From NCBI GenBank assembly GCA_965248925.1, contig CBDFLE010000006.1, positions 963,700 to 1,027,699 on the forward strand: DNA of 64,000 nucleotides. Direction: 5' to 3'. The stretch is from Candidatus Multivoradales bacterium. Its GTDB lineage: Bacteria; Acidobacteriota; Thermoanaerobaculia; Multivoradales; J023. Numbering within the stretch: the stretch's first letter is position 1; every line of letters starts with the position of its first letter. The position numbers and the translations under genes are program-made. Positions 1-64,000 of this stretch are shown one piece after another. The notes beneath the pieces were generated by a model. That model saw only the letters and a program-made list of their open reading frames with translations. It was not told where the DNA came from and searched no databases.

Positions 1-296
1 GATGAAATCTCCCCACTGACCCACGGTCCGATCGCAAGTGACGCACCATCCGATGCGGTCCGGCGCTCGAAGCGCGACGCCAACGGGAAACCTGATCTGA
101 GACGGCGGGGGGTGACTACTCATCGGCTACGCTCCACGCGGCCTCGATCGCCGCATCCCAGACTGCCGCAGCCACCTCTCGCGGCGCACCATCGACCAAC
201 AAAGGCCCGAACTGGTCAAACCACCTCGCAAACTCCTCTGCGTGATACAGGCTCACTGCGTGGTCTGTCGCCCGCCCCGCCTTGACCGTGACTGGT

Positions 297-683
297 TCAG
301 CGGCCATCGCGACTCCGATCGCCGAACTTGCGAATGGCAAGACCCAGGAAGTAGGGCGGCGCCGCTAGCCACATGGCACCGACGACAGCGGTTGCGCTCG
401 CGAATGCGGCAGGTAGATACCCTGCTATCAACAGCGGGCGCGCGAACCGCGACAGGCGGCCGGGCCCCTCGGTCGAGACCGCTTGGCGACGAGTCGGCGC
501 TTTGGGTTCGCGCAGCGTCTCGATGGCTCGCAGCTCGTCAGCGGGGATGCCGGTGACGGCTCGCAGCTCGGCAGCGGGGATGCCGGTGTGGAGCTGTGCA
601 TAGACCTGGGCAGTGCCAGCATCCGCCGCTGTGACGCGGTCGACTTCGCGGCCGTCCGCGTCGAAGATCACCCAGCGGGGCAT
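297..683 (-). CDS. Hypothetical protein with internal tandem duplication.
   Basis: 128-aa ORF. No recognisable domain. Coding status uncertain in high-GC DNA. Confidence 0.25.
   Translation of the reverse strand: MPRWVIFDADGREVDRVTAADAGTAQVYAQLHTGIPAAELRAVTGIPADELRAIETLREPKAPTRRQAVSTEGPGRLSRFARPLLIAGYLPAAFASATAVVGAMWLAAPPYFLGLAIRKFGDRSRDGR
525..590. repeat. 33-bp direct tandem repeat x2 (ggctcgcagctcgKcagcggggatgccggtg) inside ORF 297..683.
   Basis: Read directly. It produces the duplicated peptide TGIPAAELRAVTGIPADELRA in the minus-strand ORF. Confidence 0.7.
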
Positions 684-1189
684 TACGAACCCCCGCGGCG
701 AAATAGATTGAGCGTCGCCTCGCCGCGCCGGCCAGACACCAGAACCACTCGGCGCCGATTACGAGGCGCTAACACGATCTCGGCGGACCCGAGCAGGTCT
801 GGCCGACGAATCTTGCGCGAGAGGTGTTGCACCAGCTCGCTGAGACCCTTGGCCACCAGCTTGCCGCCCAAGACGGCGCGCACTGGCGCAGACTTGAGGG
901 CGCCAGTAACCAGGTCGAGCGCTCGCTCTTTGGTCTTGCCGTCCCACTCCCAGAGGTGGACCAGGATAAGCGCTCGCTCGGCTGGTTGCGTCCACAAAGT
1001 GGTTAGATCACTGACCCTTACCTCAGAATTGCGCCGCACGCTGTGGCGCTCTGACTCCCAGGTGACATCGTCGAATCCGATTTGCTGAACGACAACGGTC
1101 ACGTACAGCTCGCCGACCCGCTCGAAGCGTAGCTGCCCGCACCGCAGCTTGATCAGGTGGAGTATGAGTTCGGGACGATCGCTCATCGA
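683..1189 (-). CDS. Hypothetical protein (phage/element-associated).
   Basis: ORF with GGAGGAG RBS ~6 nt upstream of the internal ATG (MSDRPELILHL...). The longer ORF-track start at 1327 is probably spurious. Confidence 0.45.
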   Translation of the reverse strand, partial: SMSDRPELILHLIKLRCGQLRFERVGELYVTVVVQQIGFDDVTWESERHSVRRNSEVRVSDLTTLWTQPAERALILVHLWEWDGKTKERALDLVTGALKSAPVRAVLGGKLVAKGLSELVQHLSRKIRRPDLLGSAEIVLAPRNRRRVVLVSGRRGEATLNLFRRGGS

Positions 1190-1518
1190 GACTCCTCCTC
1201 TGCTAGGCGCGACAGCCGCTCGACGTACCCCGCGCAGCTGTGGCGGTGAGCGCCCAGGGCCAGCCTGCTCAGCAGGCGCCACGACGCGATATGGCTCAGC
1301 TGCCTCTGCTCGCGGCATCTGAGCCACGCACTAGCGTGCTGCAGTGGCTGACCGGCGGGGCGGATGTAGACGGATCGGCCGACGTGGCGATACCAAGGCC
1401 AGCCGAAGACCGTGGCCCGCGGAATCTCAGTTACCGGGTCGCGGTGCATGACGACGCGGTGGGTCGAGGCTCCGAGCAGCGGCCGGGCATCCGGCAGGAT
1501 GAGCGCCGGTGCGTTCAT
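1183..1518 (-). CDS. Hypothetical protein.
   Basis: 111-aa ORF preceded by GGAGGA RBS. Translationally coupled, with overlaps, to neighbouring genes. Confidence 0.4.
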   Translation of the reverse strand: MNAPALILPDARPLLGASTHRVVMHRDPVTEIPRATVFGWPWYRHVGRSVYIRPAGQPLQHASAWLRCREQRQLSHIASWRLLSRLALGAHRHSCAGYVERLSRLAEEESR

Positions 1519-2129
1519 CTCCGGTCCTCCTGGACGAGAAAATCCTCGACGCCCAGTGCGATGCCCTTGGCGAATAGGCTCTGGACGACGCCATCCGTCA
1601 GCAGTCGCCGGTCATCTTCGTTGCTGATAAACGGCAGCTCGACCAGCGCTGCCGGTGCATAGGTGAGGCGCAGGACACCGAGGCGCGGACGGTCTTTGAT
1701 CCCGCGCCACTTGGGAGGTACCAGGCGCCGACCCCAGAGCAAGTCATCGTGCTCTGAGAAGCCTTGCAGGCCATCGACCAGCGAGACCTTGATTTGCTCC
1801 GCAAGGCGCGCCCCCGCCCCATCCGGGCCAAAGCGCAGGACCTCGAGCCCGTGGGCTCGAAGGTCCTGGTGAGCGTTGGTGTGGATGCTGACGAACGCCT
1901 GGGCGTCCACCAGATTGACGAGCTGGGCTCGATGGGACACCCCCGCCGTTTGCCCAAGTGCCCGCGTGAAGCGGACGCGGTGGCCGGTCCACCGAAGCAG
2001 TGTTGCCACCGCCACAGCGACTGGCCATGCAATGTCGGTCTCGCGCAGCCGTGGGCTCACATCGTGCGCTACCGCTCCAGGATCCCTACCTCCGTGACCG
2101 GGGTCGATCACCACCAGCGAGCGACTCAT
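1515..2129 (-). CDS. N-acetylmuramoyl-L-alanine amidase (Amidase_3 family, CwlD/AmiC-like).
   Basis: Motifs VIDPGHGGRDPGA, VSIHTNAH and ELPFISNEDD are typical of Amidase_3 cell-wall hydrolases and endolysins. Confidence 0.75.
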   Translation of the reverse strand: MSRSLVVIDPGHGGRDPGAVAHDVSPRLRETDIAWPVAVAVATLLRWTGHRVRFTRALGQTAGVSHRAQLVNLVDAQAFVSIHTNAHQDLRAHGLEVLRFGPDGAGARLAEQIKVSLVDGLQGFSEHDDLLWGRRLVPPKWRGIKDRPRLGVLRLTYAPAALVELPFISNEDDRRLLTDGVVQSLFAKGIALGVEDFLVQEDRR

Positions 2130-2437
2130 TGGACACCGTCCCGCACCACCCAAGAATCTAGCGGGCCCCGGAACTCAATCTCAGCAGGCAGGCCCCTAGA
2201 TCCGCCCTCAACGGCTGTCTCGAACTGCCCCTGGGCAGAGTCCGCCGCGAACAGGCTGTCTATCCCCGTTCGGTCGCACGCCGATAAGTGGCGGAGGTCC
2301 ACCACCAAGCGCCGAGCAGTGGCGCGGCGGGCAGCAGTAGGCTCGGCGGCGCTCACCTCATCGCCGTAGATCACCCCGCCGCCGAGGTCAGCCTCGGTAT
2401 CCGCGCCGGTCCACGCCGGCTCACGCTGATGCTGCAT
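2126..2437 (-). CDS. Hypothetical protein, possibly STAS-like.
   Basis: GAGGAGG RBS before ATG (MQHQREPAW...). Weak STAS-like segment LVVDLRHLSACDRTGIDSLF. Confidence 0.35.
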   Translation of the reverse strand: MQHQREPAWTGADTEADLGGGVIYGDEVSAAEPTAARRATARRLVVDLRHLSACDRTGIDSLFAADSAQGQFETAVEGGSRGLPAEIEFRGPLDSWVVRDGVQ

Positions 2438-2638
2438 CGCACACCTCCTCGCTAGTGGCGAGCCGGCCACCTAAGGACCTGCCGACTCGCCCAGAACGCA
2501 ATACCAAACAGGCACGCAACAGCGCGCACCAGTCGGCCCACCCACACCGGACTCGCTCGGGAATATGGAATCCCTGCATTTTTGGAGTGGATGAGCCGGC
2601 TGCTAAGCGCCGGTGTGGTTTGGTGGTGGTGGAGCTGC

Positions 2639-2929
2639 TCATCGAGCACCTCCTCCGGTCCAGGCTGCTTTTGCAAGTGCAGGATTCGCGAAACGCCCAC
2701 GCTGGCGCAGTGCCCATGAGCGAAATTCGTCGCCAGTCAAGCCCTCGGCAATGGCGCGACCGCTGTCACCAACGATGAGAGGGTGGAAATCTGGCAGCTG
2801 GTCGGCATAGCGGCGTGCAGTGGTGCGGCTCTTGATGCCGAGCATCGCCATTACCTGCTGTTTAGTGACGACATGCTGGGAACAAGCCATCTCGGCAAGG
2901 CAAAGCCGTAGTGCGACCAGCTCGGCCAT
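2639..2929 (-). CDS. Putative AlpA/excisionase-like HTH DNA-binding protein.
   Basis: HTH-like segment VTKQQVMAMLGIKSRTTARRYADQLPDFHP. Lies in the element regulatory region. Confidence 0.35.
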   Translation of the reverse strand: MAELVALRLCLAEMACSQHVVTKQQVMAMLGIKSRTTARRYADQLPDFHPLIVGDSGRAIAEGLTGDEFRSWALRQRGRFANPALAKAAWTGGGAR

Positions 2930-2970
2930 TATTCTCTGGTGCCTCGCAAGCTCGCTGTCACATGTCCGCT

Positions 2971-3543
2971 TCACGAGCCAAGCTCCACCGCTTGAACGCC
3001 AATCTGGATTTCAGGTTCCAGGTGGAAACTTGATTTGGAAGAACACCGAAAATCGCTACACAGACCAGGAACTTCAATTGGGGCTACCGGGCGCCCCAGA
3101 AAGGCTGACCACGACCCAGGCCAGTTGCAGGCCGGGAAAGCAGGAGCCCGGCCAGGAACAAGCGTCAAAACAGAGCCACCAACCTCGGGCGTTACGTACT
3201 TGACCTCCCCGGCAACCCTGGCGACGATGACATCGTGGCGACGTAGAGCCTCTTCGGCCGCTTCGCTCCAGCTCTGGAAACAAGTTGCTGACCAAAGCTG
3301 CCGAGGAACACCGAGGACTAGCTCAAAGAGCAGGGCCTCTCGGAGATAGACATGCTCAACTACGCCTCTTTCAAGCTTGGACAGGCGCATGGGCGAAATA
3401 TCAAGTTCAATCCCAAGACTGGAAAGAGTATGGCGAGCTGTCTTCCTGGCTCGCCTAAGCCTCTTGCCCGGTGTCTTACATGACTCTTTCTGTTTCTTAT
3501 CCATCTCTTTCGAAATCGTATACGACTCTGTATGAATCGTCAA
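2971..3543 (-). CDS. XRE-family transcriptional regulator (cI-like repressor candidate).
   Basis: HTH_XRE signature GKRLRRARKTARHTLSSLGIELDISPMRLSKLERG. Divergent from a second XRE gene. Start is TTG at 3543 or ATG at 3504. Confidence 0.6.
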   Translation of the reverse strand: MTIHTESYTISKEMDKKQKESCKTPGKRLRRARKTARHTLSSLGIELDISPMRLSKLERGVVEHVYLREALLFELVLGVPRQLWSATCFQSWSEAAEEALRRHDVIVARVAGEVKYVTPEVGGSVLTLVPGRAPAFPACNWPGSWSAFLGRPVAPIEVPGLCSDFRCSSKSSFHLEPEIQIGVQAVELGS

Positions 3544-3593
3544 TGGTAATTCTGATTGACAGCTTCTATTGTTTTGTTTAAAGTTTTATACGA
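3544..3593. promoter_or_regulatory. AT-rich divergent promoter/operator region between the two XRE regulators.
   Basis: Locally low GC (caatggtaattctgattgacagcttctattgttttgtttaaagttttatacgaatg) between back-to-back HTH genes, resembling a lambda-like genetic switch. Confidence 0.5.
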
Positions 3594-3950
3594 ATGAATA
3601 ACTCGCTAATAAATGCAGCGATGGCGCTGCTCTTGAGACAATCTGGGTTCTCAAGAGCCGTGGCATCCCGGAAGATGGGGTGTACCAGCGCGTCGATGTC
3701 GAACTGGCTGAATGGCCGGACTACGCCAAGCGCGTCAAGCCTCTTTGAATTTCTGCGCGTGCTGGGCTACGATTTTCGTCATCTCCAGAGCGCGCTGGAG
3801 AGTCTCGAAAAGGAGGATGGGGCGGAACCTGTAACTGGCCTTGCCTTGGATCTGATGTCCGGGATTAGCCGCGGTGAGCTACTGAGAGTCCTCAGGGAGG
3901 AGGCTCGGAAGATGCTCACCGAAGCGGCCACTGCAACGGGAGAGGAATAG
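3594..3950 (+). CDS. XRE/Cro-like HTH transcriptional regulator.
   Basis: HTH segment SRAVASRKMGCTSASMSNWLNGRTTPSASSLFEFLRVLG. Confidence 0.55.
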   Translation: MNNSLINAAMALLLRQSGFSRAVASRKMGCTSASMSNWLNGRTTPSASSLFEFLRVLGYDFRHLQSALESLEKEDGAEPVTGLALDLMSGISRGELLRVLREEARKMLTEAATATGEE

Positions 3951-3954
3951 CATC

Positions 3955-4683
3955 ATGGGCCAGAAGTCCCAACACTCAAAGATCTTGGCGCTTGGAAAAG
4001 CGCGCTCAGAGGGTCTCTTTGAAAGTCTCTTTGAAAGTCTCTTGGATATTTGCCGAACGGCTCGCAAGTCTGGGGACGATCAGTCAGCGCTAGAAGCATT
4101 GTCGGTTGCGGCAAATTCTCCCGACAGGCTCCCGAGCACGGATTGCAGGCTCTTGCGCCAACTGGGATCGATGCGCCGAGAGCAATGTAAGCTCGACTCT
4201 GCCTGCGATGCCTTTGGACTAGCCTCCTGCATCGCAGCGGTCGCAGGAGACAGGGTTCAATGGGCTAGGGCTGAGACAGAATTTGGGCTCTGCTTGGTCG
4301 AAGCAGGGAAGAACGACCAAGCAAGGGACGTTCTGAGAACAGCCTTGGCCGGGTTGGGACGGATGGTGTCTCAACGTCGCCACCGTGCTTCTGCGCATCT
4401 GGGACTAGCAACCGTGGATGTCGAGTCGGGTCTATACGGCGCCGCAGAATCCCACTACCGGCGAGCCGAATCGTTAGCTGAGTCCCAGGAAGACAGAGCA
4501 AAAATCCTGGCCAGCCTTGGTCGCGTGCAGATCATTCGTGGTCGCCTTGACGATGGCATTGCATCGCTACGAGACGCCCTAACGATCACGCCGAAGCTCC
4601 AAGACCGAATTGCCATCGAGATTTTGATCGAGCAGTTCGCCTCCGAAACGGCAGCCGAAGGCGAACTCAGTGCCGGCGCTTAG
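3955..4683 (+). CDS. TPR-like hypothetical protein.
   Basis: 242-aa ORF with TPR-like helical repeats. ATG 5 nt after the upstream stop. Confidence 0.4.
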   Translation: MGQKSQHSKILALGKARSEGLFESLFESLLDICRTARKSGDDQSALEALSVAANSPDRLPSTDCRLLRQLGSMRREQCKLDSACDAFGLASCIAAVAGDRVQWARAETEFGLCLVEAGKNDQARDVLRTALAGLGRMVSQRRHRASAHLGLATVDVESGLYGAAESHYRRAESLAESQEDRAKILASLGRVQIIRGRLDDGIASLRDALTITPKLQDRIAIEILIEQFASETAAEGELSAGA

Positions 4684-5021
4684 CCGCTCGGATCGATCAA
4701 GAATGGATTCTTCATCTGCTATTCCTCCTGATTGTTCCGGGTGGCCGCCATTGACCACTCATCGCCGTCTAACAGGCGAGTGTCTGATTTTGGATGCGTT
4801 TCGCGATGAGATCGCGAGGATATTCCCTAAATGACTGAAACTAGTGACCCCTTCTTCTGCGCTAAGCGAGTGCCCTACCCGCCTGGGCAAAATTCCGACA
4901 AGCCCCGGTCTCTTCGGTGGGGTCCATACATTGAGCCAGTGGGCCGCCGTCGAGTACTGCATCGGGGTCCTCGGGTCCAGCCTGTCGGTGTTGTCGGGGC
5001 GTAGGATCTGTTGGTAGTACA

Positions 5022-6197
5022 GTGAGGAAGCCTATCCTTGCCGAGCGGAATATCCGCCGACGCGGTAGCAGCTGGCAGCTCCGGATCTACTCGATGGGGC
5101 TTGGCCGTCAGGTCGTCGTCACCCACGGCAATCTGCCCCAGCTAGTAGCCAAGCGAGACGAGATCGAGGCCGACAACCTGTGCCGCAAAATCGGGGCATC
5201 TCCAGTACTGCGCTACCGGCCTGATCTTGGCAGCGTCCTGGAGCAGTTCCAACTCGAAATCGATCGCCGCGAGTGCTCTGGCGCGATCACTAGCGGCACT
5301 CTACGGACTTATGGCAACCACATCTCGGCATTCCAGCGATGGTCGGAAGAAACGGGGATGGATAGGTATGCCGCGGAAGACTTGCGGCGAACCCATGTGG
5401 AGCAATATTGCGCCTGGAGGGGGACCCACACGACGAGGGTTGGAACTAGCAAGGTGCGAGGCTCAAGCATGCGCACTGAACTCAGCACCCTCCGGCAGGC
5501 CCTCCGCCACGCCGAGATAACAGTCAACTGGCGCGCACCTCATTTCCTCAGCAAGGCGAGGGGTAAGAGGATCCTCTCGGCCGCAGAATTTTTCTCTTGG
5601 CTGGAGTGCATGCCCGTGGGCAGCCTGGAGCGCACCGCAGCAGAGCTAGCCTGGCGTACCGCGGCGCGTCCGAGCGACTGGATCAGGTTTCGGTGGAGCA
5701 ACGTCGACCGAGAAAGGGGGCTGCTGAAATTCGACGTCCAGAAACTCCGAGGCCAGCGCCATAGCGTCCCGCTGACTGACGAGATCCTCCATCATTTGAA
5801 CGCGTGGAGAACCAGCTCTGAGAGAGGCAACATCCTGCGAGGGCTGTGGTCACTGCATGCAGATCGACAGGCAATGCTTCGTGACACTATTTTCATCACA
5901 GGGACCACAGCGAGGCCCCGACGCCTGCGCACGAACTCACTCCGCAGGCGATGGGTCCAAGCTAGCAAGTCAGCGGGAATAGACCCGCCCATTAAAGCGG
6001 CCGGGGTTCTACGCAATCAGTTCATCGCCCTCGCCTTAGCGAGCGGCAGCAGCGCTTACGCTGTCGCTCGCCACGTTGGGCACAGCAGCCTCAATCTGTT
6101 GATCCGGTACGCAGAGCAGGATTTGCCAACCGAACTCATCCAAGAAATGACCGGAAAAATCGACGAGCGCCGACGCGTTATCGTCCAAGAGCGCTAG
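5022..6197 (+). CDS. Tyrosine site-specific recombinase (phage integrase family).
   Basis: C-terminal catalytic region with ...HSLRH.. and ARHVGHSSLNLLIRYAE, matching the R-H-R-Y integrase core. Confidence 0.8.
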   Translation: MRKPILAERNIRRRGSSWQLRIYSMGLGRQVVVTHGNLPQLVAKRDEIEADNLCRKIGASPVLRYRPDLGSVLEQFQLEIDRRECSGAITSGTLRTYGNHISAFQRWSEETGMDRYAAEDLRRTHVEQYCAWRGTHTTRVGTSKVRGSSMRTELSTLRQALRHAEITVNWRAPHFLSKARGKRILSAAEFFSWLECMPVGSLERTAAELAWRTAARPSDWIRFRWSNVDRERGLLKFDVQKLRGQRHSVPLTDEILHHLNAWRTSSERGNILRGLWSLHADRQAMLRDTIFITGTTARPRRLRTNSLRRRWVQASKSAGIDPPIKAAGVLRNQFIALALASGSSAYAVARHVGHSSLNLLIRYAEQDLPTELIQEMTGKIDERRRVIVQER

Positions 6198-6461
6198 AGA
6201 ATCTCGGCCAATCCTGTCCAACGAGGTGGCCGAATTTGGCCGAAATTTGGCAGGGCAGCATATATCCTGACTTTGTGAGAATCATCCAACTGCCTCAAAA
6301 CAATAAACTTACAGTGATTTTGTAGACAAGCAAATTCGCTGTGACTAAATAGCGTAGATTTCGTCCCATACCCACAGAGACGCGAAAGGTTCTTCGCTTC
6401 TTGCCTCTGACCTCGAGCGTGACTATCAACGGCTCTACACCCTGACGGCGGGAGCACGCTT

Positions 6462-7274
6462 TCAGTCCTGAGAAGCGATCTTGGCCAGTACATCAGGCCA
6501 AATCTCGCTCCAGCAACAACTGTGATCGAAGCCGGGATAGATCACCAGCTCGGCAGCTGAGAGCTCGGCCAGACGGCGGGACGCATCGGGCGGGATTCGC
6601 TCGTCGTCCTCACCCAACAGGTGCAACTGGCGGATGCTCGCCGGCAAGGGCGGACGGCGAGACGGGTCGAGGGAACCGAGCAGCGGGGTGTAGTGGTGCA
6701 GGTCGGCCCAGGCGACCAGGTCGAGATTGGCGGCGAGGGTGACCACGGCTCGCACCTTGGGCAACCGCTCGGCTAGCAACATGGCCAGCACACCACCGCC
6801 GCTGTAACCCACCAGCACGATCTGCTCGACCGGAGGCTCGGCTAGCAAACTGAGCAGGGCCTGTTCCATTGCTGCCACCACCCGCGGCGAGTAGCGCGCC
6901 AGGGTCCACAGTAAAGGGTCGCAATCGTCGGTCTGGCGCCAGCGGTTGTAGCACGGCCGGCCCAAGTAGAGACTGGGGGCGGGATCGAGTTGCATCAGCT
7001 CGAAGGCCAGGGCGCGGCGCGGGTGCGGATCGGCGGCGACCAGCTGTTCGCCAATCCAGGGTCGGCCATCGCCTTCGAGATAGACGTGTAGCCGTCGATC
7101 GGTGCTGCTCCCGCCTTTACGGTAGGCCACGTGGTGGAAGTCGCCGCCCACCAACACCAGGCGCTGATAGCCGGCGGCGGCGGCGCGAGCCTCGAGGTGG
7201 GCGGCAGGGGTAGGCGTCGTGACACAGCCAACGACGGCCAACGAACAAAGCAGGGTGGCGGCGCGCCGGTTCAT
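6462..7274 (-). CDS. Secreted alpha/beta-hydrolase lipoprotein.
   Basis: Signal peptide with lipobox (LAVVGC) and nucleophile elbow GYSGGG. Confidence 0.6.
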   Translation of the reverse strand: MNRRAATLLCSLAVVGCVTTPTPAAHLEARAAAAGYQRLVLVGGDFHHVAYRKGGSSTDRRLHVYLEGDGRPWIGEQLVAADPHPRRALAFELMQLDPAPSLYLGRPCYNRWRQTDDCDPLLWTLARYSPRVVAAMEQALLSLLAEPPVEQIVLVGYSGGGVLAMLLAERLPKVRAVVTLAANLDLVAWADLHHYTPLLGSLDPSRRPPLPASIRQLHLLGEDDERIPPDASRRLAELSAAELVIYPGFDHSCCWSEIWPDVLAKIASQD

Positions 7275-9253
7275 CGAGCACTCGGCACGAAAAACAGCTC
7301 GCCACCTTCGTCGTCAGTCAGCCTGATCGGAGCCAGGAGCGGTCGCTGGTCGAGTTCGAATCGGCGGGCAGCATCCACCACCGGCTGCTCGATCTGGCGA
7401 AATAGGGCCGACACCGGCAAGATCCGCTGATTGCCGCGAAGCGCGTCAAGCAAGGCGCGGGAGAAGACCGAGTTGCGCCCATCACCCCCAGCATCGAGCA
7501 CCGGACTGAGGCCACCCGAGGTGAGTGCCAGACGGGACCGGCGCTCGACCAACTGACGCACGCGGTCGGCATCGACCGGTGGATCGGCACTAGCGAGCGG
7601 CTCTGCCTCGTCACCCAAGGCACCGGAGTAGCATGAATCGGCCACCACCAGGACGTGGCGGGCAGCGATGTCGCCAATCAGAGTCGTGACATCGAATTTG
7701 ACGCTTACCCAATTCGACGTGTCCTCGGGCTCGGCGTCGATCGGCAGCCAGTAGCCCGACCCTTTCTGCAATAGCGAGCCGTGACCTGCGTAGAAGAGCA
7801 GCAGATTGTCGTTCGGCCCGACCTCGCCAATGATCTCGGTGAGGGCGGTGACGATCTCGTAACGTGTGGCGTTACGCAGGGTGCGCACATTGTAGCCGTA
7901 GCGGGTCTCCAGCACCTCGGCCAGCTCGCTGGCGTCGTTGACCGCGGTTTCCAGTCGCGGCAGCTTCTGGTATTCATCGTTGCCGATCAGCAGGGCGTAG
8001 GAAGCGCCGAAGTTGATCCCGGCATAGAGACTTGGGTCGTCCAGCTCATGTGCGCCTGCTGCTGATGACGCGGCTACCGCTGGGACGGTCTCTAGCGACC
8101 GACCGCCGCCACCGAGCCAGCCCATCTGCCAAGCAACCAGGGCCAACAGCAGCAAGACACCAAGTCCCACCAATGGCGCGGTGCGGCGAGGGCGGGACGG
8201 CATGCTAGCCGGCGGCTGAGCCTCGGCAGCCAGCAGCGCTCCACCACCCTCGGCGAGGGTCGGTGCCGAGGGGTTCCAGTCGCTGGGCGTGGTGCCGGCG
8301 GCGGTTGGCGCGGGCCGGGTCCGCAGGGGCCTAATGGGCTGCACCGCGGGCGGCAGCCCGGTGAAATCGTCGGCCCCGCTGTCTCCACTGCCTGAGAGGG
8401 AGCCGACCAAGGCTTCCGAAAATTCCCCGGCACTCGACCAGCGATCATCGGGACGCTTCTCAAGCGCCTTCATCACCACCCGCCGCAGCGATTCGGGAAC
8501 CGCCTCGCCGAGCGTGGTCTCGTCAAAAGCCTTGGGCGGATGGAACAGGTGCCCGGCGATGATCGACACCTCGTCATCACCCTGGATCGGATACTCGCGG
8601 GTGAGCAGCTCGTAGAGCACGATGCCGAAGGAGTAGAGGTCACTCCGCGCGTCAACCGTCACCTCCCCCTTGCTGCTTTCCAGATGTTCCGGCGAAACGT
8701 AGCGCGCTTTGCCCACCACCAAGCCGGTCTGGGTCTGAAACTGCGCTCCTTCGAGGGACTTGGCCAGACCGAGGTCGATCAGCTTGACCCGCGGGCTGCC
8801 ATCGGCGACCCAACTGAGCATCAGATTGTCGGAGGCGATATCGCGGTGGAGGATTTTCTGCTCGTGCAGGAAGGCCAGCGCGGCAAGCCCCTGGCGACCG
8901 ATCTCCACCACCTGCTCCAGCGCCAGCTGCTTGTCGGTGGCCAGCAGCTGGGCGACGTTCATGCCCTCGACCAGCTCCATCACCATGTAGGCGGTGCCGT
9001 CTTCGGCAACACTGAAGTCATAGAGCTGGGCGATCCCCGGATGGCGCAGCCGGGTCGCCACCTGCGCCTCGCGCAAGAAACGGGCCTGCAGATCAGGATC
9101 CTCGCGAAATTGGGCGCGGATCATCTTGATCACCCGCAGCTCGTCGAGGAAGACATGGCGCACCTTATAGACCGCGCCCATGCCGCCCTCGCCCATCTTG
9201 GCGACGACTTCGTACTTCTGCTCGATTTCCGGACTCAGGTGCAGCTCGCTCAT
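7271..9253 (-). CDS. Ser/Thr protein kinase (Hanks-type) - TM segment - C-terminal caspase (peptidase C14) fusion protein.
   Basis: Kinase motifs GEGGMGAVYKV, VIKMIR, HRDIASDN, DLGLAK, YVSPEH. Hydrophobic TM segment (LVGLGVLLLLALVAW). Caspase His/Cys dyad in LLLFYAGHGS and VVADSCYSG. Confidence 0.8.
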   Translation of the reverse strand: MSELHLSPEIEQKYEVVAKMGEGGMGAVYKVRHVFLDELRVIKMIRAQFREDPDLQARFLREAQVATRLRHPGIAQLYDFSVAEDGTAYMVMELVEGMNVAQLLATDKQLALEQVVEIGRQGLAALAFLHEQKILHRDIASDNLMLSWVADGSPRVKLIDLGLAKSLEGAQFQTQTGLVVGKARYVSPEHLESSKGEVTVDARSDLYSFGIVLYELLTREYPIQGDDEVSIIAGHLFHPPKAFDETTLGEAVPESLRRVVMKALEKRPDDRWSSAGEFSEALVGSLSGSGDSGADDFTGLPPAVQPIRPLRTRPAPTAAGTTPSDWNPSAPTLAEGGGALLAAEAQPPASMPSRPRRTAPLVGLGVLLLLALVAWQMGWLGGGGRSLETVPAVAASSAAGAHELDDPSLYAGINFGASYALLIGNDEYQKLPRLETAVNDASELAEVLETRYGYNVRTLRNATRYEIVTALTEIIGEVGPNDNLLLFYAGHGSLLQKGSGYWLPIDAEPEDTSNWVSVKFDVTTLIGDIAARHVLVVADSCYSGALGDEAEPLASADPPVDADRVRQLVERRSRLALTSGGLSPVLDAGGDGRNSVFSRALLDALRGNQRILPVSALFRQIEQPVVDAARRFELDQRPLLAPIRLTDDEGGELFFVPSAR

Positions 9254-9283
9254 GCTGGTGGCCTCTCGATCGGTGGTCGAACT
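9000..9283. repeat. Direct repeat copy 2 (5' end of the kinase gene plus ~30 nt of leader), ~88-90% identical to 10444..10727.
   Basis: Manual nucleotide comparison of the two regions. Confidence 0.75.
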
Positions 9284-9522
9284 TCCCTTGTGCTTGTCGC
9301 TGGCCTCATGAGCCCAGAGCGTATTGTGCCCCGGTAGACCAAGCGTTTCGAGTCTTCTTGGCAGGCCATCGGCAAGGAATCAGGAGACCTGGTCGCGGGG
9401 GCAATCCGCAGAATCGTCGAGAGAACCCCCCTTGACTCCGCGGAACCGACGACTAATACTCCTCATGGAGGCTCGGCTCAGGGGCTGCTCTCGGGTGGCT
9501 CTGAAGGCATTGCCTCCTTTTT

Positions 9523-10413
9523 TCATTCCCCACCTCGTCTGGCCTCGTACGGGTCCGGTACAAAAACGATGCCGTAGGACTCGAAAACGACCCCGTCCCG
9601 GGCTCCCTTCCCTCGGAATTGAAGCTGAGTGAGCCATTGACCATAGTCGTCGGCGATCTCCTTTCGAGTCGGCGCATCCATCCCTCGAGGCGGCAGCCGA
9701 AAACCCCAATTCACACAGTAGATCGCCAGGTCTGCGGCCTGGACCGGGTAGGTCATGTCAGAGGAGACGAAAAACGGCGCCGGGACGATCCACGCCGACC
9801 GATAGCGGCCCGTCTTCGTTCTCCGGAAGTATCCCTGGAGGCGGCGGACGAAGCGGCGGTCCTCAGCCTTTTCCACTTCGTCCATCACCAGCAGACCGTG
9901 CTGTTTTTCCTGCTCCAGGAGATAGAAGTAGCGCTCGAGAAGGAAGACCTGATCCTTGCGAAGGTACTCCTCCGCCTTGAATGTGTCTGGCTTGATGACG
10001 CTGCGCGGGATCGCGGCGGCAAATAATTGAGCTTTGTGTTGTCTGAGCAGCTCAAAGATCCCCGTCGCCATCTCCAGGGACGCCTGTCCGTAAGCCGTGA
10101 ACTCCACCCGCAGCGGCGGCTTCTTCTCCAGCCCCTTGGTGAGAAATCCCCGGCAATGCTTGCGGCGCTCCTCGTCAGGCATCCTCGACCCCTGGGCCGC
10201 CCACTTGTAGCGATCCTTGTCCAAGAGCTTGCAGCCCTTGAGTTCCGTCCGGAACTGATGCAGCGTGGTCCCGAAGGAGTCCAGCTCCAGACGCTGCATG
10301 TCCTGTACAAATGACCACAGCTCCGAAGCATGCAACGCCACACCGCCCCTAACCTCGTAGGGCATGGTCCGGTGGTCGTGACCGCTCTCATCCAGGAAAA
10401 GCAAATAGCTCAT
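9523..10413 (-). CDS. DUF3800 domain protein.
   Basis: N-terminal MSYLLFLDESGHD and C-proximal QAADL motifs typical of DUF3800. Its start overlaps the stop of the upstream kinase-fragment ORF (ATGA). Confidence 0.65.
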   Translation of the reverse strand: MSYLLFLDESGHDHRTMPYEVRGGVALHASELWSFVQDMQRLELDSFGTTLHQFRTELKGCKLLDKDRYKWAAQGSRMPDEERRKHCRGFLTKGLEKKPPLRVEFTAYGQASLEMATGIFELLRQHKAQLFAAAIPRSVIKPDTFKAEEYLRKDQVFLLERYFYLLEQEKQHGLLVMDEVEKAEDRRFVRRLQGYFRRTKTGRYRSAWIVPAPFFVSSDMTYPVQAADLAIYCVNWGFRLPPRGMDAPTRKEIADDYGQWLTQLQFRGKGARDGVVFESYGIVFVPDPYEARRGGE

Positions 10414-10697
10414 CCGGCGATCTCCAAGGGCTCCTCGATCTCATCCTCGGCGACGCTGAAATCATAGAGCTGGGCGATCCCCGGATAGCGTAGCCGGGTC
10501 GCCACCTGCGCCTTGCGCAAGAAACGGGCCTGCAGATCAGGATCCTCGCGAAACTGGGAGCGGATCATCTTGAGCACCCGCAGTTCATCGAGAAAGACAT
10601 GGCGAACCTTATACACCGCCCCCATACCGCCCTCGCCCATCTTGGCGACGACCTCGTACTTGTGCTCGATTTCCGGGCTCAGGTGAAGCTCAGTCAA
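10410..10697 (-). pseudogene. Truncated duplicate of the Ser/Thr kinase N-terminus (95-aa ORF: Gly-loop + VAIK Lys + aC only). Acts as a leader ORF for DUF3800.
   Basis: Protein MTELHLSPEIEHKYEVVAKMGEGGMGAVYKVRHVFLDELRVLKMIR... is ~90% identical to aa 1-85 of the full kinase. TTG start. It ends 9 aa after the homology stops. Confidence 0.6.
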
Positions 10698-10727
10698 GGT
10701 GCCAAGCCCCTCGATCGGCGGTCGATA
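10444..10727. repeat. Direct repeat copy 1 (diverged duplicate of the kinase 5' end plus leader).
   Basis: Manual alignment to 9000..9283. Confidence 0.75.
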
Positions 10728-11169
10728 CCGCCACCCGTTTCGCTCTCAGCGGTTGCACCTAATTCGGGATTCACTTGCATCCGCTTGCCGAAAGAGGATC
10801 AAGCCTCTGCAACATCAGGACGTTGTTGTGGGGAGGACGCTGCAATCGGCCGCGACTCTCAGCCAACTCTTGCTGGTCGCCATTCGGCACTGATCTCACA
10901 GACTCCATCTTCGCCGGGCGCCGCATGGAGATCCGCCGAGTCACGACGGAACATCTCTGCAGATCACTGACGGTCTGGCGGGATGGGACTCGGTCTGGCG
11001 CACAGCATAGATCTTCTCACGACCGAAGATCGCCTGCACGAGGAACCGATAGAGCGACAGTGATCGCCTCAAGACGGTGGCCGAGAGCGGCGCAGAGCAC
11101 CCGCACAAGGCAACAAAAAGCCGGCTGCACACCTGGTTGCAACCGGCTTTCGAGGCTCCAGCGAACTTC

Positions 11170-13614
11170 CTAGAACCTGAAGTTGCCCCGCAGGTACCAG
11201 GAGCCACCCTCGTAGTTGGCGGCACTGCGCCGGGGATATTGCAGGCCAACGCTCTGACGGTTGGCAAAGGGGGCATTGATCTCCTCGACGAATTCGTCGA
11301 AGACATTGATCGCCCCGACGGCAATGCCGACGTGCTGATTGACCTGGAAGCCAAGCTCAAGATCGATGTAAACGGTTGCCCCGATTTCTGCGGACGGCGA
11401 GCTGGATGCGCCGATGCGGCCGCGTTCGTCGAAGTGCTTGCCGTAGTAGTTGGCCCGAGCCAGCAGATTCCAATCTTCACCCAAACTGGTATTGGCGGTC
11501 AGCACCAGGCGCTCGTTGGGGTAGTTGTTCTCGATGTCCTCGATGATCCCTTCGCTGACCGGATTGACTCCCGAGACCAGAGACTGATCGACCACGTCGA
11601 CCTCGTTGTAGCTAAACGCCAAGACCCAGCTGGTATCAATGGTCGGTGACCAGTCGAAACCAGACGTCAGAACAATATCGAGACCTTGCGACTCGACATC
11701 CAGAGCGTTGGTGTAGAACGAAATAGTCTGACCCTCGGTGTCAGGGACTGCAATGTCGCCAGTGCGGTAAATCCGGTCGTCGACCTCGATCTTGTAGGCG
11801 TCGACGGTCAGTGTCGTTCTGTCGCTGAAGCTATTCGAGAAGCCGAAGCTGAAGTTCAGTGACGTTTCCTCGGTTAGTGCCTTGCCGCCGACCGCCGCCA
11901 CCAACGGGCTGGTGGAAGGCACCAAACCTTCTTCGACCTGCAATCCGGTCACCCCGTCAAAGGTGGTGATGGTGGTGCGCACGTTAGCCTGGCCGGGGGT
12001 CGGTGCGTGGAAACCGGTCGACACCGCGCCGCGCAAGGTCAGCGAGGAATTGACCGAATAGCGCGAAGCGATCTTCCAATTCACCGTGCTGCCAAAGTCG
12101 GAGAAGTCCTCGAATCGCAGAGCGTACTGCATCAAGAAGTCGTCGCTGATGTCGTGCTCCACATCGACATAGAGTGCGATGTTGTCGCGATCAAAGGTGC
12201 CGGCATCGTCAAGACTGATGCCTTTTAGGCCATTGGATCCGGCGCCTAGAAACGAGTTGGGCTCGCCGGCTATCGCAATGTAGGTCTCTTCCCGCCATTC
12301 GGCGCCAAAGGCCAAGTTTATCTTGTCGCTGAGCGGCTTGGAGAAGTCGGCATTCAGATTCAGCTCCTCTTGCCGATAGCCACCAGCATCGAAGTCTCGC
12401 TGCGCCGGCTGGCCGTTGCTCAGACCCAGATCTGGATTGATTGTGTTGTTGAGGGTGTAGTCGAGTTCGTTCTCGCCGTAGCTAATACTGAAGTCGAAGG
12501 TGGTGTTTCCAGCGAACACGCCGGTGAGCCCGGTGACCAAGCTCAAGTCGGTCTGCTCACCATCGAGAAAGGGGGTGTAGCCCGCTTGCAAGCCGGTGAA
12601 CCCTTGCTCGCGCAACGGCACCAAGCTCGAATGCTGGGGATTGCGATAGAAGAACCGGTAGCGGCCGTCGGTTTTGGCGTAGTTGCTCTGGAAGTAGAGG
12701 AAGGTGCTCTCGGTCGGGTTGAAGCCGGAGTTGAGAAAGAAGCGAGTGCCCTGAGTTTCCGGCCGGCCCCAAGTTTGCACCAGGGGCGTATCACCGAAGG
12801 GTGCATCGGCACCGACGCCCTGGACCCCAGCATCGATTAGAGCCTGCGCGTCAGGGCGCTGTACGCCCCGCGACAGAGCATCGTTATCGACATGCTCGAT
12901 GCTGAGATTGACAAAACCGGTCTCACCGAGCGAGAAGCCGCCGTTGGCGGCAACCTTGAGCGAATTCTCACCCTCGTAGTGCTGACCAAACTGAACCTGG
13001 ACTTCAGAACCCTGGGAGGCATCCTTCATTTTGAAGTTGATCACTCCGGCGATGGCATCCGAGCCATATTGGGCGGCGGCACCATCGCGCAACACCTCTA
13101 CTCGCTCGACGGCGATACCAGGCAACATGCCAACATCGACGCCATGCGCGCCATTACCCGCCGCCGGGGCAAAGAATTGCACCAAGGCCGAGCGGTGGCG
13201 GCGCTTGCCGTTGACCAAAACCAAGGTTTGATCCGGCGCCGTGCCGCGCAGCGAGGTGGGGCGAACAAAAGCACTGCCATCACCGGTAGCAGGGGTCGCG
13301 GTGTAGGAAGGCACCAAGGCCTTAAGGTTGTCTGTGAGATCGGCCGTATTGCCCATGGCGTTGAATTCTTCTGCCGAGATGATGTCGACGGGCACCGGCG
13401 AATCGGCTACTGAGCGGGGCTTGGTGCTGCGCGAGCCGAGCACGACGATCTCATCTGAGAAGTCCTCCTGCTCCTCGGCAACAACTTCTTCCGCCGTGTC
13501 CTCGGCCGCTGAAGCGGCCGCATCTTCCTCTGGCTGGGCGATCAAGGCCTGGGCCATCAATACCGCACCGGCAGTGGTCGCCGCCGACAAAAACTTCCAG
13601 GTTCTTCTGTTCAT
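11170..13614 (-). CDS. TonB-dependent outer-membrane receptor.
   Basis: Signal peptide, plug-domain motifs (IERVEVLRDGAAAQYGSDAIAGVINFKMK) and C-terminal YLRGNFRF with terminal Phe. Confidence 0.85.
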   Translation of the reverse strand: MNRRTWKFLSAATTAGAVLMAQALIAQPEEDAAASAAEDTAEEVVAEEQEDFSDEIVVLGSRSTKPRSVADSPVPVDIISAEEFNAMGNTADLTDNLKALVPSYTATPATGDGSAFVRPTSLRGTAPDQTLVLVNGKRRHRSALVQFFAPAAGNGAHGVDVGMLPGIAVERVEVLRDGAAAQYGSDAIAGVINFKMKDASQGSEVQVQFGQHYEGENSLKVAANGGFSLGETGFVNLSIEHVDNDALSRGVQRPDAQALIDAGVQGVGADAPFGDTPLVQTWGRPETQGTRFFLNSGFNPTESTFLYFQSNYAKTDGRYRFFYRNPQHSSLVPLREQGFTGLQAGYTPFLDGEQTDLSLVTGLTGVFAGNTTFDFSISYGENELDYTLNNTINPDLGLSNGQPAQRDFDAGGYRQEELNLNADFSKPLSDKINLAFGAEWREETYIAIAGEPNSFLGAGSNGLKGISLDDAGTFDRDNIALYVDVEHDISDDFLMQYALRFEDFSDFGSTVNWKIASRYSVNSSLTLRGAVSTGFHAPTPGQANVRTTITTFDGVTGLQVEEGLVPSTSPLVAAVGGKALTEETSLNFSFGFSNSFSDRTTLTVDAYKIEVDDRIYRTGDIAVPDTEGQTISFYTNALDVESQGLDIVLTSGFDWSPTIDTSWVLAFSYNEVDVVDQSLVSGVNPVSEGIIEDIENNYPNERLVLTANTSLGEDWNLLARANYYGKHFDERGRIGASSSPSAEIGATVYIDLELGFQVNQHVGIAVGAINVFDEFVEEINAPFANRQSVGLQYPRRSAANYEGGSWYLRGNFRF

Positions 13615-13765
13615 CTCTCCCTCTTCCTTTGGTCCTTCGTCGTTAACGTCGGCACGGCAGCACTACGCTGTCCTCGGGCTGTCCCCGGCTCTCGTCCGCA
13701 AGCTTGATGGAGTAACGGGGACAGTGTAGCATGCCGTTTCACTGACCGGAACTAGGTTTCACTAG

Positions 13766-14584
13766 ATGAGATCAAATCCCAAACCGCCGCGATCTGGCAG
13801 GCCTACCGCGCAGCCCTACCGCGTCGAAGCACTAGCTCGGGGGCTCGATATCTTGTCGCAGTTTGACCGCGCCACTCCTGACCTCTCGTTGGCCGAGATC
13901 GCCATCGCCACCAGCCTCAGTAAGTCGACGGTATTTCGTCTCGTCAGAACTCTGCTAGAAGCGGGCTATCTCTCCCGCAACGCGGATACTCAGCGATACC
14001 GACCGGGTCTCAAGGTGCTCGAGTTGGGGTTTACCGCCCTATCCAATCTTGGTATTCAGGAGGTCGCGCGTCCCTTCCTCGAGCAGCTCTCCCAGGAGGC
14101 CGACGAAACCGCCAGTCTGAGCTTGCTGGATGGCCTGGAGGTGGTCTACATCGACCGGGTGCGCAATCGATCGATCGTCGGCGTGGTGCTCGGGCTGGGG
14201 TCGCGTATTCCGGCTCACTGCGCCTCGATGGGCAAAGTGATGCTGGCCCACCTACCCGAAGACCGAATCTCTACCCTGCTGCAGGACGGTGATTTGTCTC
14301 CCTGCACCGCCCACAGTCAGATCGACGTGGCTGCCCTGGGCCGCGAGTTCGCGCAGATACGTTGCCGTGGCTACGCCCTCAACGATCAGGAGCTAGAGAT
14401 TGGCCTGCGCGCGGTGGCCGCTCCCATCTGGGATCACGAGCGGCAAGTGGTGGCGGCGATCAACGCCACCGGCAATGTACGGACCATCTCCCGCCGCCGG
14501 CTGGTGAAGGAGCTGGCGCCGCAGGTGGTCAAAGCGGCACAGGGGATTTCGCAAGCGCTCGGCTATGCCCCGGAGCGAGCATGA
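13766..14584 (+). CDS. IclR-family transcriptional regulator.
   Basis: N-terminal HTH (LSKSTVFRLVRTLLEAGYL) plus C-terminal IclR effector domain. Confidence 0.8.
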   Translation: MRSNPKPPRSGRPTAQPYRVEALARGLDILSQFDRATPDLSLAEIAIATSLSKSTVFRLVRTLLEAGYLSRNADTQRYRPGLKVLELGFTALSNLGIQEVARPFLEQLSQEADETASLSLLDGLEVVYIDRVRNRSIVGVVLGLGSRIPAHCASMGKVMLAHLPEDRISTLLQDGDLSPCTAHSQIDVAALGREFAQIRCRGYALNDQELEIGLRAVAAPIWDHERQVVAAINATGNVRTISRRRLVKELAPQVVKAAQGISQALGYAPERA

Positions 14585-15831
14585 GCGAACCACCGGACGC
14601 GGCTGCCCAGGGAGCCCTTTCCGGTATTCGCATCCTCGACCTGTCGCGAGTCCTCGCCGGCCCCTACTGCTCCATGGTGCTGGCCGACTATGGCGCCGAG
14701 GTGATCAAGGTCGAGAAGCCTGGCAGCGGCGACGGCACCCGCCAGTGGGGGCCACCCTGGGTGGGCAGCGAGAGTGCCTATTTCTTGAGCGTCAACCGCA
14801 ACAAGAAGAGCATTACTCTGGATCTTAAACAAGCCGCCGGCCGGGACCTGGCGCGCCGCCTAGCGAAGCGCAGCGACGTGTTGATCGAAAACTTCAAGCC
14901 ACGCACCGCCGCGCGTCTAGGGCTCGGCTACCCTCGACTGTCCACCGACAATCCGGGCTTGATCTACTGCTCGATCAGCGGCTACGGCCAGAGCGGCCCC
15001 TACAGTGATCGACCCGGCTACGACGCGATGATCCAAGCCCAAGGAGGCATCATGTCGATCACCGGTCCGCGGGATGGCGAACCGCACAAAGTCGGGGTGG
15101 CGATTGTCGACATCTCCGCCGGCCTGTTTGCCGCCACCGCGATCCTCGCCGCCCTGCACTCGCGCCAGCAAACCGGCACTGGTCAGCACATCGATGTGGC
15201 GTTGCTCGATTCGCAGGTCGCTTGGCTGGCCAACGTGGCGCAGAACTACTTGGCCACCGGCGACCCGCCCTCCCGCCACGGCAATGCTCATCCCAATATC
15301 GTGCCCTACGAGACCCTGCCCACAGCCGACGGCCAGCTGGCTTTGGCGGTCGGTAGCGACCAGCAGTACGAACGCTTCTGCCACGCCGCGGACCGCCCTG
15401 ATCTGTGGGCCGATCTGCGCTTTCGCAGCAACGACGGACGGGTCACTCACCGGCAGGAGCTAGTGCCCAAACTACGACGTCTACTCGCTTCCAAGCCAAC
15501 CGCGGACTGGCTGCGACTGCTGCTGGCGGCGGACATTCCAGCCAGCGCGGTCAATGACATTCCGGCGGTGCTCGCTGACCCCCAGGTCCGAGCCCGCGGC
15601 ATGGTGCAGTCGGCCGAGCACCCCACCCTGGGCAAAATCGATCTCCTCGGCCCGGTGGCCAAGCTCTCCGCCACGCCAGCCACGGTGCGCTCCGCGCCAC
15701 CGCTGTTGGGCGCCGATACCGAGGCGGTGCTCGGCGACCTCCTCGGCTGTAGCGCGGCCGAGTTGCAGGAGCTGGCAGGCCAAGGAGTCACCCAGCCACG
15801 GCAAGGCTCGGACCTGGAGGCTAAGTCGTGA
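14581..15831 (+). CDS. CoA-transferase family III (CaiB/BaiF) protein.
   Basis: MSEPPDAAAQGALSGIRILDLSRVLAGPYCSMVLADYGAEVIKVE... is the classic CaiB/BaiF N-terminus. Start overlaps the IclR stop (ATGA). Confidence 0.8.
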   Translation: MSEPPDAAAQGALSGIRILDLSRVLAGPYCSMVLADYGAEVIKVEKPGSGDGTRQWGPPWVGSESAYFLSVNRNKKSITLDLKQAAGRDLARRLAKRSDVLIENFKPRTAARLGLGYPRLSTDNPGLIYCSISGYGQSGPYSDRPGYDAMIQAQGGIMSITGPRDGEPHKVGVAIVDISAGLFAATAILAALHSRQQTGTGQHIDVALLDSQVAWLANVAQNYLATGDPPSRHGNAHPNIVPYETLPTADGQLALAVGSDQQYERFCHAADRPDLWADLRFRSNDGRVTHRQELVPKLRRLLASKPTADWLRLLLAADIPASAVNDIPAVLADPQVRARGMVQSAEHPTLGKIDLLGPVAKLSATPATVRSAPPLLGADTEAVLGDLLGCSAAELQELAGQGVTQPRQGSDLEAKS

Positions 15832-16826
15832 GCGGTGCGTCCCCACCGGTTCCGCGCACTGCCGTCGACAACAGTGCCGAGCTGATCGTCCGGCGGCTGC
15901 TGGCGGTCCGCCGAGGTGAGCAAGTCGCTCTGGTCTGCGACGACGAGAGTGAGATGGCGATGGTGGAAGCCCTGGCCAGGGCGATCGACGCGGTGGCCGG
16001 CGAGTTCACCATATTGCGCCAGCCATCGCGCGACACCGCCCGCAAGAACGAACTCAGTCCGGTGATCGAGCGCGGCCTCGAAGCGGCCGACTGCCTGATC
16101 GGCCTGACCCGCTCGGGAGGCGCTCCAACTTACGCCAAATCGGTGAAACGCCTACTCGACGCCCGCCGCTTGCGCAGCATCTCGATGGTGATGCGCAGTC
16201 TCGACAACTTCACCAGCGGCGGCGCCCTCGCCGACTACGACGCTTTGCACGCCGATGGCCTGGCGCTAGCCAGCATCTGGCAGCAGGCCGAACGTATTCG
16301 TATCACCTCACCGGCCGGCACCGACTTGCTGGCACCGATCGCTGGCGAAGAGGTGATCATCGAATGCGGCTTCGCCACTAGGCCGGGCCAGGAGGCCGCC
16401 TTCTCGGACGGCGAGGTCTCGCAGATGCCGCGCCAGAACGCCGCCCAAGGGATCGTGGTCGTCGATGGACCGATTGCCCACCTGGGACTGCCCGGCGCGC
16501 CGATCACCCTGCGCATCGAGGCCGGGCGAGTCGCCACGGTAGAGGGTAGCGACCCGGTGGCCAAGGCCTTGCGCCGGATCATCACCACTATCGACCACGC
16601 CGACAACATCGCCGAGATCGGTATCGGCCTCAACCCGGCCTGCCGCCGCAACGGCGATTTCGAAGAAGAGAAGAAGGCCCGCGGCAATGTCCACATCGCC
16701 ATTGGCGATAACGTTTTCTACGGCGGCGCGGTGGAGTGCGCCGTGCACATGGACATGGTGCTTTACCGTCCGACCGTCGTGCTTGATGATCGGGCGGTCG
16801 TGGTCGAAGGCGAATTGCTGGAGTAA
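15828..16826 (+). CDS. M29 aminopeptidase/NicX-like family protein.
   Basis: C-terminal GNVHIAIGDN...HMDMVL motif pattern. Family assignment is from memory and moderate. Confidence 0.45.
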   Translation: MSGASPPVPRTAVDNSAELIVRRLLAVRRGEQVALVCDDESEMAMVEALARAIDAVAGEFTILRQPSRDTARKNELSPVIERGLEAADCLIGLTRSGGAPTYAKSVKRLLDARRLRSISMVMRSLDNFTSGGALADYDALHADGLALASIWQQAERIRITSPAGTDLLAPIAGEEVIIECGFATRPGQEAAFSDGEVSQMPRQNAAQGIVVVDGPIAHLGLPGAPITLRIEAGRVATVEGSDPVAKALRRIITTIDHADNIAEIGIGLNPACRRNGDFEEEKKARGNVHIAIGDNVFYGGAVECAVHMDMVLYRPTVVLDDRAVVVEGELLE

Positions 16827-17081
16827 CCGCAAGGCGGCCACCCTCCGGAACTCTCTGAGAAGGCTGGGGCCGAGCTCCAGAAAAAACACCTGGCGCACCC
16901 CTCCAAAGTCTGGCGCTCGGGTCATGCGCTGGTCGCCGGCCCCTTCGAGGTTCCGGAGGAGGATTCGCTGCGCGGCATCGTCCTCTACCGCGGAGATCTC
17001 GCTGAAGGCGAGGTGCGCGAGCTAGCAGAGGCCGACCCGGCGGTGCGCGCCGGCCGGCTGAAGGTAGAGATCCGCCGCTGA
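16827..17081 (+). pseudogene. YciI-like domain remnant lacking a canonical start codon.
   Basis: In-frame read after the upstream TAA gives ...HALVAGPFEVPEEDSLRGIVLYRGDLAEGEVRELAEADPAVRAGRLKVEIRR* with no ATG/GTG/TTG start. Confidence 0.3.
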
Positions 17082-17164
17082 TGGACTGGCGGCGGGGTGC
17101 TGCGTTTTCGCAATGCGGAAGAGCTGGAGGCACTGCTCAAAGCCTGCGGCGGTGGCGACGAAAC

Positions 17165-18178
17165 CTAAGGACTCGGGGCTGGCGGCACCTTGCACTGGGC
17201 CCGGGGGGCCAGTACGGGCTGCCAAGAGCCATTCGAACACCCCGCGCTCAACACCACCACTACCGTCAAGGCGATCGCCAACAACAGCGCGCTGAGGCTT
17301 TGGTGGACGGCGTGAATCAGCGGAAAGCCAACCGGGGGAGGCCATGTTTCGCTGCTCGGCAGAGGTGCTTTGAGCATTGCCGCCATACCTAGCATCAGCT
17401 GTAGGATCGCCGCACTGAGCAATCCATAAACGCTCCACACGAGCGGCCCACGACGGCCTGAACTCGACACCCCGCCGAGCAGGAAGTTGATCCCACCCAG
17501 GACTGCAAACGCCCCCATCACATGCAGGCCGAGGGCGATCAAATAGACCGAATCGGCCGGCGGATGGCGCACCACCGCACCCAGCAAGATCTGTAGCAGC
17601 ACCATGGCGAGCACCAGCCGCGCCCGTCGCCCTAGGCCCGCATCAGCCGGCGACCGCCAGCGAGTCGAGCTGGCGACGGCGACCAGCACAGTTCCCGAGA
17701 AGATCAGTTGCGAAAGCAGCACATGAAGAACCAACAGCAACGGCGGCAAGAAGTGCCACACCATCACACCGCCGAGGCCGATTTGCAGTAGATCTGCGAC
17801 CAGCAGGGCAAAACCTAGACGGCGCAGCCAAGGCCGCGACCGGCAGCTGGCCAGGCGGCCAGCGAGCAGCAGGATCAACACCCCTGAGGATGCTGCCGCC
17901 AACCGGTGCAGGCTGACCCAAGAAGCGTTGCCTTGCCAGGCCCACGGCAGCCAGCGACCGTAAGTCAGCGGCCAATCAGGTACCGCCAATCCGCCTCGAA
18001 AGCTGTGTACCCAGCTGCCGGCGACGATCACCGCCAGGGTCATCAAAGCTGCCGCCCAGGCCAGCAGCCCGGTCCAACCCTCCGACGGCAATGGGTTGGA
18101 GGCGCCCCCGCTGAGCGGCATGGTGTCCTCCACAGGCGTCATTGGACGGTCTGCCGCTGAGCCGCCATGCCCCGCCAA
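17165..18178 (-). CDS. Heme A synthase-like (CtaA/COX15 family) polytopic membrane protein.
   Basis: ~8 TM helices with multiple intramembrane His. Segment VPDWPLTYG resembles CtaA. Confidence 0.45.
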   Translation of the reverse strand: MAGHGGSAADRPMTPVEDTMPLSGGASNPLPSEGWTGLLAWAAALMTLAVIVAGSWVHSFRGGLAVPDWPLTYGRWLPWAWQGNASWVSLHRLAAASSGVLILLLAGRLASCRSRPWLRRLGFALLVADLLQIGLGGVMVWHFLPPLLLVLHVLLSQLIFSGTVLVAVASSTRWRSPADAGLGRRARLVLAMVLLQILLGAVVRHPPADSVYLIALGLHVMGAFAVLGGINFLLGGVSSSGRRGPLVWSVYGLLSAAILQLMLGMAAMLKAPLPSSETWPPPVGFPLIHAVHQSLSALLLAIALTVVVVLSAGCSNGSWQPVLAPRAQCKVPPAPSP

Positions 18179-18393
18179 AAGCTGCCGGCACAGCAGGTGC
18201 CAAGCCGTGGCAGAACGGCACGAGAGTTGCTGTTGCAGCCACCATGTTCTGGTTCAGACCGGCTCACTCGCCGCCGAGATCCGAAGTCTGGGGCTGATAA
18301 GCTGCAAGCTGGACTCGGCAAGACCGTCCAAGCTTCGAAGCTCGTCGCGCAACGCCCAAGGCGACGGACCATCAACATCCAAGGAGCGAAAGC

Positions 18394-18984
18394 ATGAATA
18401 TTCAACGGAGAGTTTCCACTCTGCCGATCATCCACGCCCTGACCACCCTCTGCTGTCTGACCTTGTGGGTCGCCATTCCGGCTACCGCTCAGCCTTTCGA
18501 CGATGGAGATTGGGAGGTCGCGGTCGATTTCGGCCTCACTGATTGGGACCGGAACGTCTCCAATGACGACTCCGGCACCCGCCTTGGCATCCGCGCGGGA
18601 CGCTTCATGACCGACCACTTCGAGCTCGAACTGCAGTACTTCGAGATGGAGGCGGACGAAGCCGGCGTCGACATCACGTCGAGTAACTTGTTCGTCAACG
18701 GAACGTGGAATTTCTACCCCAACCAGAGGCTGGGGCTTTACACCCTGCTTGGCCTCGGCTCCACTGACGTTGACGTCGAGTTCAGCGACCGCGGTCAGTT
18801 GTTTCGCGCCAGCGACAGCGGTTTTGCCTTTCAAGCCGCCATCGGCCTGCGTTTCTTCTTCGCCGATGAAGACCGCGGGAACTTCCGCCTGGAACTGTCG
18901 TCGTTGACCGAGGATTCTTTCAGCGCCACCTCGAGCCACCTCAGCCTGACCGCTGGCGTCGGTTGGCGTTTCGGCGGCTATTGA
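18394..18984 (+). CDS. Outer-membrane beta-barrel protein (OmpA-like/OmpW-like porin family).
   Basis: Signal peptide, alternating amphipathic strands, C-terminal ...GWRFGGY aromatic end. Confidence 0.6.
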   Translation: MNIQRRVSTLPIIHALTTLCCLTLWVAIPATAQPFDDGDWEVAVDFGLTDWDRNVSNDDSGTRLGIRAGRFMTDHFELELQYFEMEADEAGVDITSSNLFVNGTWNFYPNQRLGLYTLLGLGSTDVDVEFSDRGQLFRASDSGFAFQAAIGLRFFFADEDRGNFRLELSSLTEDSFSATSSHLSLTAGVGWRFGGY

Positions 18985-19060
18985 TCGCCGGCAGCCGACC
19001 GGCGCAGCGGAAGACCCGTAGGGCGGCTCGTCACCGCCCGGCGGCGCCCAACGCCTTCGT

Positions 19061-19798
19061 TCAATCCTCATCCTCGGCTGGGAAGAGTAGGTTCTCGACC
19101 ACCTCCTCGCCGCGCAGGCGAAGCTCGCAGGTCGGCTTGCCGAGGGGCTCCAGAGTGCGATCCGGGTGACAAAGCAGGGCACCGCCAAATGGCACCCCGT
19201 AGCCTGGGGTGTGCGGGCCCGCTCGCTGAACCCCTTCCTTGAGAGTCCGCCAGCCACTGGCCTCCTCGTGGGCACCGATCAGGTAAGGCAGGATCTTGGA
19301 GGTCTCGATCCACTCACCGGTCGGACTCCAGCCACCCAGACCTAGCTGGACCGAGCCTGCGGAAACACCGATCAACAGGGCTCCCTCGCGATGGCGACGC
19401 TCCAAGCTAGATGCCAGGCCATTGCGCTCGAAAGCCCGCCAGCCGCGCTCCACATCGCCACCGGCGAGCAAGATCAGATGAGCGTCTTCGAAGAAGTGAA
19501 AATCCTCGGCCTCCAGCTCGCTCGGGATCATCCGCCGCTGCTCGACACCGGCCTCGTCCATCGCCGCCTCGAAGATCGAGTAGAAGGATGGATCGTCGCC
19601 ATTGGACGCGCCGACATAGGCCGCCAACGGCCGCGGGGTGGGCAGCTGTCGGCACAGCGAGCCGAGGAAGGACTCGCCGCCGCGGCGCCAGAATAGCGGC
19701 TGGCTATCAGCGAACAAATAGATCGGCTGCACATGAGCGCCAGGCTCTGCGTAGCGGATCTGGTCTAGTGCATCGGGCTCAACTGGGTTCTCGCTCAC
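19061..19798 (-). CDS. Peptidase S51 (PepE/cyanophycinase-like) family protein.
   Basis: ILLAGGDVERGW ... LIGVSAGSVQLG motif arrangement typical of S51. Confidence 0.55.
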   Translation of the reverse strand: MSENPVEPDALDQIRYAEPGAHVQPIYLFADSQPLFWRRGGESFLGSLCRQLPTPRPLAAYVGASNGDDPSFYSIFEAAMDEAGVEQRRMIPSELEAEDFHFFEDAHLILLAGGDVERGWRAFERNGLASSLERRHREGALLIGVSAGSVQLGLGGWSPTGEWIETSKILPYLIGAHEEASGWRTLKEGVQRAGPHTPGYGVPFGGALLCHPDRTLEPLGKPTCELRLRGEEVVENLLFPAEDED

Positions 19799-20104
19799 TA
19801 ATAGACTCCATCCGAAAGAAGGCCGAATCTATCAGCCCAACAGCCACCAGCGGCCCCACGAAGAGAATCTTCCACCGCCGACGACCAGATTCGACCGCCA
19901 ACTACGCGCCCTCCATGAAGGCGCTGATCGACAACGTTGGAGCGAAACTTCTTGGGCCTGGGACTGACACAAAATGGCCGTCGCTGGCAGCGCAATCCGC
20001 AGCATCAGGGGGAGCAACCGGGCAGGCCGAACCTTCCCGCCAGCCAAAGCCCGCGGGCAGGAAGGACCAGTACATTTAGAACGAGCAGGTGGAGCGGCAG
20101 ACGC

Positions 20105-20533
20105 CTACAAGCTGCGCTTCTTGCGCCGCAGATTGCGTCGGCTGCCCTTGGGCCGGGCGATACGTGCCGCGGCACCGCCGCCGGCACCGCCGCCGCCGCC
20201 GCCGCCGCCGCGGGGGGCACCACCGCCCCAATCGGACTCGAAGAAATCGCCGCCGCCCGCTGGCGGGCCACCACCGTAACGCGGGCCACGAGGCATTCGC
20301 GGTGAACGCGGACGGCGCTCAGCCGCCTCGCTCACCCGCAGCTGGCGTCCGCCAAGCTCATGCCCATCAAGTTTCTCGACCGCCTTGACGGCTTCTTCAG
20401 AGCTGGCGAACTCGACGAAGGCAAAGCCTCGCGGTCGGCCGGTGGCGCGATCGGTGGGGATAAACAGGTCGACGACTTCACCCACGTCGCCAAACAGGGT
20501 GGCGAGCTCGTCGCGAGTGGTTTGGAAGTTCAG
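20105..20533 (-). CDS. RRM-type RNA-binding protein with Gly/Arg-rich C-terminal tail. The start is non-canonical or uncertain.
   Basis: RNP-1 RGFAFVEF and RNP-2 KLFVGNL motifs. The RNP-2 motif lies upstream of the first ATG/GTG. Confidence 0.7.
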   Translation of the reverse strand: MNFQTTRDELATLFGDVGEVVDLFIPTDRATGRPRGFAFVEFASSEEAVKAVEKLDGHELGGRQLRVSEAAERRPRSPRMPRGPRYGGGPPAGGGDFFESDWGGGAPRGGGGGGGGAGGGAAARIARPKGSRRNLRRKKRSL

Positions 20534-20732
20534 ATTGCCGACGAAAAGCTTGGCTGCGATGACCTTTTCCTCTCTAATTCAGTGAACGTATACAAGGGGA
20601 TGTTAGCCGAGCAGCCGGCGACTGTCAAAACCCTATTTGCAAAGCCAATTATCTCTCCCTCCGCCGCCATCCCCCGCGCTTCGCGCGGCAGCCTATGGAC
20701 GCGGAGCCAAAGAGCCCTTGGCCGCCGCCGAC

Positions 20733-22682
20733 TCAGCGCTGCAAGTAGGTGTAGCCCTCCAGGCCTTGGCAGTAGAGGTCGATCAGCTGCCGGGCCTGCG
20801 AACGATTCATGCGGCCGGCCTCGAGGGCACCCTCGATATTGCGACGCAGCTGGCGTAGCAGCTGGCGATCATCATACTCGACATAGGCCAACACCTCGCT
20901 GATGGTATCTCCCGGTACGACGTGCTCAATCCGGTATCCACCGTCCTGGTCGAGCGAGGCGTGCACGGCATGGGTGTCGCCGAATAGATTGTGCAGATCG
21001 CCGAGGATCTCCTGATAGGCACCCACCAGGAAAGCTCCCAGGTAGTAGGGCTGCTGGTCGAGGGAGTGCAGCTCGAGTTCAGGCTGGCCACCCGGCGGGC
21101 CAATGAAGCAGTCGACAACCCCGTCCGAATCGCAAGTTATGTCGGCCAGCACACCACGACGGCTGGGGAACTCATCCAGGCGATGGATCGGCATCAGCGG
21201 GAAAAGCTGGTCGATGGCCCAAGTATCGGGTAACGACTGGAACAAGGAGAAGTTGGTGAAGTAGATGTCCGCAAGCCGCCGGCCGAGAACCTCAAGCTCA
21301 CCGGCAGGTGCGGCGCAGGCGGCACGCTGCAACTGCCAAACCCGACGACAGAGGGCCTCGAAGATGTCTTCAGCCAGCACTCGCTCCTCAAGCGACAAGT
21401 GGCCAAGATTAAACAGGCTGAGGCATTCGTCGCGATACTGCAAGGCGTCGTGATACGCCTGGCGGCAGGTCGTCGCGTTGAGCCCATGAAAGGCCTGCAG
21501 CAGATGCACCAAGGGCGGCTCGGCGTCGGCGGGAGGTGCCGACGGGATCTCAACCCGCCGCGGCTGGCGCACGTCGAGGACTTCGAGCACTAACACCGCA
21601 TGGTGCGCCACCGTCGCTCGGCCAGCTTCGCTCACCACCACCGGATGGGGCACTCCCTCGGCATCACAGATCTCTTGAATACCGAAAATCACGCCGTTGG
21701 CGTACTCCTGCAGGGAGTAGTCGATCGACGAGCCCGCGCTCGACCGCGAGCCGTCGTAGTCGACCCCGAGACCACCGCCTACATCGAAGTAGCCCAAGGG
21801 CGCGCCGAGGCGGATCAACTGCACGTAGACCCGCGCCGCCTCACGCCAGGCTTCCTTGAGATTGCGAATCGAAGAGACTTGGCTACCGAGGTGAAAGTGC
21901 AACAGTTCGAGCCGGTCGAGCAAACCCCGACGGCGCAGCAGCGCCACCGCCTCGACCATCTCGCGAGCGCCGAGGCCAAATTTGGAGCGCGCACCCGCAG
22001 AAGCCTGCCAATGGCCCGAACCGCGGGTCGCCAGCCGGGCGCGCAGGCCAAGCCGCGGCGCAACCCCAGTTCGCTGAGCCACCTGCAATATCAGCGGCAG
22101 CTCTGCCGGCTTCTCCAGCACCAGGATGACCCGCGGCCCAAGTCGCGACGCCAGCAGAGCCGCCTCGATGTACTGCTCATCCTTGTAGCCGTTGCAGATC
22201 ACCAAAGCCTCAGGATTGTCGAGCAGCGACATCACCGCCAGCAGCTCAGGCTTGCTGCCGGCTTCCAGGCCATAGTGAAACGGCCGGCCGGCCGCCACCA
22301 GCTCTTCGACCAGAAAGCGGTTCTGATTCACCTTGATCGGGTAGACCGGGCGATAGGCAGCCTGGTAGCCATGGGCTGCGATGGCGTTGGCGAAGGCACT
22401 TTGAATCTCCGCCAACCGTGCCTTGAGGACATCGGAGAAGCGAATCAGCAGCGGCGGATCGATGCCCCGTTCGACGATCTCATCCACCAACCGTTTGAGA
22501 TCCAGCCCGCCACTACCGACCACCTCCGGCGCCACCTCGATGTGGCCGCGGGGGTTGATCGAGAAAAATCCTCGGCCCCAACTGTCGACCCGGTAGAGCT
22601 CGCGAGAATCTTTGATCGTCCAGCAGGCCTCGGCGGGGCGCGAAGACGGTCTTGCGGCATTGGCTCGGAGTCGGCTGGACAT
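20733..22682 (-). CDS. speA: Biosynthetic arginine decarboxylase.
   Basis: YPIKVNQ, HFHLGSQ, DVGGGLGVDYDGS and WTIKDSRELYRVDSWGRGFFSIN N-terminal signature. Start is ATG at 22682 or 22688. Confidence 0.9.
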   Translation of the reverse strand: MSSRLRANAARPSSRPAEACWTIKDSRELYRVDSWGRGFFSINPRGHIEVAPEVVGSGGLDLKRLVDEIVERGIDPPLLIRFSDVLKARLAEIQSAFANAIAAHGYQAAYRPVYPIKVNQNRFLVEELVAAGRPFHYGLEAGSKPELLAVMSLLDNPEALVICNGYKDEQYIEAALLASRLGPRVILVLEKPAELPLILQVAQRTGVAPRLGLRARLATRGSGHWQASAGARSKFGLGAREMVEAVALLRRRGLLDRLELLHFHLGSQVSSIRNLKEAWREAARVYVQLIRLGAPLGYFDVGGGLGVDYDGSRSSAGSSIDYSLQEYANGVIFGIQEICDAEGVPHPVVVSEAGRATVAHHAVLVLEVLDVRQPRRVEIPSAPPADAEPPLVHLLQAFHGLNATTCRQAYHDALQYRDECLSLFNLGHLSLEERVLAEDIFEALCRRVWQLQRAACAAPAGELEVLGRRLADIYFTNFSLFQSLPDTWAIDQLFPLMPIHRLDEFPSRRGVLADITCDSDGVVDCFIGPPGGQPELELHSLDQQPYYLGAFLVGAYQEILGDLHNLFGDTHAVHASLDQDGGYRIEHVVPGDTISEVLAYVEYDDRQLLRQLRRNIEGALEAGRMNRSQARQLIDLYCQGLEGYTYLQR

Positions 22683-22847
22683 CGGCATGGCCCTCGCGGT
22701 CTGGCGCCCTCGGAATCTGACCCACCGATCCGACCCTCCAGCAGAAGGAACCATCCCAGGAAAGGAGTGGGTTCTAGCACGCGGATGAACGGCCTCGGCG
22801 ACAAGATCCGGCAGTGATCGAAGTCTGGTCTGAGGCCCACGGCCCAC

Positions 22848-23151
22848 GACAATCTACAACTCTAGCAAGGCTGTCGACCAGCTTCTAGAAGGAAACACCG
22901 AGAACCACCGGGTGATCACCTGGAGCCTATCGGTTAGCAATCTAAGTATGCTAAAATTATAGGTTAGCTATTCAAGCTATTCAGATGTCAAGAGGAGTGC
23001 GAGGTCTTGGTGGAGGTCTCTCCCTAAGGGTTCTTGAGTGTCTGCAATCTAGTAATTTCTCTTTATCGACTAGGAAAAAAGCGTTTCTATTCGGTTCGTA
23101 GGTCTGTTTCTTTTACGGACCGCTGCCCGTGGAGCGGTTCAGTTATCCGCT
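22848..23151. promoter_or_regulatory. AT-rich intergenic/regulatory region between divergent speA and the TIR gene, with imperfect direct repeats ggttagcaatctaag / ggttagctattcaag.
   Basis: Marked local GC drop. Repeated ggttagc motifs read directly. Confidence 0.45.
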
Positions 23152-24645
23152 GTGATGCCGATCGAGACTGATATTTTCATCAGTTACGCCCACCTCGACA
23201 ACGAGGTCGTCGGAGCTGAGACCGAAGGGTGGATCTCATGCTTCCACCGCTCTCTGGAAGTCCGCTTGGCCCAGCTGCTGGGTCACAAGCCACGGATCTG
23301 GCGCGATCCCAAGCTGCAGGGAAACGACTACTTCGGCGACGAGGTCAGCGAGCAGCTGCCCCGCGTGGCCACCCTGATCCCGGTCTTGACGCCACGCTAT
23401 ATCCGCTCCGAATAGTGCCAGCGAGAGCTGGAGACTTTCCTGGCCGAAAGCCGCTACGCCGGCCGCGAGCGGATCGGCAACCAGGCCACGGTTTTCAAGA
23501 TCGTCAAGACACCGATCCCGATCACCGAGCAACCCACGCCGATCCAGGACCTGCTGGGCTACGACTTCTTCAAGCTCGACCCCAAAACTCTGCGAGTTCG
23601 CGAGCTCAGCCAATCACAGGAATCTGAATACCAGCGCGAATACTGGGCTCGCTTCGAAGATCTGGCACAGGACATCGGCAAGCTGCTCGAGCAGCTTGCC
23701 GACGACGACCCACCCTCTACCCCGGCAGCCGGCCAGAGAAACCGGGGCAAGGTCTATCTGGCCGACACCACCTTCGACCTGCGCGAGTCCCGCGACGCCC
23801 TGAAGCGCGACCTGCAGCAGCACTGCTACACCGTGCTGCCCGACCGCACTTTGCCACCGATCGCTCCGGAGCTCGAAGCTACGGTTGCTGCGGGGCTGGC
23901 CGAGACGGCCCTCTCGATCCACCCGATCGGCGCCAATTACGGCTTCGTTCCTGAAGGCGCCACTTGCTCGGTGCTGGAGATCCAGAATGAGCTGGCCATC
24001 GCTCGCCATATCGAGGGCGGCATGCAGCGGTTGATCTGGATCCCCTCCGATCTGGTGATCGAGGATCCGCGTCAGCTCGCTTTCGTCGACCTACTGCGCC
24101 AGGACACGCGTGCTCAAACCGGCGCTGATCTGATGGAGACCACGCTCGAAGACTTCAAGCTGGTCATGCATCAGAAGCTCGCCCCACCACCTGAAGACGA
24201 AGCTACCGATGGCGATAGTGATGGCGATGGCGACCCGCTGCAACGCGTCTACCTGATCTGCGATCGGCGCGATTTCGAAGCCGTCGCGACCCTTGAAGAC
24301 CGTCTCGTTGACCTTGGCTTCGAGGTCATCCTGCCGGCCTTCGACGGCGACGAGGCGCAGGTCCGCGAAGACCACCTGGAGAATCTCAAAATCTGTCAGG
24401 CGGTGCTGATCTTCTGGGGTCAGGCCAACGAGTTCTGGCTCCGCGCCAAGCTGCGCGACCTGCTCAAGATCGGTGGCTACGGTCGCCGCCAGCCCCTGGC
24501 TGCCAAAGCGATCTGGGTAGGCTCGCCAGCCAGCCCACGCAAGCAGCGTCTACGCACCCATGAGGCCGCAGTGATCCATGCCGAGGCCGGCTTCGACGAC
24601 GCCCTCCTCGGCCCATTCCTGGAACATCTGGCAACCCCCGAGTGA
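23152..24645 (+). pseudogene. TIR-domain protein (N-terminal TIR plus two further TIR/SLOG-like modules), interrupted by an in-frame TAG at 23413-23415.
   Basis: DIFISYAHLDNE TIR start. Frame 1 is continuous from 23152 to 24645 except for one amber codon. Read-through gives ...PRYIRSE[*]CQRELETFL, so the stop sits at the conserved Trp of the TIR SxWCxxEL motif (TGG to TAG). Confidence 0.7.
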
Positions 24646-25440
24646 TGAGCTGCGTTCAGCCAATCAACCTCGACAACCCGTTTCCGGGCCTGCGCGCCTT
24701 CGAACCAGAAGAGGAGCATCTGTTCTTTGGCCGCGAAGAGCAGGTCGACGAGCTGATGCGGCGACTGCGTCGCACCCGTTTCCTGACCGTCGTCGGCAGC
24801 TCGGGCAGCGGCAAATCGTCGCTGGTGCGCTCGGGATTGATCCCGGCGCTGCACAGCGGCTACATGGTGGAGGCCGGCTCGAGCTGGCGCATCACCGTCT
24901 TCAGGCCCGGCGACGATCCGATCGGCAACCTTGCCGAAGCGTTGGTCGATCCGGAGGTGATCGGTGATCCCGAGCAGCCGCCGGCGATGCTGCGCGGCAT
25001 CCTCGAAGCAACCTTACGACGCGGCAACCGCGGCCTGCTCGAGGCGGTTCGCCAGGCCAAGATGGGGAAGCACGACAACCTGATGTTGGTGGTCGATCAG
25101 TTCGAGGAGATCTTCCGCTTCAAGCGTAGCGCCAACAAATCGGCGGTGGGCGATGCCGCCGCCTTTCTCAAGCTGCTGCTTGAAGCCGCCAAGCCAGACG
25201 ATCTGCGAGTCTACATAGTGCTCACCATGCGCTCCGATTTCCTCGGTAGCTGTGTCGAATTCCACCGTTTGCCAGAAGCGATCAACCAAGGCCAGTACCT
25301 CGTACCGCGGATGACCCGTGACGAACGTCGGGCGGCGATCGAAAGCCCAGTGGCGGTAGCCGGTGGCGAGATCTCTCCCCGCCTGTCGCTGCGACTGCTC
25401 AATGATGTCGGTGACAATCCCGATCAGCTGCCGATCCTGC
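24645..25440 (+). pseudogene. STAND/NACHT-like P-loop NTPase, 3'-truncated (N-terminal ~265 aa only).
   Basis: NPFPGLRAFEPEEEHLFFGREEQVDELMRRL, Walker A VVGSSGSGKSSL, Walker B LMLVVDQFEE. Homology stops abruptly after DQLPIL, where the LPLLQHAL-type motif is expected. Translationally coupled to the TIR gene (TGATG). Confidence 0.65.
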
Positions 25441-26888
25441 CAGGGCAACGATCGCACCCTCTTTCTGATCGATGGAGTGGAGGAGAACGATCTGTGGTCG
25501 AACATCGCCTATCTTTCGCGCCAATACCCGCTGTCCGACATCGACCGCATCGAGGTGGTCTACGGCCCGGCATCGACCATGTATGGCCCCAATGCTTTCG
25601 TCGGGGTGATCTCGATCTTGACCAAGAACGCCCGCCAACTAGTCGCCGCGGGCGAACGCATGGCGCTCCGCGCCGAGGCCGGCGGTGGTAGCTGGTCGAC
25701 TTCCTGGGTCGACGCCACGGTGGCGGCGCGCAGTGACTCTGGCAGCGTCGACTTCACCCTCACCGGCCGCTTCTACAGCTCGGAGGAGTTTGACCGCTCG
25801 AGCTTTGCCGACTGGGACTACGACCCGTCCTTCTACGCTCCGGAGAACGACGCGGTGCGCGGTGGCAGCAATTACCGCGGCCTCAACACCGAGCAGACCG
25901 AGCGCGCCCGCGACGATCTCAAGCTGGTGCTCGGCGGACGCCTCGACAACAACGACGCCGGGGCCCGGGTCGGGGTGCTCGACGCCGCGGGAAATCCGCT
26001 GGTGGTGACCGGCGCTATGGCAGTGAGTTCAATCCCCGCCTGGCGGTGGTCTACAGCCCCGGTGATCTGGTCCTCAAAGCGATTTACGCAGAGGCCTTCA
26101 AGGACGCCTCGAATTTCAACCGGTACGCCACCGCCGCCGGCATTCGGGACCTGCAGAACCCGTTTCTCAAGCCTGAGAAAATGGAGAATTTTGAGCTCGC
26201 CCTGGGCTGGGAGGGGGCGGCCCGGTGGAGCACTCAAACCAGCATCTACCAGGCAACCTACAGTGGCGCGGTCGGCCAAGTGCGGGTGCCGTTTCAGGGC
26301 GGCAGCACCGTCCAAAACCAGAATGTCGGCGCTCTCAAGATCCACGGACTGACGACCTCCGCGCGGTACCGGCGCGAGGGCTTCGGACTGTTCGCCAACT
26401 ACAGCTGGACCGAGCCGAAGAACCTCCAGCCCAGGGACAGCGCGGGCGACCGCTACCTCGACCCCGACGGCCGGCCAATCGCTGAGGTGCGGCTTGGCGA
26501 CATCGCCGAGCACCGTCTCAACCTGGGCCTCGACCTGGCATGGCGGGTGCACTTCGAGTTCGACCTGCGGCTGTCATGGGTCGGTGACCGCGACACCTTC
26601 GATGTTTGCAGCAACTGCCTGCCAGGTGGAGGCACCAGAGACGGCGAGCCTCCAGCGATGGCGACTGTCGGCAATCCGCTGCGCGAGATCGACGCCTATC
26701 TCGATGTCAACGCCACTCTGACCTGGAAAGATCCACTGCCCGCCAGCCGCCTGCAGCTGGTGCTGCGGAATCTGCTCGACAGCGAGTACGAGCACCCCGG
26801 AGTCCGCAGCGCCGATGGCAGGGTGTTCGCCACCAGCCAGCCGCAGAACGAGCGCAGCATCTTCCTCCGCTGGGCGGTGGGATTCTGA
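25440..26888 (+). pseudogene. TonB-dependent receptor remnant: 5'-truncated (starts mid plug domain) with an internal frameshift near 26000-26045.
   Basis: DRTLFLIDGVEENDLW...IDRIEVVYGPASTMYGPNAFVGVISILTK plug motifs with no signal peptide or TonB box. Frame switch before EFNPRLAVVYSP. C-terminal LRWAVGF. Confidence 0.65.
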
Positions 26889-26912
26889 GCCGGTGGAACC
26901 ACGAAGAAATCC

Positions 26913-27594
26913 GTTGGGCAGCCGGCCAGCGACTCGCGTCGACTTCATCAAGACTTCGCCGAGCGGCAACATCACGGCGCTGGTGCTACCGCTGGTGAAG
27001 CGCTCGCGGCAGGTCGAGATCGCCCATCGCCTGCTGCGCTACGACCCGCAGCTCGAGCAGGTCGGATTCGTCGAGCCCGCAGCGGGCAAAGCTATGGCCC
27101 GACTACAGATGATGGGCGGCGAACTGTGCGGCAACGGCGCCTGTGCGCTGGCCTGGCATCTGCGATCCCAGGTCGAACCAGTGGCCGAAGGTAGGCGCCG
27201 CCTGCGGCGGGCGATCATCAGCCCCCACAACCTGCCGTCTCTAGCCACTTTTCTCAACCACTGCGGCCATCTGGTAGAGCACTCCTACCCTCAGCTGCGG
27301 GGCTACGGCGAGCCCCGGTTGGCGGTGTGTGCGCAGCTCAGCGGCGCTGCCGATCTACACTACCGCATCGATCCAGCCTGCCTCGATCAACAGCTGGGGA
27401 GCGGCCAGGAAGGCGAAGACCATCTGCTGATCGATGGCACCAACCCGGCCGCTCTGCAGACCGCCCAGGCGCGGGGCTTCTACCCGGTGGCCCTACTGCC
27501 CTACACCGAAGACAGCGCCACTACGCACCTGCTGGGGTTACCCGCCAAGCGTCTCGCACTGCGCTATTCTGGGCCGCCCGCAAGGGTCGACTGA
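26913..27594 (+). CDS. DapF/PhzF-like epimerase-fold protein (hypothetical).
   Basis: VDFIKTSPSGNITALV and MMGGELCGNGACALAWHL resemble DapF FxKMHGxGNDF and CGNG active-site motifs. Putative TTG start. Confidence 0.35.
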
Positions 27595-29257
27595 TGCGCT
27601 TCAGCTTCCGGCGCCAGCTTCTCGAATTATTCGAGATTCGCTCTGGCGAAGGCCTTGCGATCGGTCTGCTACTGCTCTACTCGTCGTTGTCGGGCATTGT
27701 CGTAGGGTTCTATTTCACGGTCGCCAACGCCGCTTTCCTGAGCCAGTTCGACCTCTCCCAACTGCGCCAGATCCTACCCTTCGCCTATATGGCTTCGGGG
27801 GTCGTGGCAGCGCTGGCGGCGGCTCTTTTCGCTACCGCCGAGCATCGTCTCTCGCTACCCACGCTGCTGCTTGGCAATACGGCCTGCTTATTTTTCGTCG
27901 TGGGGGGCTTCGCGGTGGGATTCGGGCGCTCCAGCGGCGACCTGCTCAGCATCGCCAGCATTGTCTTCGTCGTCCCCATCCTGACCTTGCTCGATCTCGG
28001 CTTCTGGGGGTTTGGCCGGAGGTCTGCTCGACCTCGAACAGAGCAAGCGCCTACTCGGCGTCGTCAGCTCGGGCGAGGTGCTGTTAGCAGCGCTGAGCTT
28101 CCTCGCCGTGCCGTTGCTCTTCGACGCTGGCTTCGGCGCCGTGCTGCTGCTGACTCTTGCCACCGCCGCCTTACTCGCGACCCTACTCCTACTGCCGGTG
28201 ATCTTCGCCTGCCACCGGCAACGCCTCGAGGACAGCGGCGAGACTCTCGCCGAGCGATCCGCCGATGAGCCGGACGCGGCAGTCCAGAACAGCGCGGCGC
28301 GACGCTACCTAGCCCTGATGACCGCGGTCACCTTGCTGTTCATCCTGACGCAGTATTTTGTCGACTACAGCTTCCTAACCGAGATCCGCCAAACGATTCC
28401 GCAGCGGGGGGAGCTGACCCGCTTTCTAGGTTGGTTCTTCTTCGCCACTAAGACTCTTGAGTTGATCGTCAAGACCGTCGGGCTCGGCCGCCTGCTGCGC
28501 CATTTGGGCCTGTTCGGCGCCGGTGGCCTGCTGGCGCTGCTGGCCCGCAGCCCGATCCTCGGCGGCCTGGGGCCACGGCTGATGATCATGGCTTCGCTGC
28601 TCTGTGCCTGGTTGGCGGCCAGCTTGGCACTCTTTAGCGAGTATCGCGAACACCTCCTGGAGGCCCTCGACCGGCAAACTAGCCAGCTGCTCAACTCTCC
28701 GCTGGAGACCATCCGCAATCAGCTGGCGGGCGCCGAGCGCGATGAGCTGAGACTAGTGCTCAACGTGCTGCAGCGAGTCGAGCCGGAGTTCTTCAACCGT
28801 TCGCTGGCCGAGCTGCTGAGATCGCCGAAGCTGGCCAGCCGGAGCGAAGCGGTGGAGAGGGTGATCGAGCTGCGGCTGCTCCGAGCAGGGATAGAGCGGT
28901 TCGAGGCGGCTGAGAGCGATCTTCAGCTGCGCCAGCGGGCCGCGGAAGCCCTGCGCATCCTTAGACCAGGCCGAGCACTCTTCTAACACCCTCGAGAAAG
29001 TCACGGCACTGGCCGCCGGGGCGCTGCTCGAAACGGTAGGCAGTGCTCCCCAGGAGCTGTTCCTCAAGCTGCTCGCGGATGCCGACGTCCTGGGGGAGAT
29101 CGCGGTATTCGAATCCGGCAAACGGGTTGCCAACGCCACCTCTATCGGCCCAAGCCGTCTGCTGCGGGTCGACCGCCAGCAGCTCACCGACCTGCTGGCA
29201 GACCACTTCGAGATGCTACCGACATTTATCCAGGTCATCACCCAACGCCGGGCCTGA
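27594..29257 (+). pseudogene. Npt/TLC-like MFS transporter - HEAT repeat - partial cNMP-binding domain gene, disrupted by two frameshifts (~28010 and ~28985).
   Basis: Three consecutive frames carry protein-like sequence: MRFSFRRQLLELFEIRSGEG...(TMs); ...LFSEYREHLLEALD...HEAT...; ...DVLGEIAVFESGKRVANATSIGPSRLLRV... First shift is at a G5 run (ttctgggggttt). Confidence 0.5.
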
Positions 29258-29367
29258 AGGATCCCCCGGAGGGTCCCGATGAGACCCAGGAGCACGAGAT
29301 CGAAGCTGACTATCGCCACGATCCACGGGATTTGATTGACACCCTCGAGCGCTTCAATGCCTTCGAG

Positions 29368-29745
29368 CTATCCGCCGACCTCTTCGGTCGTGGCGTCATC
29401 AGCGCTGGCGGCAAAGCTGGCCACCGCCTCGGCTTCGTCGTCGTAGGATTCCAACAGCGGTAGGACCTGGCTGATCTCGAGCACGTCGCGAATCCGCCCA
29501 GCGGTCGACAGCAGCTTGAGCCGCGAGCCAAAACGGCCCGCCAGGCGATAGCCGGCCACCAACTCGCCAACCCCGGCACTATCGATACGGCTGAGTCCGG
29601 ACATGTTGAGCAGGATCTGCTTCCACTCGGCGGCAACCAGTTCGTTGATCACCTCGCGCAGCATCTCCTCAGGGCCACCGGCGATCAGACGGCCTTCGAG
29701 ATCGACGATCAGAGTTTTGCCGGACTGACGAAGTTCTACGTGCAT
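29368..29745 (-). CDS. STAS-domain anti-sigma-factor antagonist (SpoIIAA-like).
   Basis: LIVDLEGRLIAG...LNMSGLSRIDSAGVGELVAGYRLAGRFGSRLKL. Confidence 0.7.
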   Translation of the reverse strand: MHVELRQSGKTLIVDLEGRLIAGGPEEMLREVINELVAAEWKQILLNMSGLSRIDSAGVGELVAGYRLAGRFGSRLKLLSTAGRIRDVLEISQVLPLLESYDDEAEAVASFAASADDATTEEVGG

Positions 29746-29871
29746 AAGCTAAGCTCTCCTGGGTTCGCGGAGGCCGCAGGATAGCACGGCCAGAGGGCGG
29801 TGAAGCGATCGTCAGGGCACCGTCACAACAACCTCGGCGGCAGAGGGAATGTTGAGCAAGGGAGAGGGTCG

Positions 29872-30170
29872 ATGGCCGAGCGAGCAAGCGAGCAAGACAC
29901 CGCCGTAGGCGATTTCATGAGGCGGAATTTCCGCCACTTCAACGCCCGCTCTGTGGTCGAAGCGGCCGCCGCTTGGGTTGCTCAGCTAGACCAGGGCAAC
30001 CACATGTTCCTTACCTTGGCGGGGGCCATGAGCACTGCTGAAATCGGCCTACAACTGACCGAGATGATCCGCCGCGGCAAAGTCCACGGCATCTGCTGCA
30101 CCGGCGCCTACCCCGAGGAAGAGCTGTTCAACCTAGTCCCCCACGACCACCATGTGGGCTTCCGGATTGA
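29872..30170 (+). pseudogene. Deoxyhypusine synthase-like gene, 5' fragment only (~100 aa), paralogous to 37756..38736.
   Basis: MAERASEQDTAVGDFMRRNFRHFNARSVVEAAAAWVAQLDQGNHMFLTLAGAMSTAEIGLQLTEMIRRGKVHGICCTGAYPEEELFNLVPHDHH, then homology is lost although the ORF continues as low-complexity junk. Confidence 0.6.
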
Positions 30171-30217
30171 TCGAGAAAAACCCTCGGCCCCAGCGGTCGA
30201 CCGAGTAGGGATCGAGC
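30163..30217. repeat. ~55-nt segment ~85% identical to speA 5' coding region (22556..22610), at the breakpoint of the DHS-like fragment.
   Basis: attgatcgagaaaaaccctcggccccagcggtcgaccgagtagggatcgagcgag vs gttgatcgagaaaaatcctcggccccaactgtcgacccggtagagctcgcgag. Minus-strand translation gives ...DRWGRGFFSINP. Confidence 0.55.
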
Positions 30218-30376
30218 GAGCTGGCGGTCGCTGCTTGTGGCGGCTCGAGGGCGGATTGATCGACCGTCTACCTGGCTGCGTAGCATTAGGATACGATCCC
30301 CCCCACCAAACGCCTTATGAACACCAGAATCTTGGACTTCTTGCCGATGAACATTGCTGCAGATTGGCCGCGGCGC

Positions 30377-32101
30377 ATGGCCGGCGCCGCGGCGCTCGGG
30401 CTGTGGGCGTTGGCCTGCTCGGTAGAGTCTCCGGCGCCCGGCGGCGGCGACACCTCACATGCGCCGTGGTTCGTCGAGGTGCAGGACACCTCGGGACTCG
30501 ACTTCCGCCACCAGCACGGCGGCAGCGGCGAGCGCTACATGATCGAAACCATGACCGGCGGCGCCGGCTTGCTCGACTTCGACAACGATGGTTGGCTCGA
30601 CGCCTACCTGGTGCAGAGTGGGCCGCTGCCGGGTTTCGCCGATCAGACACCGCTACCCAACCAGCTCTATCGCCACCGCGGCGACGGGATCAACTTCGAA
30701 GACGTCACCGAGGGCTCGGGAGCCGGCGACACCGGCTACGGCATCGGCACCTGCTTCGGCGACATCGACAACGACGGCTGGATCGACATCTACGTCACCA
30801 ATCTCGGTCAGGACACGCTGCTGCGCAACCGCGGCCTGAGCGACGGCCGAGTCACCTTCGAAGACGTCACCGCGGCGGCCGGCATCGACAGCCCGGCCTA
30901 TGGCTCGAGCTGCGCTTTCGCCGACTACGACCGCGACGGCTGCCTCGACCTGTTCGTGGTCAACTTTGTCAACTTCACCCTTGAGAACCACCTGCGCTGC
31001 GGCGCCGAGAAGTTGCGCACCTACTGCTCGCCCGACGTCTACGACGGCCTGCCCGACCAGCTCTACCGCAATCACTGCGACGGCTCAGGCGGTTTCGACG
31101 ACGTCTCCGAGGCCGCCGGGGTGGTCAACCACGACCCCGAGCAGGGCAAGGGGTTGGGGGTGGTTTGGACCGACTTCGATGACGACGGCGACCTCGACAT
31201 CTACGTCGCCAACGACTCGACTCGCAACTTCCTCTACAGCAACCGCGGCGACGGCACCTTCGAGGACGTGGCGATCTTCGCCGGCGCCGCCTTCAACGAC
31301 CGCGGCCTGACCGAAGCCAGCATGGGGCTCGACGCCGGCGACTACGACGGCGACGGCCGCCTCGACCTGTTCATGACCCACCTCGACTTCGAGTCCAACA
31401 CCCTCTATCGCAACGCCCCCAACAACCTCTTCCTCGACTCCAGCGCCATGACCGGGGTGGTGACGCCGAGCGCCACGCGGGTCGGCTTCGGAACCAACTT
31501 CCTCGACTTCGACCACGATGGCGACAACGATCTCTTCGTCGCCAACGGCCATATTCTCGACAACGCCAAGGAGCGTAATCCGACCCTCGACTACGAGCAG
31601 CGCAACCAGCTGCTGGAGAATCGCGATGGCCGTTTCGTCGACGTTTCGGGGCAGGCCGGCGAGCATTTCACGATCCGCCGGGTCGGCCGGGCCTCGGCCA
31701 CCGGCGACCTCGACAACGACGGCGATCTCGATCTGCTGATCGCCAACTCCAACCGCGAGGTCGTGGTGCTGCGCAACCAGCGCGAGCTGATCGGCGGCGG
31801 GCGCCGCTGGCTGATGCTGCGCCTGCTGAGCCGCCACGGTGGCCGCGACGCGATCGGCAGCCGAGTGCGGGTCATTGCCGGCGATCGGATCTGGGTCGAC
31901 GAGATCCACAGCGGCGCCAGCTACCTCGCCCAGAGCGATCTGCGGGTCCATTTCGGACTGGGAGAGATCGATCGCATCGACCGGATCGAGATCCGCTGGC
32001 CGGAGGGGGAAATCCAGCAGCTCGATGGCGCCGGCTTGGAGCTCGACCGGCTGCACACCCTCCGCCAGCCGGCTGCGCCAGCCGCGGAGGAAGGCCGATG
32101 A
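30377..32101 (+). CDS. CRTAC1-family protein (FG-GAP/VCBS repeats + ASPIC/UnbV domain), lipoprotein.
   Basis: Repeated DxDxDGxxD FG-GAP motifs (FDNDGWLD, DIDNDGWID, DLDNDGDLD) and C-terminal UnbV-like segment. Lipobox LWALACS. Confidence 0.75.
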   Translation: MAGAAALGLWALACSVESPAPGGGDTSHAPWFVEVQDTSGLDFRHQHGGSGERYMIETMTGGAGLLDFDNDGWLDAYLVQSGPLPGFADQTPLPNQLYRHRGDGINFEDVTEGSGAGDTGYGIGTCFGDIDNDGWIDIYVTNLGQDTLLRNRGLSDGRVTFEDVTAAAGIDSPAYGSSCAFADYDRDGCLDLFVVNFVNFTLENHLRCGAEKLRTYCSPDVYDGLPDQLYRNHCDGSGGFDDVSEAAGVVNHDPEQGKGLGVVWTDFDDDGDLDIYVANDSTRNFLYSNRGDGTFEDVAIFAGAAFNDRGLTEASMGLDAGDYDGDGRLDLFMTHLDFESNTLYRNAPNNLFLDSSAMTGVVTPSATRVGFGTNFLDFDHDGDNDLFVANGHILDNAKERNPTLDYEQRNQLLENRDGRFVDVSGQAGEHFTIRRVGRASATGDLDNDGDLDLLIANSNREVVVLRNQRELIGGGRRWLMLRLLSRHGGRDAIGSRVRVIAGDRIWVDEIHSGASYLAQSDLRVHFGLGEIDRIDRIEIRWPEGEIQQLDGAGLELDRLHTLRQPAAPAAEEGR

Positions 32102-33576
32102 CCCGCTCGCTGAGGGTGCTTTGCGCCGCGGCCCTGCTGCTCGCTGCCTGCGCTGCCGATCCATCGCCGCCGCCGGCCTACCAGCTGACGCCGGAAGAGC
32201 AAGCGCTGATGGCCCGGATCACCGAGCTGCAATCGCTGCGCGAGTACGATGAAGGCATCGCCGCGGCCGAGGCTTTTCTCGCCACCCATCCCGACGCCCG
32301 CCGGATCCACTACGCGATAGGCGTGTTGCACGGCCTGTCGGACCGGCACCGGCAGGCGCTGGCAGCTTTCGAGCAAGAGCTGGCCATCGACCCGACTCAT
32401 CTGGCGAGCTATCGCGGCAGCGCCACGGCACATACCTTGCTCGGCCAAGCAGAGGCCGCTATCGAGAAGCTCCGTCAGGCATTGCAGATCGCTGCCGATC
32501 GTCCCGAGGTCATGCTGGATCTTGGTAGGGCACTTTCGAACTTCGGCCAACTCGACCAAGCCGAGCCGCTACTGCGCCAGGCGTCTCACAGCGGTGGCGC
32601 AGCAGCCCGGGTCGAGCTCGGCATCCTGCTGCGCCGCCAGGGCCGGCTCGAGGAGGCGGCGGAGGCCTTCCGCAAGGCTCTGCAAGAGGATCCTCGGCAG
32701 CTCAGTGCGATGTCCAACCTCGGCCAGACTTTGAGCGCGCTGGGTCGAGCCGCCGAGGGCCAAGCTCTCTTGCGGCATCACGCCCGGCAGGCATCCCTGC
32801 ACGACCGACTCGATATCTATCAGCGCAGTAGCCTGCTCGAGGGCGCGACAGCGGCCAACTTCCTGCAATTGGCGATACTGCAAATCCGCTCCCGCAAGAC
32901 CGCCGAGGCCGTCGAGTCCTATCGCCGAGCCCTGGAGCTGGATCCTCGATCGACGACCGCCACCCTCGGTCTGGCGGCTCTCTTCCGCCAGAACGGACAA
33001 GCCGGCGAGGCGACCAAGTGGACGGTCCACACCCTGCTGATCGATCCGCAAAACAGCAAGGCGCACTTTCTCCTCGGCATGCTCCGCTTGTCGAAGGGGC
33101 AGCTCGATCTGGCGCTACAAGCTTTCGCGACTTCGCGCCAGCACGAACCTTGGCAGGCCGAGGCCTACTGGCGAACCGGTAACGTCCTTCGATCCCGCTC
33201 CCAGCTGGACCAGGCAGAGCAACACTACCGTCAAGCGCTGGCCTTGAATCCAGAATCAGCGCCAGCACTCTTCGGCATCGGCTTCAGCCAAATGTTGCGA
33301 GGCGAACCAGACCTGGCCATCGCCAACTTACGCCACGCGGCCGCACTGAATAGCTCGGACGCCGACAGTCAGCTGCTGCTCGGCCTGGCGCTGGCCGCCA
33401 GCGGTGACCCTGCGGGGGCAGAAGATATCTGGCGCTCGGCCGCCACCCTGCACCGACTCGATCTGCTGACCGGCAAGACCCTCGAGCAGCTACTGGCACC
33501 GTTCTCGGCCTTGCAAGCCCTCGACGCCACCGCCGCCGGCTTGGAGCGCTACCGGGCGCTGTTGGCGCCGGGGTAG
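32098..33576 (+). CDS. TPR-repeat lipoprotein.
   Basis: Signal peptide LLLAACA, multiple TPR units. Overlaps upstream and downstream genes. Confidence 0.75.
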   Translation: MTRSLRVLCAAALLLAACAADPSPPPAYQLTPEEQALMARITELQSLREYDEGIAAAEAFLATHPDARRIHYAIGVLHGLSDRHRQALAAFEQELAIDPTHLASYRGSATAHTLLGQAEAAIEKLRQALQIAADRPEVMLDLGRALSNFGQLDQAEPLLRQASHSGGAAARVELGILLRRQGRLEEAAEAFRKALQEDPRQLSAMSNLGQTLSALGRAAEGQALLRHHARQASLHDRLDIYQRSSLLEGATAANFLQLAILQIRSRKTAEAVESYRRALELDPRSTTATLGLAALFRQNGQAGEATKWTVHTLLIDPQNSKAHFLLGMLRLSKGQLDLALQAFATSRQHEPWQAEAYWRTGNVLRSRSQLDQAEQHYRQALALNPESAPALFGIGFSQMLRGEPDLAIANLRHAAALNSSDADSQLLLGLALAASGDPAGAEDIWRSAATLHRLDLLTGKTLEQLLAPFSALQALDATAAGLERYRALLAPG

Positions 33577-33585
33577 GGCCGAGCG

Positions 33586-35844
33586 GTGTTGAGGCGGTAC
33601 AGCGCCTGCCTGCTGGCGGCGGCCCTGCAGATCTCCTGCGGTGAAGCCGAAGACCGCTCCCAGCCTACGGGCTCTCACCTCCCAGCGACCTCACCGGCCC
33701 GGCCAGCCGTGGTAGAGCCCCATCGACCCGCCCCCATCCGACCGCCGGGCAATGCGGATCTGCCCCCCTTCTCGGAGCTGCTTTCCGAGGCCATCGAAGC
33801 CCCCGACCCGATGCGCTCGCTGACTCTGGGCCGGCAACGGGTCGCCCTGGTCCGGGACCGCCTGGATCGCGCCGGCAAGGCGCGCGAGCGTTTTCAGCTG
33901 ACCGTCGCGCTGGGCCGCGAGCAGCTCTGGGCTGGTCAGACCGAGGAGGCGATCAAGACCTTTCGCGGGGCGCTCGAGATGCCGGCGGCGACCGAGCATG
34001 CCGAGGAACGCCGCCAAGTGCGCAAATGGGTGGCGATCGCCTACCTCCGCCTGGGCGAGGAAGAGAACTGCCTGGCGCTGCACCGGGCGGGCTCGTGCAT
34101 CTTGCCGATCGCCGAGGACGCTCGCCACGTCGAGCAACGCGGCTCAAAGGCCGCCATGGCGGAGCTGATCGCGCTGCTCGCCGAGAAGCCCACCCCTGGG
34201 CTGCGCTGGCTGCTGAACCTGGCGGCGATGACCCTCGGCGAGTATCCCGACGGGGTTCCCGCCGAGCACCGCCTCCCCCGCCGCCTGCTGGCGGGCGAAA
34301 CCAGCGAGTTGCCGCGATTCGTCGACCGGGCGGCGGAGTTCGGGCTCTCGGCAGCTGGACTCTCGGGCGGCGTCGTCACCGAGGACTTCGACGGCGACGG
34401 CCGGCTCGACGTGATGGTGTCCTCATGGGGGCTGCACGATCCGCTACGGTTGTTCCGCAACCAGGGCAATGGCACCTTCGCCGAGGCTGGCACCGCGGCC
34501 GGTCTCGGAGATGAGCTGGGCGGCTTGAACCTGATCCACGCCGACGACAACAACGACGGCCATCCCGACGTGCTGGTGCTGCGCGGCGCCTGGTTGGGCG
34601 CCGCCGGGCTGCATCCCAACTCGCTGTTGCGCAACCACGGCGACGGCACCTTCAGCAACGTCACCCTAGAAGCCGGCCTGCTCGGCTACGCCCCGACCCA
34701 GACCGCGGCTTGGGCCGACTACGACGGCGATGGTTGGCTCGATCTGTTGATCGGCAACGAGGCCGGCAGCGGCGCCTACACACCCTGCCAGCTGTATCGC
34801 AATCACGGCGACGGCACCTACTCGGACGTCGCGCCGCAGCTCGGGCTGGACATCTCGGCCTTCGTCAAAGGGGTCGCCTGGGGCGACTACGACGACGACG
34901 GCTGGCCTGATCTCTACCTGTCGATCTTCGGCCAGCCCAACCGGCTGTTGCGCAACCAAGGTCCGGCGGCCGGTTTTCGCTTTGCCGACGTCACCCGGGC
35001 CGCCGGGGTGGCGCAGCCGCTCAAGAGCTTCGCCACCTGGTTCTGGGACTACGACAACGACGGCCTGCTCGACCTGCTCGCCGCTTCCTACTCGGGCCTC
35101 AGCGCCGAGTCGCTCGACGAGGTGGTCCGCGACCTGCTCGGCGAAGAGACCGCGGGCGAGCGGCCGCGCCTCTACCGCAACCGCGGCGACGGCACCTTCG
35201 AAGACCACACCGCGGCGGCCGGCCTCGACACCGTGCTGCTGGCGATGGGCGCCAACTACGGCGATCTCGACAACGACGGCTTTCTCGACGTCTACTTCGG
35301 CACCGGCGAGCCGAGCTTCTCGACCCTGGTGCCCAACCGCATGTTCCACAACCGAGCCGGCCGCACCTTTGACGACGTCTCGCTCGCCGCCGGCTTCGGC
35401 CATCTGCAGAAGGGCCACGCCATCGCCTTCGCCGACCTCGACAACGACGGCGACCAGGATGTCTACGCGGTGATCGGCGGCGCCTATGCCGGCGACGTCT
35501 ACCCCGATGCGGTGTTCGTCAACCCGGGCAGCAGCAACCGCTGGCTGACCCTGCGCCTCGAAGGCAGGCGCGCCAACCGATCGGCGATCGGCGCGAGGGT
35601 CGAGGTCCGAGTGGTGGCGCCCGGCGGCGAACGTTCGATCTTCCGCACCGTCAGCACCGGTGGCAGCTTCGGCTCGTCGAGCTTGCAGCTGGAGATCGGC
35701 TTGGGCTCGGCCGCGGAGCTGCTGGAGGTGAACATTCGCTGGCCGCTTCCGGGTCTGGGCCGGCAACGCTTCACCGATCTCGAGAGCAATACGATCTACC
35801 GCTTGATCGAGGGCGAGCAGGAGGCGATTCGAGAGCTACCCTAG
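33586..35844 (+). CDS. CRTAC1-family protein (FG-GAP/VCBS + ASPIC/UnbV) with N-terminal TPR-like region.
   Basis: FG-GAP motifs (FDGDGRLD, YDGDGWLD, YDDDGWPD, DLDNDGFLD, DLDNDGDQD) and UnbV-like C-terminus. Confidence 0.75.
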   Translation: MLRRYSACLLAAALQISCGEAEDRSQPTGSHLPATSPARPAVVEPHRPAPIRPPGNADLPPFSELLSEAIEAPDPMRSLTLGRQRVALVRDRLDRAGKARERFQLTVALGREQLWAGQTEEAIKTFRGALEMPAATEHAEERRQVRKWVAIAYLRLGEEENCLALHRAGSCILPIAEDARHVEQRGSKAAMAELIALLAEKPTPGLRWLLNLAAMTLGEYPDGVPAEHRLPRRLLAGETSELPRFVDRAAEFGLSAAGLSGGVVTEDFDGDGRLDVMVSSWGLHDPLRLFRNQGNGTFAEAGTAAGLGDELGGLNLIHADDNNDGHPDVLVLRGAWLGAAGLHPNSLLRNHGDGTFSNVTLEAGLLGYAPTQTAAWADYDGDGWLDLLIGNEAGSGAYTPCQLYRNHGDGTYSDVAPQLGLDISAFVKGVAWGDYDDDGWPDLYLSIFGQPNRLLRNQGPAAGFRFADVTRAAGVAQPLKSFATWFWDYDNDGLLDLLAASYSGLSAESLDEVVRDLLGEETAGERPRLYRNRGDGTFEDHTAAAGLDTVLLAMGANYGDLDNDGFLDVYFGTGEPSFSTLVPNRMFHNRAGRTFDDVSLAAGFGHLQKGHAIAFADLDNDGDQDVYAVIGGAYAGDVYPDAVFVNPGSSNRWLTLRLEGRRANRSAIGARVEVRVVAPGGERSIFRTVSTGGSFGSSSLQLEIGLGSAAELLEVNIRWPLPGLGRQRFTDLESNTIYRLIEGEQEAIRELP

Positions 35845-35921
35845 CCTGCTGCGCTCAACAAAAATGGCATCCCGAAGGATGCCATTTTTGTTAGACAAGC
35901 TGTAGCCGCGGTCGATCTGGA

Positions 35922-36605
35922 TCAATCGACGGTGAAGCCCTGCAGCTCGACCGGCACCAACGAGCAGCCGGTGGCGGTGACTTCGATGATGTCCAGGGTG
36001 TACGCTCCGGCAGCTGTGTTCCAGCCATCGGCGATCAAGAAGTAATCAGTCCCTGCGGTGGCAGTGAAAGTAATGTCTTCTCCGGTACCACCATTGTCCT
36101 GGGAAGCGATGCAAGTTCCCGCCAGATTCGTGCAGTCGGTGACGACGTAGATCACCTCGTCATGAGCGCCATCTATCAGAGCATTGACATCGCAGGTGAC
36201 ATCGACTTGCACCCGCCAGGCTTCGTCGTTGGCGCTGCTATTGAAAGTCGTGTCACAAACCCCACCGATGCCGGCGATGTCATAGTCGGCGGAAAGAGCG
36301 GTGGTGTCACCGCCACTGGAGTACGGCACGGCGCCAACCTCGTTCGTCGTGCCAGGGCACATGTCAGCGGGCGCGCGATTGATCGGCAGGACCTTCTGAC
36401 CCAGGATGGTCGCGGTGCCGGCCGGAGCCTTGGCGGCTGGCATCATCTCTTGGTAGGCGGCCCGCTCGCTCGGGGTCAAGCTATGCCAGGTCAATTTGAC
36501 CTGATCCCAGTCGATGTCCTGAGCGGCGAGAGGGCTGGTGAGCAGCAAGGCGACAATGGCTAGCAAACAAGCGAGGCGTGAGAAGCTCTTCATGAATAAC
36601 TCCAA
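35922..36605 (-). CDS. Secreted Cys-rich protein with PPC-like C-terminal domain ending in the tail EVTATGCSLVPVELQGFTVD.
   Basis: Signal peptide MKSFSRLACLLAIVALLLTSPLAA. The C-terminal tail recurs at 37388 and 43702. Confidence 0.55.
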   Translation of the reverse strand: MELFMKSFSRLACLLAIVALLLTSPLAAQDIDWDQVKLTWHSLTPSERAAYQEMMPAAKAPAGTATILGQKVLPINRAPADMCPGTTNEVGAVPYSSGGDTTALSADYDIAGIGGVCDTTFNSSANDEAWRVQVDVTCDVNALIDGAHDEVIYVVTDCTNLAGTCIASQDNGGTGEDITFTATAGTDYFLIADGWNTAAGAYTLDIIEVTATGCSLVPVELQGFTVD

Positions 36606-36730
36606 AGTTCTGTTTCGAGACGGCTCGGATCAACGGCCATCTCAGGTACTCATACACTCAAGCTTTCTTGCCACATGGCTCGAAGCTCGGCAATCTCCAA
36701 ACAATCTGTTGGGCTGGTTAGGTCTGGATC

Positions 36731-37285
36731 TCAAGCGAGGCGGGGCGGCGGGTCCGGCGGCGCGCCCTCAAATAGCCTAGCGATCAGCGGTACGGAGGCC
36801 GACGAGGCCGCCAGAGAGGCCTCGGGCAGGCCGGGAACCCTACGGAGGTCCGCCGGGCTCGAACGCTGCGACGACGTCGCGGATTGCGTATCCTGACACC
36901 GCGGCACCTGGACGTCGAAGCTGCCGAGCACCACTTCGCGGTCGACGATCACCTCGCTACCGCGCGCGGCGACCCGCAGCTGGTAGGTCTGGACTCCGTC
37001 CGAAGCCGAATGACCTACCCGGTAGTCGGCGTTGCCGGGGATCGCCGGCAGCTCGTAGAGCAGCTCGAAGTCCTCCAGGCCACCGCGGCGGTAGAGCCGG
37101 AACACCCAACCGGGGCCGGCAGTGGTCGCCTCCCAGGCAATGTCGAGTTCCCCCGTCGAGTGGATCACCAGGGGCTGCTGCGCGGCTACCTCCGCGGACC
37201 GCGGCGTCACCGGCAACTCGACCCGCGCGGACGCAGGTAGGCCTTGCCACACGACTACAAGGCAACTCGCAATGGCCCCGACCAT
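36731..37285 (-). CDS. Secreted hypothetical protein.
   Basis: 184-aa ORF with N-terminal hydrophobic segment. No recognisable domain. Confidence 0.35.
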   Translation of the reverse strand: MVGAIASCLVVVWQGLPASARVELPVTPRSAEVAAQQPLVIHSTGELDIAWEATTAGPGWVFRLYRRGGLEDFELLYELPAIPGNADYRVGHSASDGVQTYQLRVAARGSEVIVDREVVLGSFDVQVPRCQDTQSATSSQRSSPADLRRVPGLPEASLAASSASVPLIARLFEGAPPDPPPRLA

Positions 37286-37387
37286 CCACCTCCCGGCAGG
37301 ATCGGATACGGAAACCCGTCGTTCGTTTCTGATAGGGGATTACTACCACAGAGACCCGTTGCCCGCAAGCGCATCCCGGCTTGGCGG

Positions 37388-37582
37388 TCAATCGACCCTG
37401 AAGCTCTGCAGCTCCACCGGGATCGAGCAACCGGTGGCGGTGGCTTCAGAAATCTGCCGCCAGGCGGCGGCGATCAGCTCGTTGATCACTCCGCGAAACA
37501 TCTCCTCAAGGCCGCCGGCGACCCGACGGCCTTCGAGGTCGACGATCAAGGTGCTGCTGGACTGACCAAGCTCTACCTGCAT
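37388..37582 (-). pseudogene. Chimeric 64-aa ORF: N-terminal 45 aa of a STAS antagonist paralog fused to the C-terminal tail ...ATGCSIPVELQSFRVD of a secreted-protein paralog.
   Basis: MQVELGQSSSTLIVDLEGRRVAGGLEEMFRGVINELIAAAWRQ is ~85% nt-identical to 29620..29745. The last 65 nt are ~85% identical to 35922..35987. Confidence 0.5.
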
Positions 37583-37643
37583 GGGCTATGCTCCCCGGGC
37601 GCCGCAGGGTGTCTTGCAAACCGTGCCAAGGTCTGCGGAAACC

Positions 37644-37695
37644 GCAAGATCGCACTGCAAGATCGCACTGCAAGATCGCACTGCAAGATCGCACT
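37644..37695. repeat. Perfect 13-bp tandem repeat x4 (gcaagatcgcact) in the intergenic/promoter region upstream of the DHS-like gene.
   Basis: Read directly: accgcaagatcgcactgcaagatcgcactgcaagatcgcactgcaagatcgcactgcgg. Confidence 0.85.
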
Positions 37696-37755
37696 GCGGA
37701 AGCGCCGCGACAGCCGCCGGCGGCAGATGGAAAGCCGACGTGAGGAGTCCGCCCC

Positions 37756-38736
37756 TTGAGCGACGAAAATATCTCAGTGCGCGACTTCATGCGGCGCAAC
37801 TTTCGCCACTTCAACGCCCGCTCGGTGGTCGAGGCGGCCGACGCCTGGGTCGCTCAGCTGCGCCAGGGCAACCACATGTTTCTCACCCTGGCTGGGGCGA
37901 TGAGCACCGCCGAGATCGGCCTCCAGCTGGCCGAGATGATCCGCCGTGGCAAAGTCCACGGCATCTGCTGCACCGGCGCCAATCTCGAGGAAGACCTGTT
38001 CAACCTGGTCGCCCACGACCACTACCAGCGGATCGCCGATTGGCGTTCGCTGACCGCCGGGAATGAGGCCGAACTCGCCGAGCACGGCCTCAACCGGGTG
38101 ACCGACACCTGTATCCCTGAAGTCCAGGCGATGCGCAAGATCGAGCAGCTGATCGCCCTGCGGTGGCACGATGCCGAGGCCGCTGGCCAGCGCCACCTGC
38201 CGCACCAGTTCGTCTATCAGCTGCTACTCAGCGGCGACCTCGAGGAGGCTTACCAGATCGATCCCAACGACTGCTGGCTATTGGCGGCGGCGCAGCGGGA
38301 CCTGCCCCTCTTCGTCCCCGGCTGGGAGGATTCGACCCTCGGCAACATGTTCGTCGCCCGCCATCTGAGCGGCGAGATCGCCAATCTCGACACCGTCAAA
38401 GGGGGCTTGCACTACATGCAGGAATTGGTCGATTGGTACCGCCGCGAGACGGCGGAGCGATGTCTCGGGTTTTTCCAAATCGGTGGCGGAATCGCCGGCG
38501 ATTTCCCAATCTGCGTGGTGCCGCTGATCCAACAGGATCTGGACCAGGAGATTGGCTTGTGGTCCTACTTCTGCCAGGTCAGCGACAGCACCACCTCCTA
38601 CGGCTCCTACAGTGGCGCGGTGCCGAACGAGAAGATCAGCTGGGGCAAACTGGCGCCGGAGACGCCGAAGTTCATCATCGAGAGCGACGCTTCGATCGTC
38701 GCGCCGCTGGTCTTCGCCTGGGTCCTGGCAAGCTAG
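37756..38736 (+). CDS. Deoxyhypusine synthase-like (DHS/homospermidine-synthase family) protein.
   Basis: FMRRNFRHFNARSV...TLAGAMSTAEIG...KVHGICCTGANLEEDLFNL. TTG start with GAGGAG RBS. Confidence 0.75.
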   Translation: MSDENISVRDFMRRNFRHFNARSVVEAADAWVAQLRQGNHMFLTLAGAMSTAEIGLQLAEMIRRGKVHGICCTGANLEEDLFNLVAHDHYQRIADWRSLTAGNEAELAEHGLNRVTDTCIPEVQAMRKIEQLIALRWHDAEAAGQRHLPHQFVYQLLLSGDLEEAYQIDPNDCWLLAAAQRDLPLFVPGWEDSTLGNMFVARHLSGEIANLDTVKGGLHYMQELVDWYRRETAERCLGFFQIGGGIAGDFPICVVPLIQQDLDQEIGLWSYFCQVSDSTTSYGSYSGAVPNEKISWGKLAPETPKFIIESDASIVAPLVFAWVLAS

Positions 38737-38811
38737 CCGCGACGGTCGACTAGAACGTGGTGTGTTAAAACAGGGACCGCCACTCTTTGACCCAACTCTG
38801 GAGGACCGCCC

Positions 38812-40197
38812 ATGGCCCGCTTCCGCGTCCCGCACACGCTCGTCCTGCTCTTCGCCATGATCGTCTTGGCCCTGCTGATGTCCTACATCCTGCCCCAGGG
38901 CGAGTTCGAGCGCTTCGAGAACGCCAACGGTCGGCAGCAGGTCAAGGCGGGCACCTACACCATGCTCGAGGACGTCGAGCGAGTCTCGCCGCTGGCCATC
39001 TTCACCGCCATTCCTCGGGGCTTCGAAGCGGCGGCGGAGATCATCTTCTTCGTCTTCATCGCCGGTGGCATGTTCGCCGTGCTGCGCAAAACCGGCACCG
39101 TCGACGCGCTGATTGGCCTCTTGCTCGACAAACTGGGCGGCGCCCCACAGCTGCTGATCGGCGGCGGCATCTTCGTCTTCGCCGTCGGCTCAAGCACCAT
39201 CGGCATGGCCGAGGAGTACATCCCCTTCGTGCCGGTGCTGCTCGCCCTATGCTTCGGCCTGGGCTTCGACGCGGTGACCGCCATCGGCATCCTCTGCGTT
39301 GGCTACGGGGTGGGCTATGGCACCGCGCTGATCAACCCTTTCACCGTGCTGATCGCCCAGGACGTCGCCGAGCTGCAGCCGACCTCGGGACTGGGTTATC
39401 GCGCGCTGCTGTTCTTCGTCTTCGTGGCACTCGGCACGCACCACGTCTGGTCCTACGCCAAGCGAGTGCGCAAAGACCCGGCGGCGAGCCTGGTGGCCGA
39501 CATTGAGCCCGACCCGAGCCTCAAGGCCGCCGAGCGGGTACCGATGACCAGCAGCCATTGGCTGATCCTGGCCATTCTGCTGGCGACCATCGGTCTGATC
39601 GTCTGGGGCCTCAGTCAGTGGTCGGGATGGCATTGGTACGTCCACGAAATGGGCGCTGTCTTTCTAGGTTTGTCCGTGGTGTTGGCGCTGGTCGGCCGGC
39701 TGAGTCCAGACTCCGCCGCCAAATCGTTCTGTGCCGGCGCTGCCGAACTCACCACCACGGCGTTGCTGATCGGTTTTGCCCGCTCGATTCTGATCATCCT
39801 CGAAGACGGCAGGGTGATCGACACTTTGGTGCACGGTATCTCGCTGCCCTTGACCCACGCCGGTCCGATGCTGGCGGCGGGCGGCATGCTGGCCTTCCAG
39901 AGCCTGTGCAACCTCTTCATCCCCTCCGGCTCGGGCCAGGCCTACGTCACCATGCCGATCATGGCGCCGCTCGGCGACTTGGTTGGAGTGCAACGGCAGG
40001 TGGCGGTGCTGGCCTACCAATTCGGCGACGGCTTGACCAACATCCTGGTGCCCACCAACGCGGTGTTGATCGGCATCCTGACCATGGCCCGGATCCCTTA
40101 CGACCGCTGGTTACGCTTCATCCTGCCGTTCATGTTCAAGGCCTGGGCCTTGGCCGCCGTGGCCTTGGCGGTGGCGGTCTGGTTCGGTTACAACTAG
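38812..40197 (+). CDS. YfcC-family polytopic transporter (putative basic amino acid/C4-dicarboxylate carrier-like).
   Basis: 461 aa, ~12 TM. Architecture and motifs ([18 protein letters not shown]) are consistent with YfcC/DcuC-like carriers. Family call is moderate. Confidence 0.55.
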
Positions 40198-40235
40198 AAT
40201 TCGTCCTTCCACTACTTGTTCGAGGATCTCTTTCT

Positions 40236-42893
40236 ATGCCCTCAGGCCTTGCCCGTTTCTTATCGCCATCGCCCGGTGTGTTCCGCCTCTCCACCAAGAC
40301 CGTGGGCAGTCTGCTGCTGGCCGCCACCCTGCTGCTGGCGGGTTGTGGCGACTCGGGGGAGCCACCGGCCTTCAAAATCTTGCTCGAGCACTCGGGGGTC
40401 TATGCGGTCAGCTGGGATCAGCTGAGCCTCGCCGGCCTCGGCCAACGGCGCCCCGACTCCGCGAACCTCGGCGTCACCCACCTCGGCGAACCGCTGCCGA
40501 TTTGGTTGGTCGACGGCGGCGATGGCCACTTCGACCCCGGCGACCATTTCGAGTTCATCGGCCAAGCTCGCCCCGGAGACAGGTCCTATTTCAGCGAACA
40601 TGATCCCTGGAATGCCTACCGCCTGAGCTTCGATGGCAGCGCCGTCGAGCGCTTGCAAGACGGCTCCACCACCGCCGGCAGCTCTAGCCCAGCTGCTTCG
40701 GCAAGCGGTTTCTTCAGTGTTCGGGAGCACCTTGAACGTGATCGTCTGATGCTGCGCTTCGCCCGCGACCGCACGGGCACCTCACCCGAGCCCTGGTACT
40801 GGGCCAAGCTGACTCAGATCGACCACCATCCCTTCAAGCAGCTGCTCGACCTCTCGACCTTGGATCGCCAATCGCCACGGCCCTTGTCCCTGCGCATTGA
40901 GCTGCGCGGTTGGTCGAAGCAGCCGCGCAAGCCGGCCGGCGCTGCGGCCGATCATCGCGTCGAAGTGCTGTTTAACCAAGAGTTGATCGGCGCTGGTGAG
41001 TGGGATGGCCAAGAGGCCTTCGTCATCGACATTCCGCAAGTGCCCCGCAAGCTCCTGCGGCGGCGCGCTGAGCAAGCTCTGAAGCTGCGAATACCGCAAC
41101 GCAAGGCTGGAGACAAGGACGAGTTCCTGGTCGATGTGGTGATGCTGAACTGGATCGAGATCGAATTTCCGCGCACGGATCAACTGAGCGAAGTCCAGGA
41201 GCGTCTGTTCCTCGACGGCGCCGATCTCGCAACTCCCCTGCGCCTCGAATCCAACGCTCCACCGGTGCTCTACAGCGACCGCTTCCGGATCGAAATCGAC
41301 CCGGCGGCGGACGGCACTTTCTTGCCTCCCGCCGAAAATGCACGGCTCTACGCCGTACCCACCGGTACCCTGTTGACCGCGGACAGGGTGCTGATCGACA
41401 CCCCTTCCTCGCTGCGCGACGACCAGCTCCAAGCCGACTATTTGATGATCGCCCATCGCAGTCTGAAGCAAGAGATCGAGCCCCTCGCCAAGCTCCACCG
41501 CGAGCGCGGCTTGGCGGTCACGGTGATCGACGCGGAGGACATCTACGACGAGTTCTCCCACGGCCTGGTCGAGCCGCGGGCCATCCGTGACTTTATCGAC
41601 CACGCCTACCATCACTGGCAAGCGCCGCGGCCACGCTTCGTGCTACTGGTGGGCGACGCCAGTTGGGATACTCGCAACGAGGACAATCTGGACCGCAACT
41701 ACGCCGATTGGACCTACCGCGGTGGCGAAGTGCGGCGCTTCTGGAAGAACGACAGCACCGCCTATGCCGACGACAGCGGCGCTAGCCGCAACCTGATTCC
41801 AACCTGGCACTACCAGTCCCACGAGGGCCACGCCGCCAGCGACAACTTCTTTGTCAATGTCGCCGCCCGCTTGGAGGGCGACGCCGACGCAGTGAAGAAC
41901 TTCCACCCCGAGCTGGCGATCGGTCGCTTGCCGGTGACCGAGCCGGCGGAAGTCGCCCAGATCGTCGCCAAGATCAAGCGCTACGTCGAGACTCCCCAGG
42001 TTGGCGAATGGAAACGGCGGGTGCTGTGGATCACCAACGAGAACCGCATCTACCAAAAGCAAGACGACAATCTGGCCAATAAACTAGGGGCCCATGGCTA
42101 CGCCGCGGCCAAGATCTACCCCAAACCGCAAGAGAAAGACAACGTCCACCACCAGCAAGCACTGCTCGACGCCTTCGACGAGGGCAACCTCCTGGTCCAC
42201 TTCATCGGCCACGGCGGCCGCTACATCTGGCGCACCGGGCCGCCCGATGTGCGCAAGAACCACGACCTCTTCACCCTCGATCACCTCGATCAACTACAGC
42301 CCCACGACCGGCTGCCGGTGGTGCTCAGCCTGACCTGCTACTCGGCCCCCTTCGACCACCCATCGGCCGATTCAATCGGCGAGAAGTTCCTGCGCCTGCC
42401 AGATCGCGGCGCCATCGCGGTGTTCGCCGCCTCCTGGCGCAACAATCCAACTTCGTGGTTTGGCGAGACCTTGACCCATGAACTCACCGACCGCCAAGTC
42501 GCTACCGTCGGCGAAGCGATCCGCCGTGCCAAACGGCAAATCCGCAACGCCGACCTAGTCGAGACCTACAACTTGCTGGGCGACCCGGCCTTGCCCCTGG
42601 CACGACCTCAGCTGGATCTGGAGTTGGCCCTAGAGGCCGACCGGCAGGTGCTGAAGGTGCGGCTACCAACCAAGAAATTCAACGGCCAGGCGATCGTCGA
42701 CTGGCACGGCTACAGCGGTGAATTAATCAACAGCGACCAGATCGAGGTGCGCGGCGACACCTTCGAGGCGCCGTGTCCGGCAAACTGCGGCGAACCAGGT
42801 GGCACGGTGCGGATCTATGCTTGGGACCCGCGGCAACAGCTCGACGCGGTCGGCGGAATGCGCTTCAAAGGCTCGCCGAACAAGCCCTCTTGA
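40236..42893 (+). CDS. Gingipain-like peptidase C25 family lipoprotein.
   Basis: Lipobox LLLAGCGD. C25 catalytic His/Cys context: FVLLVGDASWD, LLVHFIGHGGRY, VVLSLTCYSAPFD. Confidence 0.7.
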   Translation: MPSGLARFLSPSPGVFRLSTKTVGSLLLAATLLLAGCGDSGEPPAFKILLEHSGVYAVSWDQLSLAGLGQRRPDSANLGVTHLGEPLPIWLVDGGDGHFDPGDHFEFIGQARPGDRSYFSEHDPWNAYRLSFDGSAVERLQDGSTTAGSSSPAASASGFFSVREHLERDRLMLRFARDRTGTSPEPWYWAKLTQIDHHPFKQLLDLSTLDRQSPRPLSLRIELRGWSKQPRKPAGAAADHRVEVLFNQELIGAGEWDGQEAFVIDIPQVPRKLLRRRAEQALKLRIPQRKAGDKDEFLVDVVMLNWIEIEFPRTDQLSEVQERLFLDGADLATPLRLESNAPPVLYSDRFRIEIDPAADGTFLPPAENARLYAVPTGTLLTADRVLIDTPSSLRDDQLQADYLMIAHRSLKQEIEPLAKLHRERGLAVTVIDAEDIYDEFSHGLVEPRAIRDFIDHAYHHWQAPRPRFVLLVGDASWDTRNEDNLDRNYADWTYRGGEVRRFWKNDSTAYADDSGASRNLIPTWHYQSHEGHAASDNFFVNVAARLEGDADAVKNFHPELAIGRLPVTEPAEVAQIVAKIKRYVETPQVGEWKRRVLWITNENRIYQKQDDNLANKLGAHGYAAAKIYPKPQEKDNVHHQQALLDAFDEGNLLVHFIGHGGRYIWRTGPPDVRKNHDLFTLDHLDQLQPHDRLPVVLSLTCYSAPFDHPSADSIGEKFLRLPDRGAIAVFAASWRNNPTSWFGETLTHELTDRQVATVGEAIRRAKRQIRNADLVETYNLLGDPALPLARPQLDLELALEADRQVLKVRLPTKKFNGQAIVDWHGYSGELINSDQIEVRGDTFEAPCPANCGEPGGTVRIYAWDPRQQLDAVGGMRFKGSPNKPS

Positions 42894-43078
42894 GCTGCTT
42901 GCAGGCCCAGTTTGATCCATGGTATTCTTCCTCTACTAATTAAAGACTAGCGGAACTTGAGGGAGATCCAAGGCCCGCTCGACACTCTCCCCGTGCCTTG
43001 CCGGCGGAGAAAGTCAACCCAACCCCAACGCCCCTCTGCGGTCTCACTTTCAGACCAGCGGATCGGAGGAATTCTGGA

Positions 43079-43702
43079 ATGTTGAAGATTGCACGCTTTG
43101 CCTTGATCGCCGCCGCCCTCTGCCTGGTGGTCGGCAGCGCCTGGAGCACCGGCAGCGTCACCACCGGCGATGCCGCGGTGCCAATCCCTGACAACTCCGC
43201 CGGCACTTTCGCCTGCCAATCGCTGATGGTGGCTGCCGACGGGGTCAACGGTGACAACATCACCGATCTGACGGTGACCATCGGTGTGGATCACTCCTGG
43301 GTTGGCGACACCACCCTACAGCTGACCGGCCCGAATTGTGGCCCACTCAACGTTTACGCCCGCCCGGGCGCCGCGGCCGGCGTCGGCGCCGGCGATTCGA
43401 GCGATCTCTGCGCGGCGACGCCGCTCGGCTTCAACGATGGCAACGCGACGGATGCCGAAACCATGGGCGCCCCCGAAGCTGGCGGGTCCTGCGTCGGCAC
43501 TTCCGGTCCGCTGGCGTATTTCTCCAACGGTGACGAGGTGGGTGGTGCGATGACCCTGACCGGCTGTGTTGGCACGGATGCGGTGGGCTCCTGGATGCTG
43601 TGCATCGACGACGCCGGGGGTGGCGACACCGGCACTCTGCAGACCTGGACCCTCGACGTGACCACCGATCCGGTGGAGCTGATCGAGTTCAGCGTCGACT
43701 GA
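43079..43702 (+). CDS. Secreted protein with P-domain-like region ending in the tail ...TLDVTTDPVELIEFSVD.
   Basis: Signal peptide MLKIARFALIAAALCLVVGSAWS. GGAGG RBS. The C-terminal motif is shared with 35922..36605. Confidence 0.55.
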   Translation: MLKIARFALIAAALCLVVGSAWSTGSVTTGDAAVPIPDNSAGTFACQSLMVAADGVNGDNITDLTVTIGVDHSWVGDTTLQLTGPNCGPLNVYARPGAAAGVGAGDSSDLCAATPLGFNDGNATDAETMGAPEAGGSCVGTSGPLAYFSNGDEVGGAMTLTGCVGTDAVGSWMLCIDDAGGGDTGTLQTWTLDVTTDPVELIEFSVD

Positions 43703-43799
43703 GCCGAACTCTGATAGAGCATTGAGAGGGAGCCGCTTCTCCGGAGGCGGCTCTTGTTGTTTATGCCGCCTGAGACTTGCTTCGACGGGTGGAGCCTGG

Positions 43800-45563
43800 A
43801 TGCCCAAGCACCAACATCTTGCCTACCTGACCGCGTTGCTGAACTTGGTCATCGCTGTCGCCTGCGGCTCGCCGGCCAACGAGTTCAGCGGCGCCGACTC
43901 TGGCACAGCGGTCAGCAGCCGCCCACCAATGGTCGACCGTGCATTGGAGCTGGGGCTCGACTTCACCCATTGGAACGGCATGATCGGCGAGCTCTACCCG
44001 GTCGAAGCGCTGGGCTCCGGCGCCGCATTGTTCGACTACGATGGCGATGGCGACCTCGACATCTACCTGGTCCAAGGAAACCTGCTCGGCCCCGAGGCCG
44101 ATCCCAAGCTGGCCGTCCTGCCGCCGCCAGGAGAGCTACCGCTCGGCGATCGGCTGTTCCGCAACGAGCTGGCCGAGAGCGGTGCGCTGCGCTTCACCGA
44201 GGTCACCGAAGAGGCCGGCCTCGAGGCCACCGGCTACGGCATGGGAGTGGCGGTGGGCGATGTCGATGGCGATGGCCACCTAGACCTCTACCTGACCAAC
44301 CTCGGCGCCGACCAGCTGTGGCACAATCGCGGCGACGGCAGCTTCGAAGACTGGACATTGCACTCACGGGTCGCGGTAGACGGCTTGTCGACCGCTGCCA
44401 GCCTCTTCGACATGGAGGGCGACGGTGACCTTGATCTCTACGTCGGGCGCTACATCGACTGGAGCTACGCCCTGCATCAGCTGTGCTTCCAGCCGAGCTC
44501 GGCTCTCGACTACTGCGGCCCGGAGAGCTTCCGCGCCGCTGCCGACCTGCTGTGGCGAAACCGTGGCAACGGCATCTTTGAAGACTGGACCGCCGAGGCC
44601 GGCTTGCAGACCGCCTATGGCAAGGCCCTGGCGGTGAGCGCCGGCGACTTCGATGGCGACCACCACCCCGACCTCATGGTGGCCAACGACGCGATGGAGA
44701 ACCAGCTGTGGATCGGCCGCGGCGACGCCACCTTTGCCGATCAGGGGGTTGAACGCGGTATTGCCCACAACGGCGCCGCCGAGCGGGAAGCTTCGATGGG
44801 CATTGCGATCGGCGATGTCGACGGCGACGGCGATCAAGATGTGCTGCTAGCCCATTTGAGCACCGAGACCAACACCCTCTACTCCAACGACGGCAGCGGC
44901 TACTTCCAAGACACTACCCGCTCGGCCGGGTTGGCGGCACCGAGCTTGCCCTTCACCTCTTTCGGCACCGCCTTCTTCGACCTCGACAACGACGGCTGGC
45001 TCGACCTCTTCACGGTCAGCGGCGCGGTGCGTATCGACCCCACCCAGCAGCAGGCCGGCGCGATCTATCCCCTGGCTCAGACCAATCAGCTGTTTCACAA
45101 CGTCGGCGACGGCCGCTTCGAAGATTGGACCGCCACCGCCGGGGAAGTCTGGCGCCTGGCCGAGGTCAGCCGCGGCGCCGCCATCGGCGATCTCGACAAC
45201 GACGGCGACAGTGACATTCTGCTGGTCAACAGCAACGGTCCAGCACGGCTGCTGATCAACCAAATCGGCCAGGATCGGCCGTGGCTCGGTCTGCGCTTGG
45301 TCGATCGCTCCGGCGGCGACGCTCTAGGAGCCCGTGCCGAGGTGCATCGCCAAGGCGTGGCGCCCTTGGTCCGGGTGGTGCGAACCGATGGCAGCTACCT
45401 CTCCGCCAGTGACCCCCGGCTGCTGTTCGGCCTGGGCGACCAACCGGTGATCGATCGCTTGCGGGTCGTCTGGGCGGACGGGCAAGCTGAGACTTTTCCA
45501 CCGCCTTCAATCGGCCGCTATCACCAGTTGCAGCGTGGACAGGGGGCCACCTCCAAGGATTGA
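43800..45563 (+). CDS. CRTAC1-family protein (FG-GAP/VCBS + ASPIC/UnbV), lipoprotein.
   Basis: FG-GAP motifs (YDGDGDLD, DVDGDGHLD, DMEGDGDLD, DFDGDHHPD, DVDGDGDQD, DLDNDGDSD) and UnbV-like end. Confidence 0.75.
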   Translation: MPKHQHLAYLTALLNLVIAVACGSPANEFSGADSGTAVSSRPPMVDRALELGLDFTHWNGMIGELYPVEALGSGAALFDYDGDGDLDIYLVQGNLLGPEADPKLAVLPPPGELPLGDRLFRNELAESGALRFTEVTEEAGLEATGYGMGVAVGDVDGDGHLDLYLTNLGADQLWHNRGDGSFEDWTLHSRVAVDGLSTAASLFDMEGDGDLDLYVGRYIDWSYALHQLCFQPSSALDYCGPESFRAAADLLWRNRGNGIFEDWTAEAGLQTAYGKALAVSAGDFDGDHHPDLMVANDAMENQLWIGRGDATFADQGVERGIAHNGAAEREASMGIAIGDVDGDGDQDVLLAHLSTETNTLYSNDGSGYFQDTTRSAGLAAPSLPFTSFGTAFFDLDNDGWLDLFTVSGAVRIDPTQQQAGAIYPLAQTNQLFHNVGDGRFEDWTATAGEVWRLAEVSRGAAIGDLDNDGDSDILLVNSNGPARLLINQIGQDRPWLGLRLVDRSGGDALGARAEVHRQGVAPLVRVVRTDGSYLSASDPRLLFGLGDQPVIDRLRVVWADGQAETFPPPSIGRYHQLQRGQGATSKD

Positions 45564-45644
45564 AGCTCGGCTCGGCACCGACCTCGACCCCCAACCATCT
45601 GGTGTAGGATGAGTTGTCTTCAATGACCGCTCTGATCCCATTCC

Positions 45645-47246
45645 ATGACCGTTCCTCCTTCAGGCTGCTCGCGCTGGACCCCCTTGTTGGCGGCGCTGTG
45701 CTTGGCCCTGTGTTCCGCCTGCGATAAACCCCCTTCCACGACACGGGATCCGCCGCCCAGCTTGGCCGAGATCCCCTGGCCCGACCTCGATCAGCTGGCC
45801 CCCGAAATAGCCGCCCAACTGCGCCAACAACGCCTGACCTTGGAGGCCCTGCAACAGCAATCCACCGGCCGCAGCGCAGAGCTAGGCCAGGCATACGGTG
45901 CCGCCGGCCGGCTCTTCCACGCTTACCAGTTGCACACCGCGGCCGAGGGTTGCTACCAGTACGCCCGCGCCCTGCAACCCGAAATGGCCGAGTGGCGCTA
46001 CTACTTGGGTCGCTTGCACGCCACCTTGGGGAATTCATCGGCGGCGGCTACCGAATTCGAGGCTTTTCTCAAACTCAGGCCTGACGACCGACCTGCCCGC
46101 CTGGCCCTAGGACAGGCGCTGGCCGAAATGGGGGACACGGCGGGTGCTCGCGCCGCGTTCGCAAAGCTGTTGGCCGAGGAAGAGGGTGCCGTCGCTCATT
46201 TCGAACTCGGCCAGCTTGACGCCGAGGGCAGCGATTTCGCCGCCGCCGCGAACCACTTCGAACGCGCCCTCGCCTTGCAACCTTCCGCCAGCCGGCTCCA
46301 CCTGCCTCTAGCGCGAGCTTACCGCCAGCTAGGAAGAGAGGATGATGCCGAGCACCACCTGGCCCAACGCGGTAACGGTCCGCTACAAATCGAAGATCCG
46401 CTGATCGAGCAGCTCGGTCAGCTGGCCACCGGCTTTCGCTCGTTCGCCAATCGGGGCGTGACCGCCTTTCGCCAGCGCGACTACCGCGCCGCCACCGCGG
46501 CCTTTGCCAAAGCCGTCGAACTCGAACCCGACAACGCCAACGCGCGGCAGAACCTGGCTTCGGCGTTGCTGCTCAGCGGCCAGCCGGAGCCGGCCGAGCA
46601 TCACTACCGCGAAGCCATCCGACTGCAACCCGACCTCGCCCAGGCGCATTTCAACCTAGGTACGTTGCTAGCCGGCAAGGGCGACCGCGCAGCGGCCATC
46701 GAACAGCTACTTCAAGCTGTCGAGCTAGTGCCTTCGTATCGCGACGCTCACTTCAACCTCGCCAAGCAGCTGCTCGACAGCCGCCGCTGGGACGACTCTC
46801 ATCTACACTTCGAGAGGGTCTTGGAACTCGATCCGGGCAACGCCGGGGCCTACCTCGGTACTAGCCGCAGCCTAGCCGGCAGAGGCCGCTGGGCGGAAGC
46901 CCTGCGCCGGCTCGAGAAAGGGCGCCAGACGCTAGCCGAAGATCCGCGAATCCTCATCTCCCAGACCCGACTGCTGGCCGCGGCCCCCGACCCGTTGGTG
47001 CGTGATGGCGATCGTGCGCTGGCTCTTGCCGAGGGCTTGTTGCGACGGCAGCGCACCGTGCCCCATCTGGTAATCCACGCCATGGCATTGGCCGAGCTGG
47101 GCCGCTTCGAAGAAGCCGCCGCCCAACAGCTTGCGGCGATCGAGCTGGCAGGCGCCACCGGTGCAGTGCCCGAGCATTTGCCACTCAGTCTCGACCTCTA
47201 CCTGGCGGACAGGCCCTGCCGCGAGCCCTGGCCCGGCATCGGCTAA
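45645..47246 (+). CDS. TPR-repeat lipoprotein.
   Basis: Signal peptide with lipobox LCSAC. More than 8 TPR units. Confidence 0.7.
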   Translation: MTVPPSGCSRWTPLLAALCLALCSACDKPPSTTRDPPPSLAEIPWPDLDQLAPEIAAQLRQQRLTLEALQQQSTGRSAELGQAYGAAGRLFHAYQLHTAAEGCYQYARALQPEMAEWRYYLGRLHATLGNSSAAATEFEAFLKLRPDDRPARLALGQALAEMGDTAGARAAFAKLLAEEEGAVAHFELGQLDAEGSDFAAAANHFERALALQPSASRLHLPLARAYRQLGREDDAEHHLAQRGNGPLQIEDPLIEQLGQLATGFRSFANRGVTAFRQRDYRAATAAFAKAVELEPDNANARQNLASALLLSGQPEPAEHHYREAIRLQPDLAQAHFNLGTLLAGKGDRAAAIEQLLQAVELVPSYRDAHFNLAKQLLDSRRWDDSHLHFERVLELDPGNAGAYLGTSRSLAGRGRWAEALRRLEKGRQTLAEDPRILISQTRLLAAAPDPLVRDGDRALALAEGLLRRQRTVPHLVIHAMALAELGRFEEAAAQQLAAIELAGATGAVPEHLPLSLDLYLADRPCREPWPGIG

Positions 47247-47252
47247 CCGGGC

Positions 47253-49238
47253 TCAGCGCTGCTCACCCACCCGCTCCCGCCGCAACTGCTCGAGCATTTG
47301 CCCTAGGCGAGCCGCAGACGGGTTTCTTGCGACCGCGCGGCGCAGGAGATCCTCCGCCGCGTCCAGCCTCCCCGCCTGCCGCAAGAGGATCGCAGCATTG
47401 CTCACCGCTGCCTCGGGATAGGGCGGCTGCTCGGCCATCTCTAGCGAAATCCCTAGCGCCTCCGCGCCACGCCCCACCGCCGCCAAGGCAATGGCGTAGT
47501 TCAGCCGACAGCGGCCCATCTCGGCGGCCTGCAGCGAACCGCGGGCAGCCCAGGCAGCGAGCGCCTGCTGGTAGTGCGGCAGCGCCCGCTGCGGCTGACC
47601 ACGACGAGTGTGCAGCAACAGAGCCAGGTTGCGGTGCCCCTGGGGAGAGTCGGAGTCGGCGGCGATGGCCTGGCGAAACAAGGCTTCAGCCTCCTCTACC
47701 CGACCCGCTGCCAGCGCCTTCGCCCCCAGCCAATCGAAGGCTGCCGGGTTTCCCGGATCCACCACCGCCACCCGTTGCCACAGCGCCGAATCAGTCGCCC
47801 AGAAAGGGTCGTGGTAGAGATTGCTCACGGTCCACAACGCCAACAGCGCGCCCACCGCAAGATTCCGCCAACGCGGCGCCAAGCGCCAGAGCAACCACAC
47901 CACGCCGACACAAAAACCTAGAACCGCCAGGTAAAGATATCGCTGGTGCACCAGATAGGCCGGCCGAAAAGAGCGGGTGTTGAAGACCGGCCAAACACAG
48001 GCCCCGATCCACGCCGCGCCGAACAACAGCACCGGGCGCCGACGCCACAGCCACCCACCGACGGCGACCAAGGCCCCCAACACGAGCAACGCCCCCCAGG
48101 CCCGTGGATCGCCCCAGCTTACCAAGTAGCGCACCGGATAACTGGGTGAGAAATCCCAGGGCCAGAACAGAAAGCGCAAATACCACAAAGCCAGCCAAGG
48201 CAAGGTCGGCAACACCTCGACTATTTCCATTCCACCGGCAACGACCCCAAAGACGGTGTGGATCGCCAGCTTGCGGACATAGATCCACAGCAGGGTGAGG
48301 AGCAGGAAAGGCAAGTAGCCGAGGGCCACCCGGCGCAGCTCGAACCAGCGCGCCGCAGGAACCCGCGGTCTGACCCAGGCCAGCCAGCCGAGAGCCAAGC
48401 CACCGAGCGCCAAGAACTCGGCCACGAACGCCAGGTGGAGGTGGCGCATCAGTCCCTGGCCAGCGAAGAGTTCCAGCGCGAAGACAATTGCCATCAGACC
48501 CACCAAGCCGCCATAGGCCCGCCACAGCCAACGCTCGCCGCGGCGATGAGCTAGCAAGCCATCGACCAGCGGCAGCAGCAGCAGCAGGGACAACGCCGAT
48601 TCCTTGAGACAGAGAGCAGCGGCGTAGCACAGCGCCGCCGCTGCCAAGCGCCAGAGTCCGCCCGCTTGCCGCCAGCCCAACCAGAGCGCCAGCCCAACCA
48701 ACAGCAGTGCCGCTGCCGGCGGATCGTTGTAAGCCGCGGCAATCCAGCTCACAGACTCTCCATGGGCCGGATGCACCGCGAAAAGGGCCGCTACCGCCAG
48801 CGCCTGGTAGCGACCAAATCCTAGCCGCAGCAACAGCCACCAAGCCGCCCAACAAGCGAGCAAATGGAGCCCCAGACCCGCCCCATGCCAGGCTCGGGTA
48901 TCGAGCTCAAAGAGCTGGTACATGGCCAAGTACTGAACATAGAACAAGGGCCGCCAGTAGTTCGATCGCTCGCCGTCGTCGCGCGACAACGAGAGAATGT
49001 CTTGCCGCCAGAAATCGGCGAAGCTCGACCCCTGGCGCAGGCGCATGTTGTTGACCACCTGCTCGTGATCGTCCCAGACGAACTCGTGGCTCAGGGTGGG
49101 AGCGAAGGAAATCCCGATGACTACCGCCAGACAAGCCACCGCGAGCCCAGACGAAAGCCGCGGCCAGCCGCCGCCTGCACGGCTCTCGGAAGGCGATTCG
49201 CTCACGGGCGGAGCCTGACGTACACGGCGGTTCTCCAA
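47253..49238 (-). CDS. TMTC/PMT-like polytopic membrane glycosyltransferase-like protein with C-terminal TPR repeats.
   Basis: N-terminal FVWDDHEQVVNN motif characteristic of the DUF1736/TMTC-like family, ~11 TM, C-terminal TPRs. Confidence 0.55.
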   Translation of the reverse strand: MENRRVRQAPPVSESPSESRAGGGWPRLSSGLAVACLAVVIGISFAPTLSHEFVWDDHEQVVNNMRLRQGSSFADFWRQDILSLSRDDGERSNYWRPLFYVQYLAMYQLFELDTRAWHGAGLGLHLLACWAAWWLLLRLGFGRYQALAVAALFAVHPAHGESVSWIAAAYNDPPAAALLLVGLALWLGWRQAGGLWRLAAAALCYAAALCLKESALSLLLLLPLVDGLLAHRRGERWLWRAYGGLVGLMAIVFALELFAGQGLMRHLHLAFVAEFLALGGLALGWLAWVRPRVPAARWFELRRVALGYLPFLLLTLLWIYVRKLAIHTVFGVVAGGMEIVEVLPTLPWLALWYLRFLFWPWDFSPSYPVRYLVSWGDPRAWGALLVLGALVAVGGWLWRRRPVLLFGAAWIGACVWPVFNTRSFRPAYLVHQRYLYLAVLGFCVGVVWLLWRLAPRWRNLAVGALLALWTVSNLYHDPFWATDSALWQRVAVVDPGNPAAFDWLGAKALAAGRVEEAEALFRQAIAADSDSPQGHRNLALLLHTRRGQPQRALPHYQQALAAWAARGSLQAAEMGRCRLNYAIALAAVGRGAEALGISLEMAEQPPYPEAAVSNAAILLRQAGRLDAAEDLLRRAVARNPSAARLGQMLEQLRRERVGEQR

Positions 49239-49299
49239 CTAAGTTACGAGGTAAGAACAGGGGTCAATCTTAGCATTCACCCGCTGCTAAACTGCCTCC

Positions 49300-51204
49300 A
49301 TGACCGCCGCCAAGACTGCCGCCAAGACTGCCGCCAAGACGCTGTCTATCCCCCATCCGGACGGCGGCCCAGCAACCAGCGATGGCTGGATCGCCCTCGT
49401 CTTGGTGGCCCTCGCCATTCTGCCCTTCGTCGTCAGCCTCGGCGGCGACTTCGTCTATGACGACCGCCACCAGATCGTAGGCAACCACCTGATCCAAGAC
49501 AACGCCTACCTGGGCCGGGCGCTGACCTCCGACGTGTGGGCCTTCAAGAGTCAGCGCGAGGCCGCTTGGAGCAACTACTGGCGACCGACATTCGTGCTCT
49601 GGCTGACTCTCCAGCACCGCCTGTTTGGCCTCGCATCGACATTAGGGTGGCACCTATCGAGTCTCGCCTTGCACGCCTTGGTCTGCCTACTGGCCTACGC
49701 CCTTCTGCGTCGCCTAGTGCTCGGCCGATGGGCCGCCGCGACGATCGCTGGACTGTTCGCCGTGCATCCGGTACATGTCGAATCAGTGGCGTGGATTTCG
49801 GGCTCGCCCGACTTGCTGGCGGCCGCCGCCATGCTCGGCGCATTGCTCGCCCTACCCCTCGATTCTGACCGCAGCCGACGGCTGCGACGGGCGGTGGCGC
49901 TGCTGCTGGCGACGGTAGCGCTAGGAGCCAAGGAGTATTCGGTAATGCTGCCAATCTTGGTGGCCATCCTCAGTTGGCTACGCGGCCCGCCGAGCAAGCG
50001 CCAGGCCGCTCTTACCGCTTTACCCTTCGCGACTCTAGTGGCGCTCTACTTGATCTGCCGCTTCTGGGTCCTCGGCACCGTCGAAATCGATACTCCTTGG
50101 AGCCTCGGCCCGCTCGGCATGGCGGCCAATGTTCCGGCGCTGCTGACCTTTTACCTACGCCAGAGCTTGTGGCCCCTGGAACTCGGCCCCTCGTATCCCC
50201 TGCGAGCCATCCAACTCAGCGAGGTCGGCTGGAGCAACTTCTGGCTACCTCTGCTCGGCCTGCTGCTGATCGCCGCCGGCACCCTGGCCTTGGCCCGCCG
50301 CCGACCGCTGGTGTGGATGGCAGCGGCGCTCTTTGCCCTGCCCTTGCTGCCGGCGCTGAACATTGACGCCTTCATCCAGGAACAGCTGGTGCATGATCGC
50401 TATCTCTACCTGCCCTTGCTGGGCTTACTATCAATCTTAGCCGTAGCCTGGCAGCAGCTGCTGCCCCGGCTGAGCAGCACCGCGGCCCGCCGCTGGCTGG
50501 CCGCCGCGGCGGTGGTGTTGATGGCAACACTAGGCTGGCAAACCAGCCTCTACGCCCGAACTTGGACTTCGGAGCTGGCGCTGTGGCAACGAGCGGTCGA
50601 GGTCGATCCCAGCTCCGCCTTCAACTACACGGAATACGGCGGTGCCTTGCTCCAAGCCGGTCGCATCGAGGAGGCGCGTTTGGCCCTGGACCGCGCGATC
50701 GAGATCGAAGCGGTGACCGTGGCCTTTTTGAAGCGCGCCGATTTGGCCATGCGCCAAGGCCGGCTGGCGGACGCCGAGAGTGACCTCGCAATGGTGCAAC
50801 GCCACCTACCGCAAGACCCGCGTCCCTACCGCCGTCTGGCCCAACTGCGACAGGCCACCGGTCGTGGCGCCGAGGCCCAACGCACGCTGCGTCAAGGACG
50901 CCGCCAGGCGCCGGAGCAATGGTGCGCCATGACCGCCGATCTGGCAGTGCTGCTCTACTTGGCCAACGAGCGGACAGCGGCCCTCGAAGAACTGGAAGCC
51001 TGCCGCTCTAGGCTCGACCGAGAACCCACCCCCGACTGCCTCCGCGGCCTCCTCAGACTGGCCTCCTTGTACCGTGAGAAGGGCCGCGAAGAGGCCGCCC
51101 TTGACGCCTTCGATGAGCTTGCCAGGCGAACTTCCGGGCACCGCCCAGCGGCGGTGATGGCGCTCCACGAACAGGCTCTGAAAGCCCTTGGCGACGCCCC
51201 CTGA
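49300..51204 (+). CDS. TMTC/PMT-like polytopic membrane glycosyltransferase-like protein with C-terminal TPR repeats (paralog, divergent).
   Basis: FVYDDRHQIVGNHLI motif, multi-TM, C-terminal TPRs. N-terminus MTAAKTAAKTAAKT is encoded by a 12-bp tandem repeat. Confidence 0.55.
   Translation: MTAAKTAAKTAAKTLSIPHPDGGPATSDGWIALVLVALAILPFVVSLGGDFVYDDRHQIVGNHLIQDNAYLGRALTSDVWAFKSQREAAWSNYWRPTFVLWLTLQHRLFGLASTLGWHLSSLALHALVCLLAYALLRRLVLGRWAAATIAGLFAVHPVHVESVAWISGSPDLLAAAAMLGALLALPLDSDRSRRLRRAVALLLATVALGAKEYSVMLPILVAILSWLRGPPSKRQAALTALPFATLVALYLICRFWVLGTVEIDTPWSLGPLGMAANVPALLTFYLRQSLWPLELGPSYPLRAIQLSEVGWSNFWLPLLGLLLIAAGTLALARRRPLVWMAAALFALPLLPALNIDAFIQEQLVHDRYLYLPLLGLLSILAVAWQQLLPRLSSTAARRWLAAAAVVLMATLGWQTSLYARTWTSELALWQRAVEVDPSSAFNYTEYGGALLQAGRIEEARLALDRAIEIEAVTVAFLKRADLAMRQGRLADAESDLAMVQRHLPQDPRPYRRLAQLRQATGRGAEAQRTLRQGRRQAPEQWCAMTADLAVLLYLANERTAALEELEACRSRLDREPTPDCLRGLLRLASLYREKGREEAALDAFDELARRTSGHRPAAVMALHEQALKALGDAP
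49306..49341. repeat. 12-bp tandem repeat x3 (gccgccaagacK) at the 5' end of CDS 49300..51204, encoding (AAKT)3.
   Basis: Read directly: atgaccgccgccaagactgccgccaagactgccgccaagacg. Confidence 0.8.
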
Positions 51205-51242
51205 AACCGCTGCCCTGGTAGCACTTCTGGTATGCTGAATGC

Positions 51243-51722
51243 ATGGTCAAAACTCAAACTGTGCGCTTTGCTCGAGCTTGGAGCTATCCGTTGGTGGTCC
51301 TCGCTCTCCTGCTGGTCACTTGCACCCAGCCGACGAACGATGCTGGCGCTACCGCCAACTCCACCACGCCTCCAGCTGCCAGCGGGTCAGCTGACAGCGA
51401 GGGTGACGGCAGCCCAGCCGCTGAGGGTCGAGACCCGTTGCGTAACCGGGTGAATTGGGCCACCGCCAGCGAAGTCGATATCTTTGGCTACGACATCTAT
51501 CGCGGCGAGAGCCCAGACGGCCCATTCGAGCGCGTCACAACAGAACCCGTCCCCGCCGCTGGCACCACCGACGAGCCGCAGAAATACACTTGGATCGACC
51601 CCACCAACGATCCCACCAAGGACTACTACTACTACGTCGAGAACATCTCGATGTCGAACCAGCGGGAGCACCTCACCGGCATCGGCCATGTCCCGCCGAA
51701 ACAACCCGCGGCGGCTGACTGA
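51243..51722 (+). CDS. Hypothetical lipoprotein (possible FN3-like fold).
   Basis: Signal peptide with lipobox LLVTCT. No confident domain. Confidence 0.4.
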   Translation: MVKTQTVRFARAWSYPLVVLALLLVTCTQPTNDAGATANSTTPPAASGSADSEGDGSPAAEGRDPLRNRVNWATASEVDIFGYDIYRGESPDGPFERVTTEPVPAAGTTDEPQKYTWIDPTNDPTKDYYYYVENISMSNQREHLTGIGHVPPKQPAAAD

Positions 51723-51759
51723 CCCCCGCAGCAAAGGCTAACCGCCGCACTCGACGACC

Positions 51760-53385
51760 ATGATCTCGTCGCGCCGCCCACTGCTGCTGCTCGCCTTGCT
51801 GCTACCCCTGTTGGTGGTCGGCGCAACGCTGCTCTACATGCTGGGCATGCGCTACCTCGAAGGCTCGCCGCGCGATTTTCTGACCAGTTTGGAGTTCGTC
51901 TCCGAGACTCTGACCTCAGTGGGTTACGGCGCCGATAGCAGCTGGCGCCACCCGCTGATGCTGCTGCTGGTGATCGGCTTGCAGTTCGCCGGTTCTTTCT
52001 TGCTGCTGCTGATCCTGCCCTTGATCATGCTGCCGATGCTCGAGCGACGGTTCGAGACCCGGCTGCCGCAGCGGGCGGCGAAGCTCTCCGAGCACGTGGT
52101 GATCTACCGCTGGGGAGCCGCGGTCGAGACCCTGGCGAGCGAACTCGACCGTACCGAAGTGCCGGTGCTGATCCTCGAGGAGAGTGAGAGTGAAGCCCGG
52201 CGGTTGCTTGAGACCGGCCGCCAGGTGGTGTTCTGCTCCAACCCCACCACGGCGCTCGACAGGGTCTCCCTGAGCGAAGCTAGAGCTTTGATCGCCAATG
52301 GCAGCGACGAAGAAAACGCGGCGATCATTCTCACTGCCCGACAGGTTGGCTTTGAGGGAAAAATCCTCGCAATCGTCGAAGACCCCTTCCACCGCCAAGC
52401 GATGTCCTTGGCCGGCGCCAGCGAAGTGTTCACCCCACGCCACGTCTTGGCCTCGGCCTTGGCGGCCCGCGCTAGCCACCAGGTCAGTCCGCGGGTCAGT
52501 GGCTTGCAACAGCTCGGCAAGCACCTGCAAGTCGAAGAAGTGCGTATCGACCCCGCAAGCCCGCTGGCCGGCCGGACTTTGGCCGAGACCGAGATCCACA
52601 GACAAACCGGCACCACCGTGATCGGCCAGTGGATCGGTGGCGAACTAGAGACCCGCCCCCATGGCCAAATGCGCCTCGAACCCCACGGCATCTTGGTGGC
52701 TATCGGCAGGCAAGAGGGCCTCGAGCGCCTAGCTTCCTTGGCGGGTAGCATGGTGCAGCTAAGCCCGGCAGAGCACTTCGTGATCTGTGGCTTCGGCGAA
52801 GTCGGTCGCAAGGTGGCCGAACTACTCGACCAGGCGGGTGAAACGGTCCGCGTGGTCGACCGCCAGCGCCTGGCCGGAGTGGATGTAGTAGGCGATGTGC
52901 TGGATCCAGCGGTTCTCGACGCCGCCGAAATCGACTCTGCCCAAGCGGTGGTGTTAGCGCTGGACAATGACCCGGCGACCCTCTTTGCCACCGTCATCCT
53001 GCGCGACCGCGCCACCGAGACGCCGATCGTGGCGCGGGTCAATGCCGCCGACAATGTGGATCGGATCCACCGCGCGGGAGCCGATTTTGCGCTTTCGATC
53101 AGCCAAGTTTCGGGGCAAGTGCTAGCCCGCTGCCTGTTGCGCCTAGAGTCGGTGTCGATCGACGCGCGACTGCGGGTTACCAAGCTGCCGCGGCACCGTC
53201 TGGGCGGCCATCAGCCGGCTGAATTCAAGCTACGCTCTCGCACCGGCTGCTCGGTGGTAGCAGTCGAGCGCGGCGATCAGGTGTTGGTGGATGTGGGCCC
53301 GCGATTCACTTTCGACGCCAACGACGTACTCTACGTCTGCGGCAGCGATCAGGCGATCCAGCGGTTCATCGAGGCTTTTTGCTAG
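51760..53385 (+). CDS. Potassium channel with tandem RCK/TrkA-N domains.
   Basis: Selectivity filter TLTSVGYGAD. Two Rossmann-like RCK domains (VVIYRWGAAVETLASEL..., FVICGFGEVGRKVAELL). Confidence 0.8.
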   Translation: MISSRRPLLLLALLLPLLVVGATLLYMLGMRYLEGSPRDFLTSLEFVSETLTSVGYGADSSWRHPLMLLLVIGLQFAGSFLLLLILPLIMLPMLERRFETRLPQRAAKLSEHVVIYRWGAAVETLASELDRTEVPVLILEESESEARRLLETGRQVVFCSNPTTALDRVSLSEARALIANGSDEENAAIILTARQVGFEGKILAIVEDPFHRQAMSLAGASEVFTPRHVLASALAARASHQVSPRVSGLQQLGKHLQVEEVRIDPASPLAGRTLAETEIHRQTGTTVIGQWIGGELETRPHGQMRLEPHGILVAIGRQEGLERLASLAGSMVQLSPAEHFVICGFGEVGRKVAELLDQAGETVRVVDRQRLAGVDVVGDVLDPAVLDAAEIDSAQAVVLALDNDPATLFATVILRDRATETPIVARVNAADNVDRIHRAGADFALSISQVSGQVLARCLLRLESVSIDARLRVTKLPRHRLGGHQPAEFKLRSRTGCSVVAVERGDQVLVDVGPRFTFDANDVLYVCGSDQAIQRFIEAFC

Positions 53386-54686
53386 TCGTCCCAACGGCCC
53401 ATGATCAGCGCCCCGTTGGTGCCACCGAAACCAAATGAGTTGGTCAGCGCATAGCGGAGATCGACAGCCCGTGGCCGGTGCGGCACGAAGTCGAGGTCGG
53501 CCAGCGGGTCCGGATGGTCGAGATTGAGAGTGGCGGGAAGCCGCTGATGCTTCAAGGCCAAGGCCAAAATGCCGCTTTCGAGCCCACCCGCGGCGCCCAG
53601 CAAATGGCCGGTAGCTGACTTGGTCGACGACACCGCGAGCCGGTAGGCATGGTCGCCATAGACCTGCTTGATGGCTTGCACCTCGCCCAGATCACCCAGG
53701 GTCGTCGAAGTGCCGTGGGCATTGATGTAGCCGATCGAGTCGGCCTCCAAACCGGCGTCTTTGAGCGCGCTGTTCATTACTCGAGCGGCGCCGCCGCCTC
53801 TCGGATCAGGGGCCGAGATGTGGTAGGCGTCGCCTGACATCCCATAACCGACCAGCTCGGCGTAGATCTCCGCCCCCCGCTGCTGCGCCGCGCCGAGTTC
53901 TTCTAGCACCAGGATACCGGCCCCTTCGCCGATGACGAACCCATCGCGATCGCGATCCCACGGCCGAGACGCCTTCTGCGGCTCGTCGTTGCGGGTCGAC
54001 AGGGCTTTCATCGAGGCAAAACCAGCCACCGCCAACGGCGTGATCACCGCTTCGGTACCGCCGCAGATCATCGCCTCGGCATAGTCTCCCTGAATCAACC
54101 TGAAGGCATCGCCAACCGCGTGCAATCCGGTGGTGCAGGCGGTTGCCACCGCAGAGTTCGGCCCCTGAGCACCGTAGCGGATCGACACCTGGCCAGCGGC
54201 CAGATTGATCGACAGAGCGGGAATGAAGAAGGGCGAGACCCGGCCGGGACCGCGTTCGAGCAGCCGCCGGTGAGTCTCTTCAATAAAGGCCAGGCCGCCG
54301 ATACCGGAGCCGATCAACACCCCGACCCGCTCGCGGTTCTGGTCGCTGATCTCGAGAGCAGAGTCTTCCATCGCGAACTGCGCCGCCGCCATCGCGAACT
54401 GGATGAAGCGGTCACACTTCTTGACATCCTTGCGCTCAAAGTAATCGAAGGGATCAAACCCCTCGACTTCGCCAGCGATGCGGCAAGGAAACTTCTCGGT
54501 GTCGAAGCGAGTGATCGGGCCAATGCCGCTCTGCGACGCCATCAGCCCATCCCAAGTCGCCGCGGTGCCAACACCGAGGGGCGACACCAAGCCGACTCCG
54601 GTCACCACTACCCGCCGCCGGTAGCCAGACCCGGCGCCTTCGCCGACGCTCACCGCGTTGCGCTCCACGGCAAGGCCATTCTCCAA
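53382..54686 (-). CDS. fabF: 3-oxoacyl-[ACP] synthase II.
   Basis: RRVVVTGVGLVSPLG, active-site ACTTGLHAVG, HGTSTTLGD, GFGGTNGAL. Real start is probably 10-20 codons downstream of the TTG at 54686. Confidence 0.9.
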   Translation of the reverse strand: MENGLAVERNAVSVGEGAGSGYRRRVVVTGVGLVSPLGVGTAATWDGLMASQSGIGPITRFDTEKFPCRIAGEVEGFDPFDYFERKDVKKCDRFIQFAMAAAQFAMEDSALEISDQNRERVGVLIGSGIGGLAFIEETHRRLLERGPGRVSPFFIPALSINLAAGQVSIRYGAQGPNSAVATACTTGLHAVGDAFRLIQGDYAEAMICGGTEAVITPLAVAGFASMKALSTRNDEPQKASRPWDRDRDGFVIGEGAGILVLEELGAAQQRGAEIYAELVGYGMSGDAYHISAPDPRGGGAARVMNSALKDAGLEADSIGYINAHGTSTTLGDLGEVQAIKQVYGDHAYRLAVSSTKSATGHLLGAAGGLESGILALALKHQRLPATLNLDHPDPLADLDFVPHRPRAVDLRYALTNSFGFGGTNGALIMGRWDD

Positions 54687-54708
54687 GCCATCTGAGAGGC
54701 CACCCGGC

Positions 54709-54972
54709 TTAGTCCACCTTGGCGTTCTGTTCGATGTAGGAGACCGCGTCTTGTACCTTGGCGATCTTCTCGGCTTCGTCGTCGGGGATCTCGAGGTCGA
54801 ACTCTTCCTCGAACGCCATCACCAGCTCGACGATGTCGAGAGAGTCGGCGCCGAGATCGTCGGTGAAGCTGGCGGCAGGAATGACTTCATCCTGCTCGAC
54901 GCCCAGCTGCTCCGCGATGATGCTGTTGACCTTGTCTTTAATGGCGTCTTTAGTGGCGTCTTTAGTGGCCAT
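54709..54972 (-). CDS. acpP: Acyl carrier protein.
   Basis: [20 protein letters not shown] phosphopantetheine-attachment motif. GGAGG RBS. N-terminus [13 protein letters not shown] comes from an imperfect 12-bp repeat x3. Confidence 0.9.
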
Positions 54973-55136
54973 GGTCAGGAAACCTCCAGAGTTTGTCCGG
55001 GAACGGAAGGAGTTGTAGCATAAAGACGTCACCGAGGTCTACGTAGCAAGACCTTGCCCGATCTCTGACCGAGACTCCTGGGAACCTCTCGGTACCCCCC
55101 TGACGCCCTGGTTTTCGTGTTTCGCTCTCAGCTGAT

Positions 55137-55880
55137 TCAGATGTACATGCCGCCAGAGACATTGAGCACCTCACCGGTGATATAGCCGGCTTCGGGGCTG
55201 CTCAAGAAGGCCACAGCGGCGGCCACGTCCTCCACCTTACCAAGACGGCGCAGGACAATGCTCTTCTCTAACTGATCTCGCACTTTGTCGCCCAGCTCAC
55301 TGGTCATCTCGGTCTCGACATATCCCGGCGCCACCACATTGACGGTGATGTTGCGGCCGCCAATCTCGCGGGCCAGCGACTTGGCGAAGCCAATCATACC
55401 GGCCTTCGAGGCGGCGTAGTTAGCCTGGCCAGCGTTGCCCATCAGACCGACCACCGAGGACACCATCACGATCCGCCCCCAGCGCTGGCGAATCATGCCA
55501 CGAATCAGCTGCCGGGTGACCGCATAAGCGCCGGTGAGATTGACCCGCAGGACCTCCTCCCACTGCTCGAGGCTCATCCGCGCTAGCAGCCCGTCACGGG
55601 TGATACCAGCATTGTTGACCAGAATCTGCACATCGCCGAGTTCTTTGACCAGCGGCTCGATCCGCTCAGCCACTAGCGCCGGCTGGCCGACATCGAGAGC
55701 CAGAGGGAAAGCCTCCCCTCCCTCCTCGGCGATCTCTTGCGCCAACGCTTCGAGCTTGTCGAGGCTGCGCGCCGCCACCACCACCCGCGCCCCCTGGCTG
55801 GCGAGGCGCGACGCTACTTGCCGCCCAATACCCTGCGAAGCGCCGGTAACCAGCGCCAGCTTGCCTTCGAGTTCAAACAT
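55137..55880 (-). CDS. fabG: 3-oxoacyl-[ACP] reductase.
   Basis: SDR: LVTGASQGIGR, NAG, YAASKAG. Confidence 0.9.
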   Translation of the reverse strand: MFELEGKLALVTGASQGIGRQVASRLASQGARVVVAARSLDKLEALAQEIAEEGGEAFPLALDVGQPALVAERIEPLVKELGDVQILVNNAGITRDGLLARMSLEQWEEVLRVNLTGAYAVTRQLIRGMIRQRWGRIVMVSSVVGLMGNAGQANYAASKAGMIGFAKSLAREIGGRNITVNVVAPGYVETEMTSELGDKVRDQLEKSIVLRRLGKVEDVAAAVAFLSSPEAGYITGEVLNVSGGMYI

Positions 55881-55926
55881 CTCTAGCTCCTTGTCTCGGA
55901 TCGAGTTTGCCTGGGCTCCAACCAGT

Positions 55927-56892
55927 TCAGGCTTCGGCCGCTATGCCGTTACTCTCGTCGATCAGCTTGTCGAGTGCCGCCGGCTTGGCCAAGCCAGACC
56001 AGCGCACTCCGCGGTCGATGCGCCTTCCGAGGCCAGTGAGAACAATCCCCGGTCCGACCTCGACAAAGCGCTCAACTCCGGCTTGGTCGATCAACCAGCG
56101 CATCGAAGCCACCCAACGCACCGGTCCGTCGATCTGGCGCACCAGCGCTTGCCGCGCCGTGGCACCGTCGGTGACCGGCTGAGCGTCGATATTGACCACC
56201 ACCGGCAGTCGTGGCGCGGCGAAATCCGTCGCCTCGAGTAGGGGCTGTAGGCCAGCTCGCGCGGGCGCCATCAGGGGCGAGTGGAAGGGCGCCGACACCG
56301 GCAGCAACTTGGCCTTCTTGGCCCCCTGCTCGAGCGCCAACACCACTGCCCGCTCGACCGCGGCGCGCTGTCCCGCGACCACGGTCTGCCTGGGCGAGTT
56401 GTAATTGGCTACCCCGCAAACCTCGTCCTGGGCCGCTGTCGCGACGATCTCCTCGACCACTTCATCAGTCAATCCAATCAACGCCGCCATCGCTCCTTCG
56501 CCCACTGGCACCGCCTGCTGCATCAGCTCTCCACGGCGCCGCACTAGGCGCAGGGCAGCGGCAAAGTCGAGGCTACCAGCGGCGACCAAAGCGGAATACT
56601 CACCGAGGCTGTGGCCGGCCACCGCCACCGGGGTCGGCCCACCGCGCTCTTGCAGCGCTCGTAGAATCGCCACCGAGCAGGCGAGGATCGCCGGCTGGGT
56701 GTTGGCGGTGAGCTGCAACTCTTCTTCCGGTCCCTCCCAGCATAGCCGGCTCAGGTCGAAACCCAGGGCTTTGTCGGCCTCAGCGAAGGTCTGGCGCGCC
56801 ACCGGATAGGCCTCGGCCCATTCGCCACCCATGCCGACCTTCTGCGACCCCTGGCCGGGAAAGAGGAAGACTGTCTTGACGTTTTCGCTCAT
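55927..56892 (-). CDS. fabD: Malonyl-CoA:ACP transacylase.
   Basis: FLFPGQGSQKVGMG, GHSLGEYSALVAAG. Confidence 0.9.
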   Translation of the reverse strand: MSENVKTVFLFPGQGSQKVGMGGEWAEAYPVARQTFAEADKALGFDLSRLCWEGPEEELQLTANTQPAILACSVAILRALQERGGPTPVAVAGHSLGEYSALVAAGSLDFAAALRLVRRRGELMQQAVPVGEGAMAALIGLTDEVVEEIVATAAQDEVCGVANYNSPRQTVVAGQRAAVERAVVLALEQGAKKAKLLPVSAPFHSPLMAPARAGLQPLLEATDFAAPRLPVVVNIDAQPVTDGATARQALVRQIDGPVRWVASMRWLIDQAGVERFVEVGPGIVLTGLGRRIDRGVRWSGLAKPAALDKLIDESNGIAAEA

Positions 56893-56948
56893 CTATCGAA
56901 GGGTCCCCATGACGGTGAACGCTAGCTCCAAGCGCTCACCGCAGATCG

Positions 56949-57965
56949 CTAGGTACCAAGCAATCGTTCTTCTTGCATGTGTAGCTCGGCGACCTTGTCT
57001 TGGATTTCGTTGTGTAGATCCGCGGCGCAGAACTCCCGCGCCCGGCGAACCGCGTTCTTGATCGCTTTGGCTCTCGAGCGCCCATGGCCGATGAAGCAAC
57101 CGCCGCGCACCCCGAGCAGGGGCGCGGCGCCATATTCACTCCAATCGATCCGCCGGCGGTAGCTGGCGAAGGCCGGCCGCACCAACCACGAGCCGAGCCG
57201 AGTACGCCAACTACCCCGTAGCTCCTCGCCGAGCAGCGACCCCAAGTAGGAGGCCAACGACTCCGAACTCTTCAACATCACGTTGCCGACAAAGCCATCG
57301 CAGACGATCACATCGACGGTGCCGCGGAAAACATCCCGCCCCTCGACGTTGCCGACGAAATTCAAACCAGTGGTCTTGAGCACTTTGAAAACCTGGCGGG
57401 TAATCTCGGTGCCCTTGCCCTCTTCTTCGCCGATCGACATCAGGCCGATCCGCGGCGCCGGCGTGCCGATGATCTCTTGGGCGTAGAAATGGCCCATCAC
57501 GGCGTACTGGCGCAGGTGCCCTGCTTTGGCATTGATATTGGCGCCCACGTCGAGCACCACGGTGCGCCCGCGCTGGGTTGGGAAGACCCCGGCCAAGGCC
57601 GGTCGATCCACCCCGGGCACGGCGCCGATAACGGTCTTGGCGGCGATCACCGTGGCACCGGTATGACCGGCGGTGAACATCGCCTGCGCACGCCCTTCGC
57701 GAACCAGGCGAGCACAGACACGGATCGACGAATCGCGCTTCTTGCGCACCGCCACCGCCGGTTCCTCCATCGCCACGACCTGGGAAGCATGGACGACCTC
57801 GATCCGTCCTTGAGCATCTGGCAAGCGCGCTAACTCGCGCTCAATCCGGCGCTGGTCGCCGACCAGCAGGATCGATGAACCGTCCTCCACCGCCGCTTCG
57901 ACGGCACCTTCCACGGCCGAGCGCGGCGCGAAGTCGCCGCCCATTGCATCGACGGCAATGTGCAT
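56949..57965 (-). CDS. plsX: Phosphate acyltransferase PlsX.
   Basis: MHIAVDAMGGDFAP N-terminus and overall PlsX layout upstream of fab genes. Confidence 0.9.
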   Translation of the reverse strand: MHIAVDAMGGDFAPRSAVEGAVEAAVEDGSSILLVGDQRRIERELARLPDAQGRIEVVHASQVVAMEEPAVAVRKKRDSSIRVCARLVREGRAQAMFTAGHTGATVIAAKTVIGAVPGVDRPALAGVFPTQRGRTVVLDVGANINAKAGHLRQYAVMGHFYAQEIIGTPAPRIGLMSIGEEEGKGTEITRQVFKVLKTTGLNFVGNVEGRDVFRGTVDVIVCDGFVGNVMLKSSESLASYLGSLLGEELRGSWRTRLGSWLVRPAFASYRRRIDWSEYGAAPLLGVRGGCFIGHGRSRAKAIKNAVRRAREFCAADLHNEIQDKVAELHMQEERLLGT

Positions 57966-58012
57966 GAATCAGGATCGTCCACGGGCCGGTGCGACAGGTC
58001 GCCCCACCATCT

Positions 58013-58198
58013 CTATAGAGACTCTTTGACCTCGATCACGTCGCGGTCGCGGTAGCTGCCACAATGCTGGCAAACTCGGTGCGATAGCTTCGTCTCGCCG
58101 CAGTTGGAGCAGCTGGAGGTCCCTGGACGACTCAAGCTGTCGTGGGTGCGCCGCTTGTCGCGGCGGGATTTGGAGTGTCTTCTTTTTGGATGCGCCAT
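58013..58198 (-). CDS. rpmF: 50S ribosomal protein L32.
   Basis: [20 protein letters not shown]...CxxCG...C. Confidence 0.9.
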
Positions 58199-58264
58199 GA
58201 CTTCTACCTTTCACAGAAACCAATGCCGTGGACGGGTCAGGTCCATAGGCTGAGTACGTTGTTC

Positions 58265-58783
58265 TCAATCGCCGTCTCGCAGGGCTTCGAGGGCTGCCCA
58301 ACGGGGGTCGACTGACGGTCCGCAATCACAGGGGCCGCTGTTGAGATTGGCCCCGCAGTGGCTGCAAAGACCGGCACAATCCGGTCGACAGAGCGGCTTC
58401 ATCGGTAATTTGAGCTGCACCTGCTCCATCACCAAAGGCCGGCTATCGAGAGTCGGTTCGGCCAGCCGGATCAATCCAAGTTCGTCGGCTTCAAGTTCAC
58501 GGTCAACCGAGGAATCATCCACCGAGTTGATCAATATCAGGTAGTCCGCAGCTACCTCGATCGGCCCCTCGATATCGCCAAGACAGCGGATACAGCCGGT
58601 GGTTTGGCGATAGGCCAAGCGAGTTCGCAGAACGTAACCATCACCCACTACTTCGATCCGACCGCTGCAAACGACCGGGTCAATCGCCCGCAGATCGGGG
58701 TGCTCGAACTCTTCGCGGGGAATCTTCAGCTCTTCCTGCCACTCGAAGGGACTGTCGCTCAGACGTTCAAGATGAATTTCCAT
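58265..58783 (-). CDS. yceD: YceD/DUF177 family protein (large-subunit rRNA accumulation protein).
   Basis: C-terminal CRPDCAGLCSHCGANLNSGPCDC and conserved position upstream of rpmF-plsX. Confidence 0.8.
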   Translation of the reverse strand: MEIHLERLSDSPFEWQEELKIPREEFEHPDLRAIDPVVCSGRIEVVGDGYVLRTRLAYRQTTGCIRCLGDIEGPIEVAADYLILINSVDDSSVDRELEADELGLIRLAEPTLDSRPLVMEQVQLKLPMKPLCRPDCAGLCSHCGANLNSGPCDCGPSVDPRWAALEALRDGD

Positions 58784-58836
58784 GGAGCTTCCCTGCGAGA
58801 GCCGAGCGGGGAATCTACGCCAGGCGGTGGGCGAAG

Positions 58837-60105
58837 TCAATCATCAGCCGGCCGGGTCGAGCCCTCGGGATCGGCTGGCAGCAGCGCCAAGCGCGCCGTC
58901 GGCGGCGACGCCCGCACCTCGACCACAAAGGTGGAGAATCGCTGTCCCAGGGGCTCGAGCAGCAACCCGGCATCCTGCCAGCGAGCTGTAGCCCGCGGCG
59001 GCACCAGCGGATTCTGCCGCATCATACCAGCGATCCGCCGTACTTCATCGCCACCCCGCTCAATATCCAGCCACAGACCCCAGGTTAGCCCAGCGCGCTC
59101 GGTCAAAGGCGCCAGGGCGGCCGCCAGGCGACGACCGCCTGCGAGAGCGACCCGATCGATGGCGTCGATCTGCCAACCGGCAGCCTCACCGTGGTACGGT
59201 TGCCGGCCCCCGAACTCGAGAATGCTCTCTCCAGGCAACCGCCAGCGCTCTGCACCGGGTTCGTACAACACCGCGGCGCGCGGCAAATCTCGAGAATCCC
59301 CTGCCAGATCAAAGAGCAGCAAGGCTCCAACTGGCTCGTTCAGGTAGTTGTCGCGGCCGGCCAAAGTGACCAGAAAGACCTCGTCGCGGCCGAACTCACT
59401 CCCTTGCAAGCGGCTCGCCGGTGCCGCCGGCGCCACTGTCGCCAACTCGAAACCGGCCGCCACCGAACCGCGCAACATGTAGGAGCCCGGTGGCAACGGC
59501 GGTGCCGGCCGGCGCATCTCGACCCATGCCCAAGCTGCCGCGTCGATATCTGGCGCGGCTCCAGGCGCGGGAATTCCATCGCTGGTAACCCACCATTCCG
59601 AACCCCGCCACTGCACCCACGCCACTCGGTCTTCGAGATGGACCTCGCCGCCGGCCAGCCACGGGTTAGCCGCCAAGCGGCCGCCAAGTTTGGCCAGCAT
59701 CGCCATCAGCGGATAGATCCTGGCGACCAGCGCGAAACTCTCTCCGGACGGGTCTGAAACCACCGCCAAGTCGCGCGCCGGCGGCACCGCGAACGGGCCA
59801 AAAGTCGGCAGCGGCACCGCCGGTAGACCGGCCAAGCGCAGCATCGCTTCAAGGTAGCGCGGCTCGCGACTGGCGAGGTCACCGAGCACGCTGAGATTCT
59901 GGTGTGGAAAGGGCACCCACAGCGCGACTGGAAAGTCACTATTGGTGGTCAGCCGCACCGCCGCCGAGTCGATCTCCGGCATCGCCGGCCGAGAGCGCGG
60001 CAAATACCAATAGAACACGTGGCCGGCAGCGGCAAACACCCCTAGGAGCAGCGCCAACAACCACCAGCCCAAGCGGCGCCGTCGCCTTGTCTTGCCCGCT
60101 GTCAT
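58837..60105 (-). CDS. Hypothetical membrane-anchored protein.
   Basis: N-terminal Arg-rich region plus TM (RRRRRLGWWLLALLLGVFAAAG). No domain recognised. Confidence 0.4.
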   Translation of the reverse strand: MTAGKTRRRRRLGWWLLALLLGVFAAAGHVFYWYLPRSRPAMPEIDSAAVRLTTNSDFPVALWVPFPHQNLSVLGDLASREPRYLEAMLRLAGLPAVPLPTFGPFAVPPARDLAVVSDPSGESFALVARIYPLMAMLAKLGGRLAANPWLAGGEVHLEDRVAWVQWRGSEWWVTSDGIPAPGAAPDIDAAAWAWVEMRRPAPPLPPGSYMLRGSVAAGFELATVAPAAPASRLQGSEFGRDEVFLVTLAGRDNYLNEPVGALLLFDLAGDSRDLPRAAVLYEPGAERWRLPGESILEFGGRQPYHGEAAGWQIDAIDRVALAGGRRLAAALAPLTERAGLTWGLWLDIERGGDEVRRIAGMMRQNPLVPPRATARWQDAGLLLEPLGQRFSTFVVEVRASPPTARLALLPADPEGSTRPADD

Positions 60106-61520
60106 TTGGTTCCTGCAACCGGGTGCAAGCCCGGAGTGCGGCGCTCTGCGGCCTGGCGCCAGACCGCCAGAGTCGCCGCCGCGGTGTGACGCCAGTCGAA
60201 GCTCGCCGCCCGCTCGGCGCTGCGCTGGGCCAGGGCGCGGATCGCCTCGGGCTTGGCGAATAGGCCGCCGAGGATGTCCGCCCAGCCCTCGGCACTGCCC
60301 GGAGGCGCGTAGACAGCGGCAGCACCGGCGACCTCTCGCAGCACCGGGATATCACTCACCACCAAGGCGACACCGACGCTCATCGCCTCGACAGCCGGCA
60401 AGCCGAAACCTTCGTAGATCGACGGCATCACCACCAGTTCTGCGCCACGATAGAGGGCTGCCACCTGTCCGTCCGGGAGATAGCCAAGGTGCTGTAACCA
60501 CCCCTCGTCCTCGGCGCGCTTGATCTGCTGCCGCAGCTGCTCTGTTTCCCAACCCCAGCCGCCACAGAGCAGCAAAGGCGGTGGATCGGCGCCACGAGCG
60601 CGCAGCAGGCGCCACGCATCGAGCAGCGTCGGCAAGCCCTTGCGCGGCTCGACCGTGCCGACGTGCAACACATAACGAGGCGGGGTGCCGTCCGGGGGCT
60701 CGGTCGGTGAGGTGCCGGCCACCGAGCCCGGCCCGAGATGCACCGCGTGGACTCGCTCAGCCGGCGCCAATTCGGCCTCGATCAGTTCACCGCGGACCGT
60801 CTCACTGTCGGTCAGCAGCTCAACGGCGCGGTGCAGAGTTTGCGCCAAATGAGCCGCTAGATCGCGGCGGGTGATCTCACGCAGAGTCTCGGGGACCTTG
60901 CGGAAACCGAGGTCATGGACAGTCGCCACCAAGCGGCCTGTGGCCAGACCAAAAGCGGCCGGTAAGAAGTAATTGGGTGCGAAGAGCACCGCATTCGCAT
61001 CGCTGGCGATCAGCTTCTGCTGCCGACGACGCAGCCAGCCGGCCACCTCCACATAAGAAATCGACAGCTCGGCCGAGACCGGATAGGTGACCACTTCGAT
61101 GGCGCTTCCCCGCGGGATCTCGACCACTGGTGGCGGCAGATCGGGAGTGTCTACCAAATTGGGCCCATAAAGCCGCAGATGCAGATCCGGCATCTCTGCA
61201 AGGTGCTGCAACAAACGGTAGAGGTACCAGCCAATGCCAGTCAGGGGCTCCCAGAAGGGGCTGATGTCGACGGCGACGGTCAACCCCGGCTGCCGGCGGC
61301 GGCGGCGGCGGTCAGCGCGCAGCTGCTGCCACCAGCGCCAAGTGAAACGCAGTCGGCGCCCCCCTAAGGCACTGCGCAAACGCAGCCAGGCTTCACGGGC
61401 GCGCCAGTAATGGGTCAACAAACCCAGTCGATGGGCGATGCGCTTGAGCCGGTCGCGTATCGCCCGCGGACGCATTTGGGCGACCAGCAAGCGGAAGTAG
61501 TGGAGGATTCTTCTTGGCAT
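60102..61520 (-). CDS. Glycosyltransferase family 4 (GT-B) protein.
   Basis: EGFGLPAVEAMSVGVALVVSD motif. N-terminal extension and start are uncertain. Confidence 0.7.
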   Translation of the reverse strand: MPRRILHYFRLLVAQMRPRAIRDRLKRIAHRLGLLTHYWRAREAWLRLRSALGGRRLRFTWRWWQQLRADRRRRRRQPGLTVAVDISPFWEPLTGIGWYLYRLLQHLAEMPDLHLRLYGPNLVDTPDLPPPVVEIPRGSAIEVVTYPVSAELSISYVEVAGWLRRRQQKLIASDANAVLFAPNYFLPAAFGLATGRLVATVHDLGFRKVPETLREITRRDLAAHLAQTLHRAVELLTDSETVRGELIEAELAPAERVHAVHLGPGSVAGTSPTEPPDGTPPRYVLHVGTVEPRKGLPTLLDAWRLLRARGADPPPLLLCGGWGWETEQLRQQIKRAEDEGWLQHLGYLPDGQVAALYRGAELVVMPSIYEGFGLPAVEAMSVGVALVVSDIPVLREVAGAAAVYAPPGSAEGWADILGGLFAKPEAIRALAQRSAERAASFDWRHTAAATLAVWRQAAERRTPGLHPVAGTK

Positions 61521-61739
61521 TGTCAGGTCCGCACTTAGCGTGGGCCGCGTTCGGCAAAGAGCTTAGCCTATGCACAAGGATCACCAACAGACTCGGCGGC
61601 CGCCCTCCAGCAAGCCACCCGTCCCTAGGCCCTGTTATGTTCTGCCATGCCTTCCTCTGGCTGGCGGCAACGGCTACAATCTGCTCCACCGGGGATCTAG
61701 CCTCTTGCTCTGCCGGTTCGCCTTCAAGCGGAAACTCCA

Positions 61740-62888
61740 TTGCCCTACACCATCGCCATCGATGCTCGCAAGATTCGCGATTTCGGCATCGGCACGTACA
61801 TCCGCAATCTGGTCAGTGGGATTGGCGAGATCGACCGCAAGAATAATTACTTGCTGCTCACCGGACCGGCGGGGCGGGAAGCGCTGGAGCACCTGCCGGA
61901 GAACTTTCGCCTGGTCAGCCAACAGGCACCAGTCTACTCAATCCGCGAGTTTTTGCAGGTGTCGTGGCAGCTGCTGCGGCTGCGGGTCGACCTGTACCAC
62001 GCCACCCACTACGTCCTGCCGCTGATGGTGCCCTGCCCGGTGGTGGTGACGATTCACGACATCATCCACTTACTCTACCCTGAGTACCTGCCCAATCAGC
62101 TCGCGTTTCACTATGCCGAACGGATGATCCACCGCAGCTTGCAGCGCGGCAACCGAATCATCGCCGTGTCGGAGAATACTCGCAGCGACCTGATGCACTA
62201 TTTCAGCATCGGCGGCGAGAAGATCGAGGTGATCCACAACGGCATCGAGGAGTGTTTTCGCCGGCCGGTGGCGGCGGCGGAACTCACCAGCTGGATGGAA
62301 CGTCTCGGCCTCGAAAGACCGTACCTGCTTTTCGTCGGCAACCCCAAGCCGCATAAGAATCTCGACAACGTAATCAAGGCCTATGCCGCCGCGCTGCGCC
62401 GTCATGAGTTTCCCCATCCGCTGGTCTGCGTCGGCGGCCGCGGCAATACTGAGTTCAAGATCCGCCAACGCGCCGAGCAACTAGGCATTGGCAACCGGGT
62501 TCTGCTGCTCGGCCATGTCGACCAGCAAGCACTGCCGGCGATCTACCAGGGCGCGGCCCTGTTTCTCTACCCAACTCTCTACGAAGGCTTCGGTCTGCCG
62601 GTGGTCGAAGCGATGGCCTCCGGCGTACCGGTGATCACCTCCGACACCTCGTCGCTCAAAGAGATCGCCGCTGGCTATGCCGATCTGGTGAACCCCCTCG
62701 ACATCGATGGCATGGCCCAAGCCATCGTCCAAGCCGTTCGCGACCAGGATCATCGCACCACCCTGGCCAAGCTCGGCCGGCGGCGGGCGGAGGATTTTCG
62801 TTGGGATAAGGCCGCCCGCCAGACCCTGGAGGTCTATCGTGCCGCCCTCGGGCTTGAGCGCCGTGAGGGCGAGGTGGCGCCTTCGTGA
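61740..62888 (+). CDS. Glycosyltransferase family 4 protein.
   Basis: EGFGLPVVEAMASGVPVITSD motif. TTG start. Confidence 0.75.
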   Translation: MPYTIAIDARKIRDFGIGTYIRNLVSGIGEIDRKNNYLLLTGPAGREALEHLPENFRLVSQQAPVYSIREFLQVSWQLLRLRVDLYHATHYVLPLMVPCPVVVTIHDIIHLLYPEYLPNQLAFHYAERMIHRSLQRGNRIIAVSENTRSDLMHYFSIGGEKIEVIHNGIEECFRRPVAAAELTSWMERLGLERPYLLFVGNPKPHKNLDNVIKAYAAALRRHEFPHPLVCVGGRGNTEFKIRQRAEQLGIGNRVLLLGHVDQQALPAIYQGAALFLYPTLYEGFGLPVVEAMASGVPVITSDTSSLKEIAAGYADLVNPLDIDGMAQAIVQAVRDQDHRTTLAKLGRRRAEDFRWDKAARQTLEVYRAALGLERREGEVAPS

Positions 62889-64000
62889 GTCCGCCAGCAG
62901 AGCTGCTCGGTCAACGACGGGTGGCCTTGGTCCACGACTGGCTCACCGGCATGCGGGGCGGTGAGCGGGTGCTCGAAGCGATCGCCTCACTGGTGCCAGA
63001 GGCGCCGATCTACACCTTGCTGCACCTCCCAGGCAGCGCCAGCGCTGCCCTCGAGGCACACCCGATCCACACCAGTTTCTTGCAACGGGCACCGGCAATC
63101 CGGCGTTTTTATCGGCACTATCTGCCCCTCTTTCCCAGCGCCATCGAAGATTTAGACCTCTCATGCTACAATCTCATAATCAGTAGTAGCCATTGTGTAG
63201 CGAAAGGCGTCAAGCCGGCTCCCGACGCGCTTCACATCTGCTATTGCCACACTCCGATGCGCTACGCCTGGGATCAAGAGCACGTCTATTTTCCGCGCCG
63301 CCGCGGGCCGCTGGCCAGGCTGCGCAATCTGGTGCTCACCGGCTTGCGGGCTTGGGATGTGGCGGCAGTACCGCGGGTCGATCATTTCTTGGCCAATTCG
63401 CATTGGGTCGCCGGGCGCATCCGGCGCTACTACGGCCGCCATGCCGAGGTGTTGGCGCCGCCGGTCGATGTTGACTACTTCCAGCCCGCGGACTCGCTCG
63501 CTCGAGAAGGTGCGTCAGCACCCTACTGCTTGGCGGTGTCGGCACTGGCCCCCTACAAACGGGTCGAGGTAGCGATCGAGGCCTGCCACCGCGCCGGGAT
63601 CACGCTGAAAGTGGTGGGAGAAGGACCGGAGCGAGGCCGCCTCGAACGGCTTGCCGGCACCAAAACCCAGCTCCTTGGCCAAGTCTCAGGGCAGCGGCTG
63701 CGCAGCCTCTATCAGGGGGCGGTGGCCTTCGTCCAACCCGGCTTGGAAGACTTCGGTATCGCCACCGTCGAAGCGCTGGCTTGCGGCACACCGGTGGTCG
63801 CCTTGGGGCGCGGTGGGGTGCTCGACATCGTCACCAATGGCCAACACGGAGTACTCTACGAGCCCACCGAGGACGACCAGGAAGCTGCTGCTCTGGCCGA
63901 AGCGATTGACAAATCGCGTCAGATCAGGTTCAATCCCTTGGAACTGCACTCCCGAGCCCAAGATTTCTCCCCCGCGCGATTTTTGCAACAGCTGCGCGAT
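62885..64000 (+). CDS. Glycosyltransferase (GT4-like), 3'-partial at the window end.
   Basis: VALVHDWLTGMRGGERV..., EDFGIATVEALACGTPVVA. GTG start overlapping the previous stop. No stop before the window end. Confidence 0.6.
   Translation, partial: MSPPAELLGQRRVALVHDWLTGMRGGERVLEAIASLVPEAPIYTLLHLPGSASAALEAHPIHTSFLQRAPAIRRFYRHYLPLFPSAIEDLDLSCYNLIISSSHCVAKGVKPAPDALHICYCHTPMRYAWDQEHVYFPRRRGPLARLRNLVLTGLRAWDVAAVPRVDHFLANSHWVAGRIRRYYGRHAEVLAPPVDVDYFQPADSLAREGASAPYCLAVSALAPYKRVEVAIEACHRAGITLKVVGEGPERGRLERLAGTKTQLLGQVSGQRLRSLYQGAVAFVQPGLEDFGIATVEALACGTPVVALGRGGVLDIVTNGQHGVLYEPTEDDQEAAALAEAIDKSRQIRFNPLELHSRAQDFSPARFLQQLRD

Follow-up and report, generated by a model that had tools for sequence, protein, structure and literature searches.

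The question raised by this locus is why a divergent gene pair, consisting of a STAS gene of the anti-sigma-factor antagonist type and a gene related to deoxyhypusine synthase (DHS), is found in two incomplete versions on either side of a 7.2-kb stretch of other genes. The window, that is, the whole 64,000-nucleotide stretch of DNA that was analysed, had been read in a first-pass annotation as holding two reciprocally decayed copies of a pair whose conservation suggested a functional link. We favor another answer, to which we give a probability of about 60%: the region would be a recombination scar in a single homospermidine-biosynthesis locus and not two decayed paralogous pairs.

The two versions form an imperfect direct repeat between copy A and copy B (37452-38022; the coordinates of the other features are given in Table 1), which comprises STAS codons 1-44, the intergenic region and DHS codons 1-90. 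Two other long-range repeats (of 60 bp or more) were found in the window, both shorter, so that this match is not due to chance. Nucleotide identity between the copies reaches 84% in the DHS part and 81% in the STAS part, close to the value of about 85% given in the first-pass annotation. The anatomy that it described is directly observed in our data with minor corrections. In copy A, a complete STAS gene is divergent from the 5' end only of a DHS gene (89 aligned codons instead of about 100), and in copy B, the 5' end of a STAS gene (44 codons and not 45) that continues into a 19-codon tail is divergent from a complete DHS gene of 326 aa. Direct reading also recovers the ribosome binding sites ahead of both DHS starts, GGGAGAGGG before the ATG of DHS-A (29872) and GAGGAG before the TTG of DHS-B. 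The similarity of DHS-A to DHS-B stops at 30153. A longer DHS-A ORF (370 or 394 aa) was rejected as a chance extension; it overlaps an FG-GAP gene in another frame.

Table 1. Coordinates of the features of the locus in the window
Feature	Position	Strand	Evidence or description
speA, intact biosynthetic arginine decarboxylase gene	20733-22847	-	NF003763 830 bits, TIGR01273 742 bits, both over cut-off
STAS-A, intact single-domain STAS gene (anti-sigma-factor antagonist type), 125 aa	29368-29745	-	Pfam STAS E=2.5e-11
Repeat copy A, putatively native type	29615-30150		STAS codons 1-44, intergenic region A, DHS codons 1-90; groups with L170 and L169
Intergenic region A	29746-29871
DHS-A relic, putative native 5' end (~94 codons) of a SpeY-type gene	29872-30153	+	tblastn, 84% aa identity to DHS-B residues 2-90
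speA relic, 26 codons, residues 81-106 (numbering of the window speA)	30142-30219	-	tblastn E=4e-5, SLDPYSVDRWGRGFFSINPEAHMVVV
Cargo between the relics, 7.2 kb	30220-37387		Five long ORFs, Pfam
FG-GAP/UnbV_ASPIC gene	30317-32101	+	Pfam
TPR gene	32098-33576	+	Pfam
FG-GAP/UnbV_ASPIC gene	33586-35844	+	Pfam
227-aa secreted-type ORF	35922-36605	-
184-aa ORF	36731-37285	-
Tail relic, last 19 codons and stop of a paralogue of the 227-aa gene (..ATGCSIPVELQSFRVD, stop)	37388-37450	-	tblastn and nucleotide alignment
STAS-B relic, codons 1-44 of a diverged STAS gene	37451-37582	-	73% aa identity to STAS-A
Intergenic region B	37583-37755		31-bp insertion relative to the A type; 13-bp tandem repeat
DHS-B, intact SpeY-type deoxyhypusine-synthase homologue, 326 aa	37756-38736	+	Pfam DS E=3e-41
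DcuC/YfcC-family transporter gene, putative native flank 3' of DHS-B	38812-40197	+	Pfam DcuC 5e-92; YfcC 315 bits, below the 500-bit cut-off

Under the favored reading, the genome would retain exactly one working speA gene, one STAS gene and one speY gene. STAS-A matches PF01740 (43.7 bits) and PF13466 (32.8 bits), both over the cut-off, and marginally misses that of TIGR00377 (49.3 versus 53.45 bits). It is under strong purifying selection (dN/dS of 0.048 and 0.058 against the relatives L170 and L084, respectively). Like SpoIIAA and RsbV, it has a single STAS domain of about 110 aa with a DS(A/S)G serine motif; in this D55-S56-x-G58 motif (DSxG, the phosphorylatable serine motif), D55, S56 and G58 are invariant in the STAS alignment (A3). 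DHS-B carries a full-length DS domain (PF01916; residues 18-321, 141.9 bits, E=3.3e-41) and its W296-G297-K298 (SWGK motif) is invariant in an alignment of 26 sequences (A2). We take the lysine of this motif to be the imine-forming catalytic lysine of DHS. DHS-B remains under the NCBIfam equivalog cut-offs of both NF002699 (G44G synthase, 80.7 versus 500 bits) and NF001980 (homospermidine biosynthesis protein, 123.3 bits for a cut-off of 450). As far as its sequence indicates, DHS-B is a member of the family that is not assignable to a curated equivalog. Among the matches listed, it is 58-66% identical to homologues from many phyla, including Caldilineaceae, Bacteroidota and Melainabacteria-type genomes. 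The transporter gene that follows it is syntenic with that of the relative L169 (88.9% nucleotide identity). The speA gene of the window, located 6.5 kb from STAS-A and 15 kb from speY, is 87% identical at the nucleotide level to the speA gene that directly follows the STAS gene in L170, and is the native partner gene of the locus.

Homospermidine clusters of SpeY, a bacterial deoxyhypusine-synthase homologue, include arginine decarboxylase (Li et al., J Biol Chem 2026, PMC13625781), and the SpeY enzyme yields G44G from agmatine in an assay (PMC13625781). The locus studied here resembles these clusters: DHS-B, a predicted enzyme, has the DS domain and the SWGK lysine motif, and in relatives the DHS gene has an AR-fold speA gene as a neighbor (directly divergent in L001 and L171, and also present in L170). 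Unlike in these clusters, neither an agmatinase nor an iminohydrolase gene was seen beside DHS-B, and speA and speY are separated by a STAS gene in this narrow clade, an arrangement absent from the description in PMC13625781.

Besides the intact genes, relics mark the places where the locus was broken. The speA relic is convergent on DHS-A and abuts it, its order and orientation being those that a second speA-STAS-DHS module would show at its left end. Its nucleotide identity is 79% to the speA gene of L087 and 75% to that of L170, and it shares 61% aa identity with the window's own speA. At this left junction (30142-30153), a few bases, possibly TGG or GTGG, belong to both the DHS and the speA homology; both stubs have diverged. 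A second illegitimate junction is located at about 37450, where the tail relic is joined to codon 44 of STAS-B, the STAS-B relic now being the start of a chimeric ORF of 64 aa. This tail is about 80% identical at the nucleotide level to 35922-35990, the 3' end of the neighboring 227-aa gene. Its '..PVELQxFxVD' motif occurs only twice in the window, and no Pfam or NCBIfam model matches it as a known sorting signal.

The cargo itself was considered as a mobile element and this was rejected: its five long ORFs encode no integrase or transposase domain, nor any replication or transfer gene (Pfam), and no plasmid match was obtained. The sole integrase found (5022-6197) is 24 kb off. A copy from the nearby FG-GAP/TPR pair (43722-47246) was also rejected, amino acid identity being merely 26-39%. 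The topology of a 5' stub, an insert and a full gene is also encountered at 9000-10725 in the window; this second case, 20 kb away, suggests that such recombination repeatedly shapes the genome.

The loci from the genome and metagenome scan were 37-66% identical among the matches listed and were used for the survey of gene neighborhoods, and close relatives were reached via cluster members instead; the comparison is thus anchored on only four short contigs of relatives (L084, L087, L169 and L170). The intact locus is directly observed in L170, which carries an uninterrupted series of divergent DHS and STAS genes followed by speA, 88% identical to copy A overall at the nucleotide level (90.3% in the DHS part and 95.5% in the STAS part; copy A is 88% identical to L169). 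The L170 DHS gene has at least 117 codons and runs normally past codon 90, and its STAS protein is 91% identical to STAS-A. In L169, an intact DHS gene adjoins a STAS stump of only 16 codons, and the order of the DHS and DcuC genes is the same as in the window. L087 carries a STAS gene followed by speA and is equidistant from both copies overall (0.81 to A versus 0.82 to B), with derived states shared with the 5' end of STAS-B and the bases just before its start (5 versus 2 versus 0 site patterns). The distance from the STAS stop to the conserved speA core is about 45-65 nt or less in L170 and L087. The L084 contig ends inside the STAS gene. In the nearest outgroups with context (L001 and L171/L172, 72-74% aa identity), speA and DHS are directly divergent, without a STAS gene.

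Synonymous divergence from L169 is a mosaic along the locus. It amounts to 0.365 for fragment A and 0.341 for the DcuC gene, and within DHS-B to 0.707 for codons 2-90, 0.600 for codons 91-175 (0.65 for codons 2-175) and 0.364 for codons 176-326. Hence, the native gene is apparently represented by fragment A together with the 3' half of DHS-B, and DHS-B itself looks like a mosaic in which codons 1 to about 175 would be of an imported type and the remainder of the native type. A maximum chi-square analysis with a single reference relative placed a breakpoint near 38280 in DHS-B (permutation p=0.001), which was not significant when only third positions within DHS were used (p=0.11). The DHS protein is intrinsically most variable at residues 91-175, where dS is also high (0.60). 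In pairwise comparisons of the DHS 5' end, copy B stands apart from a group formed by copy A and the relatives (identities of 0.951 for L169-L170, 0.903 for A-L170, 0.880 for A-L169, 0.873 for B-L170, 0.854 for B-L169 and 0.843 for A-B).

The two copies differ by 42 substitutions in this part, 27 of them at third codon positions, with a dS of 0.68 and a dN/dS of 0.11. This indicates that the copies diverged as working genes and that copy A is not a stub left by an in-place duplication. A simple or recent tandem duplication in place, which would have entailed neutral evolution of the stub, was rejected on this ground, since the divergence arose mostly under purifying selection. Both relics are now under relaxed constraint and decaying. 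Synonymous and non-synonymous changes number 6 and 7 in the DHS-A stub versus 15 and 5 in the intact DHS copy; five of the seven specific replacements affect family-invariant positions (N76Y, L77P, D80E, A86P and Y90H). Likewise, 2 synonymous and 9 non-synonymous changes are specific to the STAS-B stub, including R6G and L20R at near-invariant positions, versus 4 and 0 for the intact STAS copy.

From these patterns we infer how many events took place and in which order, that the B tract is foreign and not paralogous, and a mechanism like that of homology-facilitated illegitimate recombination (HFIR), as follows. The ancestral locus of the lineage would have comprised speA and STAS in one direction and, divergent from them, speY (the DHS-like gene) and dcuC/yfcC. 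About 8 kb (30142 to ~38280) would have been spliced in from the homologous locus of a roughly twice-as-diverged relative, this donor locus carrying, or later acquiring, the 7.2-kb FG-GAP/TPR cassette. On the right, a homologous crossover inside the DHS gene, around codon 175-250 (~38280), would have rebuilt a chimeric intact DHS gene behind an imported promoter region. On the left, an illegitimate join at native DHS codon ~90, with an overlap of 3-5 nt, would have left behind the native STAS gene and the native DHS 5' end (copy A), that is, an intact gene beside a dead stub. Of the imported STAS and speA genes, only stubs of 44 and 26 codons would persist, and the cassette between these stubs would require at least one extra event unless it was already present in the donor.

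Such a history recalls HFIR and stub-leaving gene displacement, as outlined in PMC3240628 and, for the effector-immunity arrays of the V. cholerae T6SS, in PMC5361080: one end would lie within homology and produce a mosaic gene, the other (as for HFIR in PMC3240628) would join at a possible overlap of a few bases, and the displaced native part would remain as a relic beside the insert. It departs from HFIR as outlined in PMC3240628 in that the imported tract of ~8 kb holds two further non-homologous junctions and in that the event is deduced here from divergence patterns and not from observation.

The same divergence could be explained by an old tandem duplication of the speA-STAS-speY module within the genome, both copies remaining functional while diverging before deletions occurred. 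One deletion would have removed DHS-A codons 91 to the end and the 3' part of the second speA gene, and a second rearrangement would have swapped codons 1-80 of this speA gene and codons 45-125 of STAS-B for the cassette. The dN/dS of 0.11, which implies that both copies were once working genes, is compatible with this scenario; the junction between DHS codon 90 and speA codon 106 is the exact product of a deletion between convergent neighbors, and no known sequence is closer to A than B is, or to B than A is, over the first 90 aa (84%, the best match from outside the window reaching 74-77%). However, the 5' half of DHS-B (dS of 0.65-0.71) is farther from syntenic L169 than fragment A is (0.365), and only its 3' half fits the background of 0.34-0.36, so that an additional step of gene conversion or recombination would be required. 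Moreover, L170 and the outgroups have single compact loci, and at least three events are needed. We therefore consider this duplication unlikely. It corresponds to the reciprocal decay of two complete pairs proposed in the first-pass annotation, which accounts for the dS mosaic less well than one splice into a single native locus does.

A Campbell-type insertion appears more doubtful still. A circle carrying the cassette and a segment made of STAS codons 44-1, the intergenic region and DHS codons 1-90 would have integrated by a single crossover, which would have duplicated the segment on both sides of the cargo. The topology fits well, with direct repeats of a gene 5' end that flank the cargo, the upstream copy being truncated and the downstream one complete, and both repeat ends coincide with the ends of homology. 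The junction between DHS codon 90 and speA codon 106 would also be expected from the circularization of an excised speA-STAS-DHS fragment, and the like topology at 9000-10725 is in keeping with it. Nevertheless, a crossover within the repeat does not predict the raised dS past the repeat in codons 91-175, where the diverged tract seems to exceed the repeated segment, and no element functions or plasmid match were found for the cargo ORFs, as described above.

A reading in which selection maintains the STAS protein and the DHS-like enzyme as a regulatory pair, polyamine synthesis being controlled by partner switching and the duplication or complementation between copies being adaptive, is very improbable on these data. 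In its favor, the STAS gene lies inside the polyamine locus of L170 and directly upstream of speA in both L170 and L087, STAS-A evolves under purifying selection (dN/dS of 0.05), and a block of about 70 nt over the intergenic region and the STAS start shows almost no variation in the alignment of A, L170 and L169. The divergent pairing noted in the first-pass annotation is real and ancestral in a narrow lineage, but the function drawn from it is not supported. Indeed, the undisrupted locus of L170 implies a single ancestral pairing as the source of both copies of the window, which therefore do not count as independent evidence. Furthermore, the STAS stump beside an intact DHS gene in L169 and the distance of 8 kb between the intact STAS and DHS genes of the window (6.5 kb for speA) indicate that adjacency is dispensable.

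The co-occurrence of both genes in other genomes was also searched for, with the STAS sequence and a profile of 21 sequences: none of the 83 other DHS loci listed (893 kb) had an adjacent STAS gene, a single weak STAS match being located 5.8 kb away; speA was adjacent or within about 4 kb at 11 of the 83 (full or substantial speA-length matches). Conversely, DHS or speA was found at none of the 80 other STAS loci listed, and the genes that neighbor the STAS relatives with 57-63% aa identity are different ones. Only L170 showed the adjacency of STAS and DHS, and L169 a relic of it. As for partner-switching, no RsbW/SpoIIAB-type kinase (HATPase_c), SpoIIE/PP2C phosphatase or sigma factor was detected among the 54 longer ORFs of the window that were scanned, unlike in SpoIIAA/RsbV modules, although such partners may be encoded in another part of the genome, and the SpeY paper (PMC13625781) makes no mention of STAS.

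An assembly artefact, in which two strains would have been joined into a chimera or a repeat collapsed or duplicated in the metagenome-derived contig, is hardly credible: although the source is a single 5.2-Mb contig and the contig of a relative (L084) stops inside the STAS gene, the copies differ at 16-19% of coding positions, which makes an assembly duplication implausible, the junctions are non-homologous when a strain switch would fall inside homology and duplicate nothing, the genes flanking them are intact and in frame, and the relics show the decay signature of real pseudogenes.

The intergenic regions deserve separate mention. Region B contains a perfect 13-bp tandem repeat (GCAAGATCGCACT, 4.2 copies, 37644-37697; TRF score of 108, 100% matches) whose unit aligns to a motif conserved among the A-type regions. 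An Rfam search of both regions, even at E<=1, revealed no riboswitch or known RNA, and sigma-70-like promoters and terminators were searched for and none found.

The arrangement is probably an ordinary rearrangement scar and is not evidence of a joint function of regulator and enzyme; a pairing 'conserved in two copies' of one genome provides no independent functional evidence when both copies descend from one locus. Hence, it has value mainly as a caution, since paired copies within a genome can mislead on function. It would also represent a clean and datable case in which an insertion leaves a native 5' stub and yet rebuilds a chimeric working gene. The sole biological lead, a tentative one, is the lineage-specific presence of a STAS gene inside the speA-speY homospermidine locus. 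It is conceivable, if rather improbable, that in a narrow acidobacterial (Thermoanaerobaculia-like) clade the STAS gene was recruited into this locus, where it may couple a partner-switching (phosphorylation) signal to agmatine/homospermidine synthesis. Equally speculatively, it might then be the first gene of a STAS-speA operon divergent from speY, and the conserved block of ~70 nt, kept even beside dead STAS stubs, could be part of the control region.

The two loci form the arms of an imperfect direct repeat (copies A and B), each comprising STAS codons 1-44 on the minus strand, a divergent intergenic region and about the first 90 codons of a deoxyhypusine synthase (DHS)-family gene on the plus strand. 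The first-pass annotation had correctly described copy A as an intact STAS gene (STAS-A) with a truncated DHS gene (DHS-A), and copy B as a truncated STAS gene with a tail (STAS-B) beside an intact DHS gene (DHS-B). The match of DHS-A to DHS-B ends at 30153, and that of STAS-B to STAS ends at codon 44, before a 19-codon tail. The copies share 84% nt and 84% aa identity in their DHS part and 81% nt and 73% aa in their STAS part. Since the coding parts diverge by 16-19%, an assembly duplication is not credible.

Features of the repeat and of the speA genes in the window
Feature	Position	Strand	Evidence or remark
Copy A of the imperfect direct repeat	29615-30150		Repeat comparison within the window
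Copy B of the imperfect direct repeat	37452-38022		Repeat comparison within the window
STAS-A, intact, 125 aa	29368-29745	minus	Pfam STAS, E=2.5e-11; leftward continuation of copy A
DHS-B, intact DHS-family gene, 326 aa	37756-38736	plus	Pfam DS, E=3e-41; rightward continuation of copy B
speA relic, 26-codon arginine decarboxylase fragment SLDPYSVDRWGRGFFSINPEAHMVVV	30142-30219	opposite to DHS-A	tblastn, E=4e-5; directly after DHS-A
speA, intact	20733-22847		

The DHS-like protein is a member of a family found in bacteria, with 58-74% identity across many phyla among the matches listed. Bacterial DHS homologues named SpeY join two agmatines, produced by arginine decarboxylase (ADC), into bis(guanidino)homospermidine, a precursor of homospermidine, and speY clusters with ADC genes (Li et al. 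2026, PMC13625781). In alignments, DHS-B retains the invariant lysine motif SWGK and STAS-A the conserved serine of DS(A)G; DHS-B reaches none of the NCBIfam equivalog cut-offs. The gene downstream of DHS-B encodes a DcuC/YfcC-family transporter.

Comparison with close relatives rests on four short contigs (L084, L087, L169 and L170). L170 (88% nt identity to copy A) carries an uninterrupted DHS <-> STAS -> speA locus, with a DHS gene of at least 117 codons that is normal beyond codon 90 and a STAS protein 91% identical. L087 shows STAS followed by speA, with about 65 nt between the STAS stop and the conserved speA core, and the speA ORF as called extends into the STAS 3' end. L169 (89% nt identity to 37759-40369) shares the DHS and DcuC synteny and has an A-type intergenic region; next to its intact DHS gene, only 16 STAS codons remain (within 1-731), fused with or overlapping the end of an unrelated ORF for a GFO/IDH/MocA-like oxidoreductase. 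Both breakpoint and neighbour differ from those of copy B; this truncation is therefore independent of that in the window, and at least two separate rearrangements have occurred upstream of speY. L084, syntenic with the left flank of STAS-A, ends within STAS at about codon 32 (contig position 1-2) and shares its sample of origin with L169, in which STAS codons 1-16 remain as a stub; this organism may also have two partial STAS copies, or the two contigs may represent different strains. Among outgroups with genomic context, the nearest are L001 (72% aa) and L171/L172 (74%, a Thermoanaerobaculia MAG); there, speA and DHS are directly divergent, about 220 bp apart, without STAS. Taken together, these loci indicate that the ancestral order in this narrow clade was speA <- STAS <-> speY -> dcuC, STAS being a lineage-specific insertion into an older divergent speA-speY pair.

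The DHS 5' ends of copies A and B differ with a dN/dS of 0.11 (dS 0.68; 27 of the 42 differences at third positions), so both diverged as parts of working genes, which excludes a stub born of in-place duplication. Over the shared 267 nt, the relatives cluster with copy A, leaving copy B as the outlier. In comparison with L169, the DHS-A fragment has a dS of 0.365, close to the values of DHS-B codons 176-326 (0.364) and DcuC (0.341); in the 5' part of DHS-B, dS reaches 0.707 (codons 2-90) and 0.600 (codons 91-175). A maximum chi-square scan places the change at about 38280 (permutation p=0.001 for DHS and DcuC, 0.015 for DHS and 0.11 for DHS third positions only), and synonymous-site proportions calculated from the dS counts differ (0.435 vs 0.277, z of about 3.3). 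This mosaic suggests that the 3' half of DHS-B has the same history as fragment A, that of the native gene, and that the 5' half of DHS-B would come from a lineage roughly twice as far removed. Derived states shared with L087 occur in the STAS-B stub and just ahead of its start codon (5 vs 2 vs 0 informative patterns) and hint weakly at an affinity. Lineage-specific changes (synonymous/non-synonymous) number 6/7 in DHS-A, five of them at family-invariant positions, and 2/9 in STAS-B; they number 15/5 in DHS-B and 4/0 in STAS-A, which is strongly constrained (dN/dS 0.05). Both stubs are thus under relaxed constraint.

The evidence best supports a splice into the native speY of DNA from a diverged, homologous speA-STAS-speY locus, a reading that explains the divergence mosaic better than the "reciprocal decay" of two pairs proposed in the first-pass annotation. 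The right end would have formed by homologous recombination within speY, and the left end by an illegitimate joint between native speY codon ~90 and donor speA codon ~106; there, the DHS and speA homologies share a few bases (30142-30153). The speA relic is closer to speA of L087 (79% nt, 73% aa by eye) than to the window's own speA (61% aa). Two more non-homologous junctions lie at about 30220-30240 and 37450. The 7.2 kb cassette between the speA and STAS stubs, which may have been present in the donor already or have arrived in a second event, codes for two FG-GAP/UnbV_ASPIC proteins, a TPR protein and two small proteins without family assignment; none of these five ORFs has a mobility domain, and no plasmid similarity of the cassette was found. 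Another FG-GAP/UnbV_ASPIC and TPR gene pair (43722-47246, downstream of a C25 peptidase gene at 39558-42893) has merely 26-39% identity to that of the cassette and is therefore an old paralogue rather than its source. The tail of STAS-B represents the 3' end of a gene paralogous to the adjacent 227-aa gene (nt identity to 35922-35990 about 80%). This secreted-type protein and the tail (37388-37450) have in common the C-terminal motif ..TATGCS(L)xPVELQxFxVD*, which matches no Pfam or NCBIfam model, occurs just twice within the window and may be an undescribed sorting tag.

Old tandem paralogues followed by deletions remain an alternative that accounts for the junction, at the cost of an extra step for the divergence mosaic. 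A Campbell-type single crossover of a circle bearing the repeat also remains and would give an identical topology, but the diverged tract seems to extend past the repeat. With its homologous right end and illegitimate left end, the splice fits homology-facilitated illegitimate recombination as defined in PMC3240628, and it resembles gene-displacement arrays (PMC5361080). A second partial 5' duplication in the window supports the recurrence of such events: codons 1-85 of a Ser/Thr kinase-caspase gene (7271-9253, minus strand) are found again at 10443-10697 (9000-9280 vs 10444-10725; 92% aa, 89% nt), and a DUF3800 gene (9523-10413) separates stub and full gene, a topology like that of the speY case. 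A low-GC stretch upstream of this region (3000-6200; 0.54-0.58 vs about 0.64 elsewhere) adjoins a phage-type integrase gene (5022-6197) and probably marks the border of an integrated element.

To the left of STAS-A (24642-29319), genes look decayed compared with the intact L084 cluster. Two overlapping ORFs now make up the TonB-dependent receptor, with most of the plug domain missing; the nSTAND1 NTPase is cut at profile position 239/379, the HEAT-repeat gene is broken across frames, and about 53 bp at 29017-29071 replace some 1.3 kb of L084 (507-1798, comprising most of the cNMP-binding gene and the HEAT 3' end). Intact STAS-A is hence flanked by pseudogenes on both sides.

The conserved pairing had been taken as a sign of a functional link between STAS and DHS. 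It is ancestral in this lineage, as seen in L170, but not general: among the matches listed, a STAS profile search of 83 DHS loci from many phyla (893 kb) found no STAS beside DHS, the one weak match lying 5.8 kb away, and none of 80 STAS-family loci had DHS or speA nearby. Neighbours differ even for STAS relatives at 57-63% identity, and the two copies in the window are not independent evidence. Furthermore, speY persists in L169 next to a dead STAS stub, the intact STAS of the window is separated from speY by 8 kb and from speA by 6.5 kb, with pseudogenes on either side, and no RsbW-type kinase, PP2C phosphatase or sigma factor occurs among the 54 longer window ORFs scanned. All this counts against a regulatory pair, and a real regulatory link is very unlikely.

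The speY-STAS intergenic region of copy B contains a perfect 13-bp tandem repeat (GCAAGATCGCACT, 4.2 copies, 37644-37697), whose unit aligns with GCAGGATAGCACG, a conserved single-copy motif of A-type intergenic regions. In L169, the corresponding region carries another tandem repeat, of 11 bp (CAGAGGCAATA, about 3 copies, at about 800-840) and closer to speY. A block of about 70 nt covering the STAS start and adjacent intergenic sequence (29700-29800) is almost identical in copy A, L170 and L169, among which nearby synonymous sites differ by 0.14-0.38. It has no Rfam or sigma-70 consensus match, holds a small palindrome (GCGG-N3-CCGC) also found in copy B (GCGGAAACCGC), and could be an operator or promoter element. 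The gene families are known and so is this kind of rearrangement; what remains is a STAS-speA operon, specific to a narrow clade and divergent from speY, with this near-invariant block.

Follow-up and report, generated by a model that had tools for sequence, protein, structure and literature searches.

Much of the bacterial surface is organised by pairs of a C-terminal signal and an enzyme, such as LPXTG and sortase, PEP-CTERM and exosortase, and the T9SS CTD and PorU. In the type V pili of Porphyromonas gingivalis (FimA/Mfa1), a C25 gingipain primes the lipoprotein pilins, which take a donor strand from the C-terminus of another polypeptide; this strand occupies a groove at the site of the N-terminal strand of the acceptor, and the very last residues of its chain are critical (PMC13655056). 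Here we describe a locus, found in a 64 kb stretch of DNA (hereafter the window), that shares features with these systems and consists of secreted proteins ending in a short tag, a PorU-like peptidase of family C25 and a small candidate acceptor lipoprotein. Judging from sequence comparisons, we hold it somewhat more probable than an even bet that the tag is the detached first strand of a domain, that the acceptor is the rest of this domain and that cargo would be tethered by completion of the fold in trans. The wider proposal is that of a T9SS-independent, previously undescribed sorting system, made up of a one-strand tag, an incomplete domain on a small protein and a C25 enzyme for processing or attachment, and derived by an evolutionary split of the Cytophagales domain that precedes the CTD; we give this slightly less than an even chance.

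Like the T9SS CTD/PorU pair, the locus has a PorU-like C25 peptidase and cargo from overlapping choice-of-anchor families, but the tag measures 10–11 residues here against a CTD of 70–100 aa there, and the hosts are mostly Acidobacteriota-type MAGs rather than Bacteroidota. PEP-CTERM signals occupy the equivalent position on similar choice-of-anchor-type cargo, whereas the chain here ends in a free Glu/Asp carboxylate ten residues past a Pro, with a C25 peptidase as the linked enzyme in place of an exosortase. With type V pili the locus has in common lipoprotein acceptors (here usually), a peptidase of the C25 family (Arg-gingipain there) and a C-terminal donor strand (predicted here). It departs from them in lacking a pilin fold and any sign of polymerisation, in that the donors would be dozens of unrelated cargoes rather than identical subunits, and in that the first strand of the acceptor appears to be missing genetically rather than lost by cleavage. 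Chaperone-usher pili, too, complete an Ig-like fold with the strand of another chain, as we propose here; there, however, the acceptor lacks its C-terminal G strand and receives an N-terminal extension in its place, whereas here it would lack an N-terminal strand and receive a C-terminal tail, and chaperone and usher genes are absent.

The first-pass annotation of this DNA had reported near-identical tails on three ORFs of the window. All three ORFs exist (Table 1) and end in PVELxxFxVD directly before a stop codon, which is TGA in 35922..36605, 37388..37582 and 43079..43702. A six-frame scan for [VIL]E[LMIV]..F.[VIL][DE] gave four occurrences in the 64 kb window, three of them right before a stop codon. 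The middle ORF proved not to be a gene: 37388..37582 is a pseudogene fragment made of two duplicated pieces, with its last 63 nt 82.5% identical to 35922..35984 (the 3' end of 35922..36605) and its upstream part 80.5% identical over 149 nt to 29615..29763 (STAS-domain gene 29371..29748). A DNA repeat was nevertheless rejected as the cause of the recurrence, given that this fragment alone shares DNA with 35922..36605; the third tail is encoded by different DNA, and the recurrence is therefore one of protein sequence. Stop-codon read-through or recoding was also ruled out, by hairpins right after the stops and by the fact that every homologue ends at the identical residue. Since terminators follow the stops of both intact genes, these are true C-termini and not read-through sites. 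The hairpin at 35856..35889 was read by eye and is absent from the list of the consensus terminator scan.

Table 1 Features of the locus, with coordinates in the window
Feature	Position	Strand	Remarks
Intrinsic-terminator-like hairpin	35856..35889	-	ATGGCATCC-TTCG-GGATGCCAT then T-run; ~30 nt past the stop of 35922..36605
Secreted beta-sandwich protein, 223–227 aa	35922..36605	-	Signal peptide, conserved Cys pairs, tag LVPVELQGFTVD-COOH
Tag codons of the 35922..36605 gene	35925..35954	-	
184-aa protein	36731..37285	-	Signal/anchor segment, fn3-like segment, conserved C-terminal PPxPPPR
Pseudogene scrap ending SIPVELQSFRVD	37388..37582	-	Duplicated tag-coding 3' end joined to a STAS-gene piece
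Tag codons in the scrap	37391..37420	-	
PorU-like peptidase, family C25, lipoprotein	40236..42893	+	Lipobox LLLAGC
Secreted proprotein-convertase P-domain protein	43079..43702	+	PF01483; tag DPVELIEFSVD-COOH
Tag codons of the 43079..43702 gene	43670..43699	+	
Intrinsic-terminator-like hairpin	43728..43755	+	12 bp stem plus T-run, directly after 43079..43702
Candidate acceptor, 159-aa lipoprotein	51243..51722	+	LLVTC, low-complexity linker, ~95-aa domain NRVNWATASEVDIFGYDIYRGESPDGPFERV...YYYYVENISMSNQREHL

Outside the window the tag is widespread. With the consensus [VLI]-P-V-E-L-(Q/M/L)-x-F-x-(V/I)-(E/D)-COOH and a length of 10–11 residues, it forms the C-terminus of 90 non-redundant proteins from many unrelated families, including P-domain and DUF4082 proteins, multihaem cytochromes, cupredoxins, M14 carboxypeptidases and ExeM/NucH nucleases, as well as choice-of-anchor J, Q and R (NCBIfam), FxDxF PEP-CTERM-type and adhesin-like repeat proteins. 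At least 75 of the 90 have a signal-like N-terminus, at least 120 loci were found in a metagenome scan, and some of the host MAGs are labelled proteobacteria. The last residue is nearly invariantly Glu or Asp, a feature for which the fused Cytophagales domain described below offers no explanation.

The annotation had also held that the tail belongs to no described class of sorting signal, and our searches bear this out. It is not of the PEP-CTERM or LPXTG type, being without a TM helix or basic cluster, with the chain stopping ten residues past the Pro. It is also far shorter than a T9SS CTD, and neither PF18962 (Por_Secre_tail) nor TIGR04183 matches any of the three window proteins or of 91 tag proteins. 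Pfam and NCBIfam searches of the window proteins and the same 91 proteins gave no model common to the tag, and literature searches for PVELQSF, VELxxF-type strings, C25 plus sorting, and PorU2/PorU-like retrieved nothing relevant.

We next considered whether the tail might have no function of its own, either as the last strand of the body domain or as what is left of a C-terminal domain after truncation and decay. This is very improbable. The model of the 35922..36605 protein shows its final residues in a strand, but those of the tag (218–223) have pLDDT <50, compared with 74–81 in the core of a model that is mediocre overall; that the tag is homologous to a section of a longer domain in other proteins, described below, would also fit a remnant. 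Set against this, the tag is carried by many unrelated folds. All 12 database homologues of the 35922..36605 protein stop at the identical residue (TATGCxL[VI]PVELxxFxxx-COOH), and the P, V, E, L and F of the tag are invariant among them at only 32–60% identity. In the 43079..43702 protein the Pfam P-domain model stops at residue 193 of 207, so that the tag falls outside it; in the alignment of the P-domain family the tag ending is shared by six of 17 sequences, the window protein among them, and PEP-CTERM or TM-plus-basic tails stand in its place in P-domain homologues. The evidence thus supports a modular C-terminal tag on secreted proteins, lying outside the PPC/P-domain body and enriched near C25 genes, rather than the two outcomes that the annotation had named as fatal to its proposal, namely a last strand of a PPC or P-domain without such enrichment and a lack of further occurrences. 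Its description of the bodies as PPC/P-domain-like holds as to the P-domain of 43079..43702 (PF01483) and is tentative as to a PPC-like fold in 35922..36605, for which the low-confidence model returned generic jelly-roll matches only.

The assignment of 40236..42893 to the C25 lipoproteins was confirmed by PF01364 (E = 6.7e-78, 263 bits against a gathering cut-off of 23) and by its lipobox. The catalytic dyad, His659 (GHGG) and Cys701 (TCYSAPFDH), is invariant in 20 homologues, and the GHGG and TC motifs align with their counterparts in PorU 6za2, the best solved relative (2e-34); the family also matches gingipain R. Against the PorU model NF033707 the protein reaches 224.8 of the 420 bits that the cut-off requires and covers only model positions 362–743 of 1095. 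By these comparisons it is PorU-like, not a PorU equivalog, and is without PorU's C-terminal region.

Linkage between C25 and tag genes, which the annotation had suggested as a check, is apparent within the window and beyond. The P-domain gene 43079..43702 lies on the same strand as the C25 gene, 186 nt downstream, and the same order of C25 and tagged P-domain gene is found at another locus (L100). Among 80 C25-centred loci, 13 carry a total of 14 tag genes, several of which adjoin C25, and the MAGs concerned are labelled Acidobacteriota, Lysobacterales, Gammaproteobacteria, Deltaproteobacteria and Methylomirabilota. Conversely, C25 is adjacent in two of 120 short tag-centred metagenome loci among the matches listed, against roughly 0.1–0.2 expected by an approximate quantification. 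Around the tag gene of L001, neither C25 nor an acceptor lies within 10 kb.

A third component beside C25 had been overlooked in the first pass. In 56 of the 80 C25-centred loci the peptidase gene is adjoined by a gene of one family, which in 45 of them lies immediately downstream on the same strand; 51243..51722 belongs to this family (family HMM, 6.1e-43). The remaining 24 loci have no such acceptor gene within reach, and these include L023, L025 and L042, each with a tag gene directly upstream of C25. The lipobox cysteine is missing in some acceptors, so that membrane anchoring is not universal. Weak profile matches to Ig_J_second and to the fn3 region of PelI (E about 0.01–0.1) point to a putative beta-sandwich fold of the fn3/Ig-like kind; a model built from the single sequence was poor (pLDDT 58), comparison with PDB sequences gave chance-level matches only, and searches with pilin families gave no match in acceptor or cargo proteins.

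A domain of Hymenobacter T9SS cargo proved to be a homologue of the acceptor domain (tblastn E = 2e-4, 7.3 Gb searched). Intact, this Cytophagales domain has ~100 residues and lies in the cargo immediately upstream of the Por_Secre_tail CTD, the target of PorU cleavage; it begins with LPVELxxFTA and a turn, followed by xxLxWxTAxE...YYRLxQVDxDG..YSPV. LP[VIL]xLxxF opens 13 of 13 Cytophagales copies, six of them in the form LP[VI]ELxxF. An HMM of this fused domain matches every one of 31 acceptors (E = 3e-13 to 2e-8); the alignments, however, start at position 9–17 of the HMM and never cover the LPVELxxF strand. Reciprocally, an acceptor HMM matches 12 Cytophagales copies (6e-8 to 9e-4) and begins at residue 48–50 of the fused sequences, just past strand and turn. 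No LPVELxxF-type motif was found within 45 residues upstream in any of the 31 acceptors tested, and an LPVELxxF-like strand sits instead at the C-terminus of other proteins. The acceptor thus looks like a split version of the Cytophagales domain, with the first strand missing from its gene. Because the acceptor is homologous to a domain led by LPVELxxFTA and yet without that strand, the tail is better explained as a detached strand that would complete the domain in trans. Of the annotation's proposal, that the tail is a sorting or processing tag recognised by C25, the modular tag and its linkage to C25 stand, whereas the tail itself is better read as a detached strand. In one C25 protein (L217) the domain is found inside the peptidase's own chain, a Rosetta-stone fusion.

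The proposal in its original form, with a cleavable tag recognised by a sortase-like C25 peptidase that releases or attaches the cargo, seems possible but rather unlikely; the small protein would under it be an accessory or unrelated. Such a role would suit a peptidase that is closest to the T9SS sortase PorU and retains the catalytic His and Cys, and it would fit the gene linkage in many loci and the replacement of PEP-CTERM signals by the tag among homologues. It leaves unexplained, however, why the tag should match the first strand of a domain encoded beside C25, and two loci (L118 and L178) have a tag gene followed immediately by one for a large protein whose C-terminal domain is acceptor-like, again without the strand, and with no C25 in view. 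PorU moreover recognises a folded CTD of 70–100 aa within the T9SS, while neither CTD nor T9SS genes were seen here, with no T9SS components among the annotated genes of the 64 kb window. This explanation and that of a split domain overlap in part.

The tag, whose hydrophobic pattern is like that of a beta-strand and which forms the very end of Sec-exported proteins, might also address another envelope machine, as a beta-signal-like strand for a barrel or through a secretion or tethering factor, and its co-location with C25 and acceptor might reflect shared regulation of surface proteins. Many tag genes do lie away from both. We judge this improbable, given that the tag ends in Glu/Asp and not in the aromatic residue typical of beta-signals of outer-membrane proteins, and that no barrel or secretion gene recurred when the neighbours of tag genes and C25 were clustered. 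The match of the tag to the acceptor's missing strand would, moreover, have to be a coincidence, with odds of ~1e-5 by a back-of-envelope estimate.

From the sequence relationships set out above we infer binding of the tag by the acceptor, the cellular location of the pair and the substrate of C25, in the following scheme of tethering by fold completion. Sec-exported cargo would carry the first beta-strand alone as its C-terminal tag, and the remainder of the domain would reside on a small protein of its own, usually a lipoprotein that has a flexible linker. After export, the C-terminal strand of the cargo would slot into the open edge of the acceptor in a donor-strand complementation, and many different cargoes could in this way be tethered to one membrane-anchored stalk. 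The C25 lipoprotein may process the complex, by priming the acceptor, by trimming or anchoring its C-terminal extension or by releasing the cargo; such a role would resemble the priming of type V pili by gingipain and the action of PorU beside the intact Cytophagales domain.

The tag is covered by no Pfam or NCBIfam model and yet occurs on varied exported proteins of poorly studied environmental lineages. If the reading as a split domain is true, it would represent a natural one-strand tag-and-catcher system, and the first use of donor-strand complementation for general cargo tethering instead of pilus assembly. It would also provide a function for many PorU-like C25 peptidases outside Bacteroidota, make the set of tagged exported proteins predictable in tag-carrying phyla and shed light on the role of the Cytophagales domain that precedes the T9SS sorting domain. 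A 10-residue tag and a ~95-residue partner might in addition serve as a tool for protein engineering.

The 184-aa protein of 36731..37285 was considered as another candidate acceptor and rejected: its family is tiny, with six matches, query included, in 1.84 billion proteins; it has a strand-like segment of its own at the N-terminus; and its synteny is with the 35922..36605 family only, of which it is the conserved upstream neighbour (L001 and L002). A distant homologue of the 35922..36605 protein lies 5.4 kb away from a C25 gene.

The three near-identical C-terminal tails reported in the first-pass annotation are all present, each reading PVELxxFxVD followed by TGA, and a six-frame scan of the 64-kb window found four occurrences of [VIL]E[LMIV]..F.[VIL][DE], three of them directly 5′ of a stop codon. 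Terminator hairpins lie 3′ of the stops of the minus-strand tag gene and the P-domain tag gene, so these two ends are real C-termini. The third ORF did not hold up as a tag gene: it is a scrap pieced together from two copied segments, its final 63 nt being an 82.5% identical copy of the 3′ end of the minus-strand tag gene and its upstream part an 80.5% copy (149 nt) of a piece of a STAS-domain gene. The scrap, with both copies, sits in a rearranged stretch, where a 13-nt unit (GCAAGATCGCACT) is also repeated perfectly in tandem, 4.2 times. Two structure predictions were made, both of low confidence; in that of the minus-strand tag protein the core had a pLDDT of 74–81 and tag residues 218–223 fell below 50.

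Features of the window and of loci fetched from outside it (L numbers)
Feature	Position	Strand	Remark
STAS-domain gene	29371..29748		
FG-GAP/UnbV_ASPIC gene	within 30290..33576		
FG-GAP/UnbV_ASPIC gene	within 33586..35844		
Minus-strand tag gene	35922..36605	-	
Upstream neighbour of tag gene	36731..37285	-	184 aa
Scrap ORF	37388..37582		
Rearranged stretch	37388..37760		
Tandem repeat	37644..37697		
C25 lipoprotein gene	40236..42893	+	
P-domain tag gene	43079..43702	+	
FG-GAP/UnbV_ASPIC gene	within 43722..47246		
TPR gene	45645..47246		
Acceptor, window copy	51243..51722	+	family HMM 6.1e-43; 8.3 kb downstream of C25
L001, counterpart of upstream neighbour	9270..9836		
L034, PMT_2 protein	8037..9413		
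L036, tag-bearing cytochrome	8938..9594		
L118, acceptor-like gene	691..2286	+	
L178, acceptor-like gene	1802..3541	-	
L204, hypothetical protein	1501..3759		plasmid NZ_AP019785.1
L217, C25 variant	785..4561		1258 aa

The tail is a modular tag, separate from the end of the body domain. All 12 homologues of the minus-strand tag protein (32–60% identical) terminate at the same residue and keep the P, V, E, L and F of the tail invariant. For the P-domain protein, the match to Pfam stops at residue 193 of 207, which places the tail outside the domain and argues against its being simply the last strand of the body. Among 17 aligned members of this family, six (the window protein and five homologues) have the tag as their C-terminus; in others its exact alignment position is taken by PEP-CTERM (PF07589) or by a different tail of the transmembrane-plus-basic type. 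The tag also recurs elsewhere: a DNA-pattern scan of metagenome contigs returned at least 120 stretches, and most of the 125 tag matches listed close a substantial ORF at its 3′ end, with a signal-like N-terminus in most of the complete ORFs among them. The 91 complete tag proteins include P-domain and DUF4082 proteins, multihaem cytochromes, cupredoxins, M14 carboxypeptidase, lactonase propellers, ExeM/NucH nuclease and NCBIfam choice-of-anchor J, Q and R, a naming used for families that occur with alternative sorting signals. The logo of 90 non-redundant tails reads V/L/I/T at −11, then P-V-E-L, Q/M/L, mostly S, F, S/G/T/E, V/I and E/D (E in 84%, otherwise D), and at least 75 of these proteins have a signal-like N-terminus. 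For the metagenome set, the search pattern itself had preset P, V, E, L and F; in the homology-derived sets these residues were unconstrained and are still invariant. The tag matched no Pfam or NCBIfam model, the literature searches turned up nothing matching, and the first-pass annotation had not recognised it as a described motif; it also fails the tests for a PEP-CTERM-type tail and a T9SS CTD, as the first-pass annotation had judged.

The gene annotated as a C25 lipoprotein indeed matches peptidase family C25 (6.7e-78) and has >300 full-length homologues at 41–50% identity, those with a named source coming chiefly from Acidobacteriota, Thermoanaerobaculia and Holophagae MAGs. Among proteins of solved structure, the T9SS sortase PorU (6za2, 2e-34) is its best relative. 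The catalytic motifs GHGG and TC can be aligned between the two, and the N-terminal region of the C25 protein is PorU-like too; the score against the PorU equivalog is 224.8 bits versus a cut-off of 420. Judged by these comparisons, the peptidase is a PorU-like member of C25 and not a PorU equivalog.

The suspected co-occurrence of tag and C25 was borne out. Among 80 C25-centred loci drawn from one-genome-per-species contigs, 13 hold 14 tag-ending genes of at least eight unrelated families, with tag genes ending 120–410 nt upstream of C25 in L023, L025, L036 and L042 and about 1.4 kb away in L040. The MAGs that supplied these loci are labelled as Acidobacteriota, Lysobacterales, Gammaproteobacteria, Deltaproteobacteria, Methylomirabilota and Chitinophagaceae, labels that derive from MAG bins and may be wrong. 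C25 adjoins the tag gene in 2 of the 120 tag-centred metagenome loci listed (short, 502 kb in total), against a chance expectation of ~0.1–0.2; in one of the two, L100, a tag-ending P-domain protein comes after C25, as it does in the window. No C25 lies within 10 kb of the L001 homologue of the minus-strand tag gene, and the most distant homologue is 5.4 kb from a C25 gene. The enrichment is real, and its size is a rough estimate. In L036 (Lysobacterales-labelled MAG) a tag-bearing small multihaem cytochrome with four CxxCH motifs lies directly upstream of C25 and acceptor; cargo also includes cupredoxin-type proteins and other cytochromes, and the tag may tether redox proteins. A multi-pass membrane protein of ~450 aa (PMT_2, GT-C glycosyltransferase-like) stands beside C25 in 22 of 80 loci, for example L034, a hint that the system may include a glycan or lipid-linked step.

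When all C25 neighbours were clustered across the 80 loci, the dominant one was a small protein of 120–200 residues, here termed the acceptor for its proposed role: a signal peptide, with a lipobox cysteine in most members and none in some, a Pro/Ala/Glu-rich linker and a highly conserved domain of ~95 residues (N-x-[IL]-[KR]-W-x-T-A-S-E-[VL]-[DE]-N-F-G-[FY]-D-[IV]-[YF]-R ... G-P-F ... Y-Y-Y-Y-V-E-S-I-S ... R-E-x-F-[ST]-P). Its family HMM found it in 56 of 80 loci, 45 times directly downstream of C25 on the same strand, and not within reach in the other 24; Pfam and NCBIfam gave no family, only weak Ig/fn3-type matches. The Methylomagnum ishizawai plasmid locus L204 encodes a hypothetical protein, lacking a Pfam family match, in which a segment ending ...LLGDPSLRM, reminiscent of the end of the C25 catalytic domain, precedes VTWDASPEAGLLGYDVYGGRSATGPFVRLN, a stretch similar to the acceptor domain.

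A tblastn search of plasmids with the acceptor domain found a Hymenobacter "T9SS type A sorting domain-containing protein" (E = 2e-4), which reads ...PLPVQLVAFTG-QVQQRS-VVLRWATAQELQN... before the homologous region and carries Por_Secre_tail after it. Twelve more Cytophagales copies follow varied upstream domains (LamG, RCC1, FG-GAP, CehA/McbA and others) and share this starting segment (e.g., PLPVELLTFTA, PLPVELTAFTA, PLPVELTSFTA, PLPVELVRFTA, LPIELTDFSV); because it begins copies with different upstream domains, the strand belongs to this fused domain and not to the preceding one. The acceptor HMM aligns to the fused sequences from residue 48–50, just past strand and turn, and the fused-domain HMM matches 31 of 31 acceptors (3e-13 to 2e-8), only from position 9–17 onward. 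In the 45 residues that precede the domain, a PVEL..F-like motif is absent from every acceptor. At the level of sequence, the five invariant tag residues reproduce, spacing included, the consensus of the strand absent from the acceptor, a placement for which we roughly estimate chance odds of ~1e-5. The fused domain does not account for the near-invariant Glu/Asp with which the tag ends. This identification is also supported by the presence of both acceptor and tag gene in 9 of the 13 tag-holding C25 loci, and by L118, L178 and L217. L118 and L178 encode proteins of 530–580 aa with a C-terminal acceptor-like domain preceded by low-complexity linker alone, each directly downstream of a tag gene on a short contig with no C25, and the C25 variant of L217 holds a complete copy of the domain inside the peptidase chain with its own first strand (TPVTLSEVEIS...LVLRWTTATEAGNAGFHVY). 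The L217 gene is followed by an asparagine-synthase-like gene, with a tag gene 5.4 kb downstream.

Thus, the acceptor appears to be a split form of the unnamed domain found just ahead of the T9SS sorting domain in Cytophagales proteins. Sec-exported cargo would bear the detached first strand as its C-terminal tag, which would complete the acceptor's incomplete beta-sandwich in trans and so tether diverse cargo to one stalk, mostly lipid-anchored. From the sequence comparisons we lean slightly towards such tethering; the binding of tag to acceptor, the acceptor's fold and location and the substrate of C25 are what we infer. C25 might prime the acceptor or, by analogy with PorU, which cuts just past the intact Cytophagales domain, might trim or anchor a C-terminal extension of it. 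Removal of the tag by C25, as the first-pass annotation proposed, is compatible with both options and seems to us unlikely. The pairing of a C-terminal sorting tag with its own peptidase is, as such, of a known kind. To our knowledge, completing a fold in trans has been described for pili and not as a general cargo-sorting device, and that this is a new kind of sorting system is a possibility we put at a little under even. The closest worked-out precedent for the proposed tethering is the type V pilus, in which a C25 gingipain primes the lipoprotein pilins and the next subunit's C-terminal donor strand, with essential last residues, occupies the place of the N-terminal strand (PMC13655056).

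The conserved upstream neighbour of the minus-strand tag family, with a counterpart in L001, carries both a signal or anchor segment and an fn3-like one, and a PPxPPPR motif is conserved at its C-terminus; its family has six matches, the query included, among 1.84 billion proteins. The three FG-GAP/UnbV_ASPIC genes flank the tag genes, and after two of the three comes a TPR gene; the same neighbours stand beside the L001 homologue. The TPR_Slam match of the tabulated TPR protein (36.6 bits; Pfam cut-off 35.2) is probably generic TPR similarity.

Follow-up and report, generated by a model that had tools for sequence, protein, structure and literature searches.

A perfect 13-bp tandem repeat upstream of a SpeY-type gene in an Acidobacteriota genome: probably a young slippage repeat in a duplicated spacer

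Described repeat systems and the 13-bp array

The intergenic VNTRs of bacteria, which are used as loci for MLVA typing, are made by slipped-strand mispairing. Classical hypermutable tracts consist of units of 1-7 nt, and their slippage should be far above that of long repeats with few copies. Tuning of expression by repeats is known mainly from host-adapted pathogens and surface genes. Other short repeats are tandem-box operators and related arrays, such as the met-boxes of MetJ, the heptad arrays of the omega protein, and plasmid iterons; these motifs are found repeatedly, at a number of promoters or origins, and related organisms share them. The DNA-unwinding 13-mers of E. coli oriC (GATCTnTTnTTTT) are also short repeated units, and they are AT-rich. 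The hmw1A and hmw2A promoters of Haemophilus influenzae contain 7-bp repeats in 9-28 copies, with documented variation and effects on expression (PMC2424069, PMC8262952), and the repeat number at hmwA is inversely correlated with the transcript level (PMC2424069). A literature search for 13-bp promoter repeats found none.

The repeat described here lies in a window of 64,000 nucleotides, that is, the whole stretch of DNA that was analysed. Tandem Repeats Finder placed GCAAGATCGCACT in tandem at 37644-37697, with a period of 13, 4.2 copies, 100% matches, no indels, and a score of 108. The complete units occupy 37644-37656, 37657-37669, 37670-37682, and 37683-37695, and are followed by a partial 'GC'. 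A sequence-only reading of this DNA had described a perfect 13-bp repeat in four copies at 37644-37695, and both the sequence itself and Tandem Repeats Finder agree with it. The GC content of the array is 56%. Every unit contains one GATC and holds an imperfect palindrome, TGCAAGATCGCA, which is 8/12 self-complementary.

The chance baseline was a set of 200 simulated 64-kb windows, generated by a first-order Markov model with the dinucleotide make-up of the window, in which repeats with a period of at least 7 were scored. The best simulated score was 73, in comparison with 108 for the 13-bp array, so the array is no chance event. No other copy of GCAAGATCGCACT with at most 1 mismatch was found within the 64-kb window, and allowing up to 2 mismatches gave 2 additional matches, which was similar to the 2.4 expected. 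The motif was not found in 171 related loci, and a 22-mer taken from the array had 0 matches in collections of genome, metagenome, and viral contigs.

The array resembles intergenic VNTRs in its head-to-tail unit of the 10-25-bp class, the near-perfect identity of its copies, its intergenic position, the single-copy counterpart in relatives, and a unit length that is not a multiple of 3. However, the hallmark of VNTRs is copy-number polymorphism, and this array is known from one genome. Like the hmwA repeats, it is an upstream tandem repeat where the number of units could change transcription while the protein stays unchanged, but it has four copies of 13 bp, belongs to a metabolic gene, and is known from sequence alone. 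With its 13-nt unit and 4.2 copies, it also falls outside the class of hypermutable tracts, which have units of 1-7 nt in many copies. Abutting, identical short units between divergent genes are a feature shared with the MetJ, omega, and iteron arrays; in contrast to these, the 13-mer is confined to a single spacer, and the relatives carry the unit once. With its 13-bp period and a GATC in each unit, the array is reminiscent of the oriC 13-mers, but it is not AT-rich. A replication origin or a cluster of Dam sites was rejected because the window contained no DnaA boxes, the cumulative GC skew was monotonic without a turn, and no replication genes were nearby. The ratio of observed to expected GATC in the window was 1.05.

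The divergent spacer and its duplicated copy

The array is in the middle of a divergent non-coding spacer of 173 bp (37583-37755), here called the copy B spacer. On its left, a chimeric 64-aa ORF (37388-37582) is read on the minus strand, and on its right is an intact plus-strand gene of the deoxyhypusine synthase family (DHS-like, SpeY-type, 326 aa, 37756-38736). There are 58 nt between the end of the array and the TTG start at 37756, and a GAGGAG ribosome-binding site, read from the sequence, is located on the plus strand at 37742-37747, 8 nt ahead of this start. Since the DHS frame is closed upstream by an in-frame TGA (37741-37743), the DHS ORF does not reach the array. The ORFs that cross the array (37244-37759, 37588-37743, and 37506-37814) match no NCBIfam family, and all of them overlap real genes; together with the in-frame TGA, this ruled out a coding role or a frameshift switch and bore out the claim of the sequence-only reading that the repeat is non-coding. 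The coordinates also agree with the other claim on its position, between the divergent genes and immediately before the intact DHS-like gene.

An 8-nt direct repeat, CTGCGGAA, flanks the array on the plus strand, with the left copy at 37633-37640 and the right copy at 37694-37701, 61 nt from the left one. The left copy overlaps GCGGAAACCGC (37635-37645), a small palindrome with GCGG/CCGC arms that recur in copy A of the spacer and in the related contig L086 (GCGGAGGCCGC), both of which are described below. The spacer of copy A is 117 bp long; in comparison with it, the copy B spacer has the repeat expansion of 41 nt and a further insertion of ~31 nt (about 37600-37630). The only certain effect of the array is geometric, namely the 39-41 bp that it adds upstream of the speY-type gene. 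The 13-bp period is off the helical repeat of 10.5 bp, and on B-DNA there is an angle of ~86 degrees between successive units; the gain or loss of one unit would rotate the upstream DNA by this angle relative to the downstream DNA.

The divergent ORF on the left had been called chimeric in the earlier reading, and the description is apt, as 44 STAS codons (codons 1-44, 73% identical to copy A) are joined to a tail, 'PVELQSFRVD', that resembles the C-terminus of ORF 35922-36605. The ORF is probably a gene remnant, the tail of which was copied from a neighbour-like gene. A C-terminal motif, PVELxxFxV-D-stop, is common to three ORFs of the window (35922-35987, 37388-37453, and 43637-43702), and TATGCS precedes it in two of the three. 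Two of the ORFs, the chimeric STAS ORF and ORF 35922-36605, have no Pfam or NCBIfam match, and the third, ORF 42998-43702, has a Pfam P_proprotein domain. This motif may be a lineage-specific C-terminal signal for sorting or processing.

Copy A (29615-30150), which is homologous to copy B 37452-38022, comprises the 5' part of STAS, the spacer, and the beginning of a DHS-like gene. The STAS gene of copy A is intact (125 aa, PF01740), but only the first ~90 DHS-like codons are present (84% identical). At 30142-30219, this DHS-like fragment is directly joined by 26 codons of speA (residues 81-106) in minus orientation. At the junction, DHS codon ~90 meets speA codon ~106, from where the sequence continues towards the start of speA, as expected of a tandem duplication. 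The two repeat pairs, 22525-22607 / 30137-30219 and 29615-30150 / 37452-38022, have spacings of 7612 and 7872 bp, which also agree with tandem duplication. The arrangement points to an old tandem segmental duplication of ~7.6-7.9 kb, the unit of which would have had one end within speA and the other within the DHS-like gene. The two duplicate copies are complementary, with an intact STAS gene and a truncated speY fragment in one, and a truncated STAS and an intact speY in the other. No homology is left between their interiors, which contain nSTAND and other genes in one copy and FG-GAP/ASPIC-TPR genes in the other.

The closest relative found was L086, a 14-kb metagenome contig with 89% nucleotide identity over the DHS-like and YfcC/DcuC-type genes. 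In a three-way alignment, L086 has a single GCAGGATAGCACG unit at the homologous site of the array (L086:762-774), 10/13 identical to the array unit and with alignable flanks. The copy A spacer also contains one diverged proto-unit, GCAGGATAGCACG, on the plus strand at 29776-29788, with the same 10/13 identity. The repeat had been said to be absent from copy A; this is correct for the array, but one diverged unit is present there at the homologous position. GCAGGATAGCACG sits within the element GCGGAnnCCGCAnGATnGCAC, which, in the sequences searched, is confined to the three spacers of copy A, copy B, and L086. The presence of one unit at the homologous site in both copy A and L086 argues that the array is a local expansion and not a foreign insertion.

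The copies of the array are identical, in comparison with differences of 11-13% in the adjacent coding DNA and 22-30% in the spacer among copies A, B, and L086. Identical copies in diverged surroundings indicate that the expansion would be much younger than both the A/B duplication and the split from L086. The left (STAS-proximal) block of the copy B spacer was 78% identical to copy A and to L086, whereas copy A 29697-29787 and L086:683-773 were 97.8% identical (2 mismatches in 91 nt), and the flanking coding DNA was 87-89% identical. The repeat therefore arose in the copy with the most diverged spacer. The 97.8% identity of the block between copy A and L086 suggests either that a cis-element is under strong constraint or that sequence was exchanged recently. 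This conserved 91-nt block covers STAS codons 1-16, the leader of STAS, and the proto-unit, and the truncated STAS gene of L086 has 16 codons left.

On the minus strand, the unit of copy A reads TGCTATCCT, an extended -10-like sequence 32 nt upstream of the STAS ATG, and GGAGAG is located 8 nt before this ATG. Read in the same direction, the units of copy B are TGCGATCTT, with TG, A2, and T6 kept and the first -10 position changed from T to G. From this resemblance, the array may be a fourfold copy of a decaying promoter piece that belonged to the gene truncated in copy B.

Our preferred reading, to which we give a probability of about 0.6, is that the array is a young VNTR-type repeat, generated by slippage in a fast-evolving duplicated spacer and without a dedicated function. 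The ancestral spacer would have contained the 13-nt segment once, a state preserved in copy A and L086, and this segment would have been duplicated and then expanded to 4.2 identical copies by slipped-strand mispairing. The expansion would have occurred in copy B of the old segmental duplication, where STAS was truncated, the left half of the spacer evolved fast, and other insertions accumulated. The amplified unit would correspond to the extended -10-like element of the divergent STAS gene in copy A. Judging from the negative results given below, the array is most likely neutral or mildly modulatory, with no dedicated function. Counting against this reading, the perfect identity of the copies is equally expected from ongoing selected turnover.

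Repeats in relatives and candidate functions

The spacer of L086 has a repeat of its own, an 11-bp unit, ACAGAGGCAAT, in 3.2 copies (L086:824-858), 20 nt before the DHS-like ATG. The block that it amplifies is the second of the conserved ones and is present once in each of copies A and B of the window (GGCAGAGGGAAT / GGCAGATGGAAA), so that the 13-bp and 11-bp expansions each amplify one of the two best-conserved blocks among the three versions of the spacer. The independent expansion of a different unit in the same spacer leaves room for a tuning role, and if the amplified conserved blocks are cis-elements, both expansions may matter. We consider it rather improbable that these blocks are core cis-regulatory pieces, the independent amplification of which would be a recurrent, selected re-tuning or repair of the expression of a homospermidine-pathway gene after upstream rearrangements. 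A further repeat, of 23 bp in three copies, was located 87-154 nt upstream of the DHS-like gene in L083, a relative with 73% identity (L083:3847-3914).

Protein-based searches for the locus in genome and metagenome contigs gave relatives with at most 68% identity, which are fit for statistics and too distant for alignment of the spacer; neither the 13-mer motif nor a STAS neighbour was found in their upstream regions. In 166 loci (1.07 Mb), 2 repeats were within 250 nt upstream of the gene, in comparison with 1.6 expected from the overall density. Nine near relatives had about 5 intergenic repeats in about 5.7 kb, 2 of which were upstream of speY versus 1.7 expected. This tally covered distinct relatives only and repeats with a period of at least 7, at least 2.5 copies, and a score of at least 50, and the DNA upstream of speY made up 34% of the intergenic DNA. 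The idea that repeats are a recurrent feature upstream of speY was rejected, as the signal, based on small counts, was gone after normalisation to the intergenic repeat density. The absence of enrichment upstream of speY indicates that short intergenic repeats look like a background of the clade in this small sample.

The near relatives, on Thermoanaerobaculia-type contigs, have roughly one intergenic repeat per kb in a small sample, including the repeat of L083 given above and those at L082:5021-5064 and 8205-8245 and at L170:4588-4613. Tandem tracts with units of 7-8 nt (GTTACTG, GTTCCAAC, GGTCCAAC, and ACTTTCA) were observed in other Acidobacteriota loci, at L019:3910-3933, L041:138-176 and 2658-2689, L061:2434-3075, and L024:8029-8062. 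The window itself also contains in-frame repeats. A 12-bp unit in three copies (54934-54969), in a minus-strand gene ending at 54972, is located at the N-terminus of an acyl carrier protein (...DSLD motif) and is a duplication inside a small protein of high conservation. In ORF 3955-4683, close to its start, a perfect 12-bp repeat, GTCTCTTTGAAA, in 2.6 copies (4013-4043) is translated as LFESLFESLL.

A scan of 37000-38200 found no match to the sigma-70 promoter consensus and no terminator-like site. A sigma-54-like reading (TCGCAC...CTGCA), checked by eye, was rejected, since it lacks the GG and has the wrong spacing. No Rfam family was found at gathering thresholds in the window, and a permissive scan of 37300-37900 gave only matches at chance level (E >= 2.3). 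The predicted RNA folding of either strand was no better than that of shuffled sequences (z = -0.89 and -0.40). Among the neighbouring ORFs scanned, no gene for a DNA-binding regulator was recognised; the neighbours are the STAS remnant, the DHS-like gene, the YfcC/DcuC-type transporter, and FG-GAP/ASPIC, TPR, and C25 peptidase genes.

The array could instead be a copy-number-variable, contingency-like element, close to the variable promoter spacer suggested in the sequence-only reading, in which the number of units would shift the spacing or phasing of the promoter or the length of the leader and thereby set the expression of speY. Its place in a short spacer between divergent genes, 58 nt ahead of the start codon, is consistent with such a role, its perfect copies would be prone to slippage, and a second, independent repeat is present in the spacer of L086 and a third in L083. 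The promoter repeats of hmwA would be its nearest functional analogue, and the relation between repeat number and transcript level there would be a precedent (PMC2424069). However, the unit is long and has only four copies, so its slippage rates should be far below those of the classical tracts, and the speY-type gene, which encodes a polyamine enzyme of the housekeeping type, belongs neither to the surface genes nor to those for restriction-modification. Repeats upstream of this gene were no commoner than the intergenic background, and the sigma-70 scan placed no promoter that the array could space. Taken together, we regard this tuning role as unlikely. It is quite unlikely that the four TGCGATCTT units are weak minus-strand starts, which would direct transcription away from speY into the STAS remnant and might interfere with the speY promoter. 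The position of TGCTATCCT in copy A, 32 nt before the STAS ATG with its GGAGAG, is a textbook geometry of a -10 element and a short leader, and TG and the A2/T6 positions are kept in every unit of copy B. But this is a resemblance to a consensus, and the promoter rules of this phylum are not established here; the first -10 position has changed from T to G, the two-hexamer promoter scan was empty, and the STAS ORF downstream is truncated and would give no obvious product.

The sequence-only reading had also proposed an array of binding sites for a regulator, in this case four adjacent putative sites through which a DNA-binding protein would control speY, the divergent gene, or both. Direct repeats in a divergent control region are the classical layout of an operator, one unit is kept (10/13) in copy A and L086 inside the block of 97.8% identity, and each unit contains the imperfect palindrome TGCAAGATCGCA. 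This proposal did not hold up well and is very unlikely in our view: the motif is found elsewhere neither in the window nor in the 171 related loci, the paralogue and the closest relative have a single unit and no array, the 13-bp period would place successive sites ~86 degrees apart, and no regulator was recognised among the scanned neighbours. The perfect identity of the copies also points to a recent duplication and not to maintained sites. A structured or protein-bound RNA leader in the 5' UTR of speY (a riboswitch, an attenuator, or a repeated RNA-binding motif) would be in keeping with the position upstream of a biosynthetic gene, and four identical 13-nt motifs would be in the leader if transcription starts upstream of the array. 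It is disfavoured, and we hold it to be extremely improbable, given that there was no Rfam family at gathering thresholds, no fold better than shuffles (z -0.89), no terminator-like site, and no conservation in relatives. An artefact, in which the assembly or polishing of long reads would have expanded or mis-joined a repeat, has equally little probability. Although the source is a single 5.2-Mb contig (NCBI and ENA), the four units are exact, the clean, unique flanks can both be aligned with copy A and L086, and the array of 54 bp is well below read length; comparable repeats are also present in independent assemblies of relatives.

The downstream gene and the significance of the array

The DHS-like protein encoded downstream of the array matched PF01916 (E = 3.3e-41) at residues 18-321, the DS domain thus extending over the full length. 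Its best NCBIfam equivalog score was 123 bits, in comparison with a cut-off of 450. The N-termini of 326-aa homologues support the TTG start at 37756. Besides its own entry, the closest homologue was 83% identical and the others were at most 74% identical, and those with names were from MAGs of Acidobacteriota/Thermoanaerobaculia. In relatives with 71-74% protein identity, speA (arginine decarboxylase) divergently adjoins the DHS-like gene in place of STAS, and the upstream regions of these orthologues do not align with the array region, with nothing conserved. The speA gene of the window itself (20733-22847) is 15 kb away from the DHS-like gene. SpeY-type enzymes couple agmatine en route to homospermidine (PMC13625781). 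The linkage of the DHS-like gene and speA fits a putative SpeY-type function in the homospermidine pathway.

Behind the DHS-like gene, the window encodes a transporter of the YfcC/DcuC family, a putative basic amino acid antiporter (38812-40197), which was also found at L086:1947-3332, L171:4099-5475, and L001:4161-4553. Its position next to the DHS-like gene in several relatives suggests a functional link, possibly the transport of arginine/agmatine or polyamine.

As it stands, the array matters little, being one more short intergenic repeat in a lineage whose near relatives show many. The rearrangement around it is more instructive, since the duplication left two complementary, half-dead copies. 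If the number of copies varied and set the transcription of speY, the tuning of expression by repeats would be extended to a core polyamine (homospermidine) pathway and to an environmental phylum. The locus would then also be a clean example of a promoter region rebuilt after segmental duplication and gene truncation. If the amplification of conserved blocks does re-tune or repair expression, it would amount to a rheostat, built from repeats, for the expression of a polyamine gene of free-living Acidobacteriota.
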